DNA from: Pseudogymnoascus verrucosus
Taxonomy: Eukaryota
DNA: 64,000 nt
Assembly: GCA_001662655.1 (NCBI GenBank)
Contig: KV460209.1
Strand: one strand, 5' to 3'
Part shown: positions 1-64,000 of the stretch, piece after piece
Numbering within the stretch: position 1 is the first letter of the stretch
Layout of the letters: each line of letters starts with the position of its first letter
Position numbers and translations under genes: made by a program
The notes under the pieces: model-generated
Databases searched by the model: none
The model's input: only the letters and a program-made list of their open reading frames with translations
Told to the model about the DNA's origin: nothing

Positions 1-49
1 TTACAGAGAGTTTTTTTTGGACAGATTGCTAACTATTTTTTCCTTGTAG

Positions 50-174
50 CTTGCTTTGGCGGTGTTCAGCCCACAACTGGTAATCTCCAGATCTACGGAG
101 ATATCTTCTTCAAGTCGCAGTTCGTCGTCTTCAATGGCGGGAACAACACCATCGGCCTCGCGCCGCATGCTTAG
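50..174 (+). CDS. Last exon of a secreted A1 aspartic protease (penicillopepsin/endothiapepsin-like); gene starts upstream of the window
   Basis: After GCTAAC...TAG (acceptor 48-49) the frame reads [40 protein letters not shown] (TAG 172-174), matching the pepsin-family C-terminal motif CFGG...I(F/Y)GDIFxKxxFVVF...IG.A. Confidence 0.85.
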
Positions 175-928
175 AATATAGGGTTTTGAAAAACCCGATG
201 TTAAGAGGCAGGAAAGAAATAGTAGGAGTTACATAGTGGAAAAGGGAAGCGGGAATGCATCACATGGAGCATGGCATAGGCTTGGAGTTTTGTGGTTGTG
301 ACATTTGTCTGCACATATTACTTGGCGAGGAGTATGGGATTATAAAACCCTCCTTAGCAGTGTTAGAGAGAGGTAGAAAGAGAAAGAGAATTGAAGAGAT
401 CAAACAATTTTTTAGAATCTGTTACTGCATTTTTGAGCGTGGTGGCGACTTTGTTGGCGAAGGGCGTTGATTTAGTGGTGGAGGAGTGGGGAGCGAGCGG
501 GCCGTCCCGAGATGAGGTCTTGGGTTTGTCCCACCTTATGTTGAGTCTGGATGCCGCAGAACGGCTGATCTATATATCATGAATCATAAAAGGCATAAGT
601 GTGAAGTCTGCCTTTTTTGGAATATAGTTTTTCTTTTGGCGCTAGGGTATTGGACACCTACCACACGGATGTCAGTTCGATCGTTTATAACAAAGCGGAT
701 GTTGCGGAGCGGAATCTGAAGAATAATCCAGTGCAAACAATACCCAACCAGGCCAGTCGACATATAAGTTGTGAAGTTGTTGCTCTGATATGCTGCTTTC
801 GTAAGTTCTCGCTATAATCGAGGTTGCGTATTCGCACAAGAACCTTATTGAGCTTCACGCATTACCTTGTTCCGTCTCGAGGACTTGTTCCGTCTCGATG
901 AACCAGAGCTATGATTGGGTTTCACATA

Positions 929-1025
929 TACTCTTGCTGTCGCTTACTCTTGCTATCGCTTACTCTTGCTATCGCTTACTCTTGTTGTCACTTACTCTTG
1001 TTGTCGCTTGGTCCTTGTTATCACT
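929..1025. repeat. 16-bp minisatellite, five clear copies plus one degenerate copy
   Basis: Units TACTCTTG(C/T)T(G/A)TC(G/A)CT at 929, 945, 961, 977 and 993, with a degenerate unit at ~1009; CTTGTTCCGTCTCGA is also duplicated at 866 and 884. Confidence 0.9.
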
Positions 1026-1729
1026 TATACTCTTGCTTCTGGTGAATCGCTAGAGCTCTCACGACTCCCACTATATGTCCAATGGCATCTGTTTTATCAC
1101 GGCGCCCCCTCCATTCCTCGTGTGGCAGTCCTGCCCAGTCCATAACTGCCTCTGTCAGCCCCAGAGACCCAGCCAAGTACATATGTCTTAAATATAACAG
1201 ACGAGGAAGGCCTTAATGTCCTTGAGTTTGTCGAGTACGACAGCAAAAAGGATGGAGACCATGATCCTTCACTTATTTATTAGAAGGTAAATCCATACCT
1301 GGAAACTCCCATTTATAGCATAACATAATTCCACGTCTTCGCTTTAGAACCATCCTTATTTATATGGCAAATGTATCGCACCATAGTGATGTTAATTAAT
1401 TAATTGTTATGGATAGCATCTATGTTATTGTCGTTACCGTATTGCCAAGCCTTCCATACAGGGAAGCATGTGGATCGTCGGGGCACCTGGCACTTCGCGT
1501 GCTCTCACGACCACATCACAACATGGCAAACTACGCCTAGGCTTGTAAGATAGCAAAGACTCCACTGTTATTGGTGAATTCGGGATTATAACAGTGGTTT
1601 TGGAATATTTCACTCTTTTGATTTACAGTGCGTCCGAAAAAAGAACCTTTGAAACATCACTGATCGTTCTCCAACAGATACACCCATTGGATATTTTTCA
1701 AGATCTAAGCAATTAACACGTCGGCGAAG

Positions 1730-3629
1730 ATGAATTCTCGCGCCTTTTGCGTACCCTCTCTCGTACGCTCGTTGAAGGGCCTCCTGACACGCTCACATCT
1801 GGGACAGAGTGCACGTGGTGCTCCAGGGCTCCATCCCTACAGCCGCCGTGCCATCCCTACTCGGGAGCTTACTGCAATAAGCGGACAACATTTGGTGAAT
1901 CCGAAAGAGCAGCAGGATGAGTTGTTCTCCTACACGTCTGGTCGTTACCTCTACAATTAGCAGCGCCGGCTGGCAGAGAGATATGTTGAGTTTAACATCG
2001 ACGAGCTCAAAGCGGTTGCGGCAGAGAGTGTTGGCAGAAAAAGAGTATCACACATGAAAAAACTCGCAGAGGGTGGGTTTAACAGGGTCTTCCTCCTTAC
2101 TATGGATGATGGGTTCGAAGTCATAGTCAAGATCCCCTACCATCTCACAGTACCAAAGCACTTCACAACGGAGAGTGAAGTAGCCACGCTCGATTTCCTG
2201 CAATCGAAAGGGATTCCCATTCCCCGCGTCTATGCCTGGTCGTCCAAAAGTGATAATGCCGTCGGTACGGAGTATATTATTATGGAGAAAGCTCCCGGGC
2301 AGCCGCTTGAAGACCGGTGGTTCAGTCTAAACCCGAAGTAAAGAGTACGCCTTGTTACGAGCTACATCGAGTTAGAGATAAAGCTCTTTTCCCTACGCAT
2401 CGATGCATTTGGCAGTCTGTACTACAAGGAAACTCTGCCGCCGCACCTGCAAGCAGACATCTACGCTGCTGATACGCCGGACGAATCGGGCGACGCAAAG
2501 CGCTTCTGCGTTGGTCCTGCTGCCGACTACATGTTTTGGCGTGGGAAACGTGATGGGCTTGAGTTGGATCGGGGTCCCTGTATGTATTCTATATTCCCCT
2601 ATACATTGCTATATAAACTCACTCATAAATCATGATACAGGGCGAGATCCGCATGCCTACCTCCGCGCAATAGGCACAAAAGAGCTGGAATTGACGCGCC
2701 GTTTCGGGAAGCCTCTAGAGAATGAGTTTCCGCATGGTGATATGCTGGAGGGAAAGATCGCCCCGGAGGCATACATTGAGCTTTTCGACAAATATCTCGC
2801 TCTAAGCTCTTATCTCCTGCCGAAAAGCAGGGACAATTTGTTGAATCGGCCAACATTGCGGCATCCTGGTATGTATCGCCGAAGGCTCGTGGCGTGGCGT
2901 TTGTCGGCTAATTAGCCACTAGATCTTAACCCAACGAATATATTCGTATCAGATGAGTGCGAAGTATCATGTATAATCGACTGGCAGCACACCACCGTCC
3001 TCCCCTTTCTCCTCGCTGCTGGAAACCCCCCAATCTTCGAAAATCCGGATCCCACACCCCCAAAAGACTACGTAGCACCGACGCTCCCAGAGAACTATGC
3101 GTCATTAAACCCCGACGAGAAAGAATACGCTGACGAACTACATCGCCGCAGGATGCTATTTTATCTCTACATGATCTTCAATGGTAAGGATAACAATGAC
3201 CACTTCTCTGCGATGCGCTCACCACTCTTGGCACAGCGCCAGCACCTCATAGACCGCGCGGGAATGCAGTGGACTGGCAATACTGTCACCCTGCAAGGGG
3301 CTCTAATGCGCGTCGTCGACGGGTGGGGTTTACTCGCTTTAGAAGGGCATGGGGGAGTTGAGTGCCCCGTGAGTTTTGGCGCTGAGGAATCTGAGGCGTT
3401 CTATGAGCTTGAGAAGAATTGGTTTAATGCAAATATTTTGGTAGAGCACTAGAGGGATGGGTTGGGTGGAATGAGCGAGGATGGATGGGTGAGGAGTGAG
3501 GTCTTTGAAGAGGCCGTCGAAAAGAATCGGGCACTCAAGAAGGAGTGGTATGAAATGGGGGAGAATGATGAGGATAGAGCTCTTGTAGAGCGGTCTTGGC
3601 CATTTGACGACCGAGAGGAGATTGAGTGA
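1730..3629 (+). pseudogene. Aminoglycoside-phosphotransferase/kinase-like fold (Aim9-like) gene with three premature in-frame stops
   Basis: One continuous frame: FSYTSGRYLYN*QRRLAERYVEFN...KLAEGGFNRVF...SEVATLDFL...EYIIMEKA...LNPK*RVRL...; introns 2580-2640 and ~2868-2922 give GPW and LRHPDLNPTNIFV...IIDWQH. Stops: TAG 1958-1960, TAA 2339-2341, TAG 3450-3452. Natural end WPFDDREEIE* at 3629. Confidence 0.85.
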
Positions 3630-6360
3630 GATTCAACCTCGGTCGGATCAGGTTGTTAAAGGGGAATGGCACACGAATACTTGTGCTGCCCAAAGTCCGA
3701 GAAAGGGGATGTGTATAACAGCAATTTAGGGAGGCTAAGAGCAGCCTGAAGACCGCGTCGCCGCTCTGAGTTTGTACACTAATATAAATAAAAGTTCTTA
3801 ATTACTTAGAATTATAATTATTGTGTTCCAGTCTTTCAACTAGTTACTCAAGAATTAACCCAAAGGGAGATGCTCTTTTAGCTTCAACTAAACTTATCAA
3901 TTTCGCCTGTGCACAGTCCCTATCTCAGACTCTAAGGAAACTTGAATAGATACCCAACCATTCACAAATAATATACTAGACTTACACGCTCTTCGGGACC
4001 GCCAATTCAAGACACGAAGCATCCCTGGTCCATCTCTTCTCACGACCCTGTAACGACGCATTCCGACAAGGCTGTACCTCTGTATGTGCGTCAAACCTAG
4101 TCTTACCACGAGAACGCAGGGCGAAGAAATCAATCGATCAAGGCAGCAAAACACTCAATCCATAGTGATCACAGTCGACTAACTTCTTCGCATTTGTTCA
4201 AGTCGTAGCTCATGGCAGGGCCGCGTACTTCCAGCGATTGCGCCTCAGTTGTCATTTCCACATATTTCCCGCCTACTTTCACTACATTGGCAAGCCGCCT
4301 CCATCAACTTCCGCAACCGCGCCACAGCACACTCTCGTGGCTGTTGCCGTAACGTCGTAGCTACCGATCATATGATTCCATGAGCGACGACGCACCAGGC
4401 GTTGCACAGCGCTACGGGCATATATATTGCGCTTGGCACGCGCGGCACAGCGCCATGTCATCTCCACATTCTTGGGAGAGCATATCACAACTTGGCTTTC
4501 AATATTTCGCCAGCTTGGCCAGCTCGGCCTGCTCGGCCATCTCGCAGCGCACACAGCGCCTTGTCATTCACTGGAGAGACAATCTCACAGCGTCACTTTC
4601 GATACCTCGCTGGCTCGGTCAACTCGGCGTGCACAGCACTGTCTTAGTCCATGGCGCAGTATCACCCCTCCTGCCGCGGAGGTAGACGGGCACTCGGACC
4701 TCTCCCAAAATTATGGATGGCGACTGAGTCTGTACGCTATTGAAAAAGGCTCGACTATCTCACGGTACACACGTCCTACCGCCCACGACCCGACTGAGAA
4801 ATGAGTTGTGCTGTGTACGGTTCTCGTCCATTGCGGACTGTACAGTACAGCATCGAGAACAAATATTGCAAACAGCCCTGCAGTTCGCGCCAAGCAACGA
4901 TCATCGTGGCCGCCCATACATCGTGGGCGTCGATCCCGAAGCTATGCCTTTCTTCCAGTCCATGCCATCGCCAGTCCTTTCGCTACCAGTCCTTCCGTCT
5001 GACTTCCCGTGACTTCCGTGGTCTTCCCGTCTTACAATTACACTGATATCTCCGTACCGGTACTTGGTTGGTCCCCCTTTCTTCACTACCATATCAATTC
5101 AGGCACCTTCCGCCAAGTCCGCCACCATCCAGCCACCTCACTATCAGGGCACCGCTATCCCCGAAACGCACTATACGAGCAGCCATCAACGCAACCACTA
5201 AATTCTCAGCCGCCAGCTATCTCTGCCAGGGAAACAAGGAGCCACAACAACCCAGACATTCTCCCCCTCTCTAACCCAACGCAGCGATCCCGCACCAGAG
5301 CCGGACGATTGCAGGGCCGAGCGGGGGGTAATGGAAGGGTTATGATTGGGCCGAAGGGTCGTATATGCGGATTATCATGCGCCGTGGACCCGGGATAGAT
5401 GCGACTTGTGTGTTGGCTAACTACTCTACGGCGCTGGGCTGTACTAGCAGTACTAGCTGTACTATAGCTGGGTGCGGGTGCAGTAAGGGCCAAGGAACGT
5501 CGGACTATTGAAAATTTATCGATACGAGGCGGGAAACATGGCTGAATTCTCACTATAGTACATGCAAGGAGGGACATCTTTTGATACCTTAGGACACGTT
5601 CAGACACGTCTATCCCGTACTCGCTGGTGTGGGAAATGTGTATTACTCCGCATAGGAAGGGTAGTGTTCTACTTCCGTTGTACATGCCTGCACAACACGT
5701 CGTTTGTCTTACAATACGCATCTTGGAAGTACTTTACTATGCTCTCTGTACTTTCTGTGCTCGGTCGCAGCATGAAGGCGACATGAAAGCGACAGGTGCC
5801 CCCACTACCGACTCCCTGCTCCTAGCTCTGGTCTGGCTCATGTTTCTTCTCTAGGGCCTATGGCGATCCTCTGTTCTGACAGCCTCCTCCCTACCAATAT
5901 GGGCCCACTGCTGCCCTACTGATCGCCCTATGGCCTCGCTTCCCGGATGCATCGCTCTATCGCATCTGTTCCCGCTTCCTTGCAGCATTTATGGCCCGCT
6001 CTGTTCTTTTTTTGTCTCATCAAGGCCTGTGCTGTCCAAAGTACTGTACATACGGCACCCAAAAGGTAGGGGTATCTCCAGACCGACCTGTAAGTTTTCT
6101 CCCATTTGTCTGACTTTCCACGCGGCACACGGCTGTTGTCGTCTATTATTGATCGTCCGTCAAACCTCAATCCTCCCTCTCTTTTCCCCTCCTCCTCTCT
6201 CCTTCCCTTCCCTCTTTCTCCTCTCCCTCAACCCCGGACTTCTCCATTCGGCGAGTTCGATAGTCACTCGCTTTTGTGCGGTCTTGCTTCTCTTGCTTCT
6301 GTTGCCTCGCCCACTCTCGCTCTCACCTCACCTTCACCTCCGAATCACATCACCGCCATC

Positions 6361-8785
6361 ATGAAGCTCTCCCTCACCCTCCTCGCCGCGGCCGCGGCCC
6401 TCACACCGTGCCTTGCGGACCAGACATGGCCCTCCTCCATTGACGAGCTTGAGGACATCATGTTCCTCACGGCAGGCTATCGCAAGCGGACCTTCACTGA
6501 CTCCGTGATTCCCTGCGAGAAGAGCCCCAACACCGCCGGCCGCATCAACGCCGCAGAATGGATCCGCACCGCCTTCCACGACATGGCCACCGCGGACACC
6601 TACAATGGCATCGGTGGCCTTGATGCCTCCCTCCAATTCGAGATTGGCCGCAGCGAGAACGTCGGGCCCGCCTTTGAGACCACTTTCATCTTCCTCCAGG
6701 CTTTCCTATCTGTGCGCTCCTCAATCTCGGATCTCCTTGCGCTGTCCATGTATACCGCTGTTCGCGCCTGTGGTGGGCCAATTGTGCCCATCCGCACAGG
6801 TAGAATTGATGCCACAGAGAGTGGAGCTACGGGAGTTCCAGTGCCAGAAAACCCGACTCAGACGTTTGTTGCTCAGTTTGCACGTATGGGCTTCAACACG
6901 AGCGAGATGATTGAGCTCACTGCCTGTGGGCATACCATTGGCGGCGTGCATGCTGCTCAGTTCCCATTGATCGTTCCCGTGGGGACAGCAAAGAATGAAT
7001 ATGCGCTTTTTGACGATGCTACGCAGGCTCAGTCCAAGTTTGACCATGGCGTTGCGAGAGATTATGTCTTGGGAAATACGACGAACCCGATGGTAGTTGG
7101 TATCGCCAAGGCCAATGGGCGCGACTCTGACGGCCGCGTTTTTGGGGTTGACAAGAACGTCACCATTAAGGCCCTGGCGAACCCCGTGGTGTTCCACGAC
7201 CGCTGCAAGGTCGTCCTACAGCAGATGATCGATGTCGTCCCACCGACGGTTAAACTCACGGAGCCAATTCAGCCGTATGAGATCAAGCCCGTCAATCCCC
7301 AGCTTACCCTTGTTGCTCCTGGCACCACTCTGTCGTTCACTGGAGAGATCCGCGTGAGAACCACTGTTCGTGCGGCGGATAAGATTTCCAGCGTAAAGCT
7401 CGTGTACAAGAACCGCGATGGCGAGGCTGGCGGATCCATCACGACTACGTCTGTAGGAGCTGCATCCGGCTTTGATGACTCGTTCACTGTAAGTATGATT
7501 CCGTGACATTTATATATATAGCTAACCAGTCGACAGTTCTACAAATTTGCCGCCTCAATTGATTCCACGAAGAGTATTTCTAGCTTCACCGTTGAGGTTG
7601 CCGTTGCTGATGGCACCACTGAGACCCACGACAACAATGGAAAGGGTTACCCGGTGGAGGACTCAGTGATCCTACAGTCACCACAGAGTTGCTTAGAGAT
7701 TTTCACTGATACTGATAATAACCGTGTACTGACCATCGTTGCTGCCGTAAGTACTTCCAATTTCCAGCCAATATGAACCATGCTTACTTCTGTAGAAACG
7801 CACCGCAGTCACAGGCACCCCAGCCGTTGACCTAGCCTCCTTAAAGGCTAGAACCGGCGGTCTCGTCGTCCCTATGCTCACACACTCCTCCCTCCCTATG
7901 ACAGCCGGCAAATCCTATGGTCCATACACCTTCTACTCCGTGACCACCAAGATCGGCTCCACCCTCTCTCTCCGCGCCACCTTTGACGTTACTCTGGGCA
8001 CAGCCAAGGACGTCTTCAAGCGCACCTCCAACCTCCCCGATGGATGCGTCCCCTTTGGATCCGACACATCGACCTCCATGGCCCCACCGACCACGACTCA
8101 GCAATCATCTACCACCGTAAGCCCTCCAACCTCAACCTCAACAACAACCCCGCCTCAATCATCAGGCTGGGCCTCCCTAGGATGCTACACGGACTCCACC
8201 TCCTCCCGGACCCTCCCTGTCATCGCTTCCCCGGCCGGCGGATCTGCAGCCCTGACGAACGCCCTCTGCCAATCCACCTGCAAGTCCCTCGGTTACGTCC
8301 TCGCTGGTACCGAATACTCCGGAGAATGCTACTGCGGGAACTACATCTCGTCCACCGGAAAGCCCGCCACCTCCGGCTGCGACATGGCCTGCCACGGCGA
8401 CGCGGCACAGAAGTGCGGCGGCTCGGATCGCCTGAGCCTCTTCGGCTTTGGCGGTGCGAAGGCAGCGGTGGCGCCAGTTCCCCAGAGTAAGAAGACCGTG
8501 GAGGGGGGGTATAAGTACCAGGGTTGCTACGTGGATTCGCGCGATGCGAGAGTGCTGAGCGGTGCGGAGCTTGCGGATGATGCGTTGACTTTGAAGAAGT
8601 GCGCTTTTTTCTGTAAGGACGCCGGGTTCAAGGTGTTTGGTGTGGAGTATGGCAGAGAGTGTTGGTGTGGAGCGGCATTGGGAGCGGCGACGAAGGTGGG
8701 CGAGGAGCAGTGCAACCAGGCTTGTGGTGGGGATGCGACCGAAGCCTGTGGGCAGGGGGATCGTCTTAGTGTTTACGTGAAGTGA
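6361..8785 (+). CDS. Secreted heme peroxidase (plant/fungal peroxidase superfamily) with two C-terminal WSC domains
   Basis: Signal peptide MKLSLTLLAAAAAL; distal WIRTAFHD and proximal ACGHTIGG motifs; introns 7489-7536 and 7747-7795; Ser/Thr/Pro linker; two WSC repeats (LGCYTD...GTEYSGECYCG...CGG; YQGCYVD...GVEYGRECWCG...ACG). Confidence 0.9.
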
Positions 8786-9610
8786 AGGCTTAGGAGGGAG
8801 TGGCATAAAGGCGGTATTTTCTTTTTGTTTGGGGTGAAGGGTGGAGGAGGATAATGGCATGACGGGGAGGAGGAGAAAAAAATAACGAACAGCATTGGAG
8901 TATAGTTTTGTTGTCGATACATAGATTCTTGGTATATTGTTGGATAATATTCGTTGCAAATGCGATGGTATTTAATTTTCTCACGCGCGTTCACAGCTTT
9001 AATTTGTATCAGGTCTCATGTGCAGGTATTAGGGGTCGGCTTGTGAATGCCAGCAAAATTTCTCACTATCTATGAGTAGTAGACAAGATGATATCCATCC
9101 CAGCTAACGCATCCCAGAAAGTTCATGAAGGGCACGGAGCCCCCCCGCAACCATCGCATCATTAGCATCCCCCGACCATACAGTCTCGAAGCAACACTCA
9201 ACTTCCTCAACCACGTCTCCTGCGCGAGAGCAAGACGTGCAATCCTAACCCTAAAAAAAACACTTTAGCGACGGATATGGAAACAAATATACACATCCAA
9301 AAAGTGGCAGATATTGCCTCCAGAGAACCCTGACGCTAACATTCCCTATAGAACATGGATATCAATCCTAAAGGAATGCGCATTTCAGCGCATCTATTTA
9401 TAATTATTTCTGTTGGTAGAAAGCAATTTCGGATAATATATTTCCAACAGTGGTGCACAGCCCCGCCAAGGCACCGACCGATGGATGGAGGGGTAGTTTT
9501 GGATATGGAGCGACATAAAGTAGAAGAACCACCCCGATAAAAAGGATAGAGGTTGACTTTTGTTAAAGGACTCAAATATATCTTCAACACTACACTCACC
9601 TAATCTCAAG

Positions 9611-10708
9611 ATGTATATCACCGAAGTACTAAGGGCTACTGCCACGGATAATGATCGCCTTCTCAAGATCATTTCCGAAACAAACTATGGCCCCGCCGCC
9701 CTTCAACAAAGCAGCAATTATGTCGATAACCTCAAAAAAGACATCACAGCGCAAGAGAAACTCCTCCGAGACACCAAGATCACCATTGCCCGCGAAGAAG
9801 CCGAACACAGGGAGTACCAAACATCCCATGTTAAGCGTCTAGCCTACAGATTGGGAGGCAAGCGTGAAAAGTTCGAGCAGAAAGCATCCAAGGAAGAGCA
9901 AGACTGGGTTGAAGCCGTACAGAGAGGATTTGAAGTTCAGAAGAAACTTGATCTTCTGAATCAAAATATAGCCGAAGCAACCAAGACATGCGCGGAGATG
10001 GAAACTGTAGTAGCTACCTACAAACAAGCAGAATATGAACTGGACTCACTCTACAAATCTGTCTTCCAGGGGCCAACACCCGATATCCCTGGAGAGGATC
10101 AACTCGAAGGCGCTGTGTATCAAGCAACCACGGAGTTCAACTTGGCTCAGGGCAATGTCGACAAAGGGAAGCAGGTGAGGAATCTCCTCACCAGCGCGAT
10201 GAAGTTCCTCTACGAGGCCACTCAAGACGTTGAGAGCGCAAGAAGTAATGCGAAGATGGATGCATTTGGGTTTGACAGCACGTTTATGGACATCGCCGAG
10301 GCGAACGCTCTTTCAAGGGTAAGGCAAAATGTCAGCCAGGCCGAGATGTTAGTTACCCAAGCAAGGACCATGGATCCATTGATTGGGAATATTGGAGCGG
10401 TAGTACATGCGCAGAGCCATTTCATGTCGGAGGTGCTGTTCGACAATGTCTTTTCCGACACGAAGAAGTACAATGAGATCAAGCGATCGCAGGAATCCAT
10501 CTTGAAAGCGAAGAACTCTCTCCAGACTATGATTGAAGCATCAACTGGGAGACTTGAAGTTGCGGTGGTTGAATCAATGAAGGCAAGGCAATCGCTTGAG
10601 GAGAAGAGACTACAGCTGCAGCAGATCAGAGCCGAAGCATATCAAAAGGCTGCTAGAGGAGAATTGGTGCCTGTACAGCAGGGACCGCCACCAGGTTATC
10701 AGTGGTAG
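9611..10708 (+). CDS. Intronless hypothetical coiled-coil protein (~365 aa) with a C-terminal PPxY motif
   Basis: Long ORF from ATG 9611, helical E/K/Q/A-rich composition, ends GPPPGYQW. Confidence 0.75.
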   Translation: MYITEVLRATATDNDRLLKIISETNYGPAALQQSSNYVDNLKKDITAQEKLLRDTKITIAREEAEHREYQTSHVKRLAYRLGGKREKFEQKASKEEQDWVEAVQRGFEVQKKLDLLNQNIAEATKTCAEMETVVATYKQAEYELDSLYKSVFQGPTPDIPGEDQLEGAVYQATTEFNLAQGNVDKGKQVRNLLTSAMKFLYEATQDVESARSNAKMDAFGFDSTFMDIAEANALSRVRQNVSQAEMLVTQARTMDPLIGNIGAVVHAQSHFMSEVLFDNVFSDTKKYNEIKRSQESILKAKNSLQTMIEASTGRLEVAVVESMKARQSLEEKRLQLQQIRAEAYQKAARGELVPVQQGPPPGYQW

Positions 10709-10953
10709 GCGTCAAACAGACAAAGGAGACAGGTGATTTGATTATAACTGAGTCTGGACGCGCCTTTCGTTTCGCGAAGACGTCGATTGGGAAAGGGACA
10801 CTCCTACGTAATATCGCTCTTGTATATATAATATCAATTGTCGTGGGTCACTTCTTCTATATCAAAAAGGCGTGGTGCCAGAGTTGTGTTTTATCGTGCT
10901 CTAGCAGAGAGTTGTCCTTTTTTAAGTTGGCAAAAAAACAAAAAAATATTAAA

Positions 10954-11034
10954 CGACGTGGGCAGGATTTGAACCTACGCGGCCGAAACCATATGATTTC
11001 TAGTCATACCCATTAACCACTCTGGCACCACGCC
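10954..11034 (-). tRNA. tRNA-Ser(AGA)
   Basis: Reverse complement GGCGTGGTGCCAGAGTGGTTAATGGG-TATGA CT AGA AA TCATA-TGGTTTCGGCCGC-GTAGGTTCAAATCCTGC-CCACGTCG: cloverleaf, long variable arm, B box, downstream oligo-T terminator. Confidence 0.95.
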
Positions 11035-11664
11035 TCGGATAATTGGAAAGATAGGAGCTGCATCTCATAATATACTGTAATTATGTTGTTTTAGGGGGGA
11101 TATAACATATTTCTCATATCTGTCGGTCGTGCTTTCCTAATTCATCCCACCCAGTCGTAGTTTCCCTACAAATTCGTTCTGGCGCTAGTTACTGAAAGAT
11201 CTAGAGGGGCACATAGAAACTACAGTTGCTTCAAGCGTTTACAGTATCTACATATATAATAAAGACTTAAAGTGACTGTGAATGAAAATAGTACGAGGGA
11301 CCGTAAATTATATAAATGGGTACTTTAAAAATCCATGAATACGATAAACTATCTTAATAACTAACAACTAAAGGAAACTAACTGTCTTAGTAACTAAGTG
11401 TGAAATAAACCGCCTTATTAACTAACCGTAGAATAGAGACTGTTAAGAAAACAAAGGCTCTTAATTACATAGAATTAAATAACCATATCACAGGCCTTCC
11501 CTTCCATATGATATGTCGATTTGAGCGTAACTCAAATCGACAATCAGTTGCTGACTAATCACATAATCAACCCACACCGCCCTGGCAGAAAAAGTCCCAA
11601 TCCCAAAACTTTCCAAACCTCCAAATCCGCATCCCCCAATCCACCACAACACACCTCCCCAAAA

Positions 11665-13794
11665 ATGGTGAAACCAAAAACCTCAAAGGGCGCCAAAGGC
11701 GCCAAATCCTCCGCGCCGAGCGACACAATCACCGACCCCCGCTTCGCCGCCTTCGCGACAGACCCCCGCTTCCGCCTCCCCTCCAAGAAGCACACCCGTA
11801 CGAAGATCGATAAGCGCTTCTCGCGCATGCTCGAGGATGACGACTTCTCCAACACAGCGACGGTGGATCGGTATGGGCGCAAGATAAGCAGCAGTGGGAA
11901 GAAGAAGGCGTTGCAGAGATTGTATCAGCCTGAGGAAGAGGAGGAGGAGGAGGAGAGCGGCCCGGAAGACGAGGCTGAGGTCGAGGATGATGCGGTCGTA
12001 GAGAAGGAGTTGCGTCGCGCGGAGGCGGGGTATGATCCTGCGCGCGGCGGAGGCTTTTCTTCGTCGGAAGAGGAGGAGGAGTCGGAGATTGAGGAGGACG
12101 AGGAGACTGCTGTTGATGAGACAGGGGCGTTCCCCGATCTGCAGGCAGAGCAGACGGCGGTGCCCATGGGAGAGGTATCGAAACGAATCGCGGTGGTGAA
12201 TCTGGACTGGGACAACATTCGCGCGGTGGACTTATACTCCGTCTTCTCGAGCTTCGTATCTGGAGCCGGGCGCATCGAGCATCTGGCTGTGTATAAGAGC
12301 GAGTACGGGAAGGAGCGCATGGAGAGGGAGGAGATGGAAGGCCCGCCGAGAGAGATTTTCGCGAAGCAGAAGGCTGAGGAGGAGGAGGAGAGGGATTCGG
12401 AGGAGGATACTGAGGATGAGGAGGAGAGGATTAAGCAGGACCTCCTCAAGCCCGATGATGGAGAGGAGTTCGACTCTGGCGCTCTGAGGCAGTACCAGCT
12501 CGAGCGACTACGCTATTTCTACGCCATCATCACATTCTCGGATCCGCAGGTCGCGCACCGCGTGTACGAAGCCACAGACGGAACGGAATATCTCACATCT
12601 GCGAACTTTTTCGACCTCCGCTTCGTGCCCGACGACACCGAGTTCGACGACGTGCCGCGCGACGAGTGCTCCGCCGTGCCGGAGGGATACAGACCCACTG
12701 ATTTCGTGACCGACGCGTTGCAGCACTCGAAGGTGAAGCTGACGTGGGACGCGGACGATGTGAGTCGCAAGGACACGCTGAACAAGGCGTTCAGCGGCTC
12801 GAGGGCCGAGATTGGAGAGAATGACCTCCGTGCGTATTTGGGGAGTGATAGCTCAGAGAGCGAGGGCGAGGACGAAGAGGAGGTTGTGGCAGATGATGTG
12901 CCGAGGTTGACAAAGAAGGAGGCGGCGAGGCAGAAGATGCGTGCTGCGCTGGGGTTGTCGGCGGAGCCGACGAAGTCGAAGAAGGTCGAGGGGCCGGTGG
13001 GGGATATGCAGATTACCTTCACTGCTGGTCTGTCGACGACGGATAAGGATGATGGGGGCGTGTTCTTGAATAAACCGATTATCGAGGAAACGACCGCGGA
13101 GGCGTATATCCGTAAGGAGAAGGAGCGTAAGGCGCGCAGGAAGGAGAAGGCTAAGGCTACGCGCGAGGGCCGCGATGTCGATGCCGAGGCCGAAGTGGTA
13201 GAGGAGGACGTCGCTGAGCCGGAGGCGGATCTAGGATTCGACGACCCCTTCTTCGCGACAGACGAGAAGGTGAAATCGAAGGCGGCGTCTGACCTCCGCA
13301 AGGCGGCGCGGGCGAAGAAACACGCCGAGAAGAAGGCTCTCCAAGACGCTGCAGACGAGCAGAAGAAGGAGCTTGAGCTTATCATGACCGAGGGTGTTGA
13401 CGAGGGCGGATCGAGGGAGCACTTCGACATCAATGAGATTGCGCGCGCTGAGAAGGCCGCGAAGCGCGGTGGCAAGCGCGGACGCAAGGGTAAGAGCGGG
13501 GAGGTCGAGGACCGCAAGGGAGCGCTGCAGAAGGGGTTCGAGATGGATGTTGCGGATCCACGTTTCGGCGCACTGTTTGAGAGCCATGAGTTTGCGATTG
13601 ATACGAGTAATCCGAAGTATAAGGCGACGGAGGGGATGAAGAAGTTGTTGGAGGAGGGGAGGAGGAAGAGGAAGGGTGATGAGGGGGAGGAGGGAGAGGA
13701 GAGGGTCGTGGGGAAGAAGAGGAGGAGGGAGAAGGGGGGTGGGGAGGAACTGGGGAAGTTGGTGGAGAGTGTTAAGAAGAAGTTGGCAAGGTAG
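11665..13794 (+). CDS. ESF1: Pre-rRNA processing protein Esf1
   Basis: DPRF...DPRF N-terminus, KIDKRF, VDRYGRK, RIAVVNLDWDNIRAVDL, LRQYQLERLRYFYA, FFDLRFVPDD, NUC153-like DPRFGALFESHEFAID; ATG 11665. Confidence 0.95.
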   Translation: MVKPKTSKGAKGAKSSAPSDTITDPRFAAFATDPRFRLPSKKHTRTKIDKRFSRMLEDDDFSNTATVDRYGRKISSSGKKKALQRLYQPEEEEEEEESGPEDEAEVEDDAVVEKELRRAEAGYDPARGGGFSSSEEEEESEIEEDEETAVDETGAFPDLQAEQTAVPMGEVSKRIAVVNLDWDNIRAVDLYSVFSSFVSGAGRIEHLAVYKSEYGKERMEREEMEGPPREIFAKQKAEEEEERDSEEDTEDEEERIKQDLLKPDDGEEFDSGALRQYQLERLRYFYAIITFSDPQVAHRVYEATDGTEYLTSANFFDLRFVPDDTEFDDVPRDECSAVPEGYRPTDFVTDALQHSKVKLTWDADDVSRKDTLNKAFSGSRAEIGENDLRAYLGSDSSESEGEDEEEVVADDVPRLTKKEAARQKMRAALGLSAEPTKSKKVEGPVGDMQITFTAGLSTTDKDDGGVFLNKPIIEETTAEAYIRKEKERKARRKEKAKATREGRDVDAEAEVVEEDVAEPEADLGFDDPFFATDEKVKSKAASDLRKAARAKKHAEKKALQDAADEQKKELELIMTEGVDEGGSREHFDINEIARAEKAAKRGGKRGRKGKSGEVEDRKGALQKGFEMDVADPRFGALFESHEFAIDTSNPKYKATEGMKKLLEEGRRKRKGDEGEEGEERVVGKKRRREKGGGEELGKLVESVKKKLAR

Positions 13795-14882
13795 AGGGGG
13801 TGTGGTAATAAATTCAAATTGATATGTATAAATTTACGATGAATCAACGCTGGATCTAATACATTGATGCTTTGACTATGCGAATGTTGCAACTAACACT
13901 CTCCTCTACGTCATGCATATATCGGCAAGATATTCTTGAGGCTCACTTCCCACCAGAAGTTGAGCACTTGTGATTTGAGCAGCAACTCGCATAAGAACTT
14001 CGTTCGGAGAATTATGGGGACGAGGCACAGAAACGACAGCAGAAAGAATACAGGGACTACGAAGCCATGCGAGATTGATGGATCCACGGAGATCGGACAC
14101 CCCTTTGTCTACAAAGGCAGCTATGTAAAGTACTGCATGCAGACTCTGAAGGGCAATACGAATTACAATATCGGTGCCAACTATCATCCGGAGGAGCTGA
14201 TGACCGATCCTCATGATTTCAACCACAACAGTAACAGAGCTGCGGCAACAAGAGCGCCACGACGACTAGAGCGCCACAACGACAAGAGGCCCGCGACAGC
14301 AAGAATACCCCAACAGCAGCAGAGCCACCGCGACACAATGGAAACACCGACACCGAGGCCAGCAGCACTGGATCCGCCGCCACCTACTGTCTCGTCCGCT
14401 CAAACAGGACTGGGCGGCCGTTTTTATCATGGATCCTTGGTTTGATTTTCTAGTGCAGGATCGTTAATAAAGCAGGTGTAAGATGCCGCCGGATTCTTGA
14501 CATAATATGATATGACTGTTCACCATGACTCACTCGGATGGTAAATCAATTTTTTCATAGTTCATATTACAGACAACTATTTAAGTAACTCCATGTCTTG
14601 CGCACACGCAAAAAATCTATAAAAACCAGGATCTCATCCGCCCGCCCAAACATATGAAAACAGTCCATCCATCCAGGTGGAGGGGTATATATACCGATTG
14701 TTAAAAAGAAAAAAAAATATACAAACAAGAAGGTTGGTCTGATCTGAGCTCTGTTGCCGTTCTGACATTCGATAGCGCGTGTTATTAAAATGAAAATAGG
14801 TGTCGACGAGAGACGGAATGAATGACGGCCTTGGGTAGGCGGAACGTATTTTGAAGTCGAGAGGGGGTTTTTTTTCGTCCCT

Positions 14883-16796
14883 CTAGGCTAGGCCTTCGAC
14901 TTTGGGGTAGAACCATGCGCTGTGGGGTGTCAGTGGATAGTCGACATAAAGAAGAAAAGGGGAGACTTACGTTACTGCGATGATGACATAGAGGCAGTTA
15001 AGCATGATGCCCTCAAGCCAATGTGACTTTCCATCCCTATAACCCCATTAGTACTCGTTCCAAAATCAGGATACCACTGTAACTCACGAAATCAAATAAT
15101 TAACCAACAAAACCGTCACAAACAGCACCGCAACCTGAAACCCATCAAAACTCAAATTCATCTCATCCTTCCCCATACACCACCCCAGGAACACCGTAAA
15201 CGGCAGCACCAGCAGCGCAATCTGCATGCTACTCCCCACCGCGACCCCGATCGCAAGGTCCATCTTATCCTTAATCGCCACCGTCACAGCCGTCGCGTGT
15301 TCCGCCGCATTGCCCACGATGGGGAGGAGAATCAGGCCGACGAATTCGGTGCTGATGGCTCCGGTAGCGGTGATGGCGTCGATGGATCCGACGAGGTATT
15401 CGGCGCAGACTGCAACGACGGCTGTGGATGCAGCGAGAAGGATGACAGCGGTGTAGATGTGCAACTGCGGCTCCTCTGGCTCATCGGGAGTCTGCTCATA
15501 CGCCATCGTATTCATAAGTCCATCCTGCTCATTCCCCTCATTCAAACTATCCCCCGCCGTGCGTCCCTGCGCCGCGCCCACGGCCCCAGCGGCTGCGAGA
15601 CCACGCTGGATATTACCGGGCGTGAGATGCTTCTTGCGTGGCTTCATTGGGACTTTGCGGGACTCCTCGTTGTACATTGTAGAATGCGTTTTGAGCTGGA
15701 AGAGGAGGTACATGGCGTAGACGAAGAGGAGGATGATTGAGGTGCCGCGCGAGATGGCGGCTACCTTGTCGACGCCGGTGTTGGAGACCCAGAGGTCGAA
15801 GACGGTGGGGATGATGACTGAGGCGATGGCGAGGACGAGGAGGGAGGCGGCGGTTTGGGCGACTGTTGTGTTGAAGAATTGCTCTTCGCGACGGAGACCG
15901 CCGAAGAGGAAACACATACCCAGGACGAGGAGGAGGTTGGAGAGGATGGATCCGATGAGGGAGGTTTTGACGATGACGATTTCATCTTTTGTCAAAGCGA
16001 TGACTGAGACGATGACTTCGACCGCATTACCGAATGTGGCGTTGAGGAGTCCTCCAAGGGTCTCGCCTACGCGCAGGGCGATTTCTTCGGTGGCGTAGGA
16101 GAGGAGCGCGGCGAGGGGGATGATGGCGATGAAGTTTACGACGAAGACGGCTATGAAGTTCTGGTGCGTCGCTCCCAGGGCAATACCGACTGGCGCGGCG
16201 ATGAGGAAGATGTTGACCCATGACCCTAGGAATATCGATCTAATCTGGCTGGCAACAGTGAACTTCTTGTTTGCATGTTTTGGCGCCTTCGTCTCCTCCG
16301 AATCCGTAGTCTCAGGCCTCTTCTCCTCCTTACTGTGCTTCCCGAACCTGGAAAGGAAGCGAGAGCGCGCTTTCTCCTCCTCGCTCCGCGGCCGGGCGGT
16401 GGAACCAGTTCCGGGGACTATGGTATCCTCGCTCGTGATGCCGGCTTCTTTATCGGCTGCGGAGATGGCGGGGGCGGTCGCGGAGCCGGCGTGGCTTCCT
16501 GGGCGGTTTATGATTCCAGGCTCGATGGGGCTGTGTGGTACTGGCTCGGTGTTGGCGTGGCGTACGTGAGGCACCGCCTCTTCTTCGTCGTATGTCGTCC
16601 TCGGATCATGGCTCCTGGTGCGGCTAAATGGATTCCTTGAGTCGGACCAAGCCTCGCGCCTTGCGGCGGATTTAATCCTATCTGGAGAGTGTTAGTTCTG
16701 GCTCGCGACGGTGGTGGAATTGGGTGAATTTTTATTTGTCGCAACTGGCGCGTTTGAAGCTCGGGATAAATTCACGCTTGGGCCACACTTACTCAT
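14883..16796 (-). CDS. Vacuolar Ca2+/H+ exchanger (CaCA family, VCX1/CAX type)
   Basis: GGLLNATFGNAVE and LLPIVGNAAEH alpha repeats, MDLAIGVAVGSSMQIAL; 4-nt first exon (ATGA, intron 16792-16682); two short 3' introns give DGKSHWLEG...AWFYPKVEGLA*. Confidence 0.93.
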
Positions 16797-18325
16797 ATTG
16801 GCGGTTCGAACCTGCGATTGAGAGTTGGGTTTGGCTCGAGAAGGGTTCAAGATCTGTCAAAGATCTTTCCACTGTCTATGCGACTCCTTTAATCGAAGTT
16901 GTTCGTGGTAGCAAGTGTTGTGTTTTGGAGGTATACGTAGGTGGAGTTCGGTAGTGCCCGTGCTCGTCGTAATTATGCGGGCTGTGGTTTAAATGAGATG
17001 ATCAGCAATTATACTGGCAACTCCTTCCGCTGGGGAATGTATTCACTTTTAGTATGGCAATAGGATGATTAGGGCTTGCATTTCTCTTCAGTTCTCTGTC
17101 AGACAGCGCCACCAACGATGATGAATATGTGGGCAATGGGCCGCAACTATAGCAGAACGGGGGATAAAGGAAATGTTGGTTGGTTGTACTCTCCATGTTC
17201 TACACTAGACACACAAGCCACACCAAAACCAAGTTGTTTGTAGCTGGACAGGGGGCGGAGAAGACAAAGACTGGGTGACCAGTGAGCGATTAAACCGTTG
17301 GTTCCAACCGTGGAGACAGCAACGGAGCACCAATCTGGAACAACAACCTGGATCAAGAACTGGCACAGCCCCATATCGATCGACTTCGGGCAATTAACTG
17401 AGTTCTACTACGTACGTATATAATCCGTGTTAGTACCCATATTACTCTAGGCATAGGCGTATTATGGTCTATAGTAGAGACCTAAGGGCGGACAATCAGC
17501 AGCAAACACTCGGCCGCTGACGTGGAGGCCGGTTACTCGTCATGCATCCGCCTGGAAATAGAGCGGTGTCTCTGTCTGACACTCCCCTCTCCTCAGCCAT
17601 CTTCCCATGTGTCTTAAGATTAAAGACCTTGACTGAACAAAAGGAATACATACTAGAACATATACAGCTCATCCCATTCCGTTGTATCTCATACCTCAAA
17701 AACACCCCCTACCACTGGAAGTTCGGCTGTACCCACTACTAGCCCCCTACCAACTCAATCGAAGCTTTGCTTGGATTCTCCAAGTTAGTGTCGATCCCGC
17801 TTCCAAGGAGTCTTAATTTCAAGAGATGATCCATACTAAATCACGTGTTTGCCACTGCTTCAGCCACACTTCGAGATGTATGAGTGTCACGTGAATGATA
17901 TGGTATGCGTTCATATGCGTTCAGACTTTAGGCCGCATAGAAAGGCTTCTTGTAGATGGCCTTAATCCGTTGTTGGTGACCTTGATCCTTTGTTGACGAC
18001 CTAGATCCCCTTGTTGACAGCGGTTGCATAAGTAACTGTAAGCCGCCGTTGGTTGGGTGGTGCCAACATTCTGGGCGAGGCAAGTTTTGAGACCCCCTTC
18101 TACCAATGATTTTTGACGGGAGACAACACACATATGTACACACATGCAGCCTCGCTTGTCTGATTGGGAAGGCACGGTTTCTCAAACATTTTTAGCCGAC
18201 CACCGAAACTCTATACCGCCAAATGGGCAAAAACAGCGTTTTCTCATATCCGGATCGACAAAAATCACCCACCAACATTATAAAACTTCAAAATATTAAT
18301 TAAATTGATTAAAAGAGCCAAAAAA

Positions 18326-18414
18326 GGGCCTAATCCGGGATTGAACCGGAGACCTCTTACATTTTGAATTTTTTGGTTCCCAAAGCAAGAATTCTACCAC
18401 TGAACTATCAGGCC
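18326..18414 (-). tRNA. tRNA-Pro(TGG) with a ~17-nt intron
   Basis: Reverse complement GGCCTGATAGTTCAGTGGTAGAATT-CTTGC TT TGG G [AACCAAAAAATTCAAAA] T GTAAG-AGGTCTCCGGTTCAATCCCGGA-TTAGGCCC; the acceptor stem pairs and oligo-T follows. Confidence 0.92.
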
Positions 18415-18439
18415 TTTGATATGTTGATGCTGGGGATTA

Positions 18440-18935
18440 GCTCAGTACATGTGAGAACTGGCTGATGCTGATGACTGTCTAAAGCTATATTTACAATTAT
18501 TCTACCATTCTAAGCCTTATGGGGGATATCTCTAAGTATAGAACGTGTTAGTACAAGTGAGAAAGGTAAGTGGTTGATGGTGGTGGCTGATGATGCTATA
18601 ATTCCAGTTTTTCTACCTTCTGACCTCGACGCGGCTTCTCTCTACGGGGCCCATCTATAGAATCTCTCTCTGAATATAGGATGTGTTGGTACAAGTGAGA
18701 AAGGTAAGTGGCTGATTATGGCGGCTAGTGGATCTATAATTCCAATTACTCTACTCTTCTGACCTGTACGGGGCCCATCTCTACGAGGCCTCTCTCCGCT
18801 CCAAGTATATGATGTGTTGGTACAAGTGAGATGACGGTGGTGGCTGATAAAGCTATAATCCTAGCTGTTCTATTTTTCTGACTTCTGCCTGGCCTCTCTA
18901 TGCGGCCTCTCTCTATGAGACCTCTCTCTAAACAT
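18440..18935. repeat. Degenerate tandem repeat, four units of ~105-138 bp
   Basis: Core GTGTT(A/G)GTACAAGTGAGA at 18545, 18683 and 18814 (diverged AGTACATGTGAGA at ~18444), each followed by GGCTG...CTATAAT...TTCTGAC...CTCTCT. Confidence 0.85.
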
Positions 18936-18966
18936 CGGCCGTGTTTGTGAGACCGCGTCCCATCCC

Positions 18967-19761
18967 TCACTGAGCCACCATCCTACGCCTCACATCCTCC
19001 AACTTCTCGCTCTGCCTCCCCTCCCCATCAAAATTCCCCTCCCCCAACCACTCCTCCAACGCCCTCCCCGCCACCGGCCACCCCCCCTCCACCATCGCAA
19101 ACCACGCCGTATCGCGATTGCGCCCCCTAACCACCATATGACACTTACTCACCCCCTCATACTCAAACCCCAACCGCAGCGCCGCGCGCTTCGACGCCTC
19201 ATTCAAATCATTACACTTCCACACCACGCGCCTATACCCCAGCTTAAACGAATGGCCTAGCAGCAGCCAGTTCGCCTCCGTTGCCGCCACGGTCCTCTGC
19301 AGGGCTGGCGCGTATATCACGTTCCCGATCTCCAGGCTGCGGTGCGTGGGGTTAATCTCGATTAGGGAGACCATGCCCATTGGTACGCGCTCTGCTCCAT
19401 CGCCGGCATCAGTAGAGATGACAAAATACTGCTTTGAGTCCCTATCGTTATTGACGAGACTATTCATCGCATCCTCGAACTCAGCGAACTCGGGAAACGG
19501 GCCGCGGAGCATGTAATCCCACAACCCCGGCGGCGCGGGGGGTAAACACAGCGCTTTGTGCAGCAGCGGGTAATGGGTGGTGGACAGAGGGGTGAGGGTG
19601 CACGCTCGTCCCTCTAGAGTGGTCGGTGGTGGGAAAGGGGGTGTGGGCGTTTCAAGGAGCTGACCCATGGGTCTTGGTGTTTGAGATGCCTCCTCGGCGG
19701 TGGGATCGGTCGACATTTTTTGTTTCAATTGCGGCTTGCTTGGTGGTTCACCCTCCGTCAC
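18967..19761 (-). CDS. GNAT acetyltransferase, RimJ/RimL-like
   Basis: HRSLEIGNVIYAPALQRT...GYRRVVWKCNDLNEASKRAALRLGFEYEG...RGRNRDTAWFAM. Confidence 0.92.
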   Translation of the reverse strand: MTEGEPPSKPQLKQKMSTDPTAEEASQTPRPMGQLLETPTPPFPPPTTLEGRACTLTPLSTTHYPLLHKALCLPPAPPGLWDYMLRGPFPEFAEFEDAMNSLVNNDRDSKQYFVISTDAGDGAERVPMGMVSLIEINPTHRSLEIGNVIYAPALQRTVAATEANWLLLGHSFKLGYRRVVWKCNDLNEASKRAALRLGFEYEGVSKCHMVVRGRNRDTAWFAMVEGGWPVAGRALEEWLGEGNFDGEGRQSEKLEDVRRRMVAQ

Positions 19762-20989
19762 TTGGGGAGGGAAATGAGGAAGTTATTGACCCCATCGGAG
19801 ATGTTTGGAGTAATGACTCAACTCTTCGTATGCGCCGTATTTCTGGGGGGCAAGCTACCTGGTCAACCCCGCTGATTGGCAATTTGGGGTCCACATTTGA
19901 AGAGTCACGTGATGTTTCGGGTTATGTGCAGTAGCTCCTTGGCCACCTCTGGACTCTAATTTGGTTTCGTTTGAAGGAAGCTTAGGATTGACATGAAAGC
20001 AAATGCCGAAGCTTACAGTATTTTACAGTAGTAGGTTGAAGGAGCTGCGCGATGGATTGGATATTGACGTAAAATGTAGTCTTACAGAGAAGCTATGTAA
20101 GCAACACAGGAACACCGCGCCGAAAAGATATGAGTGCATCTGAAATTCGTTGCACAGCCTCCACAGGTTCAATGTCCGATCCCCGACATCTCCTCTGGAG
20201 CCAATCCCGGCCTGACAGCAGGACCAAGCATTACCTCAAACACGATCGACAGTGTCAGCGCTTCTGGCCCGGATGTCATGTTTGCCGTGACAGCACCTGC
20301 TAATTACAGAACAGCATGGCGCCATAACACTTGCCGTGACAGAGTACTGCCGTAGCCAGGACCATTGACTATGGTCATACTGCACCATGCTGCACCATCA
20401 GGCTGTCACTTAATGCCAAGCTGCCAATCTGACGACGGCGGCCGCCCCAACCCCCCAGTTCTACTAATTTTAGCGCCCTGATTTCCCGTTTCTCGCTGGA
20501 ATTAGCCAATCCGTGGTGCCTGGGCTAGACCCCCTATAGCCCCCGTCGGCCAAGCACTACAACTCCCGACGTCAAGTGTGCCATGATCACATCCTCAAAC
20601 CATCTGCGGACGGACGCCCACGGTGCAAAGCCTCCTAAGGGGACGGCAAGGGACATTAACTGCAGGTAGGTGAGACGAACGAGGTAAGAGCGTCGGATGT
20701 CTCCGTGTTTCTTATGTCGCCCTCTTATTGTTTCGCACGTTTCGTCTGATGTGCTGTGCGGCAAGAGAGTGCTTGGTTCCTCCCTGCGCCTCCAACAGCT
20801 CCAGAGATATATAAGAAGCCATCTCAACACCCTCAAACTCTCTCAAACTCGCTCAAACACTTCAGTCTATTCTTCTTCGTCAATAATTTGCTGTGCAAAC
20901 AAAACATTCACTACATTCTTACCTTAATAAACATTTTACCAACCACCCACCAATCAACCTTCACCCAATCAACTTCCACCACCTTCAAC

Positions 20990-21730
20990 ATGCATTTCTC
21001 CGCAGCAGCCATCCTCCCCTTCCTCTCCGTCGCTGCCGCGCAGTACGGTTCCTCCGACTACGGCTCCTCCTCCACCGACACCACCAGCAACGCCCAAGCC
21101 GCCACCGACACCACCACCACCACCGCCGACGGCGCCACCGTGCACAAAGTCCTCGTCGGCCAAACCGCCCTCACCTTCTCCCCCTGGAACCTCACCGCCG
21201 CCGTTGGCGACAAGGTTGAGTTCCACTTCTACCCCACCACCCACTCCGTCGCACAAGCCGCCTTCGACAAGCCCTGCGAGCCCAGCTCCGACACCGCCTT
21301 CTTCTCCGGCGGCGTCACTACCCAGGCTGCTACGAGCGGAAAGACCAGGCGCCAGACCGCTGCGGATATGAAGATCTTCACCATCACCGTCAACGACACA
21401 AAGCCCATCTGGTACTACTGTGGCTTCCCCAACCATTGCCAGGGCGGCATGGTCGGTGTCATCAACCAGGCTGCGACGGGCGCGAAGACCATTGAGGCGT
21501 TTGCGGCGGCTGCGAAGAAGGTGGCTAAGACTGTTGCGCCTTCCACGGTGCAGGGTGGTACTTGGGGAGCTGCGGAGGTGGCGAACGGTACCGAGACTGG
21601 TGGTGCTTCGACCCCGTCTTCGTCGACTGGTGCCGCTTCTGGCCTGATGGAGAGGGGTAGCTACGGAACTGTTGTGGCTGCTGGGCTTGTGGCAGGGCTT
21701 GCCGGGATTTTCGGTACTCTGTTGGTTTAA
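20990..21730 (+). CDS. Secreted, probably GPI-anchored cupredoxin-domain Ser/Thr-rich protein
   Basis: Signal peptide MHFSAAAILPFLSVAAAQ; type-1 Cu ligands HSV and WYYCGFPNHCQGGMVGVIN; hydrophobic C-terminal tail. Confidence 0.88.
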   Translation: MHFSAAAILPFLSVAAAQYGSSDYGSSSTDTTSNAQAATDTTTTTADGATVHKVLVGQTALTFSPWNLTAAVGDKVEFHFYPTTHSVAQAAFDKPCEPSSDTAFFSGGVTTQAATSGKTRRQTAADMKIFTITVNDTKPIWYYCGFPNHCQGGMVGVINQAATGAKTIEAFAAAAKKVAKTVAPSTVQGGTWGAAEVANGTETGGASTPSSSTGAASGLMERGSYGTVVAAGLVAGLAGIFGTLLV

Positions 21731-22192
21731 TGCGGTGGATTGGATTGTATTGGGATTGAGGGGGGAGTTACATAGCATAGTGCAGCGCACGGCTGGAGTT
21801 AATAGGGAATATTAAATTCAAATTTTCACTTCATATGAATGTTTTAATAAATGGCTGTGACTTCTACTGACATGATGACCCTTTCCACGGCAAGTTTGCT
21901 GAAATAGACGGGGACCGATCCCCAGACTGACCATGTATCGGTCTGATCCCAAACTCATAGACCCGACCGTGATCTGGTCTGGTCTGAAACCGTCAACCGA
22001 AGAGGGCCCCCCTGAGTTTCTTGGCAGACTTAGTGCTTCTATCGAGTGCGGGTTGTAGTAGTAGATTGGATTATTACTGCTTTTTCGGGGATTTATTCAT
22101 TTAGTCCCTGGTGATTTTGAAGATTCACTCTGTCCTTAACGTCTATCTACCATAGCGCAGCCGACAGCAAAGGTCAGATGTGAAAGCGCGAT

Positions 22193-24344
22193 CTACGCAC
22201 CAACGCCTTCGATCCGCCGTCTCTCCAACAAGCACGGTGATCGCCGATCTTCTTCCGAGTACGCCCTCAACAGTTCATACCCCGACTCGGGACATATAGC
22301 CGTCCCATCCATGACCGCTACCGCGCGGCGTCCTTTCCCTAAATACGCCGGGACGTTTCTTATACCTGCAAACGGTAACTCATTCAGGCATAGCCATTCA
22401 ATGGTGAATTGCCTATTTGATCTCAGGATTAGTGACCTGAAGAAAGCGGGTGAGAACTGTCTGTTAACACTCACCCTTGGTACTCTCTCCCATCTTCTCT
22501 GGGCAACCAATCTTCGCTTGTGGTGTCCCAATCCATGGGACTCGTCATTCTAGCAACGCCGCAGAACTTTTGACTGTTTGAGTTCTATTAGTGGGTGTAT
22601 GATTATGATAACAGGACAGTGGATGAGGCACCTTCTAACTATTGAAAAGAAAATTATGACGTTGCCACCAGACCTCCTGTAACCGTTGTCGAGTCTCGTA
22701 TTCGCATCTTTCATAGCGGACCACTGCCCAAGTGCAAAGCTGGTTTCCATATCTGTTTCATTGTCTGACCGCAGGACAAAGTACTTAGTCTATAAGAGAG
22801 GGATCTGATGTTAGATTATGCGCTAGCCTTTGTGCTTGATACGAAGAAGCTAACCTTGTCAAACGAAAGATCTCGAAATGATAATGCTAGAAGACTGGGG
22901 TCGAAAGGCCGGCCTTCATAAGTGTCAATGACAGTATTATCCGTACCTAGAGTACTAGTTGAACTCTGCGTGCCCTGTGAACTGCGAGAGCCTTGTGTGC
23001 TCTGGCTGCCTCTTGTACTACGAGAACCGCTCGTACTACTACGAGAACCGCTTGTAAGCCGCAGGTTTCCAAAGGTCGACCAAGATAGTAATGGCATGGG
23101 TGAAGATGCGTCAATATCATGGCGTTGGGATGGAATGACTTCATCCTGAACAGAGAGCCTGTGTCTTGATTAGCATCAAACAGGGTGCCAGGGCAGTCAA
23201 TGGACACGCACAAATTCTCTCGTTCCAGAAGAAGCCCCACATCCGCAAACCATGAATGTGAAATAGCTGCCTCTGCTGTTGGTCGATGTATCGGATTTGG
23301 GATTAACAAGAGTTTGATGAAATCTTGACAAGGTTTTGAGATGTTCATGCCCGGTGGTTCGTCAAACCTGAGCGGTTTGATCCCTCGGGTATAATCTTCT
23401 TGATCAGAGCTATAGAGGAACGGATGGGTTAGCAGTAGTTCCATTGTGATCACCCCAATGGCCCAAATATCGACAGATATTGAATACACAGAAATACTGT
23501 GGCTACTTCTAAAGTGACCTTTCAGCTCGGGTGCCATGTATTCGGTGGTACCGAGCTGTGTTTGCAACTGCGTTCCTTCGTGACATTGCTTGCTAATGCC
23601 AAAGTCCGCAATTTTGACAAGCCAGGGGGATGTGGATACTACTAGGATGTTCTATGTTGCAATGAGTGAGTAGACTCAATATCATAAACAGATTACTTAC
23701 CCCTGGCTTCAAATCCCTATGAGCAAAGTTGATCTCGTGCATGAATTTTATCCCCTCAAGAACCTGTCGCGCAACAAGCCCGGTTGTTTTCTCAGGAAAG
23801 GGTCCCTCACGATTTCTAATACGTGCTAAATCTCCAAGTCGACAGTACTCCATCGTGATAAATACAGACTCTGTATTTTCAAACCATCCATAGCTTTGAA
23901 TAAAAAAGTGCTCATACTAAATAGTTAGCCATCCTCTTCTCAAGAAAAAGACCTACCCCGACTTACTTGAGCCTGTGAAAAGTTTGCAACGGCCTGAACT
24001 TCTTTCATATAATCTGGGGTGCTTAATTTTCTGATCTCCTTCACTGCTCGAACTTGGTTTTGGGAAGACTGGGTTGGGTCCGAGATCAGTGGTCGACGTC
24101 GCTCAAACCTCACAATTCCGAAGGAGCCTTGGCCGATGATCGAACCAGGTTCAATATCCCATATTTCTTCAATATCAATGAATAAGTTTTCCTCGGTTTC
24201 CATCGATGACTCTTCCTCAATTCGGGCGAGAGTTTCTCCAGATTTCTTCTTAGGGACGCGTCGCATGTGCTTAACGCCTCCAGCAATAAATTCTGCGTCC
24301 AACCTCAGAGCTGCGACGAGGTCTGAAGTGTCCTCCATTATCAT
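22193..24344 (-). CDS. Ser/Thr protein kinase fused to a C-terminal YTH domain (predicted 7 exons, ~604 aa)
   Basis: Exons 24344-23967, 23916-23701, 23651-23212, 23158-22855, 22789-22632, 22573-22475, 22412-22193 join in frame (1815 nt). Kinase: GQGSFG, RAVKEI, HRDLKPGN, DFG, GTTEYMAPE, DIWAIG. YTH: KYFVLRSDNETDMETSFALGQWS...LDNGYRRSGGNVIIFFSIVRSQKFCGVARMTSPMDW...W...YQGQFTIEWLCLNELPF...DGTAICPESGYELL. Confidence 0.8.
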
Positions 24345-24918
24345 ATCATGCTCAACCTTTTGTATGTTGAGATATATAACTGTGAATATGGTGCCTGTGT
24401 GTCTGTGCCTCGATGCATTGAGAGTTCCGAAAAGATGTTTTCCAAGGAAAATGAACTTGAAAAGGCCGGTGACTATTTTCCTCTTTGAAGTGCATGGACG
24501 AGGAAAGATTAACTTAGATTGACTGCTTAAAGTGCCGCATTATATCCATCGTTACTGATTGTTGGATGTCGCGAATATAAACTCTTTCGGCGGTATGGTT
24601 GATTCCAAGAAGAACAAACAAGGAGTCAGGTCCTAAACTAGACTTTTTGGGGGAAAGAATGGCATGAATTCGCTATTTGAGGCCGCCATGACAGCGTGGC
24701 AGCACAGTTCATATCTTGTGCAGTATAGTACATAGCCGAAATGTGGCTGCGTTGGCGTGGGGGCAGTGTCGACACATCGAAACACAGCCTCGCCACGGGC
24801 AGAAATGAAAGGTCGTCAGGTCTGCCTCGTCGCGCTCAATATCCTGATAAGGTGAGCAACTCCTTGCGCGGCGAAAGATATTTCAATTTTCCGATTGTTA
24901 TGACGAGTGCGGGTTACT
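24345..24918. promoter_or_regulatory. Putative bidirectional promoter between the kinase-YTH and HeLo-like/pseudokinase genes
   Basis: 574 bp between two divergent predicted start codons; TATA-like GATATATAA (~24371) and AATATAAA (~24574). Function is inferred from position only. Confidence 0.5.
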
Positions 24919-26597
24919 ATGGCCGAACTAGGACTTGCAGTCGTGGGGGCCGTGGATATTTGCATTAGGTGAGTTTGTGTGGACAGAGGATGCCGATGAG
25001 TTACTTGAGCTTGTGCTAACATGCACTTAGAGTTGCCAATGAAATAAAAACCACTTGTCGACGATTCAGAATGTATGACGAGGAAATTGAAGAGAAGGCT
25101 ATTTTGGTAGAGGCTGTCTGGGTTAGAATCGAGATACAAATGCGATTCCTCTCCAGAATTTCCGAGCTGCTCGAGGAGGAGCTCGCAAATAGCCAGTTAA
25201 ACTTGCTGCGAAAGCTTGAAGGCAAATTGCTTCAAACCGTTTCCCAACTTAGAGTGCAGAAGCGGGATGGCGATGTTAACGACTTTTCGCCAAAGCAGAA
25301 GATCATGGGCTATCTAAGCAAATGGAGGTGGGCAATCAGGGATAGCCTAAAAGAACTGGCGGCTGAGCTTGAAGCATGGCAGAACCGGTTCGATCCAACC
25401 TGGTATTTGACAATACTCAACAGCAGCAAGGTTCTAGACCTTGAGCTTCGACAAGTGAATGCAGAGTTACCAAACGATCCAGAACTCCGACTCGACTTGC
25501 TAAATAACCAGTTGAACCCACTTATGAACATGCGGAACCTTCGTTACGCGTCAAAGCCGGACTATAAAGCCAGCCTCTACTTCGATGCAACTAAGCTCAG
25601 GGACCCGAGAGAGACCCTGATCATGTTCTCATCTGCTAGAGCAATCCTGCGAGAACAAGATGGGCAAACCAGGCTCCTAATTGTGGAGGCTGTGACGTCT
25701 CCGAATGGAGGCCATGGAACACTTGACATTAGTCAGATTAAGACTGATGTGGAATCATTAGCGGGAAGGCTTCAGCAAGTCGATCCAGGCACATTTTGTC
25801 TACTCCATTGCAAAGGCCTCATGGAGCTCCGAGATGTTACGACTCGAACCCTCAACGGGATTGATATGCTGTATGGCACGCCTAGAAACTGCGCATTACC
25901 TGTTAGCCTTCGTGGACTTCTCCTTGACAGAAGCCTCGTCCCAAGTCTCAGCTCCATTGTCCGGATTGCAAAGCGACAGGTTCGCTCGGTGAGCTTCATT
26001 CACACTTGTGGCTTTGTACATAAGAACATCCGGCCCGAAAACATCTTGGTATTTCCAAGCAAAGACTCGTCGCTAGGTATAACTTTTCTTGTTGGCTTCA
26101 ACCAGTTTCGGCGTGTGAATCAACAAACCAACCTACTGGGAGATCCAGCCTGGCATCGAAATTTATACCGTCATCCTCAACGCCAAGGAATACACGTTTT
26201 GAACCGCTATGTCATGCAACATGACATCTACAGCCTTGGTGTTTGTCTCCTAGAGATTGGGCTATGGCGGTCATTTGTCCACTATCCACTACTGAATATG
26301 AACGCCGCACCAGTTCCACCAGCGTCATTCGAAATTCAGATTAGCGATGAAGACTTCACAGCCCCCCATTTGACTGCTCGATTACGCACCAAAGACCGGT
26401 TCATTGAATTGGCGAAGAGGGATCTTCCGTCAAGAGTCGGGAATGTGTATACTGAAATCGTCCTTGCGTGTCTAACGTGTCTTGATCCAGGAAGTAGAAT
26501 GTTTGGGAATAATAATCAAGAAGATGAAGATGGAATTATCGTCGGAATTAGATTTATAGAGCAGATACTAGCTAGGATCGACAGCATATCAATCTAA
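24919..26597 (+). CDS. HeLo-like (HET-s/prion-inhibition type) N-terminal domain plus degenerate kinase-like domain (~538 aa)
   Basis: Exon 1 24919-24968 (MAELGLAVVGAVDICI), intron GTGAGT...GCTAAC...TAG 24969-25030, exon 2 25031-26597. Helical N-terminus ...LEAWQNRFDPTW; kinase-like part has FVHKNIRPENILVF, FLVGFNQFR, NLYRHPQRQG and HDIYSLGVCLLEIGLW. Confidence 0.8.
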
Positions 26598-28010
26598 TGA
26601 CGAAGATTAGTTAGTGGAATCTGTAGACCCTAATTGTCCTCGGGACGCTGCTTCCTAAACGATAGGATGCAAAGAGGTTTCTTGGGTAAGGGTTTAACTT
26701 CACAGAGGAGGCAGGGGATAAGACACAAAGGGTTCAAATAACACATTGCAGCATATAACAAATAATATATTCAGTTGAACACGAAACTCCTATCTAAAAA
26801 CCAAGTTTCTACTTAAATATTGGCGTCATGCTAAACGGATATATGGATAGCAATGGATATTATAATATATCCTTATATCCTACATATCTAACGACTCCCT
26901 CGACCCTGTTGGGGCCCCAACCCACGGAGCGCCAAATCAAAACCACTCTCTGTCTCTTGTACCGGAGTCCCGAGATATGTAGATCTGTGGTATGTAGATC
27001 TCCCGTATTCGTTGATAATTGGCGTTATCTAACTGCATGCTAACTAGAACATCGACAATTTGAAAATCGCGTACCGGAGTACCGAGAAGTGCACTACGGG
27101 CAATCATTACGAGCGGTATGTCTAGCATGATGGATGATCGAACGTTTATAATAATAGTTATGCATACAGCTGCTATATACAATTGGCTAGTTCCACTGTC
27201 CCCAAAATCTGTGGTGAGAGTAGATCTCTCGTATTCAGTTGATAATCACCGTCATCAGACTGCATGCTAATCTGACTTTGCCTCAAAAGGAAGCTAGGGA
27301 TCGGGCGTTGGTAGCTTGTGTTTATATACGATTAAGATCGTCTTTGTCTCATAACAAGCTAAGCCATGATCACCTTTGGCTTTCCCTTACTCATGGTGCC
27401 TTGACACTGCGGGTGGCTTATACGGCATTGTGGACCTTGCAGAAATCCCCGCGAGACATAAGCATAAGTAGAAGAGATAGTGGAGCAGAGCATAAACGGC
27501 GTAGTTTTTATACAGAATGCCAATTCGAAATGTACTACTCACATATTATTTATGAGGCAATCTACTTACCCAGCGTTACTAAGGGCCTGAGCCTGACCTG
27601 AAGTCCTGGACCCGCCTGTGAGATTCCACCTCAGTGCTGCTTAAGATCACTAACCCGCTGACGTTCTCACTGCCTCATAAAGCCCATCGAGTGCACCATG
27701 CATTGCAAGTTGCTCCAGTTATTCTAATGATACCAAGGCTGCACTGCCGGCTGAGGTCAGATTCACAATTTAGTTGCTTGCCGTTTAGTTATTCAAACGC
27801 TTCTCAGTCCTTGGCGTCGATCGATAGCTCGGCCCCTACCTTCGATAATTGTAGCCAAAAATGTGATATAAAAGCAGGCTATTGTCCTCGCTATAATCAT
27901 CTTCACTACTCTATCGACATCTTCCACATCTACTTCCTCGATATACAATCTCCTTCGATTCTCTCACAGGACCAATATCTCTGTTACCTTAGAATATCAC
28001 AACCGCCATC

Positions 28011-28466
28011 ATGCAACTCTCAACGACCATTCTCGACTTTCTGCTTGTCGCTGCCAGCACTGTTTCTGGCGCCGCAATCGAATCTGACGCCGCAATCGAA
28101 CTCGATTCCCGTGGTCTTGGGATCAACTGCCGAGGCAGCACGCTCTGCAGTGGCGCGGGGTCTCTAAAAGACATCGCCGACAATGTCGCGAAGATCTCGC
28201 AAGATCGTTGGTACAACGCTGGCGAGCTGATTGCCTGTGTGCAAGATTTGGCAGGCTCGGGCAAGTGCGCCTTTTTGCAGGGTAACACCGGAGGATTGCC
28301 GGGAAGTGACATCCTGCCTCTGATCCATTATCTTCAGCAACACGGCTGCGGTGGATGCGGTAGTGTCCCGATCTACTTTGGTCAGGGAGATAACAACCCA
28401 GACACCCACGGCATTCTCACCGTCAACTACAAGAGGAACACCCAGGGATGCAACGGCGCCTGCTGA
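28011..28466 (+). CDS. Secreted KP4 killer-toxin-like protein
   Basis: Signal/pro-peptide, then LGINCRGSxxC, ...HGCGGCGSVP...GILTVNY, the hallmark motifs of Ustilago maydis virus KP4 and fungal KP4-like proteins; TATA-like GATATAAAA ~145 bp upstream. Confidence 0.92.
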   Translation: MQLSTTILDFLLVAASTVSGAAIESDAAIELDSRGLGINCRGSTLCSGAGSLKDIADNVAKISQDRWYNAGELIACVQDLAGSGKCAFLQGNTGGLPGSDILPLIHYLQQHGCGGCGSVPIYFGQGDNNPDTHGILTVNYKRNTQGCNGAC

Positions 28467-29661
28467 ACGGATACGGGTTATGGAACCTCTGGGACCAACA
28501 TTGGCTACGAACTTGACGGATTGGAGAAGGCGCTGAAACTTGCTGAGAGCCAAACTATTTAGATCTTTTTTCTTTTTGTTGTTTCGGTTCGTTTGTTGGT
28601 AGACGGGGTTGTGTTTACATGTTCTAGAAGTTTTAATTGTGCTCTGTTATGTGGGTTTTCCTATGGGGTTTCCCACACTACGAAACGTAAATTGCGGGAG
28701 AAAAAAAAGTTTAATTTAAATACTATATTAAACTCTTAAATTAAGCAGTTGAATTAACTAGTCTCGTTGCAAATAATCCTATGTGGCGGCTAGTAAGTAT
28801 CTCAGTGACATGAGAAACATGCCCAGTTCCCCCCACCGCTTCCTCTTGTATTCGACCTATTATAGTTTCCGCAACATCTTCTCCAGATCTTTAGTTCTTC
28901 AACTCTGAATAACCATCATCTAACTGTGGTCGGAAGCTTGTATGGCTCATTGGCGAGATGATGCGCCGAATGCACCTTGGGGGCTATCGCGCATGTGGTG
29001 AATACAATGAAGTAGTAAATCGATAACGGTGAGAAGAAGGTACCGGTGAGAAGCGTCAACAGTAAGAAGCGATGATGGTAGTGAAAAGTAGAATCTGCTC
29101 GCCTACTCTGAGTCTATCTGGTAGCGTATGCGTCTGCTGCACGTTGCCTTAATGGCCCTCCAATTCGGTCCGCAATCAATTCGAAATCTGAACTCTGAGC
29201 GAAAGAAAAACCGCAAAGTCGCAAAATCCTCAGGTCGCACGCCAACAATTCCATGCAAAGCAATTTTTCCCATATTTTCTAGCCCATCTCCAAGATCTCT
29301 TTCATCTTATGGAGTCGGAGACAATTGCAGCGGCTGATGCGTCTAGAATACCAGTGGGCAGTGCCAGTTATTGGCACTGCTTCCGCGCTGCATCCTCAAT
29401 CTACCCCACCCCCAACAACGTTCCTAGCCTTTCTGGTTACTTGTTGCTCTCTGATAAAGAAGCCAGTATATTCCCCTTTCACTCTCTGTACCTTAATCAA
29501 TATCCACCTCTGCAACTGTGCCGTATCCTCTTGACAAACGAAAATAGAGCCAGCTATTAGCGAATTTTCACAAACGAGAGCTTTGCTTCCCGTACATTAT
29601 CGACTATAATCACTAAATATCCAATCACGCCAGTAAATTACATCCGTCAACCGCCCAGCCT

Positions 29662-32600
29662 TCACCCACCAGCCATCTCACCTCCCTTAGGCGCATTACT
29701 TCCACTCCCCGAATCACTCGCATGTTCACTCCCCCTCCTAAAAGACGGCGTCCTCAAACTCCCAAACCCTCCCGCATCCCTAAAACTTCCCCACCCCTCC
29801 CTCAACTCCCCCCTCGCATCTCTAAAACTCCCTATAGGCCCATTATTGCCACCCATCCATGTCAATCCCGGCCCGAGTCCCAGCACAGGAATATTCGCAT
29901 CATCAACCACCAGACCTGCTGCCGTCGCCGCCGCCTCGCGCGCTCCAGCCGCTCCAGCCTTGAAGACTGGTGGAGTAGGCATTACAGCCGAAGTCGTAGC
30001 CTTCTCCCATACCTCAGCATAGAAGCGGCGTAGTCCCTCAACGTCATTACAGAAGCGTTCCATGTCATCCTTAATCGCAACATCTGGACCCTGCTTCTCC
30101 TTCCCAGCGAAAGTCGGCACCGCGGCGCTCGGCTTCGCGACTGGGCTCGGCTTCAGGCCGGGACTGGCCATGGTGGCACGCAGCATGGGGCTGCTGATGG
30201 GGGTTTGTTGGCGGGGTGGCGGCACGAAGCGGTCGTTGTCGCGGACGATATGGGTGCGGCTATTGAACATCTTATTGCTGGTCAGGAGAAAATCGCCTTC
30301 GTCGGTGATTTGGGCGAAGCCGGTACCGGAGCGGTGGATGTACTGCGAGTAGGCGTAGTTCGGCTTGCCCCAGCTGTAGATCACCTCGACGTTTGTGGGG
30401 AAGTTGGCTGCGGCCTCGGTGTCGAGGACGAAGTTGAACTTCTTCATGATCGCTTTTTGGTAGTAGTGCTTCTGTGGGCTGGATATGGGGGCGAGGCTGG
30501 TGGCGTCGAAGTCGGTAGGCGGTTGTTTTTCAGGGGGTGGGAGGGCGAGTTTGAGATGGTAGGGTGCGCGGAAGGGGTGGCTACTTGAGATTGTGCAAGC
30601 TTCTGCTATTGGAGCTTCGACGAGCCGTAGCCCATACCGGTCAGCTGTGAGAGTCCATGAAGCGATGGCGTCCTCAATGAGCTTTGCAGTGACATTCATC
30701 CAGTCAAGGCGTATATGATAGCAATTGTCAGGGTTGTGGATCCGATCATAATGCAGATTGATACGCTCAGGGCGGTACGAGCGTTTCCGTGGATCGACGT
30801 CGTATTTCATGACATTACTGAGGGATACCTTGGGTTTGCGAGCAGTTGGGGTAGGTGGTTCTGTGCCAGGGTCTGTCGACTTGTTTTCATCATTAATAGA
30901 ATTGGCCTGAGTTCTTTCTGGCTTTGGAGACTCTTTGGGGGCATTCTCGGTCATGGGAGTTGTTGGAACAGAAATATCTTTGGGATCCTTGGTGTCTCTG
31001 CGACGGGGCCCGAATGGCCACCCTGTACGTGTCTCAGGTCGAGGTTTTGCGTGTTCACCAACAACTTGGTAAAAATATTGGCCGTCACGGAAGGGGTGGC
31101 GCTTTTCAACGTGGACAAATATTCCAAAGTCCTTCTCCTTTTCTTTGGAGTCCGTGTTCGCGCGCCTTTCCTCATCGTTAACCATCAACATATTGCCGAA
31201 CTCAATGGCTTCTTCGCGGGTTTCGATATCCTCGATATTCTCCAACAGCCAAGTTGTCATATCGGATCCGATAAAGCAATTATAATGCAGTCTGAAATGC
31301 CACCTTCGATTCTGCATTCTGACTCCACCCTTTTCCACGGGAGCCTGGATAGCTTCAGCCAACATCCCGATATTCAAATTCGATTTCTTGAAACGCTCCT
31401 TTTCAGAAAGAAGCTGGCCACGCTTAATTTGTGCCTCTCCGGTCTCTAATATTGGTAGAGTCTCAAGCTCAGCGGCGATAACAACCGAAGGATCCTGTGT
31501 TTGATACCAAATATCGAGTGGGTTTGGATCTTTCACCCGTCGGCTGGACAGATTTTGAAATCTACGCTCGGATGGCGGAGTGTAACGATGTCTTTGCCAC
31601 ATCTGTGTCAAGGCTTTGATGCCCTCCAATCGAATTTCTTCTTCTGTGTCTTCGCCCTTGGGCCTATGAAGGAAGGCTGGCCGTTCCACGGGAATAAGGA
31701 CAAACCTTGCTCTCCAGTATCGTAGATTATCGGTTATATCCTCATTATGCCCCGCAATAAACGAATCTACATAATTCCAATTATATTCAGGAAGTGGTTT
31801 TTGTAGAGCAACATCGCGACAGGCGTAATCGGAATCGAAGTACGTCCGTATCGCAGGCTTATAGTTTTGAGTCTCGGCATTCTCATTCTGTAAAAACGTG
31901 GCCGATTTCCTTGTAAACATGTTTACTTCGACTTCGGTTCCGTTGACGCACGAAAGTTGGTGGATGATATTCCCCATGGACAAAAATATGCTCGTGCCAT
32001 CCTCAGCAATATGATCATCCTCGAATGCGTTTGCAATCTTCAATGCCTTCTGCCCAAAGGCTTCGGCAACGGCAGTTCCGACGACGATCTGGAACCCATG
32101 TGAAAGTCGCAATGCTACGAGCTCTCTCAGAAATTCTCCTCTTGTCTTCGGCACTTCGAGCATATCTTCGTCTATATTTTGGGATATATTATATGGCTTC
32201 TGCTGGAATTCTGTATCAAGTTGGACTTTAGTCGGGAAATATTCGGTCGTAAGCGGCACTGATGCCGGAGAACACAGGGACTTCCACTTCATCGCCTTTG
32301 TGACAACAGGACCGGGAAATATGTGTTGCCATCGTTTATATTGGCTTGCATCATTGTCAGCAGCAGTGGGGTTTGATGGGTTGAGAACATTCAGCCATGG
32401 AGAGAGCGCTACGGTCTGTGGAAGAGATGCAAAATCGGATGCTGGTCCTGCCAACAGCTTCGATTTTGAAGTTCGTATAGTGTCGTTCGATAGTAGCTTC
32501 TGTAGTGTTGGTAGGTCGTCATCATCCCTGACCTCTCCTCCTTCATACAATGATCCCAAAATCGACCTGGCCTGTGATTGGGGGTTCGCCTCAAAGCCCG

Positions 32601-35262
32601 AAAATGGGCTCTTGATGGCAATCGGCCGGCTAGTGAATTTGTCCGTATCCTCGGCATTGTCATTGCGGTCAGATTCTTTTGATCTTATACTTCCTCGAGA
32701 TGAAGCAGGCCGGTTGGTCGTCCTATCGAACCGAGAAGATGATGTCAAATGGCTAGCCATTGCGGAGGAGCTATCTTTCTGCGGAGTTGATGTTTGGGAT
32801 TGACTTGTGAGCCTGGCTGCATTAGCATGCTCAGTGTGTACTTCGGCAACAGCAGCTTTGGGGGCAGCTATCCCAAAGCCTCGGAATCCAAAACTGATCT
32901 GCCGCGAGACTTTGAACGGGCGTGCAAGGAGACTAGAGTGGGAGGTTGCTTGAGAGTTTGTGCTTGATATGCTGGTTTTGCGAGAAGTTGTACCCAGTAG
33001 CCCATTGTTATTTGTCTCTGGGATTGTTAGGGTTTGATTTTGCGCCTTTGGTATCTCGCGATGTGGTAATGGTGCAGATATCTTGCCATCGATGCTCTTC
33101 TTCTTTTCGTGGGTCTCATTTGACAGCTTCGGATATTTCTTCATGTCAAGCTTTGGTGATACTATCTTACTACGTCCTGGCTTGGAGACCACTGCGGCTT
33201 TCTCGTCAAAGGCCTCTAGTAACTCGAAAAAATCCTTCTCGGCAGTCGTAGATTTCTTGTCGACAACTGGCCTTGTTGGCCCATACAATGGATCCCCAAT
33301 TCCAGAAAATGGCTTTCTTGGTGCCTTCACAATGCTAGGTTCGTCGCCTTCGCTTCTTCCCAGTTGGCGGATGCGATCTGGCAGAGGTGGAACAGATATC
33401 TCAGTATTCTCCACATGACCGAGCATTTCTATTTCATACATCTTGCATCTGATCTGAAAATTCTTTCTCGGCTTCACAATACCTTTGCGACGATATGCTT
33501 TTGATATCTTACCACCCTGCTTAGCCAATAGTTCTTGGCTTGCTCCTGTCCAAAAGGAGACGTCTAGCCAGTGCGGAATAGCATAATTCCATTCTTCAGG
33601 GGCATTTTGAGGTGCAAGCGTGCTGAGGCGTTGTTGCAGTTCCGACGCCTTTGAAGGAGACAAGGATTCTTGCAGCGTGTTGAAGCTACCAAAGGCGGTG
33701 GTGCTTTGCCGCGGTGTACTGCTTTCACTGCCAATATCCTTCACTCGGAGTGATTCCTGGTATACATCAAACAAGGGGTTGCGATAGCGCAATAGGGGGA
33801 CTGAGTGCAGAGGAATCTTGGGGAGACAGACGAGATCAATTGCGATCCCGCTACCTATCAAAGAGTCTGTCGTAGCTTTCAGCTTCTCATAGTCCACTTC
33901 AAACAATCCCGCACAGGGCGTAATGATGACGATAGATATCCCTGTTCGGATAAGGTCGCGGTCGATGTAGTCAGAAGAGAATGAAGAAGATGCAAGATTT
34001 ATTGCTTCCAACAGGTTTCCATGGACAGCGAATGTTGGTTCTGCTTCCACTCGTGTACCAGGAACCGAGCCCATCGAGAAATCTCCAGTCGGTTGCTTCG
34101 AGCCATACTTGTTAAGTCGAAACATTGAGATATCGTGGCGAAAGAAATGAAATTCGACCTTCAGCTGATACAGGATTGTCGTCCATTCCCCACTTGCCAT
34201 TTCACTGACAACAACTCGATAGAAATCCTTGTACGGCTTCCTCGATCCAGTGGTATGATACCCCGTGTAGTATGAGTCGCCGCTCCCTTCCATGTCACTG
34301 GTAAGGCCCGTATCATACTCCACGCGGGTAAACAGGACAATGCTAACAAGGTGCTTTGCCTTGAGCGCCACCCACCTCTTGAATAGTGCCGGCAAAAATC
34401 CATTGACAACTTTTGTAAACACAATCTCTCCGGATCCTTCTGAATCAAAATCCCACATTTCTTTAGACATCTGAATAAATAGTACATATCGAGCAGATTC
34501 GCTCCGGAAGATGGGTTTTGTATTTGTTGAAAAGAACGCCGACTGGACTTTTCTCCCCGAAACATACACCGATGTTATCTGTGCCTTAATTGTGCCCATA
34601 AATACAAGCTTTTGTCCTTTATACACCGTCTTGTTGCTCAACTTCGCAAGTGTGAGTCGCCACATATCAGATCTCGACAGGTATTCGTCCTTGAAGGACA
34701 TTTCGACATGTGAAGCCGTCGTAATGGCAGCGGTTGTCGTCGTAACCAAAACATTGGATCTATGCTTGAATCCAAATACGTCGGCGACATGTTTAGCCAC
34801 TGATATTTCTAGATTGGGGTGCTTTGACGCGGTCTCCTTGTTCATCTCGCCCAATGTAAAGAGGTACTGCTTCTCGGCATCCTCCTGGGTATCCAGGCTT
34901 CCCTTGCTCGACCGCATGTCTGCGATGCTGGCATCTAATTGTTGGCTCGCCGCCAAGCTTCCGGGTTTCTTATCCAAGGCATCGTTCTTGAGCGGCACAA
35001 TGGCCATCAACTGGCCTAGCTTGTAGCGCCCGGCAGGCAAGAGAGTGTGGTTGAAGATAACCTCTTCCTTTGAAAATTTCTCATCATGGACCCACAGCAC
35101 GCATTGCCTCTCGACGGGCGCTTCATTGTGGCTAGGAGCAGTCGTCTTGGGCGGATTGACGGTCGCGCTTGGGAGGGGGTTGTTATCGTTACTGAGGCGG
35201 TGGGGCGGAATTGATGAGGGGCGAGCCGCAGCGCCCCGGCGCAATGAGGCTTGCGCACTCAT
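29662..35262 (-). CDS. IML1: Iml1/Sea1 (DEPDC5 orthologue; SEACIT/GATOR1 subunit)
   Basis: 1866-aa ORF; FRSESARYVLFIQMSKEMWDFD, YKDFYRVVV, GNLLEAINLA, MKWKSLCSPASVPLTT, DEP domain (NCFIGSDMTTWLL...FRDGQYFY), HNPDNCYHIRLDWMNVT. Confidence 0.96.
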   Translation of the reverse strand: MSAQASLRRGAAARPSSIPPHRLSNDNNPLPSATVNPPKTTAPSHNEAPVERQCVLWVHDEKFSKEEVIFNHTLLPAGRYKLGQLMAIVPLKNDALDKKPGSLAASQQLDASIADMRSSKGSLDTQEDAEKQYLFTLGEMNKETASKHPNLEISVAKHVADVFGFKHRSNVLVTTTTAAITTASHVEMSFKDEYLSRSDMWRLTLAKLSNKTVYKGQKLVFMGTIKAQITSVYVSGRKVQSAFFSTNTKPIFRSESARYVLFIQMSKEMWDFDSEGSGEIVFTKVVNGFLPALFKRWVALKAKHLVSIVLFTRVEYDTGLTSDMEGSGDSYYTGYHTTGSRKPYKDFYRVVVSEMASGEWTTILYQLKVEFHFFRHDISMFRLNKYGSKQPTGDFSMGSVPGTRVEAEPTFAVHGNLLEAINLASSSFSSDYIDRDLIRTGISIVIITPCAGLFEVDYEKLKATTDSLIGSGIAIDLVCLPKIPLHSVPLLRYRNPLFDVYQESLRVKDIGSESSTPRQSTTAFGSFNTLQESLSPSKASELQQRLSTLAPQNAPEEWNYAIPHWLDVSFWTGASQELLAKQGGKISKAYRRKGIVKPRKNFQIRCKMYEIEMLGHVENTEISVPPLPDRIRQLGRSEGDEPSIVKAPRKPFSGIGDPLYGPTRPVVDKKSTTAEKDFFELLEAFDEKAAVVSKPGRSKIVSPKLDMKKYPKLSNETHEKKKSIDGKISAPLPHREIPKAQNQTLTIPETNNNGLLGTTSRKTSISSTNSQATSHSSLLARPFKVSRQISFGFRGFGIAAPKAAVAEVHTEHANAARLTSQSQTSTPQKDSSSAMASHLTSSSRFDRTTNRPASSRGSIRSKESDRNDNAEDTDKFTSRPIAIKSPFSGFEANPQSQARSILGSLYEGGEVRDDDDLPTLQKLLSNDTIRTSKSKLLAGPASDFASLPQTVALSPWLNVLNPSNPTAADNDASQYKRWQHIFPGPVVTKAMKWKSLCSPASVPLTTEYFPTKVQLDTEFQQKPYNISQNIDEDMLEVPKTRGEFLRELVALRLSHGFQIVVGTAVAEAFGQKALKIANAFEDDHIAEDGTSIFLSMGNIIHQLSCVNGTEVEVNMFTRKSATFLQNENAETQNYKPAIRTYFDSDYACRDVALQKPLPEYNWNYVDSFIAGHNEDITDNLRYWRARFVLIPVERPAFLHRPKGEDTEEEIRLEGIKALTQMWQRHRYTPPSERRFQNLSSRRVKDPNPLDIWYQTQDPSVVIAAELETLPILETGEAQIKRGQLLSEKERFKKSNLNIGMLAEAIQAPVEKGGVRMQNRRWHFRLHYNCFIGSDMTTWLLENIEDIETREEAIEFGNMLMVNDEERRANTDSKEKEKDFGIFVHVEKRHPFRDGQYFYQVVGEHAKPRPETRTGWPFGPRRRDTKDPKDISVPTTPMTENAPKESPKPERTQANSINDENKSTDPGTEPPTPTARKPKVSLSNVMKYDVDPRKRSYRPERINLHYDRIHNPDNCYHIRLDWMNVTAKLIEDAIASWTLTADRYGLRLVEAPIAEACTISSSHPFRAPYHLKLALPPPEKQPPTDFDATSLAPISSPQKHYYQKAIMKKFNFVLDTEAAANFPTNVEVIYSWGKPNYAYSQYIHRSGTGFAQITDEGDFLLTSNKMFNSRTHIVRDNDRFVPPPRQQTPISSPMLRATMASPGLKPSPVAKPSAAVPTFAGKEKQGPDVAIKDDMERFCNDVEGLRRFYAEVWEKATTSAVMPTPPVFKAGAAGAREAAATAAGLVVDDANIPVLGLGPGLTWMGGNNGPIGSFRDARGELREGWGSFRDAGGFGSLRTPSFRRGSEHASDSGSGSNAPKGGEMAGG

Positions 35263-35873
35263 TGGTATATGGAAGCATTAATGGGCGGCCGGTATTATTT
35301 CATTGTCTAGTGATATCTGGTGAGGCGTGTCGTCGTTGCCCACAATGAGGCCGTCGCTCCCAGGTTTCTGCCGGTAGGCTAAGACATAAGGTTACAAGGG
35401 AGCTCTCACCGCCTTATCACTATGGTCACGTGATATCAACATGTTTTTCGGAAATATCAGTTGCAGTGCTACATCTGAAGTAAGTTATACATATATTAGA
35501 GTTTAATAAATCTATGGTCATAGCTAGTATAATAAATGATTAAATTAAATTTTGTATCAGTGGCTGTGTTGAATGGCTGGGAGGCTGCTAGATTTCCCTC
35601 CATGCTGCAAATTATCTCCAATTTTTCTAGTACGAAAGTAAATAAAAATTATTTACTTTATTTGTAAACCTACCCCGCGTTCAAGTTAATGATAATCATT
35701 TTAACGATCAACTTCGGATCCCATTCATAACTTTCCATCTGTTTGTAACTTCTATCGGGTTTAAATTGTGGATCTCGGTACGGCCCGAATACTATTCTCC
35801 TCATCTAGAGATTTTTGTTCTGACGCCATCAGCCAAAAGAAGCCTGACGCAGTGCACGGGCAATATTACTACA

Positions 35874-37115
35874 ATGTCTCAAGATACTGATGATCTCTCG
35901 AAAGAGATCGGGCTTATGAATCTCAACGAAAGTCACATGGATGGCTTGAGCATTTCCCTGAAACCCATCTGCGCTGGCATCCAGCGTATCCTCTCACCAG
36001 GCCTCGAGACCATCTCCACCTCGTCGTGGGCCTCAGTCGAGTCTTTGCTCCAGAGCACGGCGAAGAACATTTCATCCGTCTATGACACCCCTTCGGATAT
36101 CAAGGATGCTGCGGTGTACTTCTCTACCATCACCGAACGGATTCGGGCCTGGGCAAAAGACCTTCAACAGGCCATATCTGCGCTTCATTCTCCCGAAGAG
36201 AAACAAAAGCTAGTCTCCCTGCAAGTAGTAGAAAAGGTAGAAGCGGCCGAACGGTCTGCTAAGCTGGCTTCCACAATCAGTGGATCATGCCAGGTGCTAT
36301 TGGCAAACATGGGGAAGCGGACAGAGTGGGAGGTACAACACCCTATTGAAGCGGCTCAAGAGTTTGAGCTTCGCGAATATTCTCGGAGTTTATCAAGCTC
36401 GTTATTGCAATCGCAGGGTGGTAAGGCATTAAATGATATCCCGGGCGAGAAGTGGGCAGAAGCAGAGAGGCAGCTACGGAGTCTCGAAGATTACCTGAAG
36501 GAACACAAGATCCAGGCTGTCAGAATTCGAGAAACTAAAATGGACAAAGTAATGGTTGCCCTCCTCAAGGCCTTTGAACGTTTTGATGAGACTGGAATCA
36601 ACCGCCAGAAAGTCGACGTAGCCCGGGCGGAACGCATCTGGGGTCTAGTTGACAAGCTCGGGAGTGGCATGAGCTATTTACTCCAGGTCGATGCCAGGCG
36701 TCGTGAGGGCGAGGCCGTGCCCACCACCCGCTCAATTTTCCTCCTGAAATCCGCACCTCCAGCAAACATCAAGTACTCCGCATCGCCATCTGACTGGCTA
36801 GCGAAGCGGCTTTCTAAGTCTGCGGCGTATCTTGATGCGGTAGTTATTCAAGGCAACATTGCTGTCAACGATGAGCGGGGCTGGAGTGGGGTATTCCAAG
36901 AACTGTCTGCGCTGGAAGACTTGTTAGTTTCCGGGGTGACGTTGACGAATGCTAAGGAGTCGAAGATTGACGAGACGCTGAAAGCTATGGGAGAAAAGAT
37001 TCGGGGTCTGGAGGCTAATAGGAATGGGAAGGATGAAGGGGATCTGAGCCTTATGTATGTTAGTTGGGAGTTAGCCCTGAGGATAAGTGCCTACTTCAAC
37101 GAACTGGAGGCCTGA
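35874..37115 (+). CDS. Intronless hypothetical helical protein (~413 aa) with an internal repeat
   Basis: Long ORF from ATG 35874 (ACAATG context); two similar helical segments, LRSLEDYL...IRETKMDKVM and LSALEDLL...AKESKIDETL. Confidence 0.7.
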   Translation: MSQDTDDLSKEIGLMNLNESHMDGLSISLKPICAGIQRILSPGLETISTSSWASVESLLQSTAKNISSVYDTPSDIKDAAVYFSTITERIRAWAKDLQQAISALHSPEEKQKLVSLQVVEKVEAAERSAKLASTISGSCQVLLANMGKRTEWEVQHPIEAAQEFELREYSRSLSSSLLQSQGGKALNDIPGEKWAEAERQLRSLEDYLKEHKIQAVRIRETKMDKVMVALLKAFERFDETGINRQKVDVARAERIWGLVDKLGSGMSYLLQVDARRREGEAVPTTRSIFLLKSAPPANIKYSASPSDWLAKRLSKSAAYLDAVVIQGNIAVNDERGWSGVFQELSALEDLLVSGVTLTNAKESKIDETLKAMGEKIRGLEANRNGKDEGDLSLMYVSWELALRISAYFNELEA

Positions 37116-37619
37116 ACGGCCTCGTCCGAAGTATAATCCGACAAGGAATTGCCGCGGATGCCTCTATGATGGCATGCTTTCATACCAGGCAACGATATCA
37201 CGACCAGCAAGAGCGTAAGGACCTGGGCGTTCAAGCGCTACTAGTGGTGCCTTCACAACAAAGTATAGCGGGACAGAGGCGGGACTTTCAACGCAACATC
37301 CATACGAACCGGCCAAGGCGAATCCAGTTACGATCACGATAAGTACGAATAATTACTTCGGAATGAAAGGAAAAGGCCATGGATTTGCCACAATAGAGCA
37401 CCCAAACAAGAAGCATATAAGCGAAGGACAGCAGGTGTCATAAGTGGCACTACCCAAGCCAATAGGATAAATATAGTAGCTACAATATGTTCATTTGCTA
37501 CTCTCTATCAGTCTCCAGACAACGGTCCTTAGCAATAACCGGCCCCCCCCCCATCCTTTGGAATACCATCCTCAATAGTTGCAGTGTATCTGTTAGCTTC
37601 TTAAAATTAATAAGGGATT

Positions 37620-38848
37620 TTACAGCGGCTTCTGGCCATATACAGCGCCACTATATTCTCTTGTTAGCGTGATCCCTTTATCATGACGGACAACTTACAC
37701 CACATAGTATCCATGATTCTTCCTGTCTAGAAATGCCGCCTTTACCTGCGCCAAGTACACCTGGACATCTTCCAGCTTCCACTCCAGCACAGCTGTCAAC
37801 ATGTACATCGCCCAGCTCTCCATCCCCGATAGACAGAACAGCAGGCTCCACCTTCCCACCTCCTTCAATTTGGGGTCACTACTCCATGCTCCAATGGGAA
37901 CTTTATAGTTCCGTTGCACCACATTCGTAAACCCCGCATTCTCCATCAGCTCTTTAGTTTGGTCTAGAGTCCGGATAGACTTTCCGAGGAGGTCGCCAGC
38001 CTTGAAGAACGGCTTAGCCCATCCTGTCAAGATGTGGTCTTCGCCAACAGTTCCATCGTCCGAGACTATCTGAACATTGATTTCGACCTGCTCAATCCAG
38101 CCACCTGGTTTTAGCGTGCGGAACGCATCACCATACAACTTGGGCCAGTCGGAAATGGCCCCGAAGAGACAGCGTAAGTGCACGTAGTCGAATGTGCCAT
38201 CGTTGAACGTCCAGTCTAGCTGCGCATCGTCGAGCTCGAAGTGCAGGTTCGGCGGTACGAACGAGGGCTGGGTAGGAGACAGATCAGTGCCAATGACCTC
38301 CGCGGAGGGGAATTGGTCTGCGAAATCGATGGCCCAGATGCCTGTGCCTGTACCGATATCGATTGCCTTCTGCGGGTTGTCGCCAATGGGCGCTAGAAAT
38401 AGCCGGCCGTCGAAGAGGAGGGTGAACAGTTGGTGGCCAATGTCCATCGCCTCATTGGCGTCTTCATCGTTGGGACCCCAGTATTTTGTGTCATTGAAAT
38501 TATGGTATGTCCTGCCGTTCAAGACACGATAATCCCTAATGCTGTCCCGTATCGAGGTTGTGGAACTGGCGCTGGGGCAAATCAGTACGTGTAGCTAACA
38601 TCTCGTGGGCGCGCAAAGCTTACATGTCACTGCCAAAGCCAGAATCAATATCGCTCTCGTCGGATTCCTTGATCGGTCAGCCTGAGCTACAGCACATAGA
38701 ACTATAATACGAAGGCACCGACAATGGGAAGATGCTCATTCTCGAAATCTTGTGGAGCGGCGGCGGCAGCGGGTGGAGATGCCGCGGGTGGGGAATTAGC
38801 AGGTGGGGACGCTACAGGGCGAGACGTCCACGATCCTTCTTCCGCCAT
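37620..38848 (-). CDS. SAM-dependent methyltransferase (LaeA-like/Methyltransf_23 type)
   Basis: NGRTYH, YWGPNDE, IDIGTGTGIWAIDFADQFPSAEVIGTDLSPTQP, FDYVHLR, LKPGGWIEQVE; short 5' exons from ATG 38848; last exon ...VYGQKPL*. Confidence 0.92.
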
Positions 38849-39525
38849 GACTACTACTGTAAGAAGAGCGTAGAGCTACCACTTAGAGTGAGGTATTGGC
38901 GAGATGAAGAGATATAACGTGAATTATAGGTATTCCACTTCATTCGCTTCTTGGTGGACAGTAATTAAATGGAGGGGGATGGAAGATCGATTGCACATGG
39001 GGGCTGAGACACCTATTTCACACATGGGACTACTAGAGTCCCTGCATCTTCAACGGGCGCCAGTGCGGGGGACGGAGTAAAGCCCTGTTAATCCTCCAAC
39101 ATTCGGCCTTTCGGTATGTTGAAGCGGTTGATGCGGATGCAGGCAAGATATGCTCCTGTTAACATGGATGACGAAAAATACAAGGGCCGTCCCAATCACC
39201 CCCCGCTGTGATGCGCCGGCTATTTCTCGGTCGCGCCCGAACGCGCCGAATTAATGAGCCGTTGCGTGGCGGCACCAATGAGTTGCTTCGGATGCGAAAC
39301 GGCCACCACGCGTTGTGTTGGTTGCATTGGCTATCTATATGAATTTCTTCCGTGCTTGGACAAAATACTACGGCAAGGATGTCCTTCCTTGGATCAATAT
39401 ATGCATGTGAAAAGAAGAAAATGTATAGATTTCATGCCAAGATCCAACGCCAACCCTTCCAGAAATGACACACCAAAATAACGAGGTATCGTATCTCATC
39501 TGCCACCTATCGCTTGTCTGTTTAT

Positions 39526-41941
39526 TCAAAAATCCCCAGCACCCCTCACCCTGCGAACCGCCCCTGCAATCCCTTTGAACCAGCTGAACTTGCCTGGATC
39601 GGTGCCGATCGCGCCTTCAACCTCTTTACCCTCCGCATCTCTCCACACACCGTCTTCGTCAACCTTTCCATATATCCCTGTCCTCTGACACCTCCTCAGC
39701 CCATCAATCCAGTTGCCACAGACTTCTTTACTCTGGAGCATGACATTGATTTCTTGGCTGTGATACCAACTCTGCGAGTCCTGGTTTCCATTTCCTTGAA
39801 TCCCTATCTCCTCGTCGATGATCATCAGCTTGACGTGACAGCTCCGCTTCTTGGCCTTGGCAAGAATTGGCCGCGTCTGGTCGGCGCCAACATAGAAGTG
39901 ATAATGCAGATGCTTTAACCCCTCTGGCGAGAGCGATTGGTGCAATGCGTGTGAGATCATCTCATTGGTACCCCCTTGCATCGGGAGAAGTTCACCCTGT
40001 ATTAGTCAGTATATAGTTGTGATAGAGATTCGTCCGATCTGGGAGATCTTACAGCATCATTATAACCAATGCAAATGAATGCGAAAACATCAACGCCTCG
40101 CTCGCATGCGTTTAATATCTCCTTGAGAATAGGCTCTGCGTTTAGAGTCGGGCTTTGAATGTACACGTTCTTTTTCGCGTATCGTAATCCTGCCAACCAC
40201 GCCTCATTCTGTGGCGTAAATACGTCGTTGTTATTGGGGGTTCCGTATGGCGGCCTGTTGACCATTGCGATTGGGAATGGCTCATACACTGCATGAGGTA
40301 TGTAAGGCGTAAACTCATCACCAGCGGGAATTTCCTTAATTGAAGGAGGGAAGTCCTTGTTCTTGGTGTGGTTCAAGTGGGCGGCTGTAGCCTCCAAGCG
40401 AGTCAAGTTATCATTTGGGGATACTGATTGCTGCACACGGGCTACCTCACCAGCAATATCAATATCGTAGTGAGGGTCAGTTGACAAATGCTCGGGGAGA
40501 GGCCTGCCTTGTGGAGGCTGGCTGATAATGGAGCTTGGGAGAGAAGAGGATCCAGAACGTAAGTAAGAGTTGGTTATTGCATCCTTGCCGAACCTTTCTT
40601 GTTCGTTGTTTAATCCAGAGGGAGCGCCCTTGATATTAACGTCGTCAAGTGGAGACAAATGCGGGGCGTTAACTGCATGCTCAATAACATTTCGTGCTGG
40701 CGAAAGGTTGTAAGAAGCATCATTAGAAACGTTGGCTAACCGTTCGCCCTCGAGTACCCCGTCGTTTTCTCCTGGGATCAAGTTCGTAGAGTGGATTCTT
40801 CTTCTGTCGGCTGCTTCTAGCTGGCTAGAAGTGTTAGCCTCAGCCTCTGAAATGGCATTTGCTTGAATGCCAGCTTGATAAAACATCTCATGGTGGCTCG
40901 CTTCCCCGAAAGAGCCGATTCCACCTTGAACAGCTGGAGAATTGTAACTTGGCAATGGAGGTTCCAGCGCTTTGTGCCAGGAGATGAGAGCCATGTCGTA
41001 TAGCGAGTCGACGATTGGACCTTCCAGTTGAATCATCATCTCCATATTATCGTTATCCTGGATGTTGTTGCTCTGCAAAACAGCATACTTGCGATCAACT
41101 ACCATATACTTGCAGTGATACGTGCCTAACATTGGCTTGTGGTAGTTCATAACTTGAAGATCAATGTTAGGAATCTCCTCCGGCTTTGGGATGTTCACAG
41201 CGTCGCCTATAATTTATCAGCTTGGTTAATGAAAAGACCGAGCTCGCTTTACCTAGGTATTCCTTTTCAGAAACAATGTAATGTGGTTCAAATAGCTGCT
41301 TCGGGCTGCCTCTGTCATAGATAATCTTCATGACAATCCTTTCTCCACGCCTGCCAGCTCTCGCCGACAGCTCTTTCATCGCATTGGTAATGTACGAAGA
41401 TGCAACAGAGTTCTGCCAGTAGTTGGTGGCTAAATACACTTCCTTTTCTGCGCGAACAATCATGTTGCTCATGTGACGCATAATATCTGGCACGCTGCGT
41501 CCGTTAATTGCAGTTCAAGCAGTCTGGGGAAAAACATACACAGATATTATCGTCAATGGTACGACGCCACAGCTACCCATCAACGAAGGGCTAACCATAG
41601 CTGCAGTGATATCCTGATCCACAGGACCTAATGCATCGTGATAGATCTTTACCTTGATTAGATTATCGCCTTGAAAGAGAGAACGTGCGTACCTTTAAGA
41701 ATAGCTCACTTGGTTGTGAGGGACCCCAGTTTCCGCATTCTGCGGCCCGCTGTAGCTCTTCAGCGCTAATGCTATGCTCCTCGCTGTCTCCATCTGACCT
41801 TGCTGCACTCTTTGACGATGGCACATAACTACCATACAGTTGCTGCCATGCGTCCCCAGGCGCAAGGGTTGGGTTCTCTGCAAGAAGTGCAGATACGCTC
41901 TCCTTGCCTGTGCATAGCTTGTGCAAGCCATCAGAAACCAT
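39526..41941 (-). CDS. Phospholipase D/nuclease superfamily protein with two HKD motifs
   Basis: HCKYMVVD and HVKLMIID (HxKxxxxD), GNGNQDSQSWYHSQEIN; multi-exon from MVSDGLHKLC (41941). Confidence 0.88.
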
Positions 41942-43841
41942 AGTCGAGCTACTTCGGTTAGTCTTGTTCGTGTGAGTAGGTTTCGCGCCGATTCTCTTGG
42001 GCGGACGCAATGGGCCGTGTCGTGGAGTAGTGAGGGCGTTATATGGGAATATAACAAATAATTGGAGGAAGAACGAAACAATGGCTTGCAAATTTTGTGC
42101 GAATGTCATGACTTGTAAGATATATATCGAAATTAAAATATGGGATTCCCTTAAAACCCTTGATTTTGAAGACGGGGTGCTCACGAGGTATGACGATCAA
42201 TCAAAAAACAAGCTTTTGCCAAGGCGGTCCCTGGCAGAATGTGGGTCTATAACGCCAAAGACACGTCATTGAATCCCGCGTGCTAAAATTCGGGGAAGAA
42301 CTAATTATAATCCGTCCATTATTATCGTGTAGCCGCCACCTCAGAGGAACCCTTGATTATTCTGGTTATTGAGCTCAGGAGTTTCAAGGGCTCAAGTTTA
42401 ATCTAATTCTGCGGTAGCCTGCAACCTTCCATTACTTACCGGTCGTTCCTTCCGTCCGGAGTCCGCGGTTTGATCGACGGGTCGCTCTTTCCATTCTTGT
42501 CCGGTCGTCCCTCCCCTCTAGAGTTGGTCGTTCTTTCCCTTCGGAGTCGGCTAGCCAGCCGTGCCTTCCACTTGAAGACGGTCGCTACTTCCTTTGTTAA
42601 TGGGTTGCTCTTTCTATTCTTATCCGGTCGTTGCTTCCAATTAGAGTCGGGTAACCGTAGAAAGAGCGACCACACAGAGCAACATCGCTCCTGCCAGATG
42701 GGAGAATGCACAAACTTTTCACAAGTCCCCGCATTTACGTACAACAATAACACCTGTGAAGCTTCGAACTAAAGCCCAGCTCAATTGAAGGACTGTCAAT
42801 TTTGTTATTTGATATATGCTTCGTACTTTAACGGAATATCCTGCGAGTCGTGCTCCGGCCGAAGGGTTATACGGCCGTATGCCTCGTATATTTGCGGCTA
42901 ATAGGGTTTGATAGGCTTACGACAGGTTTCTTCGTGGGTGATGTCGGCGACCTTATACCACGTCTAGCCTCTGCATCCTCTTCGGCTCGCATGTTGGCGG
43001 CGTAGTTTATTTCTAATAATACATAAGTAGTGGGGTGGTAGACATTCCAGCCTTAATTAACAGTACCATCCCCCCTGGGAATTTCGTTGCGTTGGCGCAA
43101 AATAGCCCTTTGGGCAAGTTACCATGAGACTCGCAGATACGCAAATACACTTAAAGATCCGTTCTATAAGCTCAGCCATAAATCAAAGTTGCGCGGCCGT
43201 AACACTAATTTCTTACAGTTAACCCAAACGGGAATGTTACGGTTGCGCCAAGCTCTGCTTTGATAACCGCCCCCCACATTTTTTAAGGCCGTAATTCACG
43301 ACTCCCTGTTTCAGCCCTACTACCATCAATTCCCCAACACCCCCCTAAAAACCAGCCGCCTATCTACCAACGGTGTAGTTGCGCTTTCCACTGGCTAAGG
43401 CCATTGAAGCTTGGCCCCCTATCGTGTCTTTCCCAAATGAGTTGTTGACGTTCCTTTCGGGCCCGCCACGGACCCGGGCAGTGTTGGCGATTGCGACGCA
43501 ATCGCCTCAATACGCACCGTGGCTGGCCATTTCTCTCCACAATGTGATGGCATGCAATGTTTATTTTATTTCCATTGGCTGTGAGTGGAATTGCCGCGTT
43601 TTGTTATTTTAGAGTGAGATATTAGCGCCATATGGTAATGGAGCGTGCTGTAGCTGCCAAAGTACAAGAACCCGAGAGGGAACGATGGAGGTAGGCTTTA
43701 ATTTCAACACTCATCTCAAGTCATTCTCTTGTCAGTTTGAAAGCAGCACTCCATTTCTCTCACTCAATATATTCGGGTACATATAGGCAACGTCCTTCCC
43801 AATACTCCTTTCGAAACTCAGCAGCCAAATAAGCCACCATA

Positions 43842-44807
43842 ATGGCTTCTGACTTCCCCGAATCCGACAGGTTCCCCAACCAACCCATGGACCCTTCTCT
43901 CTGCACTTTCGACACCTGCCCGCTCTCCAGCTCGATCTTCAGATATCAGCCTAACCTCGCTATGGCAGTCGTCCCGCTAGCCCTCTTCGGCCTCCTCACC
44001 ATCGGCCACATAATTGCCGGCTGGCGCTACAAAACTTGGACCTACACGGTATCCATCCTAATCGGCCTCGCTCTAGAGCTCGCAGGCTATGTGGGCCGCA
44101 TCCTCGCCCACGGAAACCCGTTCCTAGATAACTACTATCTCCTACAGATTGTGGTTCTCACATGTGCTCCTGTCTTGTTCTGCGCCGCCATCTATATTTG
44201 CTTGGGCCGCATCGTGGTTATCTGTGGACCAGAAATGTCCAGGCTACGACCGGCATGGTACACACCTATATTCCTAACATGCGATGTCATCTCTCTTGCC
44301 CTCCAAGGTGCGGGTGGAGCTCTCACGTCCACTGCAAACGATGATGTTGGACGGCAGCAGGGCATTAATATCATGCTCGGCGGCCTGTCATTCCAGGTCG
44401 CGACTATTGCTATCTTCGGATTTCTCTTTCTCGAGTTCCTGTGGCGCACCCACGCATCGCACAAAGTCAGCAACGATTTCCAAAATGCCTCGCTGGCGCA
44501 GTCGAAGAAGTGGACAGCGTACCTGTGGTCGTTGGGCTCGGCAACATTATTGATTCTTATCCGTTCGATTTACAGAGTCGCCGAGATGGCCGGTGGTTAC
44601 GATGGAAAGCTTATGAAGGACGAGAACACGTTTTTGGTGTTTGAGGGGATACTGATTGTGATTGCGGTGATGTTGTTATTGGTATTCCATCCTGGAGCTG
44701 TGATGGATGGGTTTGGTGGTTCTGCCAAGTCGAAGGTGTCAGATAAGACGGCATATGGCAGCTCGGGCGAGGAAGGGGACTCGGAGATGAACCCTTTGCA
44801 CGTCTGA
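43842..44807 (+). CDS. RTA1-like membrane protein (lipid-translocating exporter family)
   Basis: Seven hydrophobic segments; ELAGYVGR, APVLFCAAIYICLGR, FLTCDVISLALQGAGG, IRSIYRVAEMAGG, FHPG. Confidence 0.93.
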   Translation: MASDFPESDRFPNQPMDPSLCTFDTCPLSSSIFRYQPNLAMAVVPLALFGLLTIGHIIAGWRYKTWTYTVSILIGLALELAGYVGRILAHGNPFLDNYYLLQIVVLTCAPVLFCAAIYICLGRIVVICGPEMSRLRPAWYTPIFLTCDVISLALQGAGGALTSTANDDVGRQQGINIMLGGLSFQVATIAIFGFLFLEFLWRTHASHKVSNDFQNASLAQSKKWTAYLWSLGSATLLILIRSIYRVAEMAGGYDGKLMKDENTFLVFEGILIVIAVMLLLVFHPGAVMDGFGGSAKSKVSDKTAYGSSGEEGDSEMNPLHV

Positions 44808-44958
44808 AGATCGACCAGACTAGATATGCTTGCAGGGTGAAATGGGAATTGATGGGAAAGGGGTTAACGTGTTATTAGCGAATGTAAGAATGTAAGAATG
44901 GTGCAGGTTTGGACTAGAAGAAAATCAATATTGTCTATTTATTCTATCTTCTCTTTGT

Positions 44959-47900
44959 TCATTTCTCTAAGAACCTTTTCCGTAGGCTATCCTTCCAAAC
45001 ATCCATATCCACCCATTCACCCCGCACTGTCACATATATTAGTAATTGTTCTCCTATGAGTGATTTGGGGGCGTCATTTCTAAAGCCACTGCAAAGAAAA
45101 GACGTATCCCACGACAACGTAAAACAAACTTAAAAAAGGAGGCATTTAGCACAAGCAATAACTTACAGAATAGCTTCCCCACTTGCCAATTCTTCATTAG
45201 CTCTTCCGATGGTGCTGGAACCTCATACCAATCATGTCGCGGTGAGCAGACAGGACCTTCGTACGTATTGTTGCGCAGTTTAGTGTAGCAATCTATGCAG
45301 AACCCATACATGCAGTGGTAGCATACATAATGCTTTTCCCACTGTCCCGGCTTAAAATCGTTCCAGCACCCGAGACATTCGACTTCCTCAACAGTCCAAG
45401 ATAGTGTCTGGGGGGAGATTGATGTCTCCTCGATCTTTTTCTCGTCCTTTTCGCTCTCCGCCCTCGACATGTTGTTACTGGGGGCTAGCCGAATTTGAAT
45501 CGTGCTCTTGCTTCCCTCATGCTCCGTAGTTATTATGTCCGTCCGCTTCGCCCATAACTGAGCGAGCATCACTCTATTAGCCCATGACAGATAGAATATG
45601 TCAACAGCCTCCTCCGGTCCAATAGCTGACGCTACCACTTGGAAAAGAACTGAAAACGCAACAAAATCATCGGCAGCGTCATCATTGTCAAGTATTTCTA
45701 GACAACCTTTGACTACCTCTGCATATTGAGTCATGGCATCATCCATCCGACCTACTAGCTTGTAGTAGTTCCCTAGGTACAAGTAGCAGATACTGTGGCC
45801 CATGAATGCCACGGAGCTTTTTATAAGGTTTTTCTCATAAAGGTCCATGTCAAGCTCGCGGTCCGCATAACTAGGAACATTATCGTCGACCACCAGACGT
45901 AGTTTTCGCTGGACTAGATCTTCGAGCTGGCGTCCATATTCTTGACCCGCCTCTGAGAGAGGCCCGTCGTCCTCAATGGCCTTCCAAATTAGGTAAGAGC
46001 CAAGATAACATTTCGCATTCACCAAAGACCGCACCAGCATCAAGTCGATGCGAGTATCCCCATATATGTCGAGAATGCGCTTATAGATCTCGGCGCCTTC
46101 GTCGTGCCGATTTATACCTTTGTCATATATGACAGCTATGCTAAGCTCCAAACTCACAGCGACAACAGTTCTGTGCTCCTTTTTCGCGGTTTGTATGGCG
46201 GTATTATAGGCTGTTAGAAGCCACTCTAACTTCTGGGAATAGAGGGCCGCCACCGCGATGTATTTGAAGTCCTCTTCGTCCTGGGTCCATATACCAGTTA
46301 GAAGGGCCTCTATCAAGCCTGTGTACTCTTTATCGGGGAGCTGCACGTCCATTCTAGTTAGTGTGGCTGTAATTTTGTCGAAGTTTTGACGAAACCAGAG
46401 TAGCGTAATCAATTTTCTCAGGCAGAGGTAGCACCGCATGTCATAAGACGTGGCCTTTTCAAGGTACGCAATCTCCTGATCCTCGTTTTTGAGCTCTCGG
46501 TAGCAAATCGCAAGGCGATGACAGACTTTGTGTAGATCGATATCCCATTTCTTGGACTCATTCGCATCCTGTTCCTTGTGCAATGCTTCAAGCTCTTGGT
46601 ACATCTCAACATCAAGCTCCACTGCTGTATTATACTTGCACATCTCCATGTACAGCCACGATTTGCTATGTCGGATAGGCCACTGCTCTTCTTTTGGAGC
46701 GAGTGAAGTCGACGTTTCCAAATGCTCCAATGCTTGGGTATAATGTCCAAGGTCTCGAAGCGTAGCACCTAATCGAAGGTGCCAAAGGGCATCCTGATCT
46801 AGCGAAAGCCAATTTGCACATTTCAAAATAGTTTCATCAGAGACTAAACCTGGTTTTGGCTCTTCGCCGCTCCGAAAGGCCATAAAACCCGCCACTGCCC
46901 TAGCATCTAACAGCCAGTCTCCACTACTTGTAGCAAGCCACCGTTTGCCAATCCGACGAATGACATTGCTAATAAGATCAGCGTCATTTTCGGCGGTTGC
47001 GAGGCTGTACCATTCCTTTATTTCCGGGACCGGTGAACTCTCAAGCCAGAGCTTAAGGAGGTCAAGGCTGTCGCGGCTGGTGAGTTGGGTGTTCCAATTT
47101 ACATCCGCAAGGCCTGGGCTCCTTGTCAACACAGACATTAGGCCATGGGCAATGGCCTTCTTCTCCTCTTCGCTCGTTTTAGTAATATCAATTTTTCGGA
47201 GCAATTCCAGCCAAACTGAGGCCACATATGACCTCAACTCCAATGCTACTGGTTCTTTAGGGCTGCCTGGCTCGCAAGACATGATATCTAAACACGCACA
47301 GAAAACCCGAACCCTCGCATTTCTGATATCAACTCCAGCTGGCAAGGTATTCTGCCCGCCTGAGACTGGGCCTTCGTTTTCATCATGGAAAAAATCACCA
47401 AATGAGGCGTGGCTAAACGTAACCTCCGTTGTAAGTGGGTCAGAGTCTGATTCATCCGCGGGTTCATCCCAGTATTCGTCCTCGGAAGCGCTTTGAGAAC
47501 ATAATTTTCCGTCCTCGTCTATGCTCGAAGTCTCCGCGCCGTGCTGAAGTTTCTGGAGATCAGCTGTACTAAGTCCATCCTGTCTTATTAGTGTGAAGAA
47601 TGATGCAAATTGGGTGCGAAGGGACCTCTCAAGCCCAATCATGCCCTCTCCGCTGTCAGATCTCCATTTCAGCACGCTGTTGATCTCCGCTAGCTTCAAC
47701 GGTCGAGCTGCGACGGCCACCCATATGAGGATCTCGTTAAAGTCATGCAACACATCAGGGGATTCTCTAAGAGAGATTGAGTATCCTTCGAGTACGTGCC
47801 GGATCATTTTGTATAGTCCACGGGGGGCTTCTTGAAGAGCTTTGCGTATAACTCCCTCCCCACGCATTTTCAAGATGTCGGTGAATATTAAATTCACCCA

Positions 47901-49545
47901 GGTGAACTATCAATGTCATTAAGTTAGCCAAACGTCCAGTTTCAGCAAAGTAAAATGAAACCTCTTACCATGCCTTGAGCTTTCTTTGAGAGTTGAGTAA
48001 TGATTTCATTTAATAGCACCTTCGAAGATTTCCTCAGATACACAGCTTTAGAGATAGTGCTCCGTATGTACCGCCTAATATCCTGCGAGTTAGTTTCCGC
48101 AGTAACATGTATTGTTGGCACATCCGGCATGTCTAAATATTGCTCTATATCGTCCATCACTTGCAGGCGCCCAAACATAACTAGTTGTATCTGACTGGAT
48201 TGGCCAATATCTTTAGCCAGTTCGAGGAATTCAGCGCGTTCTTCCTGAAAAGCCTCGTCGAGCCCATCAAGAACGATGAATATTTTTCTTCTTGGAGGCT
48301 GCGTAGTGTCATTATCCTTAAAGAAGGAAATAAATAGCCTTTGCCATACTTTATATAGACTTGAAACATCTTCGGGCGTGTCACAAGTCGCTAGGATATG
48401 CCTCGCATACGCCTGATCACCCTGGCTAATCATATAAGCAATGTCTCGTAGGCCTTGGTGAAAGGACCGCGTGCGAGGATTGTCGTCTTTAAAGAAGAAG
48501 TACCCGATCGAGACGGTGGATGTGTCTTCATGTCTCTTTGGGTATGCAGCAACAAGATCCGTAATGACATTAGTTGCAATGTATGACTTTCCTGCTCCTG
48601 GGTTGCCTGATATCCAGAGGATCGGCTTTTCACCTCCTATCCATGCTTTGAAGTTGGGTTCGTCTCTAATCCAGGCTCCAGTTTCGGAAACTCGATTGCG
48701 CTTAAAAGTGTGATACATTTCATCAGGGCGGCCAGACGGGTCAAGTATATCCCTGATCTTTCGTAGGGGGTTTTGATCCTGTGCTGCATGCGTAGATTGT
48801 GAATTGGCTAAATTAGATACGTCAATGTGGAGCTTGTCCACCGCGATCGCTATGCCCTTCACTTCAGATAGCGTCTCAGCGCCAACAATGGCTTTCTCGC
48901 TATCAAACAGCTTGCTTAGTTTTTGCATGGCCTCTTTGCCTTCATCCGTTGCCCCGATAAGGCTCTTGCCGAAAGAGACGAGTCTCCCACGCTTCATCTC
49001 CTTTTGTGATATCGCGAGGATCTCTAATATGACAGCCAAGATTTCGGCCATTTTACCCCCGAGCCCTCGAGACATTAAATGGTGTGCATAAGTCTCAAGG
49101 CGGACTGTAAAGTCCTGCATCGGTTGTATTAGTGGTCGGCTGTTGGCTTATGAAAATTATAGAGAAATAGATGTTTCACCTTCAAAGTCTCCAGAACTTC
49201 CACGATCGCATCGTACTTTTCCGAGACTCCTTTCGCTGCCCCTATCAGGTACTGGACGGCTGCAAACACAAAAATGCTAGGTGGAAACGCCATTGAGGCA
49301 GCTTCACCTGCAGCAGCACCCACCAGTTCGATCGGGCCCATGGCTGCTGATAAGGCGGCGTACAAGCCATGGCGTTTTTGTCTAAAGTCAGCGAATACCT
49401 TGTTTTGGTCTTCTATAGCGTCTCGTAGCTCGGTCACAGTTGTCAAGCTTCTAATAGAGGGGCCATCTAGCTTTTTATTCGTGACATCTTCGTATCGACG
49501 AATGGCAGCCTCCCAGATCTTTGGAACCTGGTTCGGTTCTGCCAT
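44959..49545 (-). CDS. Fungal NLR-like STAND protein: Goodbye-type N-terminus, NACHT, TPR-like repeats, C-terminal ZZ-like zinc finger
   Basis: N-terminus IWEAAIRRYE...FADFRQKR...AFPPSIFVFAAVQYLIGAAKGVSEKYDAI; Walker A WISGNPGAGKS; Walker B IVLDGLDE; AQGMFTWV; TPR-like WHLRLGATLRDLGHYTQALEHL; CLGC...CYHC...CIDCY...CSPRHDW; final intron 45166-45027 gives ...VWKDSLRKRFLEK*. Confidence 0.88.
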
Positions 49546-50657
49546 TGTGGGACAAGACTACCGACCCGTTACACCAAGTGGACACCCAACGTTCAGGTAC
49601 TTGGCGGCTCCTGTCGGCGGACGGTTCTCGGTGGTTCTAGAAATTCATAAATCTCAACAATCAGATTTCTATAGCAACCTCCAGAAATTATGCTACAGAT
49701 CCGAGTTGAAGGAATTGTGTGCATGTGCGAGCCCATCCCTTGAAGACCTAATTGGACAACGCACAATGCGTCGGCTCGGAAAATCGAACCCGCGAAAAAG
49801 AAGCTCCGCCCCTGTCAACACAATGCTTACCAGCTTAATCGAGGTAGTCACAATCACAAATAGGGGCAAGGATGCTTAGCTCACCGTGCTTTAAAGCTTG
49901 AAGTAACAAGGGTAAACAAAGTTTAAGAATGCCGAGATGATTATGGCCCTTCATGTCGCAATCTTCTCCAGCACTCACATTCCCTTCTAATCGTTATTCT
50001 ACTATTGCCATTTTTTGCTAGGGTCGCCCCAATGCGCCTACGTTCCCGTTTTGGGCGGAATCTCTCTAGCTTTACCACGTGGACTGGAAAACTTCGTCCA
50101 ACGTTTCCTTATGCCTTGTATAACCGAAATACGTTGAGAAGTTCTAGACGTATAACGTAATATTTGAGACGTTTACTAAGAAGAACCTTTGTTAATCCTT
50201 GATAGGACCCAGCGCTACACATACCTCATCTCTACTCGATCTACTTTACGGAGTACGCACCCACTCTCTTCAACCACTACTTAAACGCATCGGAGTGCCG
50301 ATTTCAGAGGGTCGAGTTGTTTATTGTATATAAGTAATCTCCGCGTTTTTTGGTAACCTTGCCTCGCTTGCTCCCGAGTGGAAGGTGCTAAAATCAGAAA
50401 GCGATAAAGGTTTTACGTGCTTGAACACTAAACCATACGTACATACCTTATCTTAAGCTATAGAAGACCTAAACCCCAAAGAGTTATTATGAGCCCATAT
50501 TATTGACGAGCTACAAGAGTTGTAAGTACGACCCTGGGTGCAAATGCAATACGCAACGTGTATTTTGTGTCCCATTCCACAAGGCCATAGCCATTCTAAT
50601 ACCTTGATAGTTCGGTTCAGATCAGGAATTAACAGCCAATCTGCAATCACATTTACA

Positions 50658-51740
50658 ATGTATTTCGCGTCAGACAACTGGGCCGGCGTGCACCCAGCCA
50701 TCTCAGCGAGACTTGCCCAAGAGGGTGGCGGATATGCCCCGGCATATGGCACATCTGGTCTTGACAGCGAGCTTGAGCGGCTCTTCAACGAGATATTCGA
50801 GTGCGAAGTTGCCGTCTTCTTCGTTGCAACAGGCACTGCGTCCAACTGCCTGGCGCTGACCTTGGAATCCAAGCCTGGCGGTGTGGTCTTCGCACACCGC
50901 GAGGCGCACATTATCGCCGATGAGTGTGGTGCACCTGAATACCTCTCTGGCCAGCTGCGCATAGCGACTGTCGATGGCCCAGATGGGAAGATGGATTCTA
51001 GGCTCTTGCGCCGGATAGTCGAGCGATCAGCTGAGAATGATGTTCGCCGTGGTTGTCCAAGCACCATTTCCCTGACACAGGCGACCGAAGCCGGCACAGT
51101 GTACTCTCTCGCAGAGATCGACGCTATTTCAGCTGTGGCGAAGGACTTCAACATTCCACTTCACATGGACGGCGCACGATTTGCCAATGCTCTTGTATCC
51201 CTAGGCTGTACGCCAGCAGAGATGACTTGGAAGCGCGGTGTCGACATGCTATCGTTCGGTGCCACTAAGAATGGCTGCTGGTGTGCGGAGGCAGTTGTGC
51301 TTTTTGACCCTAAAAAGGCCTCTGGGTTTCCGTTTGTCCGCAAGCGTGCGGCTCAGTGTTTTTCAAAGTCGCGTTTCATCTCTGCCCAGTTTCAAGCATA
51401 CTTTGCAGATGGATTATGGCTCGATCTCGCTCGGCAAGCCAATGGAATGGCAACGGAACTTGCTAACATCTTTTCTGGATTGCATTCTTCTCGACTACTA
51501 TCAAGACCACAGTCTAACGAAGTCTTTGTGGTTCTTAATAAGAAAACTATCGCCAACATAAGGGCCAGGGGCGTGGAGTTCTATGAATGGCCTGCCCCGT
51601 CAGACCTTAAAATGACAGATGATGAGCAGCTTTGCCGCTTTGTTACAAGCTTTGCAACAACAGCAGAAGATGTTAGTCGCTTTAGCGATATAATGCAAAT
51701 AGCTAGTAGCGACAGCGAATTTTTATACTCTAAAATATAA
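50658..51740 (+). CDS. Low-specificity L-threonine aldolase (PLP-dependent), bacterial type, intronless
   Basis: MYFASDNWAGVHP, VFFVATGTASNCLAL, HIIADECGAPE, TQATEAGTVY, LHMDGARFANAL, PLP lysine in LSFGATKNG, RFVTSFATT. Confidence 0.92.
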   Translation: MYFASDNWAGVHPAISARLAQEGGGYAPAYGTSGLDSELERLFNEIFECEVAVFFVATGTASNCLALTLESKPGGVVFAHREAHIIADECGAPEYLSGQLRIATVDGPDGKMDSRLLRRIVERSAENDVRRGCPSTISLTQATEAGTVYSLAEIDAISAVAKDFNIPLHMDGARFANALVSLGCTPAEMTWKRGVDMLSFGATKNGCWCAEAVVLFDPKKASGFPFVRKRAAQCFSKSRFISAQFQAYFADGLWLDLARQANGMATELANIFSGLHSSRLLSRPQSNEVFVVLNKKTIANIRARGVEFYEWPAPSDLKMTDDEQLCRFVTSFATTAEDVSRFSDIMQIASSDSEFLYSKI

Positions 51741-51880
51741 ATATATTATCACTCACTAGCATCTACATCTATTCGAGTTCGAAAACTAAACGTCATATCT
51801 GTCATTGGTTATCAAAATAGTAGCTGTGTTCTGCTAAATATATCTCATTTAGATAACACCCCTCAAATCAGCATATTAGC

Positions 51881-53206
51881 TCATACCATCAGCTCAATAT
51901 GCTGTAACTCCCTATAAGATAATTCAGTTAGTAAATTCTCCCCTACCAAGGCATTCATGACCATCACTTACTTTTGCACTTGCTGCCCAACCTTCATAGC
52001 CGGATACACAACCTCCTCGCCCTCATCCTTCCCCAAATTGAACTGTTCTGCCCGCGCCTTCTTCGACTCCTCCGCTAAGCTAGGGATCGGAGCCAGGTCA
52101 AAGTCGGAGTTCAGATGCCAAAAGAATGTCGACGAGATGCGCACGAGCGGCCGCTCTGGAACCTCTACCTTGCGACGCTCGATGACGTCTATCGTCTGCG
52201 CATTCACAACCACCTCGTGGAACCCCGCCTTAATCAGCCCGCCGGTGATGTGCTCTAACTGCTTGCCAGCCTGCACGAGCAGATAGTTTCCAGGAGGGAT
52301 CTTCACGGGGATGCGCTTGCCGGTGTTGCGTGCCCAGATGTGCAGGCCCGGGTAGCGGGAGCGGCCGTGGATAGTAAGGAAGTTAAGGTCCGTGTGGAAG
52401 CCAGCAAGGATGGTGTCTTTGCTACCGTACTTGGATAGATCAGATGCTGTTGGGGCGAGGAGATGCGGTCTTCAAGATGGTTAGAGGGATCATAACTTGC
52501 TTGAGCGGGAAAAGGATGTCTAAAACTCACCCATATGTGCCTTCCTCCTTAAATGTTGATGCTGGTAGCCCCAGACCAACAGCAGTCATTTCAGAAAGCC
52601 CTTCGACTCTATAAAGTGAGAGACTTAGTGACCGAGTTCTTGCGTACGATGGGACGTGACCTACGCGTTCTTCATAGACGACCCCCACTTATCCATCACC
52701 TGAGGCCATTGCTCTCGAATGTGCGGTGCCTCAGGTACGATATTATCTGCATTTAGGGCTGGAAACTTCGTCTCATACGGCGGTGGGCCAGCAGACATCC
52801 TCCAGAAGAAACGACACTTGGGATCGGGCGAATGCCCTGTAATGTCAAGCGGCCGTTCAGCAGGGTCTAGCTTCTCGATGATACGCAAGCATGGTTCGTC
52901 CACCGCACACTTTGGCTTTTCGGTGTTCTCAAGCGTGACGCCAATCTGGTAACCTAGCTCCGGCCGTTCGTCTTTCTTGAGCTCGGCCTCGGGCTGTGCG
53001 AAGTAGTCCTCTAGCAGGTCTAAGAAGGTGATGTTATCTTCCTCGGACACGCGCGAATCGTGCAGCAGAAGCGCGCCATAAGTTATCAGAGCCTGTGCGG
53101 CTTTCTTGCATTCTGCTTGTACGTCGGCTGCGTCCTGTGACCCGTTGAGGAAGATGTCGAGGTCGATGATAGGCAGGCCCATCGAAAGATCTTGTGGGGT
53201 TGACAT
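51881..53206 (-). CDS. 2-oxoglutarate/Fe(II)-dependent oxygenase (IPNS-like)
   Basis: LPIIDLD N-terminus, HxD in GFHTDLNFLTIHGRSRYPGL, distal His GFHEVV, RISSTFFWH; multi-exon from ATG 53206. Confidence 0.87.
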
Positions 53207-53691
53207 TTTGGCACAGGTTCCACTTATACAGTATGTTCTAATGCGCCTAAGGCGTGAGTTAATATCGAGTTGATGCAATTTCAACTGTGAGGGACACAGT
53301 ATCGCGTTTATAAGTTCAGAGTAATTATGCCGCTGGTAAGCGATCGGTCGATGCCGGATTTTAGTCTAGTTATTGACGCGGATTTGGCCGCTTGGTTTAT
53401 CCGGCGTTGAGGTTCCGGTGTGCATCACCAATTTATCTAAAAACCTCACTTTTAAGTAATAAAGAACTTTCAGATAGGCCAACGTATGCTAGTAATGGAA
53501 CATTCCCAAGCTATATATGAAACGTTCATAGTCTTTGGTAGTTGGCCTATAACTACTGTGGCTGCTCTATTCACTAAATATAGCGCTCGAAGCTTGGCAT
53601 ATGAGAGTTACATCTGAGAATCAGCTCTTGGACCGTATCCAACCCGCCATAGGCCAGAGCTACATAGTAATTAATACCATCTCCTCGCTGC

Positions 53692-55430
53692 CTACGCCTT
53701 CTTCTCCGCAGCCTCATCACGCTCCGCCTCCGCCACACCCTTCGCCTCGAACGCTCTCGCCCTTGACTCCAAGTCGGCGTTATAATCGGCCTGGTACTGC
53801 GACTTATCGGTGCCAGGGACGAATATCGGTGCATTGGTGAAGAGATAATTCATCTCCTCAAGCGGAATCTTCTTGGTCTCAGGCAGGATAGCCCAGAAGA
53901 AGAGGGCGTTTGTGAAGTTACAGACGACGAAGACGAGGTAAAAGCGCCACTTGATGGCCGTCATTGCAATGGGAGTGACTTGCCCGATCATCGTGTTGAA
54001 GGCAAATGACATCATGGTGGCGAGCGAGACGCCCTTGGCGCGCGTGCGGGTGTCGAAGATCTCGGCGGGGATGATCCAGGAGAGGGGACCGCAAGTGGCC
54101 GAGAAGGAGAAGTTGTACACCCAGGTCACGATAATGAATCCCCATGAGGCTCCGACATTTGTGGTCTCTCCGGGAGGGAAGTTTGCTGCTTAGGTTAGCG
54201 CTGGCCTGAATACCCGGCTGATGAACTTACCAAGAAGAGCAGTAGCGACAATGAACGTCACCATGTTTGCCAAGTTACCATAAATCAGCGTCCAGCGACG
54301 TCCAAAACGGTCAATAAGTAGGATGCATAGGGCCTGTGCAATCAAGGCGATTACGCTGTTGATAGCCTGGTAGCGAAGCGCAGCGTCAGGAGAAATTCCG
54401 ATCTGCCCGTAGATTGTAACAGAGTAGTACTGGATGGCAGAGACACCAGTCATCTGAACACTTGCTTGTAGAGCAAGTGCAATCAACAAACGCCTGAAGC
54501 ATGAGCGGTTACGGAAGAGCTCGCCGTAACTCTTGGCTTCGTGCTCATGTTCGAAGCTGATGTTCTCCTGGATCTGATCGAACTCGGCACGGACCCATAC
54601 ATCGTTGACATCGCCCTTAGCATGGAGTCTTGCCAATGTCTGGAGACCTTCCTCGCCACGGTCGTTATCAATCAACCATCTCGGCGACTCGGGGAATAGG
54701 AAGATAAGTGCTCCGAGGAAAATGGCTGGAAGGAGTTGAAGACCAAGTGGGATACGCCACTGTCCTTCGTTTTTGATGCCAATGAATGTTCCGTAGCTGA
54801 CCCAGCTAGCAATCAACGCACCGATTCCCAGCATGAACTGTTGAAGGGCGGTGATACGGCCACGGATCGAGGGATGCGAAATCTCAGCTTGGTATAGAGG
54901 GATGATCATGGTAAGGAAGCCGACACCGACACCAGCGAAGAAGCGGCCCGCCCAAAGGAAGGAGAGATTCTGGGCAGCAGTTTGGAGAATTCCGCCAAGG
55001 ATGAAAACGACACTACCGATGACGATAGTCCAGCGACGACCGACATAGTCTGCAGAGGGAGCGGCGAACATGGCACCGAAGAACGCGCCTGCTGTAAACA
55101 GCGAGACGACTGCACCGCTAGGGGTGTGTTAGAGAGGATTGGTACGCGGAAGAGGGCAGTGCATACGTTTGAGCATCGGTAGGTTTGAAGCGGCTTTGGT
55201 AGGTTTCGGAGGCAACTATTACAAGTCAGTGAACGGGCTTCTAGGTCAAGGTGAAGAAGCTTTTTCACTTACTGACTTCCGCGACAACACCCAAATCATA
55301 TCCGAAAGTGATAGAACCTAACGACACAAACACACCCACGAGAAACTGCAATGTCAGTCTAGTCCTCCAGTAGCTATTCCCTGAATTTCGAGTCTCAGCT
55401 CACCTGGTAAACTTTGGGAGGGAGCGCCAT
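53692..55430 (-). CDS. MFS sugar porter
   Basis: DYVGRRW, GRFFAGVGVG, PLYQAEISHPSIRG, PESPRWL, IDRFGRR, WIIPAEIF, LPETK; 5' exons from MALPPKVYQ. Confidence 0.93.
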
Positions 55431-56177
55431 CGTTGCTGTATTCTGTGATCAAGCTGATAGAGCTGCGCTCTTGCAATGGCAGAATAGTATTGAAGGAGAG
55501 CTCTGCACTTATGAGCAACAACACGCAGGAGCTATGACCCTGAGGTTCCGATTATTCCTCTCACATGCCTGTCTTGTCTGCCATAACTGCCATAGTTCCA
55601 TGGCTCGCATGCCTGCTCCCATGCATCCTCCCATCCCGTCCTGCACTAGAGAACTCCGGGGCCAATCGAGCCATCTGGAACCAGTAACTTCCATCAATAG
55701 CGATGCGATATCAATCGTAACCCTGAACCCTGCCGACGCCAACGTATGGTTAACCCACCGGAGAAAGTATTGCCGTGATTGTGGGGTGTGGGGTTGGAGT
55801 TGGGGATTGGGGTCCAGTTTCCATAGATCGACCGAAATAGCGATGACCCTCGGCACACGCGGCCGCCCCCGGAACCTCCTCAAAGGCGGAGATCCAGGCT
55901 CCGTCCGAGGCATGTCACAGCTGTCAAACATCTTGATGAAACACTCATATGCATCTCATGGACACTCATTACTTCCAAGCCTTCATTTCGCACTACTCAG
56001 CTCTCTCTTCAGATCATGTGATTTTGCACATGGTACTCACCACGATATGATACAGATAACCAGGGAAGGAACGCGCGTCTAAATACAGTCACTCGGTCTC
56101 GCAGTCTCTCCATTATCAACAGAAGACTCATCATCTTGCGGGCTTTCTTGCTCTGATATTTTATTCGCCGTCTCAAG

Positions 56178-57299
56178 ATGGCTCCGACGCAATCAAAACT
56201 GGTGTCGCAAAACCCAACTGAGAGGCTCTACTATCTCGATAACTTCCGTACTTACTTAACCGCCCTCGTAATATGCCACCACGTTGCCGCGCCATATGGC
56301 GGTCTTGGAATCTGGTTCTACAGCTCCAAGCTCTACCCGCCCGGATCATCTCCTACTCTCTCGGCATTTAACGCCCTTAACCAGAGTTACTTTATGGGAT
56401 CGTTCTTCTTCCTCTCTGGATACTTCTCCAAGAAGGCACTGAAAAGGAAGGGCGCCAAGTCGTTTCTAAAGACGAAGTTCTTAAAATTGGGTGTGCCACT
56501 AGTAGTTTATACGCTGCTTGCGGCCCCTGCGCAGATTGCCATATTGAAGCTATACAACAAGGAAGTTCTTGGGTGGGATATTCTGACAGACTACTGGAAA
56601 GCGCTAGATGGCGTTAAGGGAACAATGTGGTTTTCAGCCTTGCTACTTATTTTCGACTCTGTAGCCGCTCTATGTCCGTCTATTCCTGCATTCCTGGCTC
56701 AGTCCACTACTCTCCCAAGTTTTATACTTGATATCGGGGCCGCCTGTTTAACCCGCTTGGTCAACCCGACTGGGGCAAAGATCGTACTTCTCAATTTGAA
56801 ACCAGTCTACCTACCACAATATGTGGCATCTTATGTTCTAGGCGCCTCCCTCGAGTCGCCTCCTACTCCACCCGTTACAAAGACCGCCCGCAACGTCCTC
56901 CTGGCTAGCACCATTGTCTCATCCACAGCTTTAGTTGGACTCGGTCTCAACAAGCTCCGGCCCTACAGCGCCAATGCCATACTAGGAGGGACCTCGCTTC
57001 CAGCTCTCACTTACGCTGTATGGAATGAAACGACGGGATATCTTCTCGGCACCACTATCCTCAGACTCTTTAAAACTTCAAAGTGGCTGAATAGGTCATG
57101 GGGCAGCATTGGAAGGTACTCATATGCGGCGTTCTTAGTGCACCCGATTGTCTGTGTGGCGGCACAAGTTTGGACTGATGAATGGCATGCGTTGCCGGTG
57201 GTTAAGGCGACTGTACTTAGTGTTGTGGGTGTAGTGGGGAGCTGGAGCGTGGGATGGGTATTGGTTCGAGTGCCTCGGTGCGGGGCTGTGCTGCTATGA
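56178..57299 (+). CDS. Acyltransferase-3 family membrane protein (OpgC/MdoC-like), intronless
   Basis: RLYYLDNFR...LVICHH, FMGSFFFLSGYF, KLGVP, MWFSALLL, RYSYAAFLVHP; about 10 hydrophobic segments. Confidence 0.85.
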   Translation: MAPTQSKLVSQNPTERLYYLDNFRTYLTALVICHHVAAPYGGLGIWFYSSKLYPPGSSPTLSAFNALNQSYFMGSFFFLSGYFSKKALKRKGAKSFLKTKFLKLGVPLVVYTLLAAPAQIAILKLYNKEVLGWDILTDYWKALDGVKGTMWFSALLLIFDSVAALCPSIPAFLAQSTTLPSFILDIGAACLTRLVNPTGAKIVLLNLKPVYLPQYVASYVLGASLESPPTPPVTKTARNVLLASTIVSSTALVGLGLNKLRPYSANAILGGTSLPALTYAVWNETTGYLLGTTILRLFKTSKWLNRSWGSIGRYSYAAFLVHPIVCVAAQVWTDEWHALPVVKATVLSVVGVVGSWSVGWVLVRVPRCGAVLL

Positions 57300-58164
57300 T
57301 TATACGACCTCCCCTTATTTTTTGGTGCAGGGCGAGAGCATGATTTAGAAGCATAGTTTGTTACAATGCGTTTTCTATCCCGGCTGAAAAATATGGGTTA
57401 GGGTTTTGATTATCTTATCAGTATACAACTTATATAATCTTGTAATTTTACGTGTGATTATATTTTATCACCGCTCAATTTATTTTAAATACTCCGAAAG
57501 CTTCCCCACTATTAAGCTTTCCTAAAAGCACGTAAAAGCCACAATAATAGCTACATAAATCTACCTGAGCCCAGACATACATATAGATATATTTAGTAAG
57601 TATATCTGAATTTAGGCAAATCTGCCATGAACCACTTCTCTTGGGATCTGCATGGTACAGCCAGCTCCCGAGGTATTTCCGTTAACCATTAATCCGAACA
57701 CCCTTGGCAGGCTGTCGTGCGGGGAAGGCCGTGCCAACGCCACCCATCGAGACCAACGCGGGACGCAATATTGTCAATATCGTGGTGCAAAACCAACCCA
57801 CTAGCTTTGATTGATTGCACTCTCTGATAAGCTGCAAGCGAGACCAAGCCTACATGATACACCCAAAGCTGGTCCGACACGGAACGATGCGGCTGGAGGC
57901 GCCATGAAATCACTTACCATGGGCGCGTGTGGCACTTAGGCCAGAAATTCTAACTCCGGAGGGGTGTTTATCAGACAGGAATGTGATACGTGGGGGATGA
58001 GCAAAGGCTCTGGGCGTGCATCACTGTGTGGGGTTCGGAGTATGTGAGACCGGAACTATGTTAGTCGGATTGATTTGGATTTATTTTCCACCTCTATAGC
58101 TTTACAGCTTCGATAAATACTACTTTACCTCATTGTCCGCGAACATTCAATCAACAGGGCGAGA

Positions 58165-59912
58165 ATGGCTACTTTCACCAGAATCCCAGATGGAGAGACT
58201 CCAGTCATCGACGTCGACCCTTCAAGAAGGGTTGCGAAGATTGATAAGAACATATATGGAGGATTTTTAGAGTAAGTGAGCTTCTTTGTGAATTTTGTAT
58301 AACGGGCTGTAATAATATTTGGCATCACCATGTGCCATCTATTACCCCGCGCGAACCACCTCATCCCAACATGAATCTCGACCCCAAATCAAGCACCGAG
58401 AGCAACCCCAACTGACATCCCTAGGCACATGGGCCGCTGCATCTACGGTGGCATCTACCAACCCGGCCACGCCTCCGCCGACACCCACGGCTACCGCACC
58501 GACGTCCTCAAGTCCCTGCAAACCCTTGACATCCCCGTCCTCCGCTACCCCGGCGGCAACTTCGTCGCAACCTACCACTGGCAAGATGGCATTGGGCCTC
58601 GCGAATCGCGTCCCACGCGCCCTGAGCTCGCGTGGGAGGGCGTCGAGACCAACGAGTTCGGCACGGATGAGTTTCTGCACTGGCTTACGGTGCTGGGGAA
58701 CTGTGAGGGTGGGGTGGGGAAGTGGACTGTTGAGCCGTACTTTGCGCTGAATTTTGGCACGGGAACGCTGGATGAGGCGTTGGCGTGGGTGGAGTATTGT
58801 AATGGGAAAGGCAATACGTATTATGCGAACCTGAGACGGAAGAATGGCAGAGAAGAGCCATGGGGCGTTAAGTACTGGGCTCTGGGTAATGAGGTGAGTT
58901 CTCACATCCTGCTACCTTAAGTGACCTAGCTAATAATCTCTAGATGTACGGTCCCTGGCAAGTCGGCCAGCTAAACGCAGAAGACTATTCCAAAAAAGCC
59001 ATCGTCTTCGCCAAAGCTCTCCGACTCCTCGATCCATCCCTCGTCCTCGTCCTCTGCGGCGAAACCGGCTACTCAAGCTGGGACTTCGAAGTCCTCCGCT
59101 CCTGCATCCCCTACGTAGACATGCACAGCATCCACATCTACACCGCGAGCTCCGACCACATGAAGAACGTCAGCGCGCCTCTCATCGCTGAGCGCGCCAT
59201 TGAAGCCACAGCTGCTTTCATCGACGTCGCGCGCATCGAGAATAACATCGCGCCTACTAAGCCGCGCACTACTATCTGCTTTGATGAGTGGAACGTGTGG
59301 TCGCCGACGCGGGCGCCTGGGAACCTGGGGGCGGAGGAGAAGTACACGCTCTCTGATGCGTTGGCGGTGGGGGTGTGGCTTAATGTGTTTGTGAGGCAGG
59401 CTAAGTACATGGGGATGGCGAATATTGCGCAGTCGGTTAATGTGATATCGCCACTTATGACGACGGAGAAGGGGATTGTGAAGCAGACGACTTTCTGTAT
59501 TTTGGAGTTGTTTAGCAGGTATATGAGGGGGTGGACGGTGCATACGCATGTTAGGGGGGGAGTTTACACCGGGGACACTGAGCCAGCGTGGTTGAAGGGG
59601 GTTCAGGAGGAGGGGATCAATACGCTGGATGTTAGTGCTACTGTTGGTAAGGACGGCTGGGTCAGCGTGGCGGTGGTGAATATGGATGAGAATAAGGATG
59701 TTGAGGTGGATTTGAAGATAGGAGGGGCGGTGGAGGGCGGAGTGGAGACACATACTGTGACGGGCGAGAATGTGAATGTGGTTAACACAGAGGAGGAGGA
59801 GGTGCGGATAGCGGAGGGTACGTGGGATGGAAAGGGGAAGTACACGTTCAAGAAGCATTCCTTCACGCTGTTGAGATGGAAGAGCGATGAGAAGATCGTA
59901 GGCAGCGAATAG
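58165..59912 (+). CDS. GH51 alpha-L-arabinofuranosidase (intracellular AbfC type)
   Basis: IYGGFLEHMGRCIYGG, LRYPGGNF, acid/base WALGNE, nucleophile CFDEWNVW, MANIAQSVNVISP; introns 58272-58424 and 58894-58943; no signal peptide. Confidence 0.95.
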
Positions 59913-60097
59913 ACTGTAGATAGCGTATAGAAGGTTCTCGCTCAGGTCGGTCCTCACACAGAGGTCATTATTATTATAATTCTTTGGAATATAACGGAGT
60001 GATCTGAGAACGTATGTATATTTAAATATATGTAGGTATCAACTGCAACGCTATGCTCCACTAACATCTATCCTATACTCTCTTCTCCAACCCCTAC

Positions 60098-60910
60098 TCA
60101 TTCTAGCAAGAATCTCAAGAACGCCCTCGCCACCAATACACCGTCTTGCTTATTTTCTAATCTCGCCATCGCATCTTTGAATGACACGTCGTCGATTGTG
60201 CCGCTCGCGTTGCGGGCTACCAGAATCTCCCTAAGGATCCCGCCTGTGTACTCTGGGTGCCCTTGAATAGTAATTACACGGCGTGGTATGTACATCGAAT
60301 GGTTGAGGCACTGGTCGGTATGTGCCAGGGGCTCGACGCCCTCGGGATAGGCGGCGACTACATCGCGGTGTAGCTGGTGAATAGCCTGTAGGAAACATAA
60401 GTCAGTTCTGCTTCACAACTCAAACAGTGGGTTGGAGAAATCATATACCAGTTTCTCCTGTCCAAATATCTCCTTCCCCGCCGGCGTAAGTGTCAAATCC
60501 GTAACGCTCAGCTCCCAGCCCTTCTCACTACGGCCCACCGGAGCACCAAGCGCACGCCCCACGATCTGGTGGCCAAAACAGACGCCTACTATCCGGACCC
60601 TATCCTGAGCCAGGACCTTCTTCGTGTACTCGACGAGTTTGAGGATCCAGGGGTCGCTCTCGAAGGAGTTGTGCTTTGAACCGGTCATCAGGATGCCGTC
60701 AAGGTCGTCGAGGGACGGCGGGTATATCTCCTTCACGACATCGTAGGCTGAGATGATGAGGTCGGATTCGGGGAGGGGAGGACTGAGAGAGGATGCTGCG
60801 TCGCGAAGGAGAGAGGTGAAGAGGCCGCCATAGGTGCCGTGGGTTTTTTGGACGCCAGGTGGCGGGGTATCACACTCGAGGATCGCGATGCGGAGGGGTC
60901 GTGGTGTCAT
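60098..60910 (-). CDS. Class I glutamine amidotransferase-like protein
   Basis: RIAILECD, ILMTGS, catalytic GVCFGHQ and TIQGHPE; one intron. Confidence 0.92.
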
Positions 60911-61655
60911 TGTCTAGGTTCGTTAGATGCAGTGCTTTATAGAGAATAAATAACTTTTGGGGGTTGGTAGTACTTAAATGGGGGAGCGTTACACTCAGCG
61001 TATTGATCAGGTAATAGTTCGGAGAGGGGAGGCCGTTGTCGGGGGAGGCGTATATGAATTGGGGTTGATGGGGTTGATCGATAAGGGTCTTATCGCCACG
61101 GTTGGGGTCGATGGGTCAGTCAATGGGGAAGGACGGAGACTTGTTAGCCCGCTTCCAGGGCGGGGTAGATAGAGGCTTGGCGAGTCATACGGAGAGTACA
61201 GGAAAGGGCGCCTTCCAGAAAATAGCTGTGGACCCCTGCTAACATTGACAACCATTCACAACATCTTACTACCACTGTGAGGCAAGGCCTATGAGCCATT
61301 TTGCGCATATAATTCTTATAAATTACTACATATACAGCATACAGTCCAGTTCCATACATACACACATACAAATCTCGTACGCAGACGAGCACGGAATTAT
61401 ACGTATGACTACCAATGCAACTTGCGGGTAAGCGGCGGGATGTGCAGCCAGACCCGCGATAGCTTGATCCTAGCGTATGCAATTTCTAGAATATGTGGGG
61501 GTTGTCCCCATATGCACCTGTGACTAACTTGAGCACACTTGAGGCCTTTTCTTTATAATACGCCTTCCCATGGAGTGTAGGACAAAGGTGACTTTCCCTG
61601 ACTTCCCCTCTCCTCTCCCTCAACCTCGCTGAGACAAGAAGCAGAGTTCGTCACG

Positions 61656-63780
61656 ATGCCAGGCAGTGACGACGAGAACCCTGGGCAGTCGTCGATATCA
61701 GCGATAAGCACCGACGCCCATCGCCGAAGAGCGGTCTCGGAAGACACTCCTCTGTTACGAGCAGCTACCGATGTGCCGTATTACCACAGCACCCAGTCTC
61801 CGGATGAGACGTTCCGGGACCATGAGCTGGCAGCCGACGTCGAGCTAGGACCCGATGACGAGACACAGAGCGAGTATGAAAGCCGGCTGGGACGCACGAT
61901 CTCGTATTCGAGCCAGACCGGGATCGAGCCCGGGTCTCTGGAGTCGCCGATGCTGCGGGATACCTCGAGACGAAGACAAGGCGGCAATAAAACAGTGAAC
62001 GGGATACGGAGTAGTAGTCGGGGCTCTGCTGCCACAGGTGCCGAAGGAGATGGGAACGACCAGGAACAGAAGAGCCCCTTTCGCGGGGGGATTAGCGTCC
62101 GCCAGTTCTGGCTTATATTTCTGGGCTTGATGGGCAATATGTTTATCGTTTGCTTCGACAGTACGATAATGGCGTCCAGTCATCCGGTTATAACGTCGCA
62201 TTTCCACTCAGCGAATAGCGCCTCCTGGCTGTCGACAGCCTTCTTATTGACCTCAACGGCTTTCCAACCTCTGGCTGGGCGGTTGTCGGATACCATGGGG
62301 AGGAAACCGCCGTTGATCTTTGGGATGATCCTGTTCACAGCCGGAACACTGTGGTGCGCGCTGGCGCAGAGCATGACTAGCTTTATTTTGGCTAGGGCCC
62401 TCTGTGGTCTTGGAGCTGGTGCCTCAATGACTATAGGAAGCATCATTACATCGGATCTAGTGCCAATTGAGATCCGCGGGATCTACCAGTCCTATATTAA
62501 TATTGTATATGGACTTGGATCGGCTATGGGGGTGGCCACTGGCGGTGCCATGGCTGATCACCTTGGTTGGCGGTGGGAATTTGGAATACAAGGTATGTCT
62601 CATTTACGAGTTATCAGGGCAATTTGGGACTCTACTGACATGTTCCAGTTCCCGCGCTGGTACTTATCCTTGTTACTTCTTGTGTCTTCGTGCCACCCAA
62701 TTTAGGCCTGAGTCACAACATGGAGAATGAGAGTTTCCTAACCGCAATGAAGACATTCGATTATAAAGGATCCCTCGTTCTTACAGCAGGCACCACATTC
62801 CTAATCCTATCTTTAGTAAGCCCCCCCCCACCTATGTTTCCGAACCCCTCTAATCCCTACCAGAGTCTCGGAGGCAACATCTACCCCTGGACACACCCCC
62901 TCGTCCTCACCGCCCTCTCCATCTTCGTCATCAGCACCCCCCTCCTCATTTACATTGAATCTCGTGCCCCCCGCCCCATCATGCCTCTCTACCTCTTCAC
63001 CCGCGCCCCCCGCAGCAACCTCATCTTCTCCAACTTCATCAGCGCAGCCACCATCAACGCCATCCTCTTCAACATGCCCATTTTCTTCCAAGCGGTCCGC
63101 CTCGAGACTGCAACTTCTTCCGGTCTCCGCCTTCTTGTCTCTGCGTTGGCTGGCACAATTTGCGGAGTTAGCACGGGATTCCTGATTACCTGGTCGAGGC
63201 GCCTGAAATGGCCTCTTGTTCTTGGAGCGGCGCTCGTGTTTCTTGGACCGGTCACGTTGACGACGATTACGAAGGATATGCCTATATTAATAATATTGAT
63301 ATTCCTGGCTCTGGGTAGTATGGGACAGGGCTTCCAGTTCCCAGGCACCTTCATGGCTATCTTGGCCGTTAGTGAACAGTCGGAGCAGGCGGTGGTGACG
63401 AGCACGCTTATGCTGTGGAGGAGTATAGGGACGGTGATTGGAGTTGCGTCAAGTAGTTTGGTGTTGCAGAATGCGCTGGTTAAATACTTGGACGCGTTTG
63501 TTAGTGGGCCGGATAAAGAAGAGGTTAGTTGCTACATTACGCCCCTTCTTCCCTAGGGAAGCTATTTGTATCCATTGCTAACTCGTTTGCACAGGTTATC
63601 CGAAAGGTGAGAGGAAGCATAGAAGCAATCGTCGACCTGGACCTATACTACAGGGACCAGGTCGTAGCAGCGTATTCTGCTAGTCTGCGCGCTACGTTTG
63701 TCGCGGCTGCGGGAGTGGGATTGATCACCCTCCTTCTCGTGCTTCCTATCCGGATGCCGAGGTTGGGGAAACGGAACTGA
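61656..63780 (+). CDS. MFS transporter, DHA2/vacuolar basic amino acid transporter (Vba)-like
   Basis: FDSTIMAS, SWLSTAFLLTSTAFQPLAGRLSDTMGRK, ARALCGLGAG, SDLVPIEIRG, LGWRWEFG, WRSIGTVIGVA; three introns. Confidence 0.9.
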
Positions 63781-64000
63781 AAATGTGCCGTTTGGTTGGG
63801 GGGGGTTTGTGAGTAATGGTTTGGTTACGAAACAATGTGAAAGACATAATTTATAGATAAAATTGATACCAGGACTATTAAATATTTATGCAAGGCGTTA
63901 TCTAACGGGTTTTAAGGCCTGGTTCGCTACATGTCCTTTCGATTCGAGTGAGCTTGTCATCGCCACTATTCGCAAAGCATTCAACAGAACCCCCAAGCAA

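Follow-up and report, generated by a model that had tools for sequence, protein, structure and literature searches.

A divergent kinase-YTH and helical bundle-pseudokinase gene pair as a candidate sensor-kinase/executioner module in Pseudogymnoascus verrucosus

In a 64,000-nucleotide stretch of Pseudogymnoascus verrucosus DNA (GCA_001662655.1 KV460209.1), here termed the window, two genes diverge from a short spacer. One encodes a Ser/Thr kinase fused to a YTH domain, and the other a predicted N-terminal helical bundle followed by a kinase fold without its catalytic residues. Relatives of the two genes are found side by side in many fungi and have diversified together. The pair is tentatively read here as a RIPK3/MLKL-like module of sensor kinase and executioner, triggered by phosphorylation, a reading that we regard as possible and fall a little short of calling probable. 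If true, it would represent a fungal cell-death switch that is triggered by phosphorylation and equipped with a sensor kinase reading an RNA mark. In a literature search, no published description was found either of the kinase/pseudokinase pairing or of the kinase-YTH fusion.

Gene structures and conserved linkage

The two genes and the spacer between them are arranged as follows.

22193..24344, minus strand: gene 1, the kinase-YTH fusion, in 7 exons; its spliced translation is the database protein P0121
24338-23967, 23916-23701, 23651-23212, 23158-22855, 22789-22632, 22573-22475 and 22412-22193, minus strand: the exons of gene 1
24345..24918, no strand: divergent spacer of 574 bp, presumed bidirectional promoter
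24919..26597, plus strand: gene 2, helical bundle and pseudokinase, 538 aa; exons 24919-24968 and 25031-26597

The six introns of gene 1 are all of the GT..AG type and are 49-65 nt long. Translation from the ATG at 24338 gives 602 aa, and an in-frame ATG two codons upstream, at 24344, gives 604 aa; the spacer measures 574 bp from the latter and 580 bp from the start of P0121. This database protein (602 aa, annotated as hypothetical in Pseudogymnoascus sp. VKM F-103) matches the spliced translation letter for letter. Gene 2 carries a single GT..AG intron of 62 nt (24969-25030), and its product is identical to P0001 at 496 of 538 residues (92%). The exon/intron structures and these two protein matches confirm the initial annotation, which had described two intact reading frames diverging from a 574-bp spacer. 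The flanking genes are ordinary, with ESF1, a Na/Ca exchanger and a GNAT gene on one side, and a KP4-like gene and IML1 on the other.

Of 8000 scored candidates, 1755 match the family of gene 2 at E <= 0.001. This family is patchy among fungi and has several paralogues per genome, such as P0018 and P0101 in Xylariaceae sp. FL1651. Of 40 distinct metagenome loci whose flanks are long enough, 31 have a kinase gene placed head-to-head with the pseudokinase homologue at a distance of no more than 2.5 kb. Counting any orientation, 32 of the 40 have an upstream kinase. The downstream flanks, taken as the control, have one in 2 of 37, and the background, from another 432 kb of flank, is 0.017 kinase genes per 2.5 kb. 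The pseudokinase match and the nearest kinase match at the 31 loci are 493-1614 bp apart (median 794). Similarly, adjacent locus tags for both genes are seen in six named genomes. With 120 gene 2 homologues listed, 24 of 40 kinase-YTH proteins share organism and apparent contig with one of them, five with adjacent locus tags. Matching gene numbers, 700980 and 700990, recur in sister species of Podospora, and in Lecanicillium the adjacent tag belongs to a kinase without YTH. The two gene trees are congruent (patristic-distance r = 0.887, Mantel 0/2000), also when the 22 non-YTH rows are taken alone (r = 0.70, 0/2000). The pairing is not due to chance, and the two genes have co-diversified while keeping their head-to-head linkage. 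Recurrent divergent pairing, which the initial annotation had put forward as a check, is borne out by flanks, locus tags and trees alike.

Domain composition of the two proteins

Three segments can be recognised in the product of gene 1.

23247..24161, minus strand: Ser/Thr kinase domain, CAMK-like and predicted active (about residues 60-331, exons 1-3; Pfam and conserved motifs)
22855..23158, minus strand: Ser/Thr-rich low-complexity linker from kinase to YTH (exon 4)
22193..22789, minus strand: YTH domain and C-terminal tail including the stop codon (exons 5-7, from residue 445)

The Pfam family Pkinase was found by single-exon searches on exons 2 and 3 (E 8.5e-16 and 1.6e-26), and the precomputed Pfam record of the whole protein P0121 holds PF00069 as well as PF04146. 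The G-loop (G69/G71/G74), K100, H190-R191-D192, D212-F213-G214 and A236-P237-E238 are invariant or nearly so in 34 relatives. The nearest solved kinases are Rad53, STK17A/B (DRAK), CDPK, CaMK1 and DAPK, at E 1e-31 to 1e-23. Judged by its motifs and relatives, the domain is a CAMK-like kinase with the full set of catalytic motifs. All 60 of the best solved relatives are CAMK-like or related, and RIPK is absent among them. A RIPK/TKL-type identity was therefore rejected, the best solved relatives being CAMK-like.

Pfam detected YTH on three exon pieces of gene 1 (E 3.9e-10, 2.6e-4 and 2.2e-4), which cover profile positions 1-50, 53-77 and 84-133 of 135. Pieces two and three score 21.2 and 21.4 bits, slightly below the cut-off of 22.1, because the domain is divided over three exons. 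Among solved YTH proteins (phmmer), YTHDF1/2 are the best matches (E 2.6e-14 for YTHDF1), followed by Pho92 (4rcm; 2.4e-13) and Mmi1 (6.5e-6). Three tryptophans of YTHDF1, which we take to be its m6A-cage residues, have W467, W519 and Y528 as their counterparts in the alignment. In the 34 relatives W467 is nearly invariant and W519 invariant, and the third position is W in most. The description of this protein as a kinase with all catalytic motifs plus a YTH domain is thus upheld by both Pfam families and by the conservation of the motifs. No family was found by a Pfam search of the exon 4 linker, which is of variable length among relatives, yet retains short conserved motifs. A related strain has an in-frame 3-nt deletion in it, at 23034.

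The segments and motifs of gene 2 are the following, with conservation counted in an alignment of 35 relatives.

24919..25388, plus strand: predicted N-terminal four-helix bundle, with a hydrophobic first helix (residues 1-136; spans the intron 24969-25030)
25389..25592, plus strand: linker, for which AF2 predicts two helices (150-162 and 180-190) where MLKL has its brace
25593..26594, plus strand: pseudokinase domain (about residues 205-538; AF2 kinase fold)
26019..26027, plus strand: H347-K348-N349 replacing HRD, with catalytic Asp changed to Asn (H 34/35, K 35/35, N 31/35)
26094..26102, plus strand: G372-F373-N374 replacing DFG (G 35/35, F 30/35; third position N in 12, D in 9, T in 7, S in 7)
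26127..26129, plus strand: T383 of the activation segment, candidate phospho-acceptor (T 32/35, S 2/35)

On the C-terminal part, Pfam Pkinase reaches 25 bits, under its cut-off of 31.7, and covers the C-lobe only. With the full model of gene 2, Foldseek finds solved kinases at E about 1e-6, and the longest alignment among the solved chains is to MLKL (4btf; 515 columns, E 2e-6, rank 47). At the beta-3 lysine position, 33 of the 35 family members have E or D. Judged from its sequence, the domain is a kinase fold without catalytic residues, that is, a pseudokinase, and its supposed lack of HRD and DFG is confirmed by HKN and GF[NDTS] in the alignment. After T383 follows the invariant motif G387-D388...W391..N394.Y396-R-H-P399.R401-Q402; in its longer form, GDxAWxRNLYRHPxRQG, 10 positions are invariant in 35/35. 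When the pseudokinase family profile was compared with PDB sequences, HRI, BRAF and CK1 led the 1297 matches, and MLKL was not among the best 60 of them.

The N-terminus of gene 2 begins with a hydrophobic helix (MAELGLAVVGAVDICIR), in which A2 (26/35), E3 (28/35), L4 (30/35), L6 (28/35), D13 (23/35) and C15 (24/35) are conserved. AF2 predicts four long helices (2-29, 34-63, 66-91 and 104-136) in both the full-length and the domain-only models, with block pLDDT mostly 72-93. The expectation that this region would model as a four-helix bundle is thus borne out. The linker helices have pLDDT of about 46-79, and the brace-like helices are therefore weakly supported. In the predicted model, the order of bundle, linker helices and pseudokinase matches the layout of MLKL.

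The relation of this bundle to HeLo domains was approached by several methods. In a VIA-align structural comparison against 48,161 chains, it matched the HET-S HeLo domain 2wvo with Z 7.4 (rmsd 3.7, 125 aligned, rank 31 of 48,161), residues 2-117 of MLKL 4btf with Z 7.0 (rmsd 3.1, 100 aligned), and the CC or CC-R domains of the plant NLRs MLA13, Rx and NRG1.1 with 8.8, 8.8 and 8.5. All of these stand in the best 50 of the 48,161 chains, with scores (7.0-8.8) in the range below about 13 that the tool's own note calls common for helical bundles; generic or designed bundles outscore HET-S and MLKL (Z 10.6). With the bundle alone, Foldseek gave no HeLo or MLKL match, its best E being 0.26 (IncA and designed bundles). 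Neither PF14479 nor PF17111 was found at E <= 1 in any of the 35 family members, or in the precomputed Pfam of the 120 gene 2 homologues listed. A bundle profile searched against 1.84 billion proteins gave 692 matches. The 150 listed lie near the N-terminus, in proteins of lengths typical of the gene 2 family or in fragments, and other HeLo families are therefore not in evidence there. Against PDB sequences, the same profile returned chance-level rows only, and MLKL and HeLo were not found.

In a language-model atlas, the nearest named clusters for the bundles of P0001 and of P0113, a relative of gene 2 with 36-38% identity, are HeLo PF14479 (score 0.94, 177 features shared, and 0.93, 173 shared), followed by PF17111 and SesA. 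By the tool's own rules, such a likeness counts as a lead. HeLo ancestry is thus only partly supported, and membership of the family is not established. Of the HeLo-like N-terminus in the initial annotation, the hydrophobic helix and the predicted bundle stand as a description, but a HeLo match came from neither Pfam nor profile searches nor Foldseek.

Proposed mechanism and alternative readings

In the proposed mechanism, the two genes would form one co-inherited signalling unit that operates like RIPK3 and MLKL. Gene 1 would be the sensor kinase. Its YTH domain may bind an RNA ligand, most likely m6A-marked RNA because W467, W519 and Y528 sit at the three YTHDF1 tryptophan positions, and the CAMK-like kinase domain would become concentrated or activated once the ligand is bound. 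The executioner would be gene 2, with the dead kinase fold restraining an N-terminal four-helix bundle of HeLo type. We infer that signalling runs from kinase to pseudokinase, the partner kinase directly phosphorylating the activation segment of gene 2, with T383 as the candidate site, and thereby flipping the pseudokinase switch. The freed bundle and its hydrophobic first helix could then oligomerise and attack the membrane, with regulated death of the cell, or some related response at the membrane, as the presumed outcome. Elsewhere in fungi, paralogous pairs would share the executioner design, their kinases being equipped with different sensors (WD40, ankyrin, SH3, KA1).

The partner kinases at the 27 loci examined bear C-terminal WD40 in 8, ANK in 3, YTH in 3, SH3 in 2, KA1 in 1 and no recognised domain in 10; variable sensor domains on the kinase had been another point to check. 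The type of domain clusters on the pseudokinase tree, needing 9 changes where shuffled labels need 19.0 on average, and 0/200 shuffles went as low. The kinase C-terminal domain has been swapped between paralogous pairs. According to the review PMC12881547, fungal death effectors adjoin their activators (an NLR with HeLo/HELLP, a protease with gasdermin), and some HELL domains are found on kinase or pseudokinase proteins. Of the RIPK/MLKL-like reading first put forward, the MLKL-like layout, the recurrent pairing and the sensor variety have held, but not the nature of the kinase, which is CAMK-like and not RIPK-like. As MLKL is also missing from the 60 best PDB sequence matches of the pseudokinase profile, the likeness to necroptosis is one of design and not of shown descent.

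Some observations count against the sensor-kinase/executioner reading. CAMK kinases favour arginine at -3, which T383 lacks; in the alignment, this position 380 is N in 17, H in 6, A in 3 and S in 3. None of the sequence methods used links the bundle to HeLo, HeLo-like or MLKL. YTH-partnered pseudokinases form one strongly supported clade that spans three fungal classes at 40-70% identity, and from such sequences the pair looks more like a locus of conserved function than a fast-evolving allorecognition or immune locus. In the two rows for the pair in a supplementary table on Podospora under bacterial confrontation, induction is not seen: Pa_7_980 is without a value in four fold-change columns, and Pa_7_990 has only -1.70, at one time point. 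Apart from the missing arginine, these observations also favour a non-lethal regulatory pair, which we consider rather unlikely though worth serious attention. There, the pseudokinase would serve the kinase as a scaffold or act on it allosterically (cf. STRAD-LKB1, KSR-RAF), its helical N-terminus an oligomerisation or coiled-coil module, and YTH would take the kinase to (methylated) transcripts or RNA granules, with RNA fate, stress or development as the output. The generic bundles among the best structural matches fit it as well, and GDxAWxRNLYRHPxRQG is the strongly conserved surface motif expected of a binding face. However, the first helix of gene 2 is both hydrophobic and conserved, HeLo death domains come out closest in the language-model comparison for both a close and a distant member, and the family is patchy and multiplied into paralogues. 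Moreover, the partner kinases bear WD40 or ANK arrays, as do, according to PMC12881547, proteases controlling fungal gasdermins.

The wiring might also be reversed, although this seems improbable to us. The pseudokinase with its bundle would then be an upstream receptor or adaptor, for instance of a membrane or danger cue, that activates the kinase, and YTH, WD40 and ANK would be targeting modules choosing substrates, such as proteins on m6A-marked mRNAs. Pseudokinases often activate kinases allosterically. Linkage and co-diversification are silent on direction, and a uniform pseudokinase beside a changing kinase C-terminus also fits one input with many outputs. Yet the nearly invariant T/S in the activation segment (34/35) suits a substrate role, and in the known analogues, as far as covered in PMC12881547, the repeat arrays lie on the activating enzyme beside the executioner gene. 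Far less plausible is a shared bidirectional promoter that gives co-regulation only, the products having no direct biochemical interplay. Physical interaction of the two products is presumed, and compact fungal genomes contain many head-to-head pairs separated by short spacers; still, a kinase neighbour of the same subfamily in 31/40 loci, set against the background of 0.017 per 2.5 kb, and two trees that mirror each other through several paralogous clades are hard to explain without functional coupling.

Comparison with known systems

The proposed sensor-kinase/executioner module is closest in design to RIPK3-MLKL, including plant MLKLs. Shared with it are the N-terminal four-helix bundle, here predicted, the linker helices, here weakly modelled, and a C-terminal pseudokinase without the HRD Asp and the DFG Asp (at the DFG position, MLKL reads a degenerate G-F-x), as well as a dedicated active kinase, here the candidate activator. 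In contrast to that system, the PDB sequence comparisons above, with the 60 best matches covered for kinase and pseudokinase, detected no homology of the fungal pair to MLKL or RIPK3, its kinase is CAMK-like with the sensor (YTH, WD40, ANK) fused to the kinase itself, and its genes are adjacent and divergent, which those of RIPK3 and MLKL are not known to be. HET-S/NWD2 and HELLP/PNT1 are likewise two-gene clusters of a helical-bundle effector with a hydrophobic N-terminal helix and its activator; membrane targeting is presumed for the pair studied here, which differs in that neither an amyloid/prion-forming tail nor an NLR is apparent. Since its regulatory module is a pseudokinase and its neighbour a kinase, activation would be by phosphorylation and not by amyloid templating.

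Gasdermin-protease clusters also place an executioner gene beside its activating enzyme, and those proteases are often fused to WD40, TPR or ANK repeats (PMC12881547); WD40 or ANK is present on the partner kinases at 11 of the 27 loci examined. The executioner fold is different there, and proteolysis takes the place of the presumed phosphorylation.

By design logic, PKR and RNase L are similar, an RNA- or ligand-binding domain being fused to a kinase-fold protein; RNase L combines ankyrin repeats with a pseudokinase. Here the domain is YTH and not dsRBD, and the output would pass to a separate pseudokinase-bundle protein. Lastly, Pho92 and Mmi1 share with gene 1 the YTH fold and aromatics at the three positions aligned with the YTHDF1 tryptophans, whereas the YTH domain of gene 1 is fused to a kinase with all catalytic motifs.

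The two divergent genes and their products

Two genes of the window diverge from a spacer of 574 bp between their start codons, or 580 bp when measured from the start of P0121, the database protein equal to the gene 1 product:

22193-24344 (-): gene 1, kinase-YTH fusion; 7 exons and 6 GT..AG introns of 49-65 nt each
24919-26597 (+): gene 2, helical bundle plus pseudokinase; 538 aa, with one 62-nt intron after codon 16

The initial annotation had described this pair, its spacer and its domain make-up, and wherever these can be read from sequence they were borne out by the gene structures, the motif states, the helix model and the spacer itself. An artefact of gene modelling is ruled out, since the spliced translation of gene 1 is identical to P0121 (602 aa) and every intron is canonical. 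The products of both genes match proteins named from Pseudogymnoascus (Leotiomycetes), and that of gene 2 is 92% identical to its close homologue P0001.

In gene 1, Pfam places a protein kinase domain (Pkinase) in exons 2 and 3 (E 8.5e-16 and 1.6e-26) and a YTH domain in exons 5, 6 and 7 (E 3.9e-10, 2.6e-4 and 2.2e-4); the three YTH pieces jointly span profile positions 1-133 of 135. An alignment with 34 relatives shows little or no variation at the glycine loop, K100, H190-R191-D192, D212-F213-G214 and A236-P237-E238, and from this full set of catalytic motifs the kinase is predicted to be active. Its closest solved relatives are of the CAMK type, namely Rad53, STK17A/B, CaMK1 and the DAPKs (E 1e-31 to 1e-23), and no RIP kinase is among the nearest in the structures compared. 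For the YTH part the match is to YTHDF1/2, at E about 1e-14, and three tryptophans of YTHDF1, which we take to be the m6A-cage residues, have W467, W519 and Y528 as their counterparts in the alignment; the third of these aromatic positions is a tryptophan in most relatives.

It was also observed that a conserved peptide precedes the kinase domain (window 24263-24338, minus strand; residues 1-25 of P0121). It reads LVxASRLETEFLPGCxKH in the consensus, all 34 relatives share L13 and H24, and a role as docking motif is possible. The linker ahead of the YTH domain has conserved motifs too. A kinase-YTH protein of Verticillium longisporum (P0162, 996 aa) bears an extra cytochrome P450 annotation (PF00067) and is probably two merged gene models.

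The AlphaFold2 model of the gene 2 product, made with 35 relatives (mean pLDDT 77, pTM 0.75), has four long helices at residues 2-29, 34-63, 66-91 and 104-136, two shorter and poorly supported ones at 150-162 and 180-190, and a kinase fold that starts at about residue 205. Among the 35 family members, the HRD position reads H-K-N (N in 31), the DFG position reads G-F-x (G in all 35), the beta-3 lysine position is E or D in 33, and no glycine loop is present in the alignment. As judged from these motifs, the loss of the catalytic machinery is persistent across the relatives. T383 of the activation segment is nearly invariant (T in 32 and S in 2 of the 35), and the motif after it, GDxAWxRNLYRHPxRQG, is unusually conserved. 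Residues 1-17, MAELGLAVVGAVDICIR, are hydrophobic and conserved.

Recurrent pairing and co-diversification

The pairing was followed in named genomes through 40 proteins with both Pkinase and YTH domains. With 120 gene-2 homologues listed of 1755 matches, at least 24 of the 40 have such a homologue in the same named organism on an equal-sized contig, and five of those 24 pairs have adjacent locus tags.

Adjacent locus tags of kinase-YTH proteins and gene-2 homologues
Xylariales sp. No.14919: 060580 and 060590
Xylaria hypoxylon: g8265 and g8266
X. bambusicola: 012830 and 012829
X. multiplex: g8878 and g8879
Emericellopsis cladophorae: 001524 and 001523

In Podospora sister species, the kinase-YTH protein is 700980 and the pseudokinase 700990. 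The pseudokinase of P. anserina is PODANS_7_990, and part of a supplement gives Pa_7_980 as a putative serine/threonine kinase. Lecanicillium saksenae g4278/g4279 combines a kinase that lacks YTH with a gene-2 relative, about 38% identical.

Metagenomes were scanned with the family alignment, and the 80 loci obtained collapse to 66 groups when those of at least 95% nucleotide identity are merged. A kinase is encoded on the opposite strand within 2.5 kb upstream in 31 of the 40 groups that have at least 2 kb of upstream sequence, at a distance of 493-1614 bp from the pseudokinase (median 794); in three of the 40 the kinase is arranged differently, and six lack one. Within 2.5 kb downstream, a kinase is found in 2 of 37 groups, and the remaining 432 kb of flank holds three kinase genes (0.017 per 2.5 kb). 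Chance adjacency is ruled out by this scarcity downstream and in the background flank. The recurrence of the divergent arrangement, which the initial annotation had proposed as a test, was found in the metagenomes as well as in the adjacent tags of named genomes.

Two pairs of loci differ at the partner. L012 and L013 are 95% identical over the pseudokinase gene, and the similarity stops about 350 bp upstream; beyond the break, L012 has the partner kinase and L013 has unrelated, rearranged sequence with no kinase, which reflects either presence/absence variation or an assembly chimera. In L047 and L074, whose contigs are otherwise 93-96% identical, a segment of about 2.8 kb with the partner kinase is inverted, the breakpoint being about 270 bp upstream of the pseudokinase gene.

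Trees of the two proteins were compared for 35 pairs, 12 of them named and 23 from metagenome loci where the matches were long enough; four of the 27 annotated loci were left out for a kinase match below 200 aa or a pseudokinase match below 450 aa. The patristic distances correlate with r = 0.887 (Mantel 0/2000), and with r = 0.70 (Mantel 0/2000) in the 22 non-YTH rows alone. The 13 YTH-partnered pseudokinases make up one clade (SH-aLRT 100), and so do their kinases. Shared species history must account for part of the correlation; the same paralogous clades are seen again in both trees. The pairing of kinase and pseudokinase is therefore real, as observed in named genomes, in metagenome contigs and in co-diversification, and is a well-conserved feature. 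One locus, L072, may have exchanged its partner: its pseudokinase is a close sister of that of L054 (branches about 0.1), and its kinase, of the SH3 type, groups with those of L061 and L071, apart from the L054 kinase.

The C-termini of the partner kinases are swapped. Pfam was run on 36 long minus-strand frames past the kinase domain at 24 loci, and YTH was assigned at three further loci from tblastn matches. The resulting 27 loci carry WD40 (8), ankyrin (3), YTH (3), SH3 (2), KA1 (1) or no recognised domain (10). On the pseudokinase tree, loci with like domains group together: the type changes 9 times, compared with a mean of 19.0 after shuffling, and none of 200 shuffles gave so low a number. 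Kinase relatives in the database listing are annotated with WD40, ankyrin, BAG or ENTH, irrespective of pairing. Variable domains on the kinase had been anticipated by the initial annotation; by analogy, they may serve as sensors. The YTH pair is conserved across Leotiomycetes, Dothideomycetes and Sordariomycetes, and a protein listing alone places a kinase-YTH protein in a Lecanoromycete.

The helical bundle and a possible death switch

The N-terminus of gene 2, earlier called HeLo-like, is predicted by the model to be a bundle of four helices, the first of them hydrophobic. The bundle was folded alone (pLDDT 73) and aligned to 48,161 representative chains. Its 50 best include the CC of MLA13 (Z 8.8) and Rx (8.8), the CC-R of NRG1.1 (8.5), the HET-S HeLo domain 2wvo (Z 7.4, 125 aligned) and the MLKL 4HB (Z 7.0, chain residues 2-117); the top rows are generic or designed bundles with Z up to 10.6, and the tool itself cautions that helical bundles commonly give Z values below about 13. 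Of all solved chains, full-length MLKL (4btf) aligns with the whole model over the most columns (515, E 2e-6), at rank 47 among kinases. In an ESM Atlas feature search, a HeLo PF14479 cluster is nearest both to residues 1-195 of P0001 (0.94, 177/256 features) and to P0113, a relative 36-38% identical to P0001 (0.93, 173 features), with PF17111 and SesA clusters next.

The other searches did not return HeLo. Foldseek with the bundle alone gave no match below E 0.26, Pfam HeLo or HeLo-like matched none of the 35 family members, and the bundle profile gave chance-level rows alone against PDB sequences (E 0.2 or above). Against 1.84 billion representative proteins the profile matched 692 clusters, and the best 150 of these all look like the gene-2 family or its fragments. 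Pfam DUF7580 matches 7 of the 35 members (best E 2.2e-4); it was dropped as an identity for the bundle, as the match lies on the pseudokinase part in P0064, P0091 and P0067 (E 0.026-0.073), the three members for which it was located. The bundle probably belongs to the HeLo/MLKL/CC clan as a divergent member. Since the structural and sequence evidence is mixed, it is described here as a four-helix bundle and is not filed as a HeLo member.

A RIPK/MLKL-like death module had been proposed for the pair. A sharpened form of that proposal, set beside the observed anatomy, linkage, co-diversification and domain swapping, is that, in a family of two-gene units, a helical-bundle executioner under pseudokinase control is gated by a sensor kinase; the window's pair would be the YTH-bearing orthologue. 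We consider this the best supported of the readings, with a chance slightly short of even. The kinase would bind a ligand and switch the pseudokinase by phosphorylation, with T383 as the candidate site, and the bundle would then attack the membrane; these steps and the direction of signalling are modelled on the MLKL and HET-S precedents. Several observations count against it. No sequence link to HeLo or MLKL was found in the searches described, the gene 1 kinase is of the CAMK type, arginine is absent at -3 of T383, and two rows of a Podospora bacterial-confrontation table give no sign of induction of Pa_7_980/Pa_7_990, the orthologues in that fungus. When kinase residues 1-345 and pseudokinase residues 195-538 were modelled as a complex, two runs made without family alignments or controls scored 0.00, which speaks neither for nor against the gating.

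The retention of the YTH pair across three classes also counts against the gated executioner. Beside it stands a regulatory pair of kinase and pseudokinase that acts on RNA without being lethal, which is unlikely yet carries some weight. Even such a pair would be an unstudied, conserved and co-evolving one with exchangeable targeting domains. Reverse wiring, with the bundle-pseudokinase upstream of the kinase, would suit the same linkage and the same matching trees and is improbable; the conserved T383 would suit a pseudokinase that is the substrate. Co-regulation alone of two genes sharing a short spacer is very improbable beside the agreement of their trees. For the kinase-gated four-helix-bundle pseudokinase, where gating is suggested by analogy, a death or immune function is plausible.

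A wider reading is that filamentous ascomycetes have a family of phosphorylation-gated HeLo/MLKL-type executioners, each head-to-head with its own C-terminally swapped sensor kinase; it is offered tentatively and is rather doubtful. Modified or foreign RNA would be the input of YTH and protein ligands that of WD40 and ankyrin arrays, and SH3 and KA1 would take others. The YTH member would tie the sensing of RNA marks to cell death, for example against mycoviruses. Fungi would then have a third type of two-gene death switch, one based on phosphorylation, beside the amyloid templating of NLR with HeLo and the proteolysis of protease with gasdermin. If true, phosphorylation would join the known ways of switching on fungal executioners, and fungi would possess a death pathway running straight from kinase to pseudokinase, as at the core of necroptosis, a design arisen or retained outside animals and plants. 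It would also account for HELL-plus-kinase proteins and give a first function to a kinase-YTH fusion, linking the reading of RNA modification to innate immunity or cell fate.

HELL-plus-kinase proteins are mentioned in passing in the part consulted of a 2025 review, which also urges a broader study of HeLo/4HB proteins in fungi (PMC12881547); the executioner architecture is thus known in outline. Neither the partner kinase nor the YTH fusion is mentioned in the portions consulted of Wojciechowski et al. 2022, on MLKL-like N-termini of NLRs, of a 2023 review or of a Sordariales NLR survey. A full-text literature search, outside preprint supplements, found no description of the pair, the kinase-YTH fusion or Pa_7_980/Pa_7_990. 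What appears to be new is the dedicated partner kinase, encoded head-to-head, co-evolving with the pseudokinase and fitted with exchangeable C-terminal domains, among them YTH. As the orthologues exist in the model Podospora anserina, the pair is a compact genetic system open to testing there.

Surroundings of the pair

A contig of a related strain spans the whole stretch with 85 substitutions and two indels only. One is an in-frame 3-nt deletion at window 23034, in the Ser-rich linker of gene 1, and the other a 2-nt deletion at 24644, in the spacer; the frames of both genes are intact in that strain. Two further open reading frames lie nearby:

20750-21730 (+): Ser/Thr/Ala-rich, with a hydrophobic start and a hydrophobic tail
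27993-28466 (+): KP4 killer-toxin-like small secreted protein

The first matches no Pfam family and looks like a secreted or GPI-anchored wall protein. The second lies about 1.4 kb downstream of gene 2 and matches Pfam Kp4 (PF09044) at E 4.3e-33.

Follow-up and report, generated by a model that had tools for sequence, protein, structure and literature searches.

A Pseudogymnoascus protein kinase-YTH fusion encoded head to head with a gene of predicted MLKL-like architecture

Does the DNA between positions 22193 and 24344 of the window (the whole 64,000-nucleotide stretch of Pseudogymnoascus verrucosus contig KV460209.1, GenBank assembly GCA_001662655.1, that was analyzed) encode a protein kinase and a YTH domain in a single protein, and if so, what might such a kinase act upon? 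The YTH domains known so far act as passive readers, recruiting other factors to the mark; one wired to an active kinase could turn a methylated-adenine mark into a phosphorylation signal.

Gene model and domains of the kinase-YTH protein

Seven minus-strand exons (exons 1 to 4 at 24344-23967, 23916-23701, 23651-23212, and 23158-22855; exons 5 to 7 at 22789-22632, 22573-22475, and 22412-22193) were joined in silico into one 1,815-nt frame that runs from start to stop codon over positions 22193 to 24344 and encodes 604 amino acids with no internal stop. The six introns measure 50, 49, 53, 65, 58, and 62 nt. All begin with GT and end with AG, with GTAAGT, GTAAGT, GTGCGT, GTTAGC, GTGCCT, and GTGAGT as donors in that order, and five of the six carry a CTAAC or CTAAT branch-like motif 9 to 24 nt upstream of the acceptor. 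When the exons were scanned singly against Pfam, exons 2 and 3 matched Pkinase positions 60 to 126 (E = 8.5e-16) and 128 to 263 (E = 2.1e-26), while exons 5, 6, and 7 matched YTH positions 1 to 49 (E = 7.2e-10), 51 to 77 (E = 2.4e-5), and 84 to 133 (E = 2.2e-4). Exon 1 alone gave no Pfam match at an E value of ≤1, though it carries the Gly-rich loop and K100. These colinear matches exceed what chance joining would give, and removal of intron 2 restores the kinase motif HRDLKPG|NILV.

The predicted product is identical at 604 of 604 residues to P0026, a 604-amino-acid P. verrucosus protein, and from its third residue onward to P0001 (KFY76901.1, 602 amino acids), for which GenBank chose the second in-frame ATG, at 24338, as the start; residue numbers of the kinase and YTH domains given here follow P0001. 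The open frame and the identity to an annotated protein confirm the joined model of the original prediction, which had also called the gene hidden. That description does not hold, since the exact model is already in GenBank and the Pkinase-plus-YTH architecture had been precomputed for 13 of 19 matches in one set and 5 of 5 in another. The product is thus annotated in Pseudogymnoascus, and literature searches found no published work on the fusion or on the gene pair described below.

The fifth donor, GTGCCT, had been doubted as weak and is probably the right one. GenBank models take it, relatives read FFSV-[VI]-x-S-[RQ]-K-F at the junction, and with this donor the strain difference at 22637 falls on a third codon position and is synonymous. 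An alternative intron 5 (donor GTTAGA at 22639, acceptor TAATAG at 22585) is likewise in frame, giving FFSINSNSQKF and 606 amino acids; it was judged less likely because relatives and human YTHDF1 align without gaps to FFSIVRSQKF. Contigs X1, X5, X6, and X7 run through the introns of the gene without joints and are uninformative on splicing.

The kinase domain (P0001 residues 65 to 331; 23247 to 24146, minus strand) is split by introns 1 (23966-23917) and 2 (23700-23652). In a scan of the whole protein, Pkinase (PF00069) scored 177.3 bits against a gathering score of 31.7 (E = 5.2e-52), covering profile positions 4 to 263 of 263; the kinase joined in frame to the YTH domain, as had been predicted, is intact. 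All kinase motifs are present (the GQGSFG loop, K100, E113, H190-R191-D192, N197, D212-F213-G214, and A236-P237-E238), the catalytic residues are each at least 90% conserved in an alignment of 17 relatives, and the kinase looks active from its sequence. The closest solved chains were Rad53 (E = 1.6e-31), STK17A, STK17B, CDPKs, CaMKI, DAPK1-3, and MYLK4, which we take to belong to the CAMK group. These matches place the domain among the CAMK-group Ser/Thr kinases and outside the eIF2α kinase family.

The YTH domain proposed for the last three exons is complete (P0001 residues 445 to 580; 22262 to 22789, minus strand, interrupted by introns 5, 22631-22574, and 6, 22474-22413). PF04146 scored 101.7 bits against a gathering score of 22.1 (E = 3.5e-29) over profile positions 1 to 133 of 135, and in the predicted model alone residues 446 to 587 alternate between strands and helices with pLDDT values of 74 to 89. 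Between the two domains lies a Ser-rich linker (about residues 332 to 444; 22855 to 23246, minus strand) with intron 3 (23211-23159) inside. Its residues 335 to 428 have pLDDT values under 50, and roughly 100 residues are predicted to be disordered; the motifs SLFVxDE, PSLAWS, and TYxGxxLDxxLL, the last directly N-terminal to the YTH domain, are conserved in the family.

Comparison with a related strain, represented by contig X5, was based on 40 listed differences of 52. These are dense in introns (12 in 238 nt versus 24 in 803 exon nt). Among the differences listed, 10 of 19 in the linker are nonsynonymous and all 5 in the YTH exons are synonymous, a pattern that indicates purifying selection on the YTH exons in the predicted frame.

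Pkinase and YTH were both found by Pfam in all 17 aligned relatives, and proteins of this architecture, found in the classes Leotiomycetes, Dothideomycetes, and Sordariomycetes, make up a small family of about 7 clusters at 50% identity. The statement in the original prediction that characterized fungal YTH proteins are not kinase fusions agrees with the literature searched, where none is described as such; the word "kinase" does not occur in the available part of a fungal YTH phylogeny (PMC10826363).

The divergent neighbor and conservation of the pair

A second gene, beyond the coordinates of the original prediction, is encoded on the plus strand at 24919 to 26597, head to head with the kinase-YTH gene. 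It has two exons (24919-24968 and 25031-26597) separated by an intron at 24969-25030 (GTGAGT..CTAAC..TTAG), and its 538-amino-acid product is identical to P0180 at 496 of 538 residues. We infer that the 574 bp between the two start codons (24345 to 24918) serve as a shared bidirectional promoter.

An AF2 model of the neighbor product (pTM, 0.75) contains helices at residues 2-29, 34-63, 66-91, 104-147, 150-165, and 180-191, which form an N-terminal bundle of four long helices and two shorter, brace-like ones. Residues 196 to 538 of the model match kinase folds in VIA-align with Z scores of 17.5 to 20; the rat MLKL pseudokinase aligned to this region with a Z score of 18.0 and an rmsd of 4.0 over 251 residues at 19% identity. 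The Pkinase score of 24.7 bits falls under the cutoff of 31.7. The region carries pseudokinase motifs, HKN in place of HRD and GFN (GFxQF) in place of DFG, with H347 and K348 invariant and N349 at least 90% conserved in 22 sequences. On the model, the neighbor has an MLKL-like architecture, a helical bundle followed by a pseudokinase.

The bundle is predicted to be HeLo-like. Among the named clusters that neighbor it in a language model, the N-terminal 195-amino-acid region lies closest to HeLo clusters (0.94 and 0.92, with 177 and 154 shared features). Foldseek and VIA-align searches with the neighbor model were filled by kinase chains, with the VIA-align matches covering residues 196 to 538. 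Pfam HeLo gave no match in 22 members of the neighbor family, 4 of which were matched weakly by DUF7580 (E ≥ 0.007). According to the accessible part of a 2025 review, some fungal HELL domains occur with a kinase or pseudokinase domain in one protein (PMC12881547).

The two genes stay together elsewhere. In the distant metagenome loci L003 and L037 the head-to-head pair recurs with a spacing of about 500 to 525 bp, and the neighbor homologue is 50% identical in L037 (E = 5e-163) and 39 to 46% identical in L003. Among 84 window ORFs between 8 and 42 kb, only those of the kinase-YTH gene and its neighbor match these loci, the flanks of the pair being different. In 10 named species the two proteins come from contigs of equal length. 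GenBank accessions are consecutive for 4 of the 5 species pairs looked up, the exception being the Madurella pair, whose accessions are 7 apart; Emericellopsis cladophorae carries the consecutive locus tags J7T54_001523 and J7T54_001524. The kinase-YTH and neighbor trees, built from 11 pairs, have identical topologies, and both group Pseudogymnoascus (Leotiomycetes) with Lophium (Dothideomycetes; 100/100) and Amylocarpus (Leotiomycetes) with Emericellopsis (Sordariomycetes; 100/99 and 93/92). Matching topologies may also come from co-inheritance without functional coupling.

Distant lineages thus keep the two genes adjacent amid differing flanks, with one exception: locus L045 has a kinase-YTH gene with 6.5 kb of upstream sequence in which no neighbor homologue was found at E < 1e-5. 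Among the 120 matches listed, a same-contig neighbor was absent for Dactylonectria, Cadophora, Venturia, X. longipes CHU98, and X. arbuscula NPX13, and in loci L008, L001, and L002 the upstream sequence is too short to reveal one. The neighbor family, with 2,014 matches that include Podospora, Colletotrichum, and Orbilia, is far bigger than the kinase-YTH family, so that the majority of its members must act in the absence of any kinase-YTH partner.

A possible sensor kinase and executioner

The reading that we place first, plausible though somewhat short of probable, is that methyladenine guides the kinase-YTH protein, which in turn signals to its MLKL-like partner. Binding of nucleic acid by the YTH domain would place the kinase on it or cluster it there. 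We consider it fairly likely that the neighbor protein is what the kinase then acts upon; a predicted complex of kinase residues 1 to 345 with the whole neighbor scored 0.00 in both runs, in which alignments were unused, and is uninformative either way. By analogy with the action of RIPK3 on MLKL, we suggest tentatively that the kinase might phosphorylate the pseudokinase and so free the N-terminal bundle. A single protein would then serve as both sensor and activating kinase, with the adjacent gene supplying the executioner.

The likeness to RIPK3-MLKL lies in an active-looking kinase paired with a protein whose model shows a helical bundle and brace-like helices followed by a pseudokinase in which the catalytic Asp and DFG are missing. 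ZBP1 adds a further parallel, a nucleic-acid-binding module upstream, as the animal mechanism is outlined in the available part of PMC12881547. The differences are several: no RHIM or amyloid motif was seen in the pair, the sensor is fused to the kinase, the kinase is not TKL/RIPK-like, and homology of the neighbor bundle to HeLo or 4HB domains is suggested by the language-model neighbors alone. A CAMK-like rather than RIPK-like kinase counts against a reading of the RIPK3 type. The two-gene logic and the predicted HeLo-like N terminus also recall the HET-S/HELLP and NLR clusters of fungi, with the differences that a kinase-YTH protein takes the place of the NLR and that activation is proposed to occur by phosphorylation, not amyloid templating.

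In its most extended and decidedly speculative form, the proposal describes a fungal necroptosis-like pathway. The YTH domain would sense N6-methyladenine-bearing nucleic acid of infection or non-self origin (mycovirus RNA and 6mA-rich bacterial or plasmid DNA are candidate triggers), the licensing kinase in the same protein would phosphorylate the HeLo-like pseudokinase, the bundle would attack membranes, and the pair would move or be kept as a two-gene unit in Pezizomycotina. If true, this would connect an m6A-reader domain to regulated cell death for the first time, and it would give a fungal MLKL-like protein its first proposed upstream activator. In its accessible part, the review cited above names no activator for fungal proteins of MLKL architecture and has no occurrence of "YTH" (PMC12881547); the divergent pair offers a concrete candidate for that role and a simple two-gene system for studying how necroptosis-like signaling is built outside animals.

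It is also possible, if doubtful, that the protein works on its own as a reader-kinase, with the YTH domain tethering the kinase to m6A mRNAs and with mRNP, decay, translation, or transcription factors as the targets; the neighbor would then be merely co-inherited or co-regulated. Such a role would suit a YTH domain nearest to the cytoplasmic YTHDF/Pho92 type, and a fusion of YTH to an enzyme has a precedent in YTHDC2 (PMC5832417, available part). That most of the neighbor family does without a kinase-YTH protein and that the head-to-head neighbor is missing at L045 also fit it. It accounts less well for a pair that stays adjacent in three fungal classes despite differing flanks, for trees that agree even in their departures from class-level taxonomy, and for a family whose small size and patchy distribution are unlike those of a core mRNA-metabolism factor. 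Signaling to the MLKL-like protein remains our preferred reading.

YTH ligand, RNA-activated kinases, and intron 4

Alignment to human YTHDF1 pairs D457 with D401, W467 with W411, W519 with W465, and Y528 with W470 (YTHDF1 residue names from the accessible part of PMC6112328), in agreement with the aromatic cage originally proposed from the W of GQWS, the W of EDW, and the Y of EYQG. Neither W467 nor W519 varies in 17 sequences, and D457 is at least 90% conserved. The cage of YTH domains consists of two invariant Trp residues and a third that is Trp, Tyr, or Leu. The third cage residue varies in the family: it is mostly Trp, Tyr in the Pseudogymnoascus/Lophium group, and not evident in Cadophora P0013. 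Tyr also occupies this position in Pho92 (W177, W231, Y237), as given in the part of PMC6112328 consulted. At the level of sequence, the methyl-adenine pocket is intact. We regard nucleic acid bearing N6-methyladenine as the probable ligand, with m6A RNA its likeliest form.

Solved YTH chains ranked YTHDF1-3 first, followed by MRB1, CPSF30, YTHDC1, YTHDC2, and, last, Mmi1; the best matches were YTHDF1 (E = 2.1e-14) and MRB1 (E = 2.6e-13). The kinase-YTH protein shares with YTHDF1-3 and Pho92 (MRB1) a full YTH domain and a pocket of D/W/W/(W or Y). It differs from them in its effector part, a protein kinase instead of a low-complexity region, and, in the Pseudogymnoascus/Lophium group, in having four extra residues inserted ahead of the third cage position.

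An unlikely alternative is that the domain binds an unmethylated RNA motif, as does Mmi1, a YTH fold without m6A-specific binding (PMC6112328, in part), or N6-methyladenine DNA, as do the McrB-fused YTH-like domains of archaea (PMC7641849, in part). The variable third cage residue and the insert ahead of it would be compatible with such a ligand. Retention of the N1-contacting residue (D457, equivalent to YTHDF1 D401), which is Ala in Mmi1 according to the same part of PMC6112328, argues against it, as do the invariant W467 and W519 and the position of Mmi1 among the weakest matches (E about 7e-6 to 2e-5, versus 2e-14 for YTHDF1). Archaeal McrB does provide a YTH-type reader acting as the sensor of a conflict system; it is prokaryotic, and its YTH-like domain is N-terminal, reads m6A DNA, and is fused to a GTPase/nuclease (PMC7641849, available part). 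YTHDC2 and plant CPSF30-L likewise have YTH attached to an enzyme or processing factor, the fused module being a helicase or CCCH fingers, and the parts of PMC5832417 and PMC7641849 consulted do not mention a kinase fusion.

Activation in the manner of PKR (EIF2AK2), the analogy drawn in the original prediction, appears very improbable; in it, RNA bound by the YTH domain would lead to dimerization and autophosphorylation, and the active kinase would stop translation. As in PKR, a single chain combines a Ser/Thr kinase with a (predicted) RNA-binding module, and the long flexible linker that joins them would permit clustering on RNA. Unlike PKR, which is an eIF2α kinase with N-terminal double-stranded-RNA-binding motifs, it has a CAMK-group kinase and a C-terminal YTH domain. 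The best 60 solved chains for the kinase domain include no eIF2α kinase, the closest being CAMK-group enzymes (Rad53, STK17A/B, DAPK, and CaMKI), and Pfam found no dsrm match in the protein at an E value of ≤0.001. The conserved MLKL-like neighbor, moreover, suggests the logic of a sensor kinase and an executioner rather than that of PKR.

Intron 4 (22790 to 22854, minus strand; 65 nt, GTTAGC...CTAAC...TATAG) lies at the boundary of linker and YTH domain, and its retention would close the frame at the TAA at 22818-22816. That transcripts generally stop there, leaving the kinase and YTH domain as separate products or the YTH exons as a relic, is scarcely credible even though intron 4, like the corresponding introns of L002 and L037, carries in-frame stops, given the purifying selection on the YTH exons, the conservation of the YTH domain with its pocket residues in all 17 relatives aligned, the absence of a conserved start codon for these exons (their sole in-frame Met, in DMETS, is Ile in most relatives), and the conserved position, phase, and splice signals of the intron. 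Because the introns at this same position in L002 and L037 also contain in-frame stops, a kinase-only isoform produced by retention is possible.

Gene model and annotation of the kinase-YTH protein

The minus strand of 21700-24900 was read for the gene model. In silico splicing of seven exons, joined by coordinates (24344-23967, 23916-23701, 23651-23212, 23158-22855, 22789-22632, 22573-22475, and 22412-22193), gave 1,815 nt encoding 604 amino acids, with a terminal stop as the only stop. All six introns (50, 49, 53, 65, 58, and 62 nt) have GT..AG ends, and a CTAAC/CTAAT motif lies close upstream of the acceptor in five of them. Each exon was also searched singly against Pfam. Exons 2 and 3 matched positions 60-126 and 128-263 of the Pkinase profile, and exons 5, 6, and 7 matched positions 1-49, 51-77, and 84-133 of the YTH profile; exon 1 alone had no Pfam match at an E value of ≤1, and exon 4 (the linker) alone had a match of chance level only. 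Since the joined frame is open, the exons match consecutive profile parts, and excision of intron 2 restores HRDLKPGNILV (junction between G and N), the original prediction of a protein kinase fused to a YTH domain across six introns was right in every checkable particular. An alternative in-frame intron 5 (donor GTTAGA at 22639, acceptor TAATAG at 22585) would add one residue. We kept the predicted intron 5 as the preferred model because it fits the junction motif of relatives, FFSV-[VI]-x-S-[RQ]-K-F, and the gap-free alignment of YTHDF1.

The gene is not hidden by its introns, as had been supposed, because annotated proteins equal the joined model. A search for longer proteins with exon 3 returned, at 100% identity, a 602-amino-acid GenBank protein of Pseudogymnoascus sp. 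VKM F-103 (V499_03592) that corresponds to the model from residue 3 onward, and a 604-amino-acid P. verrucosus protein is identical to it at 604 of 604 residues. GenBank names the product "hypothetical protein," with Pfam Pkinase and YTH precomputed. In the whole protein, Pkinase matched residues 65-331 (5.2e-52) and YTH matched residues 445-580 (3.5e-29; 101.7 bits versus a cutoff of 22.1), confirming the proposed C-terminal domain. Neither domain is unusual, and public databases already contain the protein.

The predicted Pkinase-plus-YTH architecture recurred in other fungi: both families were present in 13 of 19 matches to exon 3 and in all five matches to the YTH part alone. Carriers include Lophium mytilinum, Dactylonectria macrodidyma, two Emericellopsis species, several Xylaria and Nemania species, Amylocarpus encephaloides, Cadophora, and Madurella mycetomatis. 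Both Pfam domains occur in each of the 17 aligned members, among them a Venturia protein whose annotation is missing part of the YTH domain. From an exhaustive HMMER run against 1.84 billion representatives, the best 150 were listed and 24 of these were scanned with Pfam; YTH was found in 5 of the 24 (P0031, P0032, P0033, P0034, and P0044), and addition of P0007 and P0005 gives ~7 clusters at 50% identity. Among the best 150, scores below these clusters fall to kinase-only proteins. By these searches, the kinase-YTH family is real, present in three classes, and small. Among the literature searched, no paper was found on the architecture or on its pairing with a HeLo-like pseudokinase.

In a related Aspergillus bertholletiae kinase (P0015; 43% identity over the C-lobe), ankyrin repeats take the place of YTH, and many other close kinase relatives of 500 to 1,200 amino acids have unannotated C-terminal parts. 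Sensor domains may be exchangeable within this kinase family.

A single chain with kinase and YTH domains

Sequence from a related strain (run X5) shows 52 differences. Among the 40 of 52 differences listed, all five in the YTH exons are synonymous third-position changes, 10 of 19 in the linker are nonsynonymous, and introns carry 12 in 238 nt versus 24 in 803 nt for exons. The YTH exons begin directly at an acceptor and have no conserved Met (DMETS is DIETS in most relatives). The intron before them keeps its position in the metagenome relatives L002 and L037, where its splice signals are good. This indirect evidence for translation of kinase and YTH as one protein is good, and a separate, free-standing YTH product does not appear possible. 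Since the intron contains in-frame stops in every case (window 22790-22854; L002, about 990-1044; L037, about 7940-8000), its retention could yield a kinase-only isoform and so might switch the reader module on or off.

The kinase catalytic set is complete (Gly-rich loop, K100, E113, HRD, N197, DFG, and APE, each at least 90% conserved across 17 relatives), and the kinase looks active. Its closest solved chains are Rad53, STK17A/B, CDPKs, CaMKI, and DAPKs, which we take to be members of the CAMK group; we therefore assign it to that group and not to the eIF2-alpha kinases. For the YTH domain, solved chains ranked YTHDF1 (2.1e-14), YTHDF2, MRB1, CPSF30, YTHDF3, YTHDC1, and YTHDC2, with Mmi1 chains close to the end of the ranking (about 7e-6 to 2e-5). 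The predicted aromatic-cage residues W467, W519, and Y528 align with YTHDF1 W411, W465, and W470, and D457 aligns with D401; the available text of PMC6112328 places these four YTHDF1 residues in the m6A pocket. It also allows Trp, Tyr, or Leu as the third cage residue, with Tyr in Pho92, as at Y528. W467 and W519 are invariant across the family alignment; at the third position, members of the Xylaria/Emericellopsis group have Trp, and those of the Pseudogymnoascus/Lophium group have Tyr preceded by four inserted residues. As judged by alignment, the methyl-adenine pocket is intact.

An AlphaFold model built from a 17-row alignment (mean pLDDT, 67.7) has folded kinase and YTH domains and a disordered segment at residues 335-428. 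Residues 6-29 of P0001 (KFY76901.1, the source of residue numbers; window about 24323-24252, minus strand) form a conserved prekinase segment with the consensus LVxxxKLxTEFLxGCVKH, predicted as a short structured element of helix and strands (pLDDT, 63 to 84) that could serve in docking or regulation.

An MLKL-like neighbor and conservation of the pair

On the opposite strand, 574 bp separate the kinase-YTH start from that of a head-to-head neighbor (plus strand; exon 1, 24919-24968; intron, 24969-25030; exon 2, 25031-26597; 538 amino acids). Pfam gave the neighbor only a subthreshold kinase match. We read its C-terminal part as a pseudokinase, because HKN replaces HRD and GFxQF replaces DFG in the family alignment. 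Its AlphaFold model (pTM, 0.75) has long helices at 2-29, 34-63, 66-91, and 104-147, followed by two shorter helices and a kinase fold. This fold aligns with TKL/TK kinases and with the pseudokinase of rat MLKL at Z scores of 17.5 to 20; the modeled architecture is that of MLKL. In a language-model atlas, the whole protein falls among ascomycete clusters labeled HeLo, DUF7580, and kinase, and its first 195 residues adjoin HeLo clusters (0.94 and 0.92). Homology of the bundle to HeLo is a lead only, since the Pfam HeLo model did not match the neighbor. T383, near-invariant in the family alignment and located in the segment standing for the activation loop, is a candidate phosphorylation site.

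Metagenome contigs were scanned with a YTH alignment, giving 46 loci, of which 6 (L002, L003, L008, L037, L044, and L045) contain a kinase-YTH gene by tblastn. Upstream sequence was sufficient in three (L003, L037, and L045). A neighbor homologue lies head-to-head in L037 (50% identity) and L003 (39 to 46%), about 500 to 525 bp from the kinase-YTH start; no such homologue lies upstream in L045. In L044, a close relative of L045, an ORF resembling the neighbor's N-terminal bundle (2938-3348, plus strand; 28% identity; E value, 3e-13) follows the kinase-YTH gene downstream and shares its orientation, instead of standing head-to-head upstream, and the contig ends before any pseudokinase could appear. 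The pair is kept while its surroundings change: between 8 and 42 kb, 84 window ORFs reach 90 amino acids or more, and none besides the pair's own matches L003 or L037.

The protein database holds 2,014 neighbor relatives. Among the matches listed, a contig of the same length yields a kinase-YTH protein and a close neighbor relative in 10 named species. GenBank accessions are consecutive in four of the five pairs checked (Lophium, Xylaria acuta, Amylocarpus, and Emericellopsis atlantica) and 7 apart in the Madurella pair; locus tags of the E. cladophorae pair are consecutive. For 11 gene pairs, the maximum-likelihood trees of the two genes share one topology, with Pseudogymnoascus (Leotiomycetes) beside Lophium (Dothideomycetes) and Amylocarpus (Leotiomycetes) beside Emericellopsis (Hypocreales). 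The shared topology and like deviations from class-level taxonomy indicate that the two genes travelled together, and suggest that old paralogous modules were lost differentially or that the two-gene unit moved horizontally.

Proposed function and flanking genes

The locus combines an active-looking kinase and an intact-pocket YTH domain in the same chain with a conserved partner gene of MLKL-like build. We propose that the YTH domain would bind methyl-adenine-bearing nucleic acid, that binding would localize or cluster the kinase, and that the partner would then be acted on by the kinase, in the simplest case through phosphorylation of its pseudokinase, just as MLKL is phosphorylated by RIPK3. 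Three points argue against this proposal: the neighbor family greatly outnumbers the kinase-YTH family, a head-to-head partner is absent from L045, and the kinase is CAMK-like, not RIPK-like. The two genes may together form a novel kind of death switch that nucleic acid triggers. The available text of PMC12881547, a review noting some fungal HELL domains in proteins with kinase or pseudokinase domains, never mentions YTH.

Downstream of the kinase-YTH gene lie a Ser/Thr-rich cupredoxin-like protein (20750-21730, plus strand; weak plastocyanin-like matches), a GNAT acetyltransferase (18967-19782, minus strand), and a Na/Ca-exchanger family protein (15084-16691, minus strand), but at L003 and L037 none of these is conserved next to the pair. 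An ORF at 27993-28466 (plus strand), about 1.4 kb past the MLKL-like gene, strongly matches the Kp4 killer-toxin family (PF09044; 4.3e-33); neither L003 nor L037 contains a counterpart, so it is probably outside the two-gene module. The long ORF at 29662-35277 (minus strand) is an Iml1/DEPDC5 homologue (IML1 N-terminal domain, 1.2e-114; DEP; DEPDC5_CTD), a typical housekeeping gene, for the SEACIT/GATOR1 complex.
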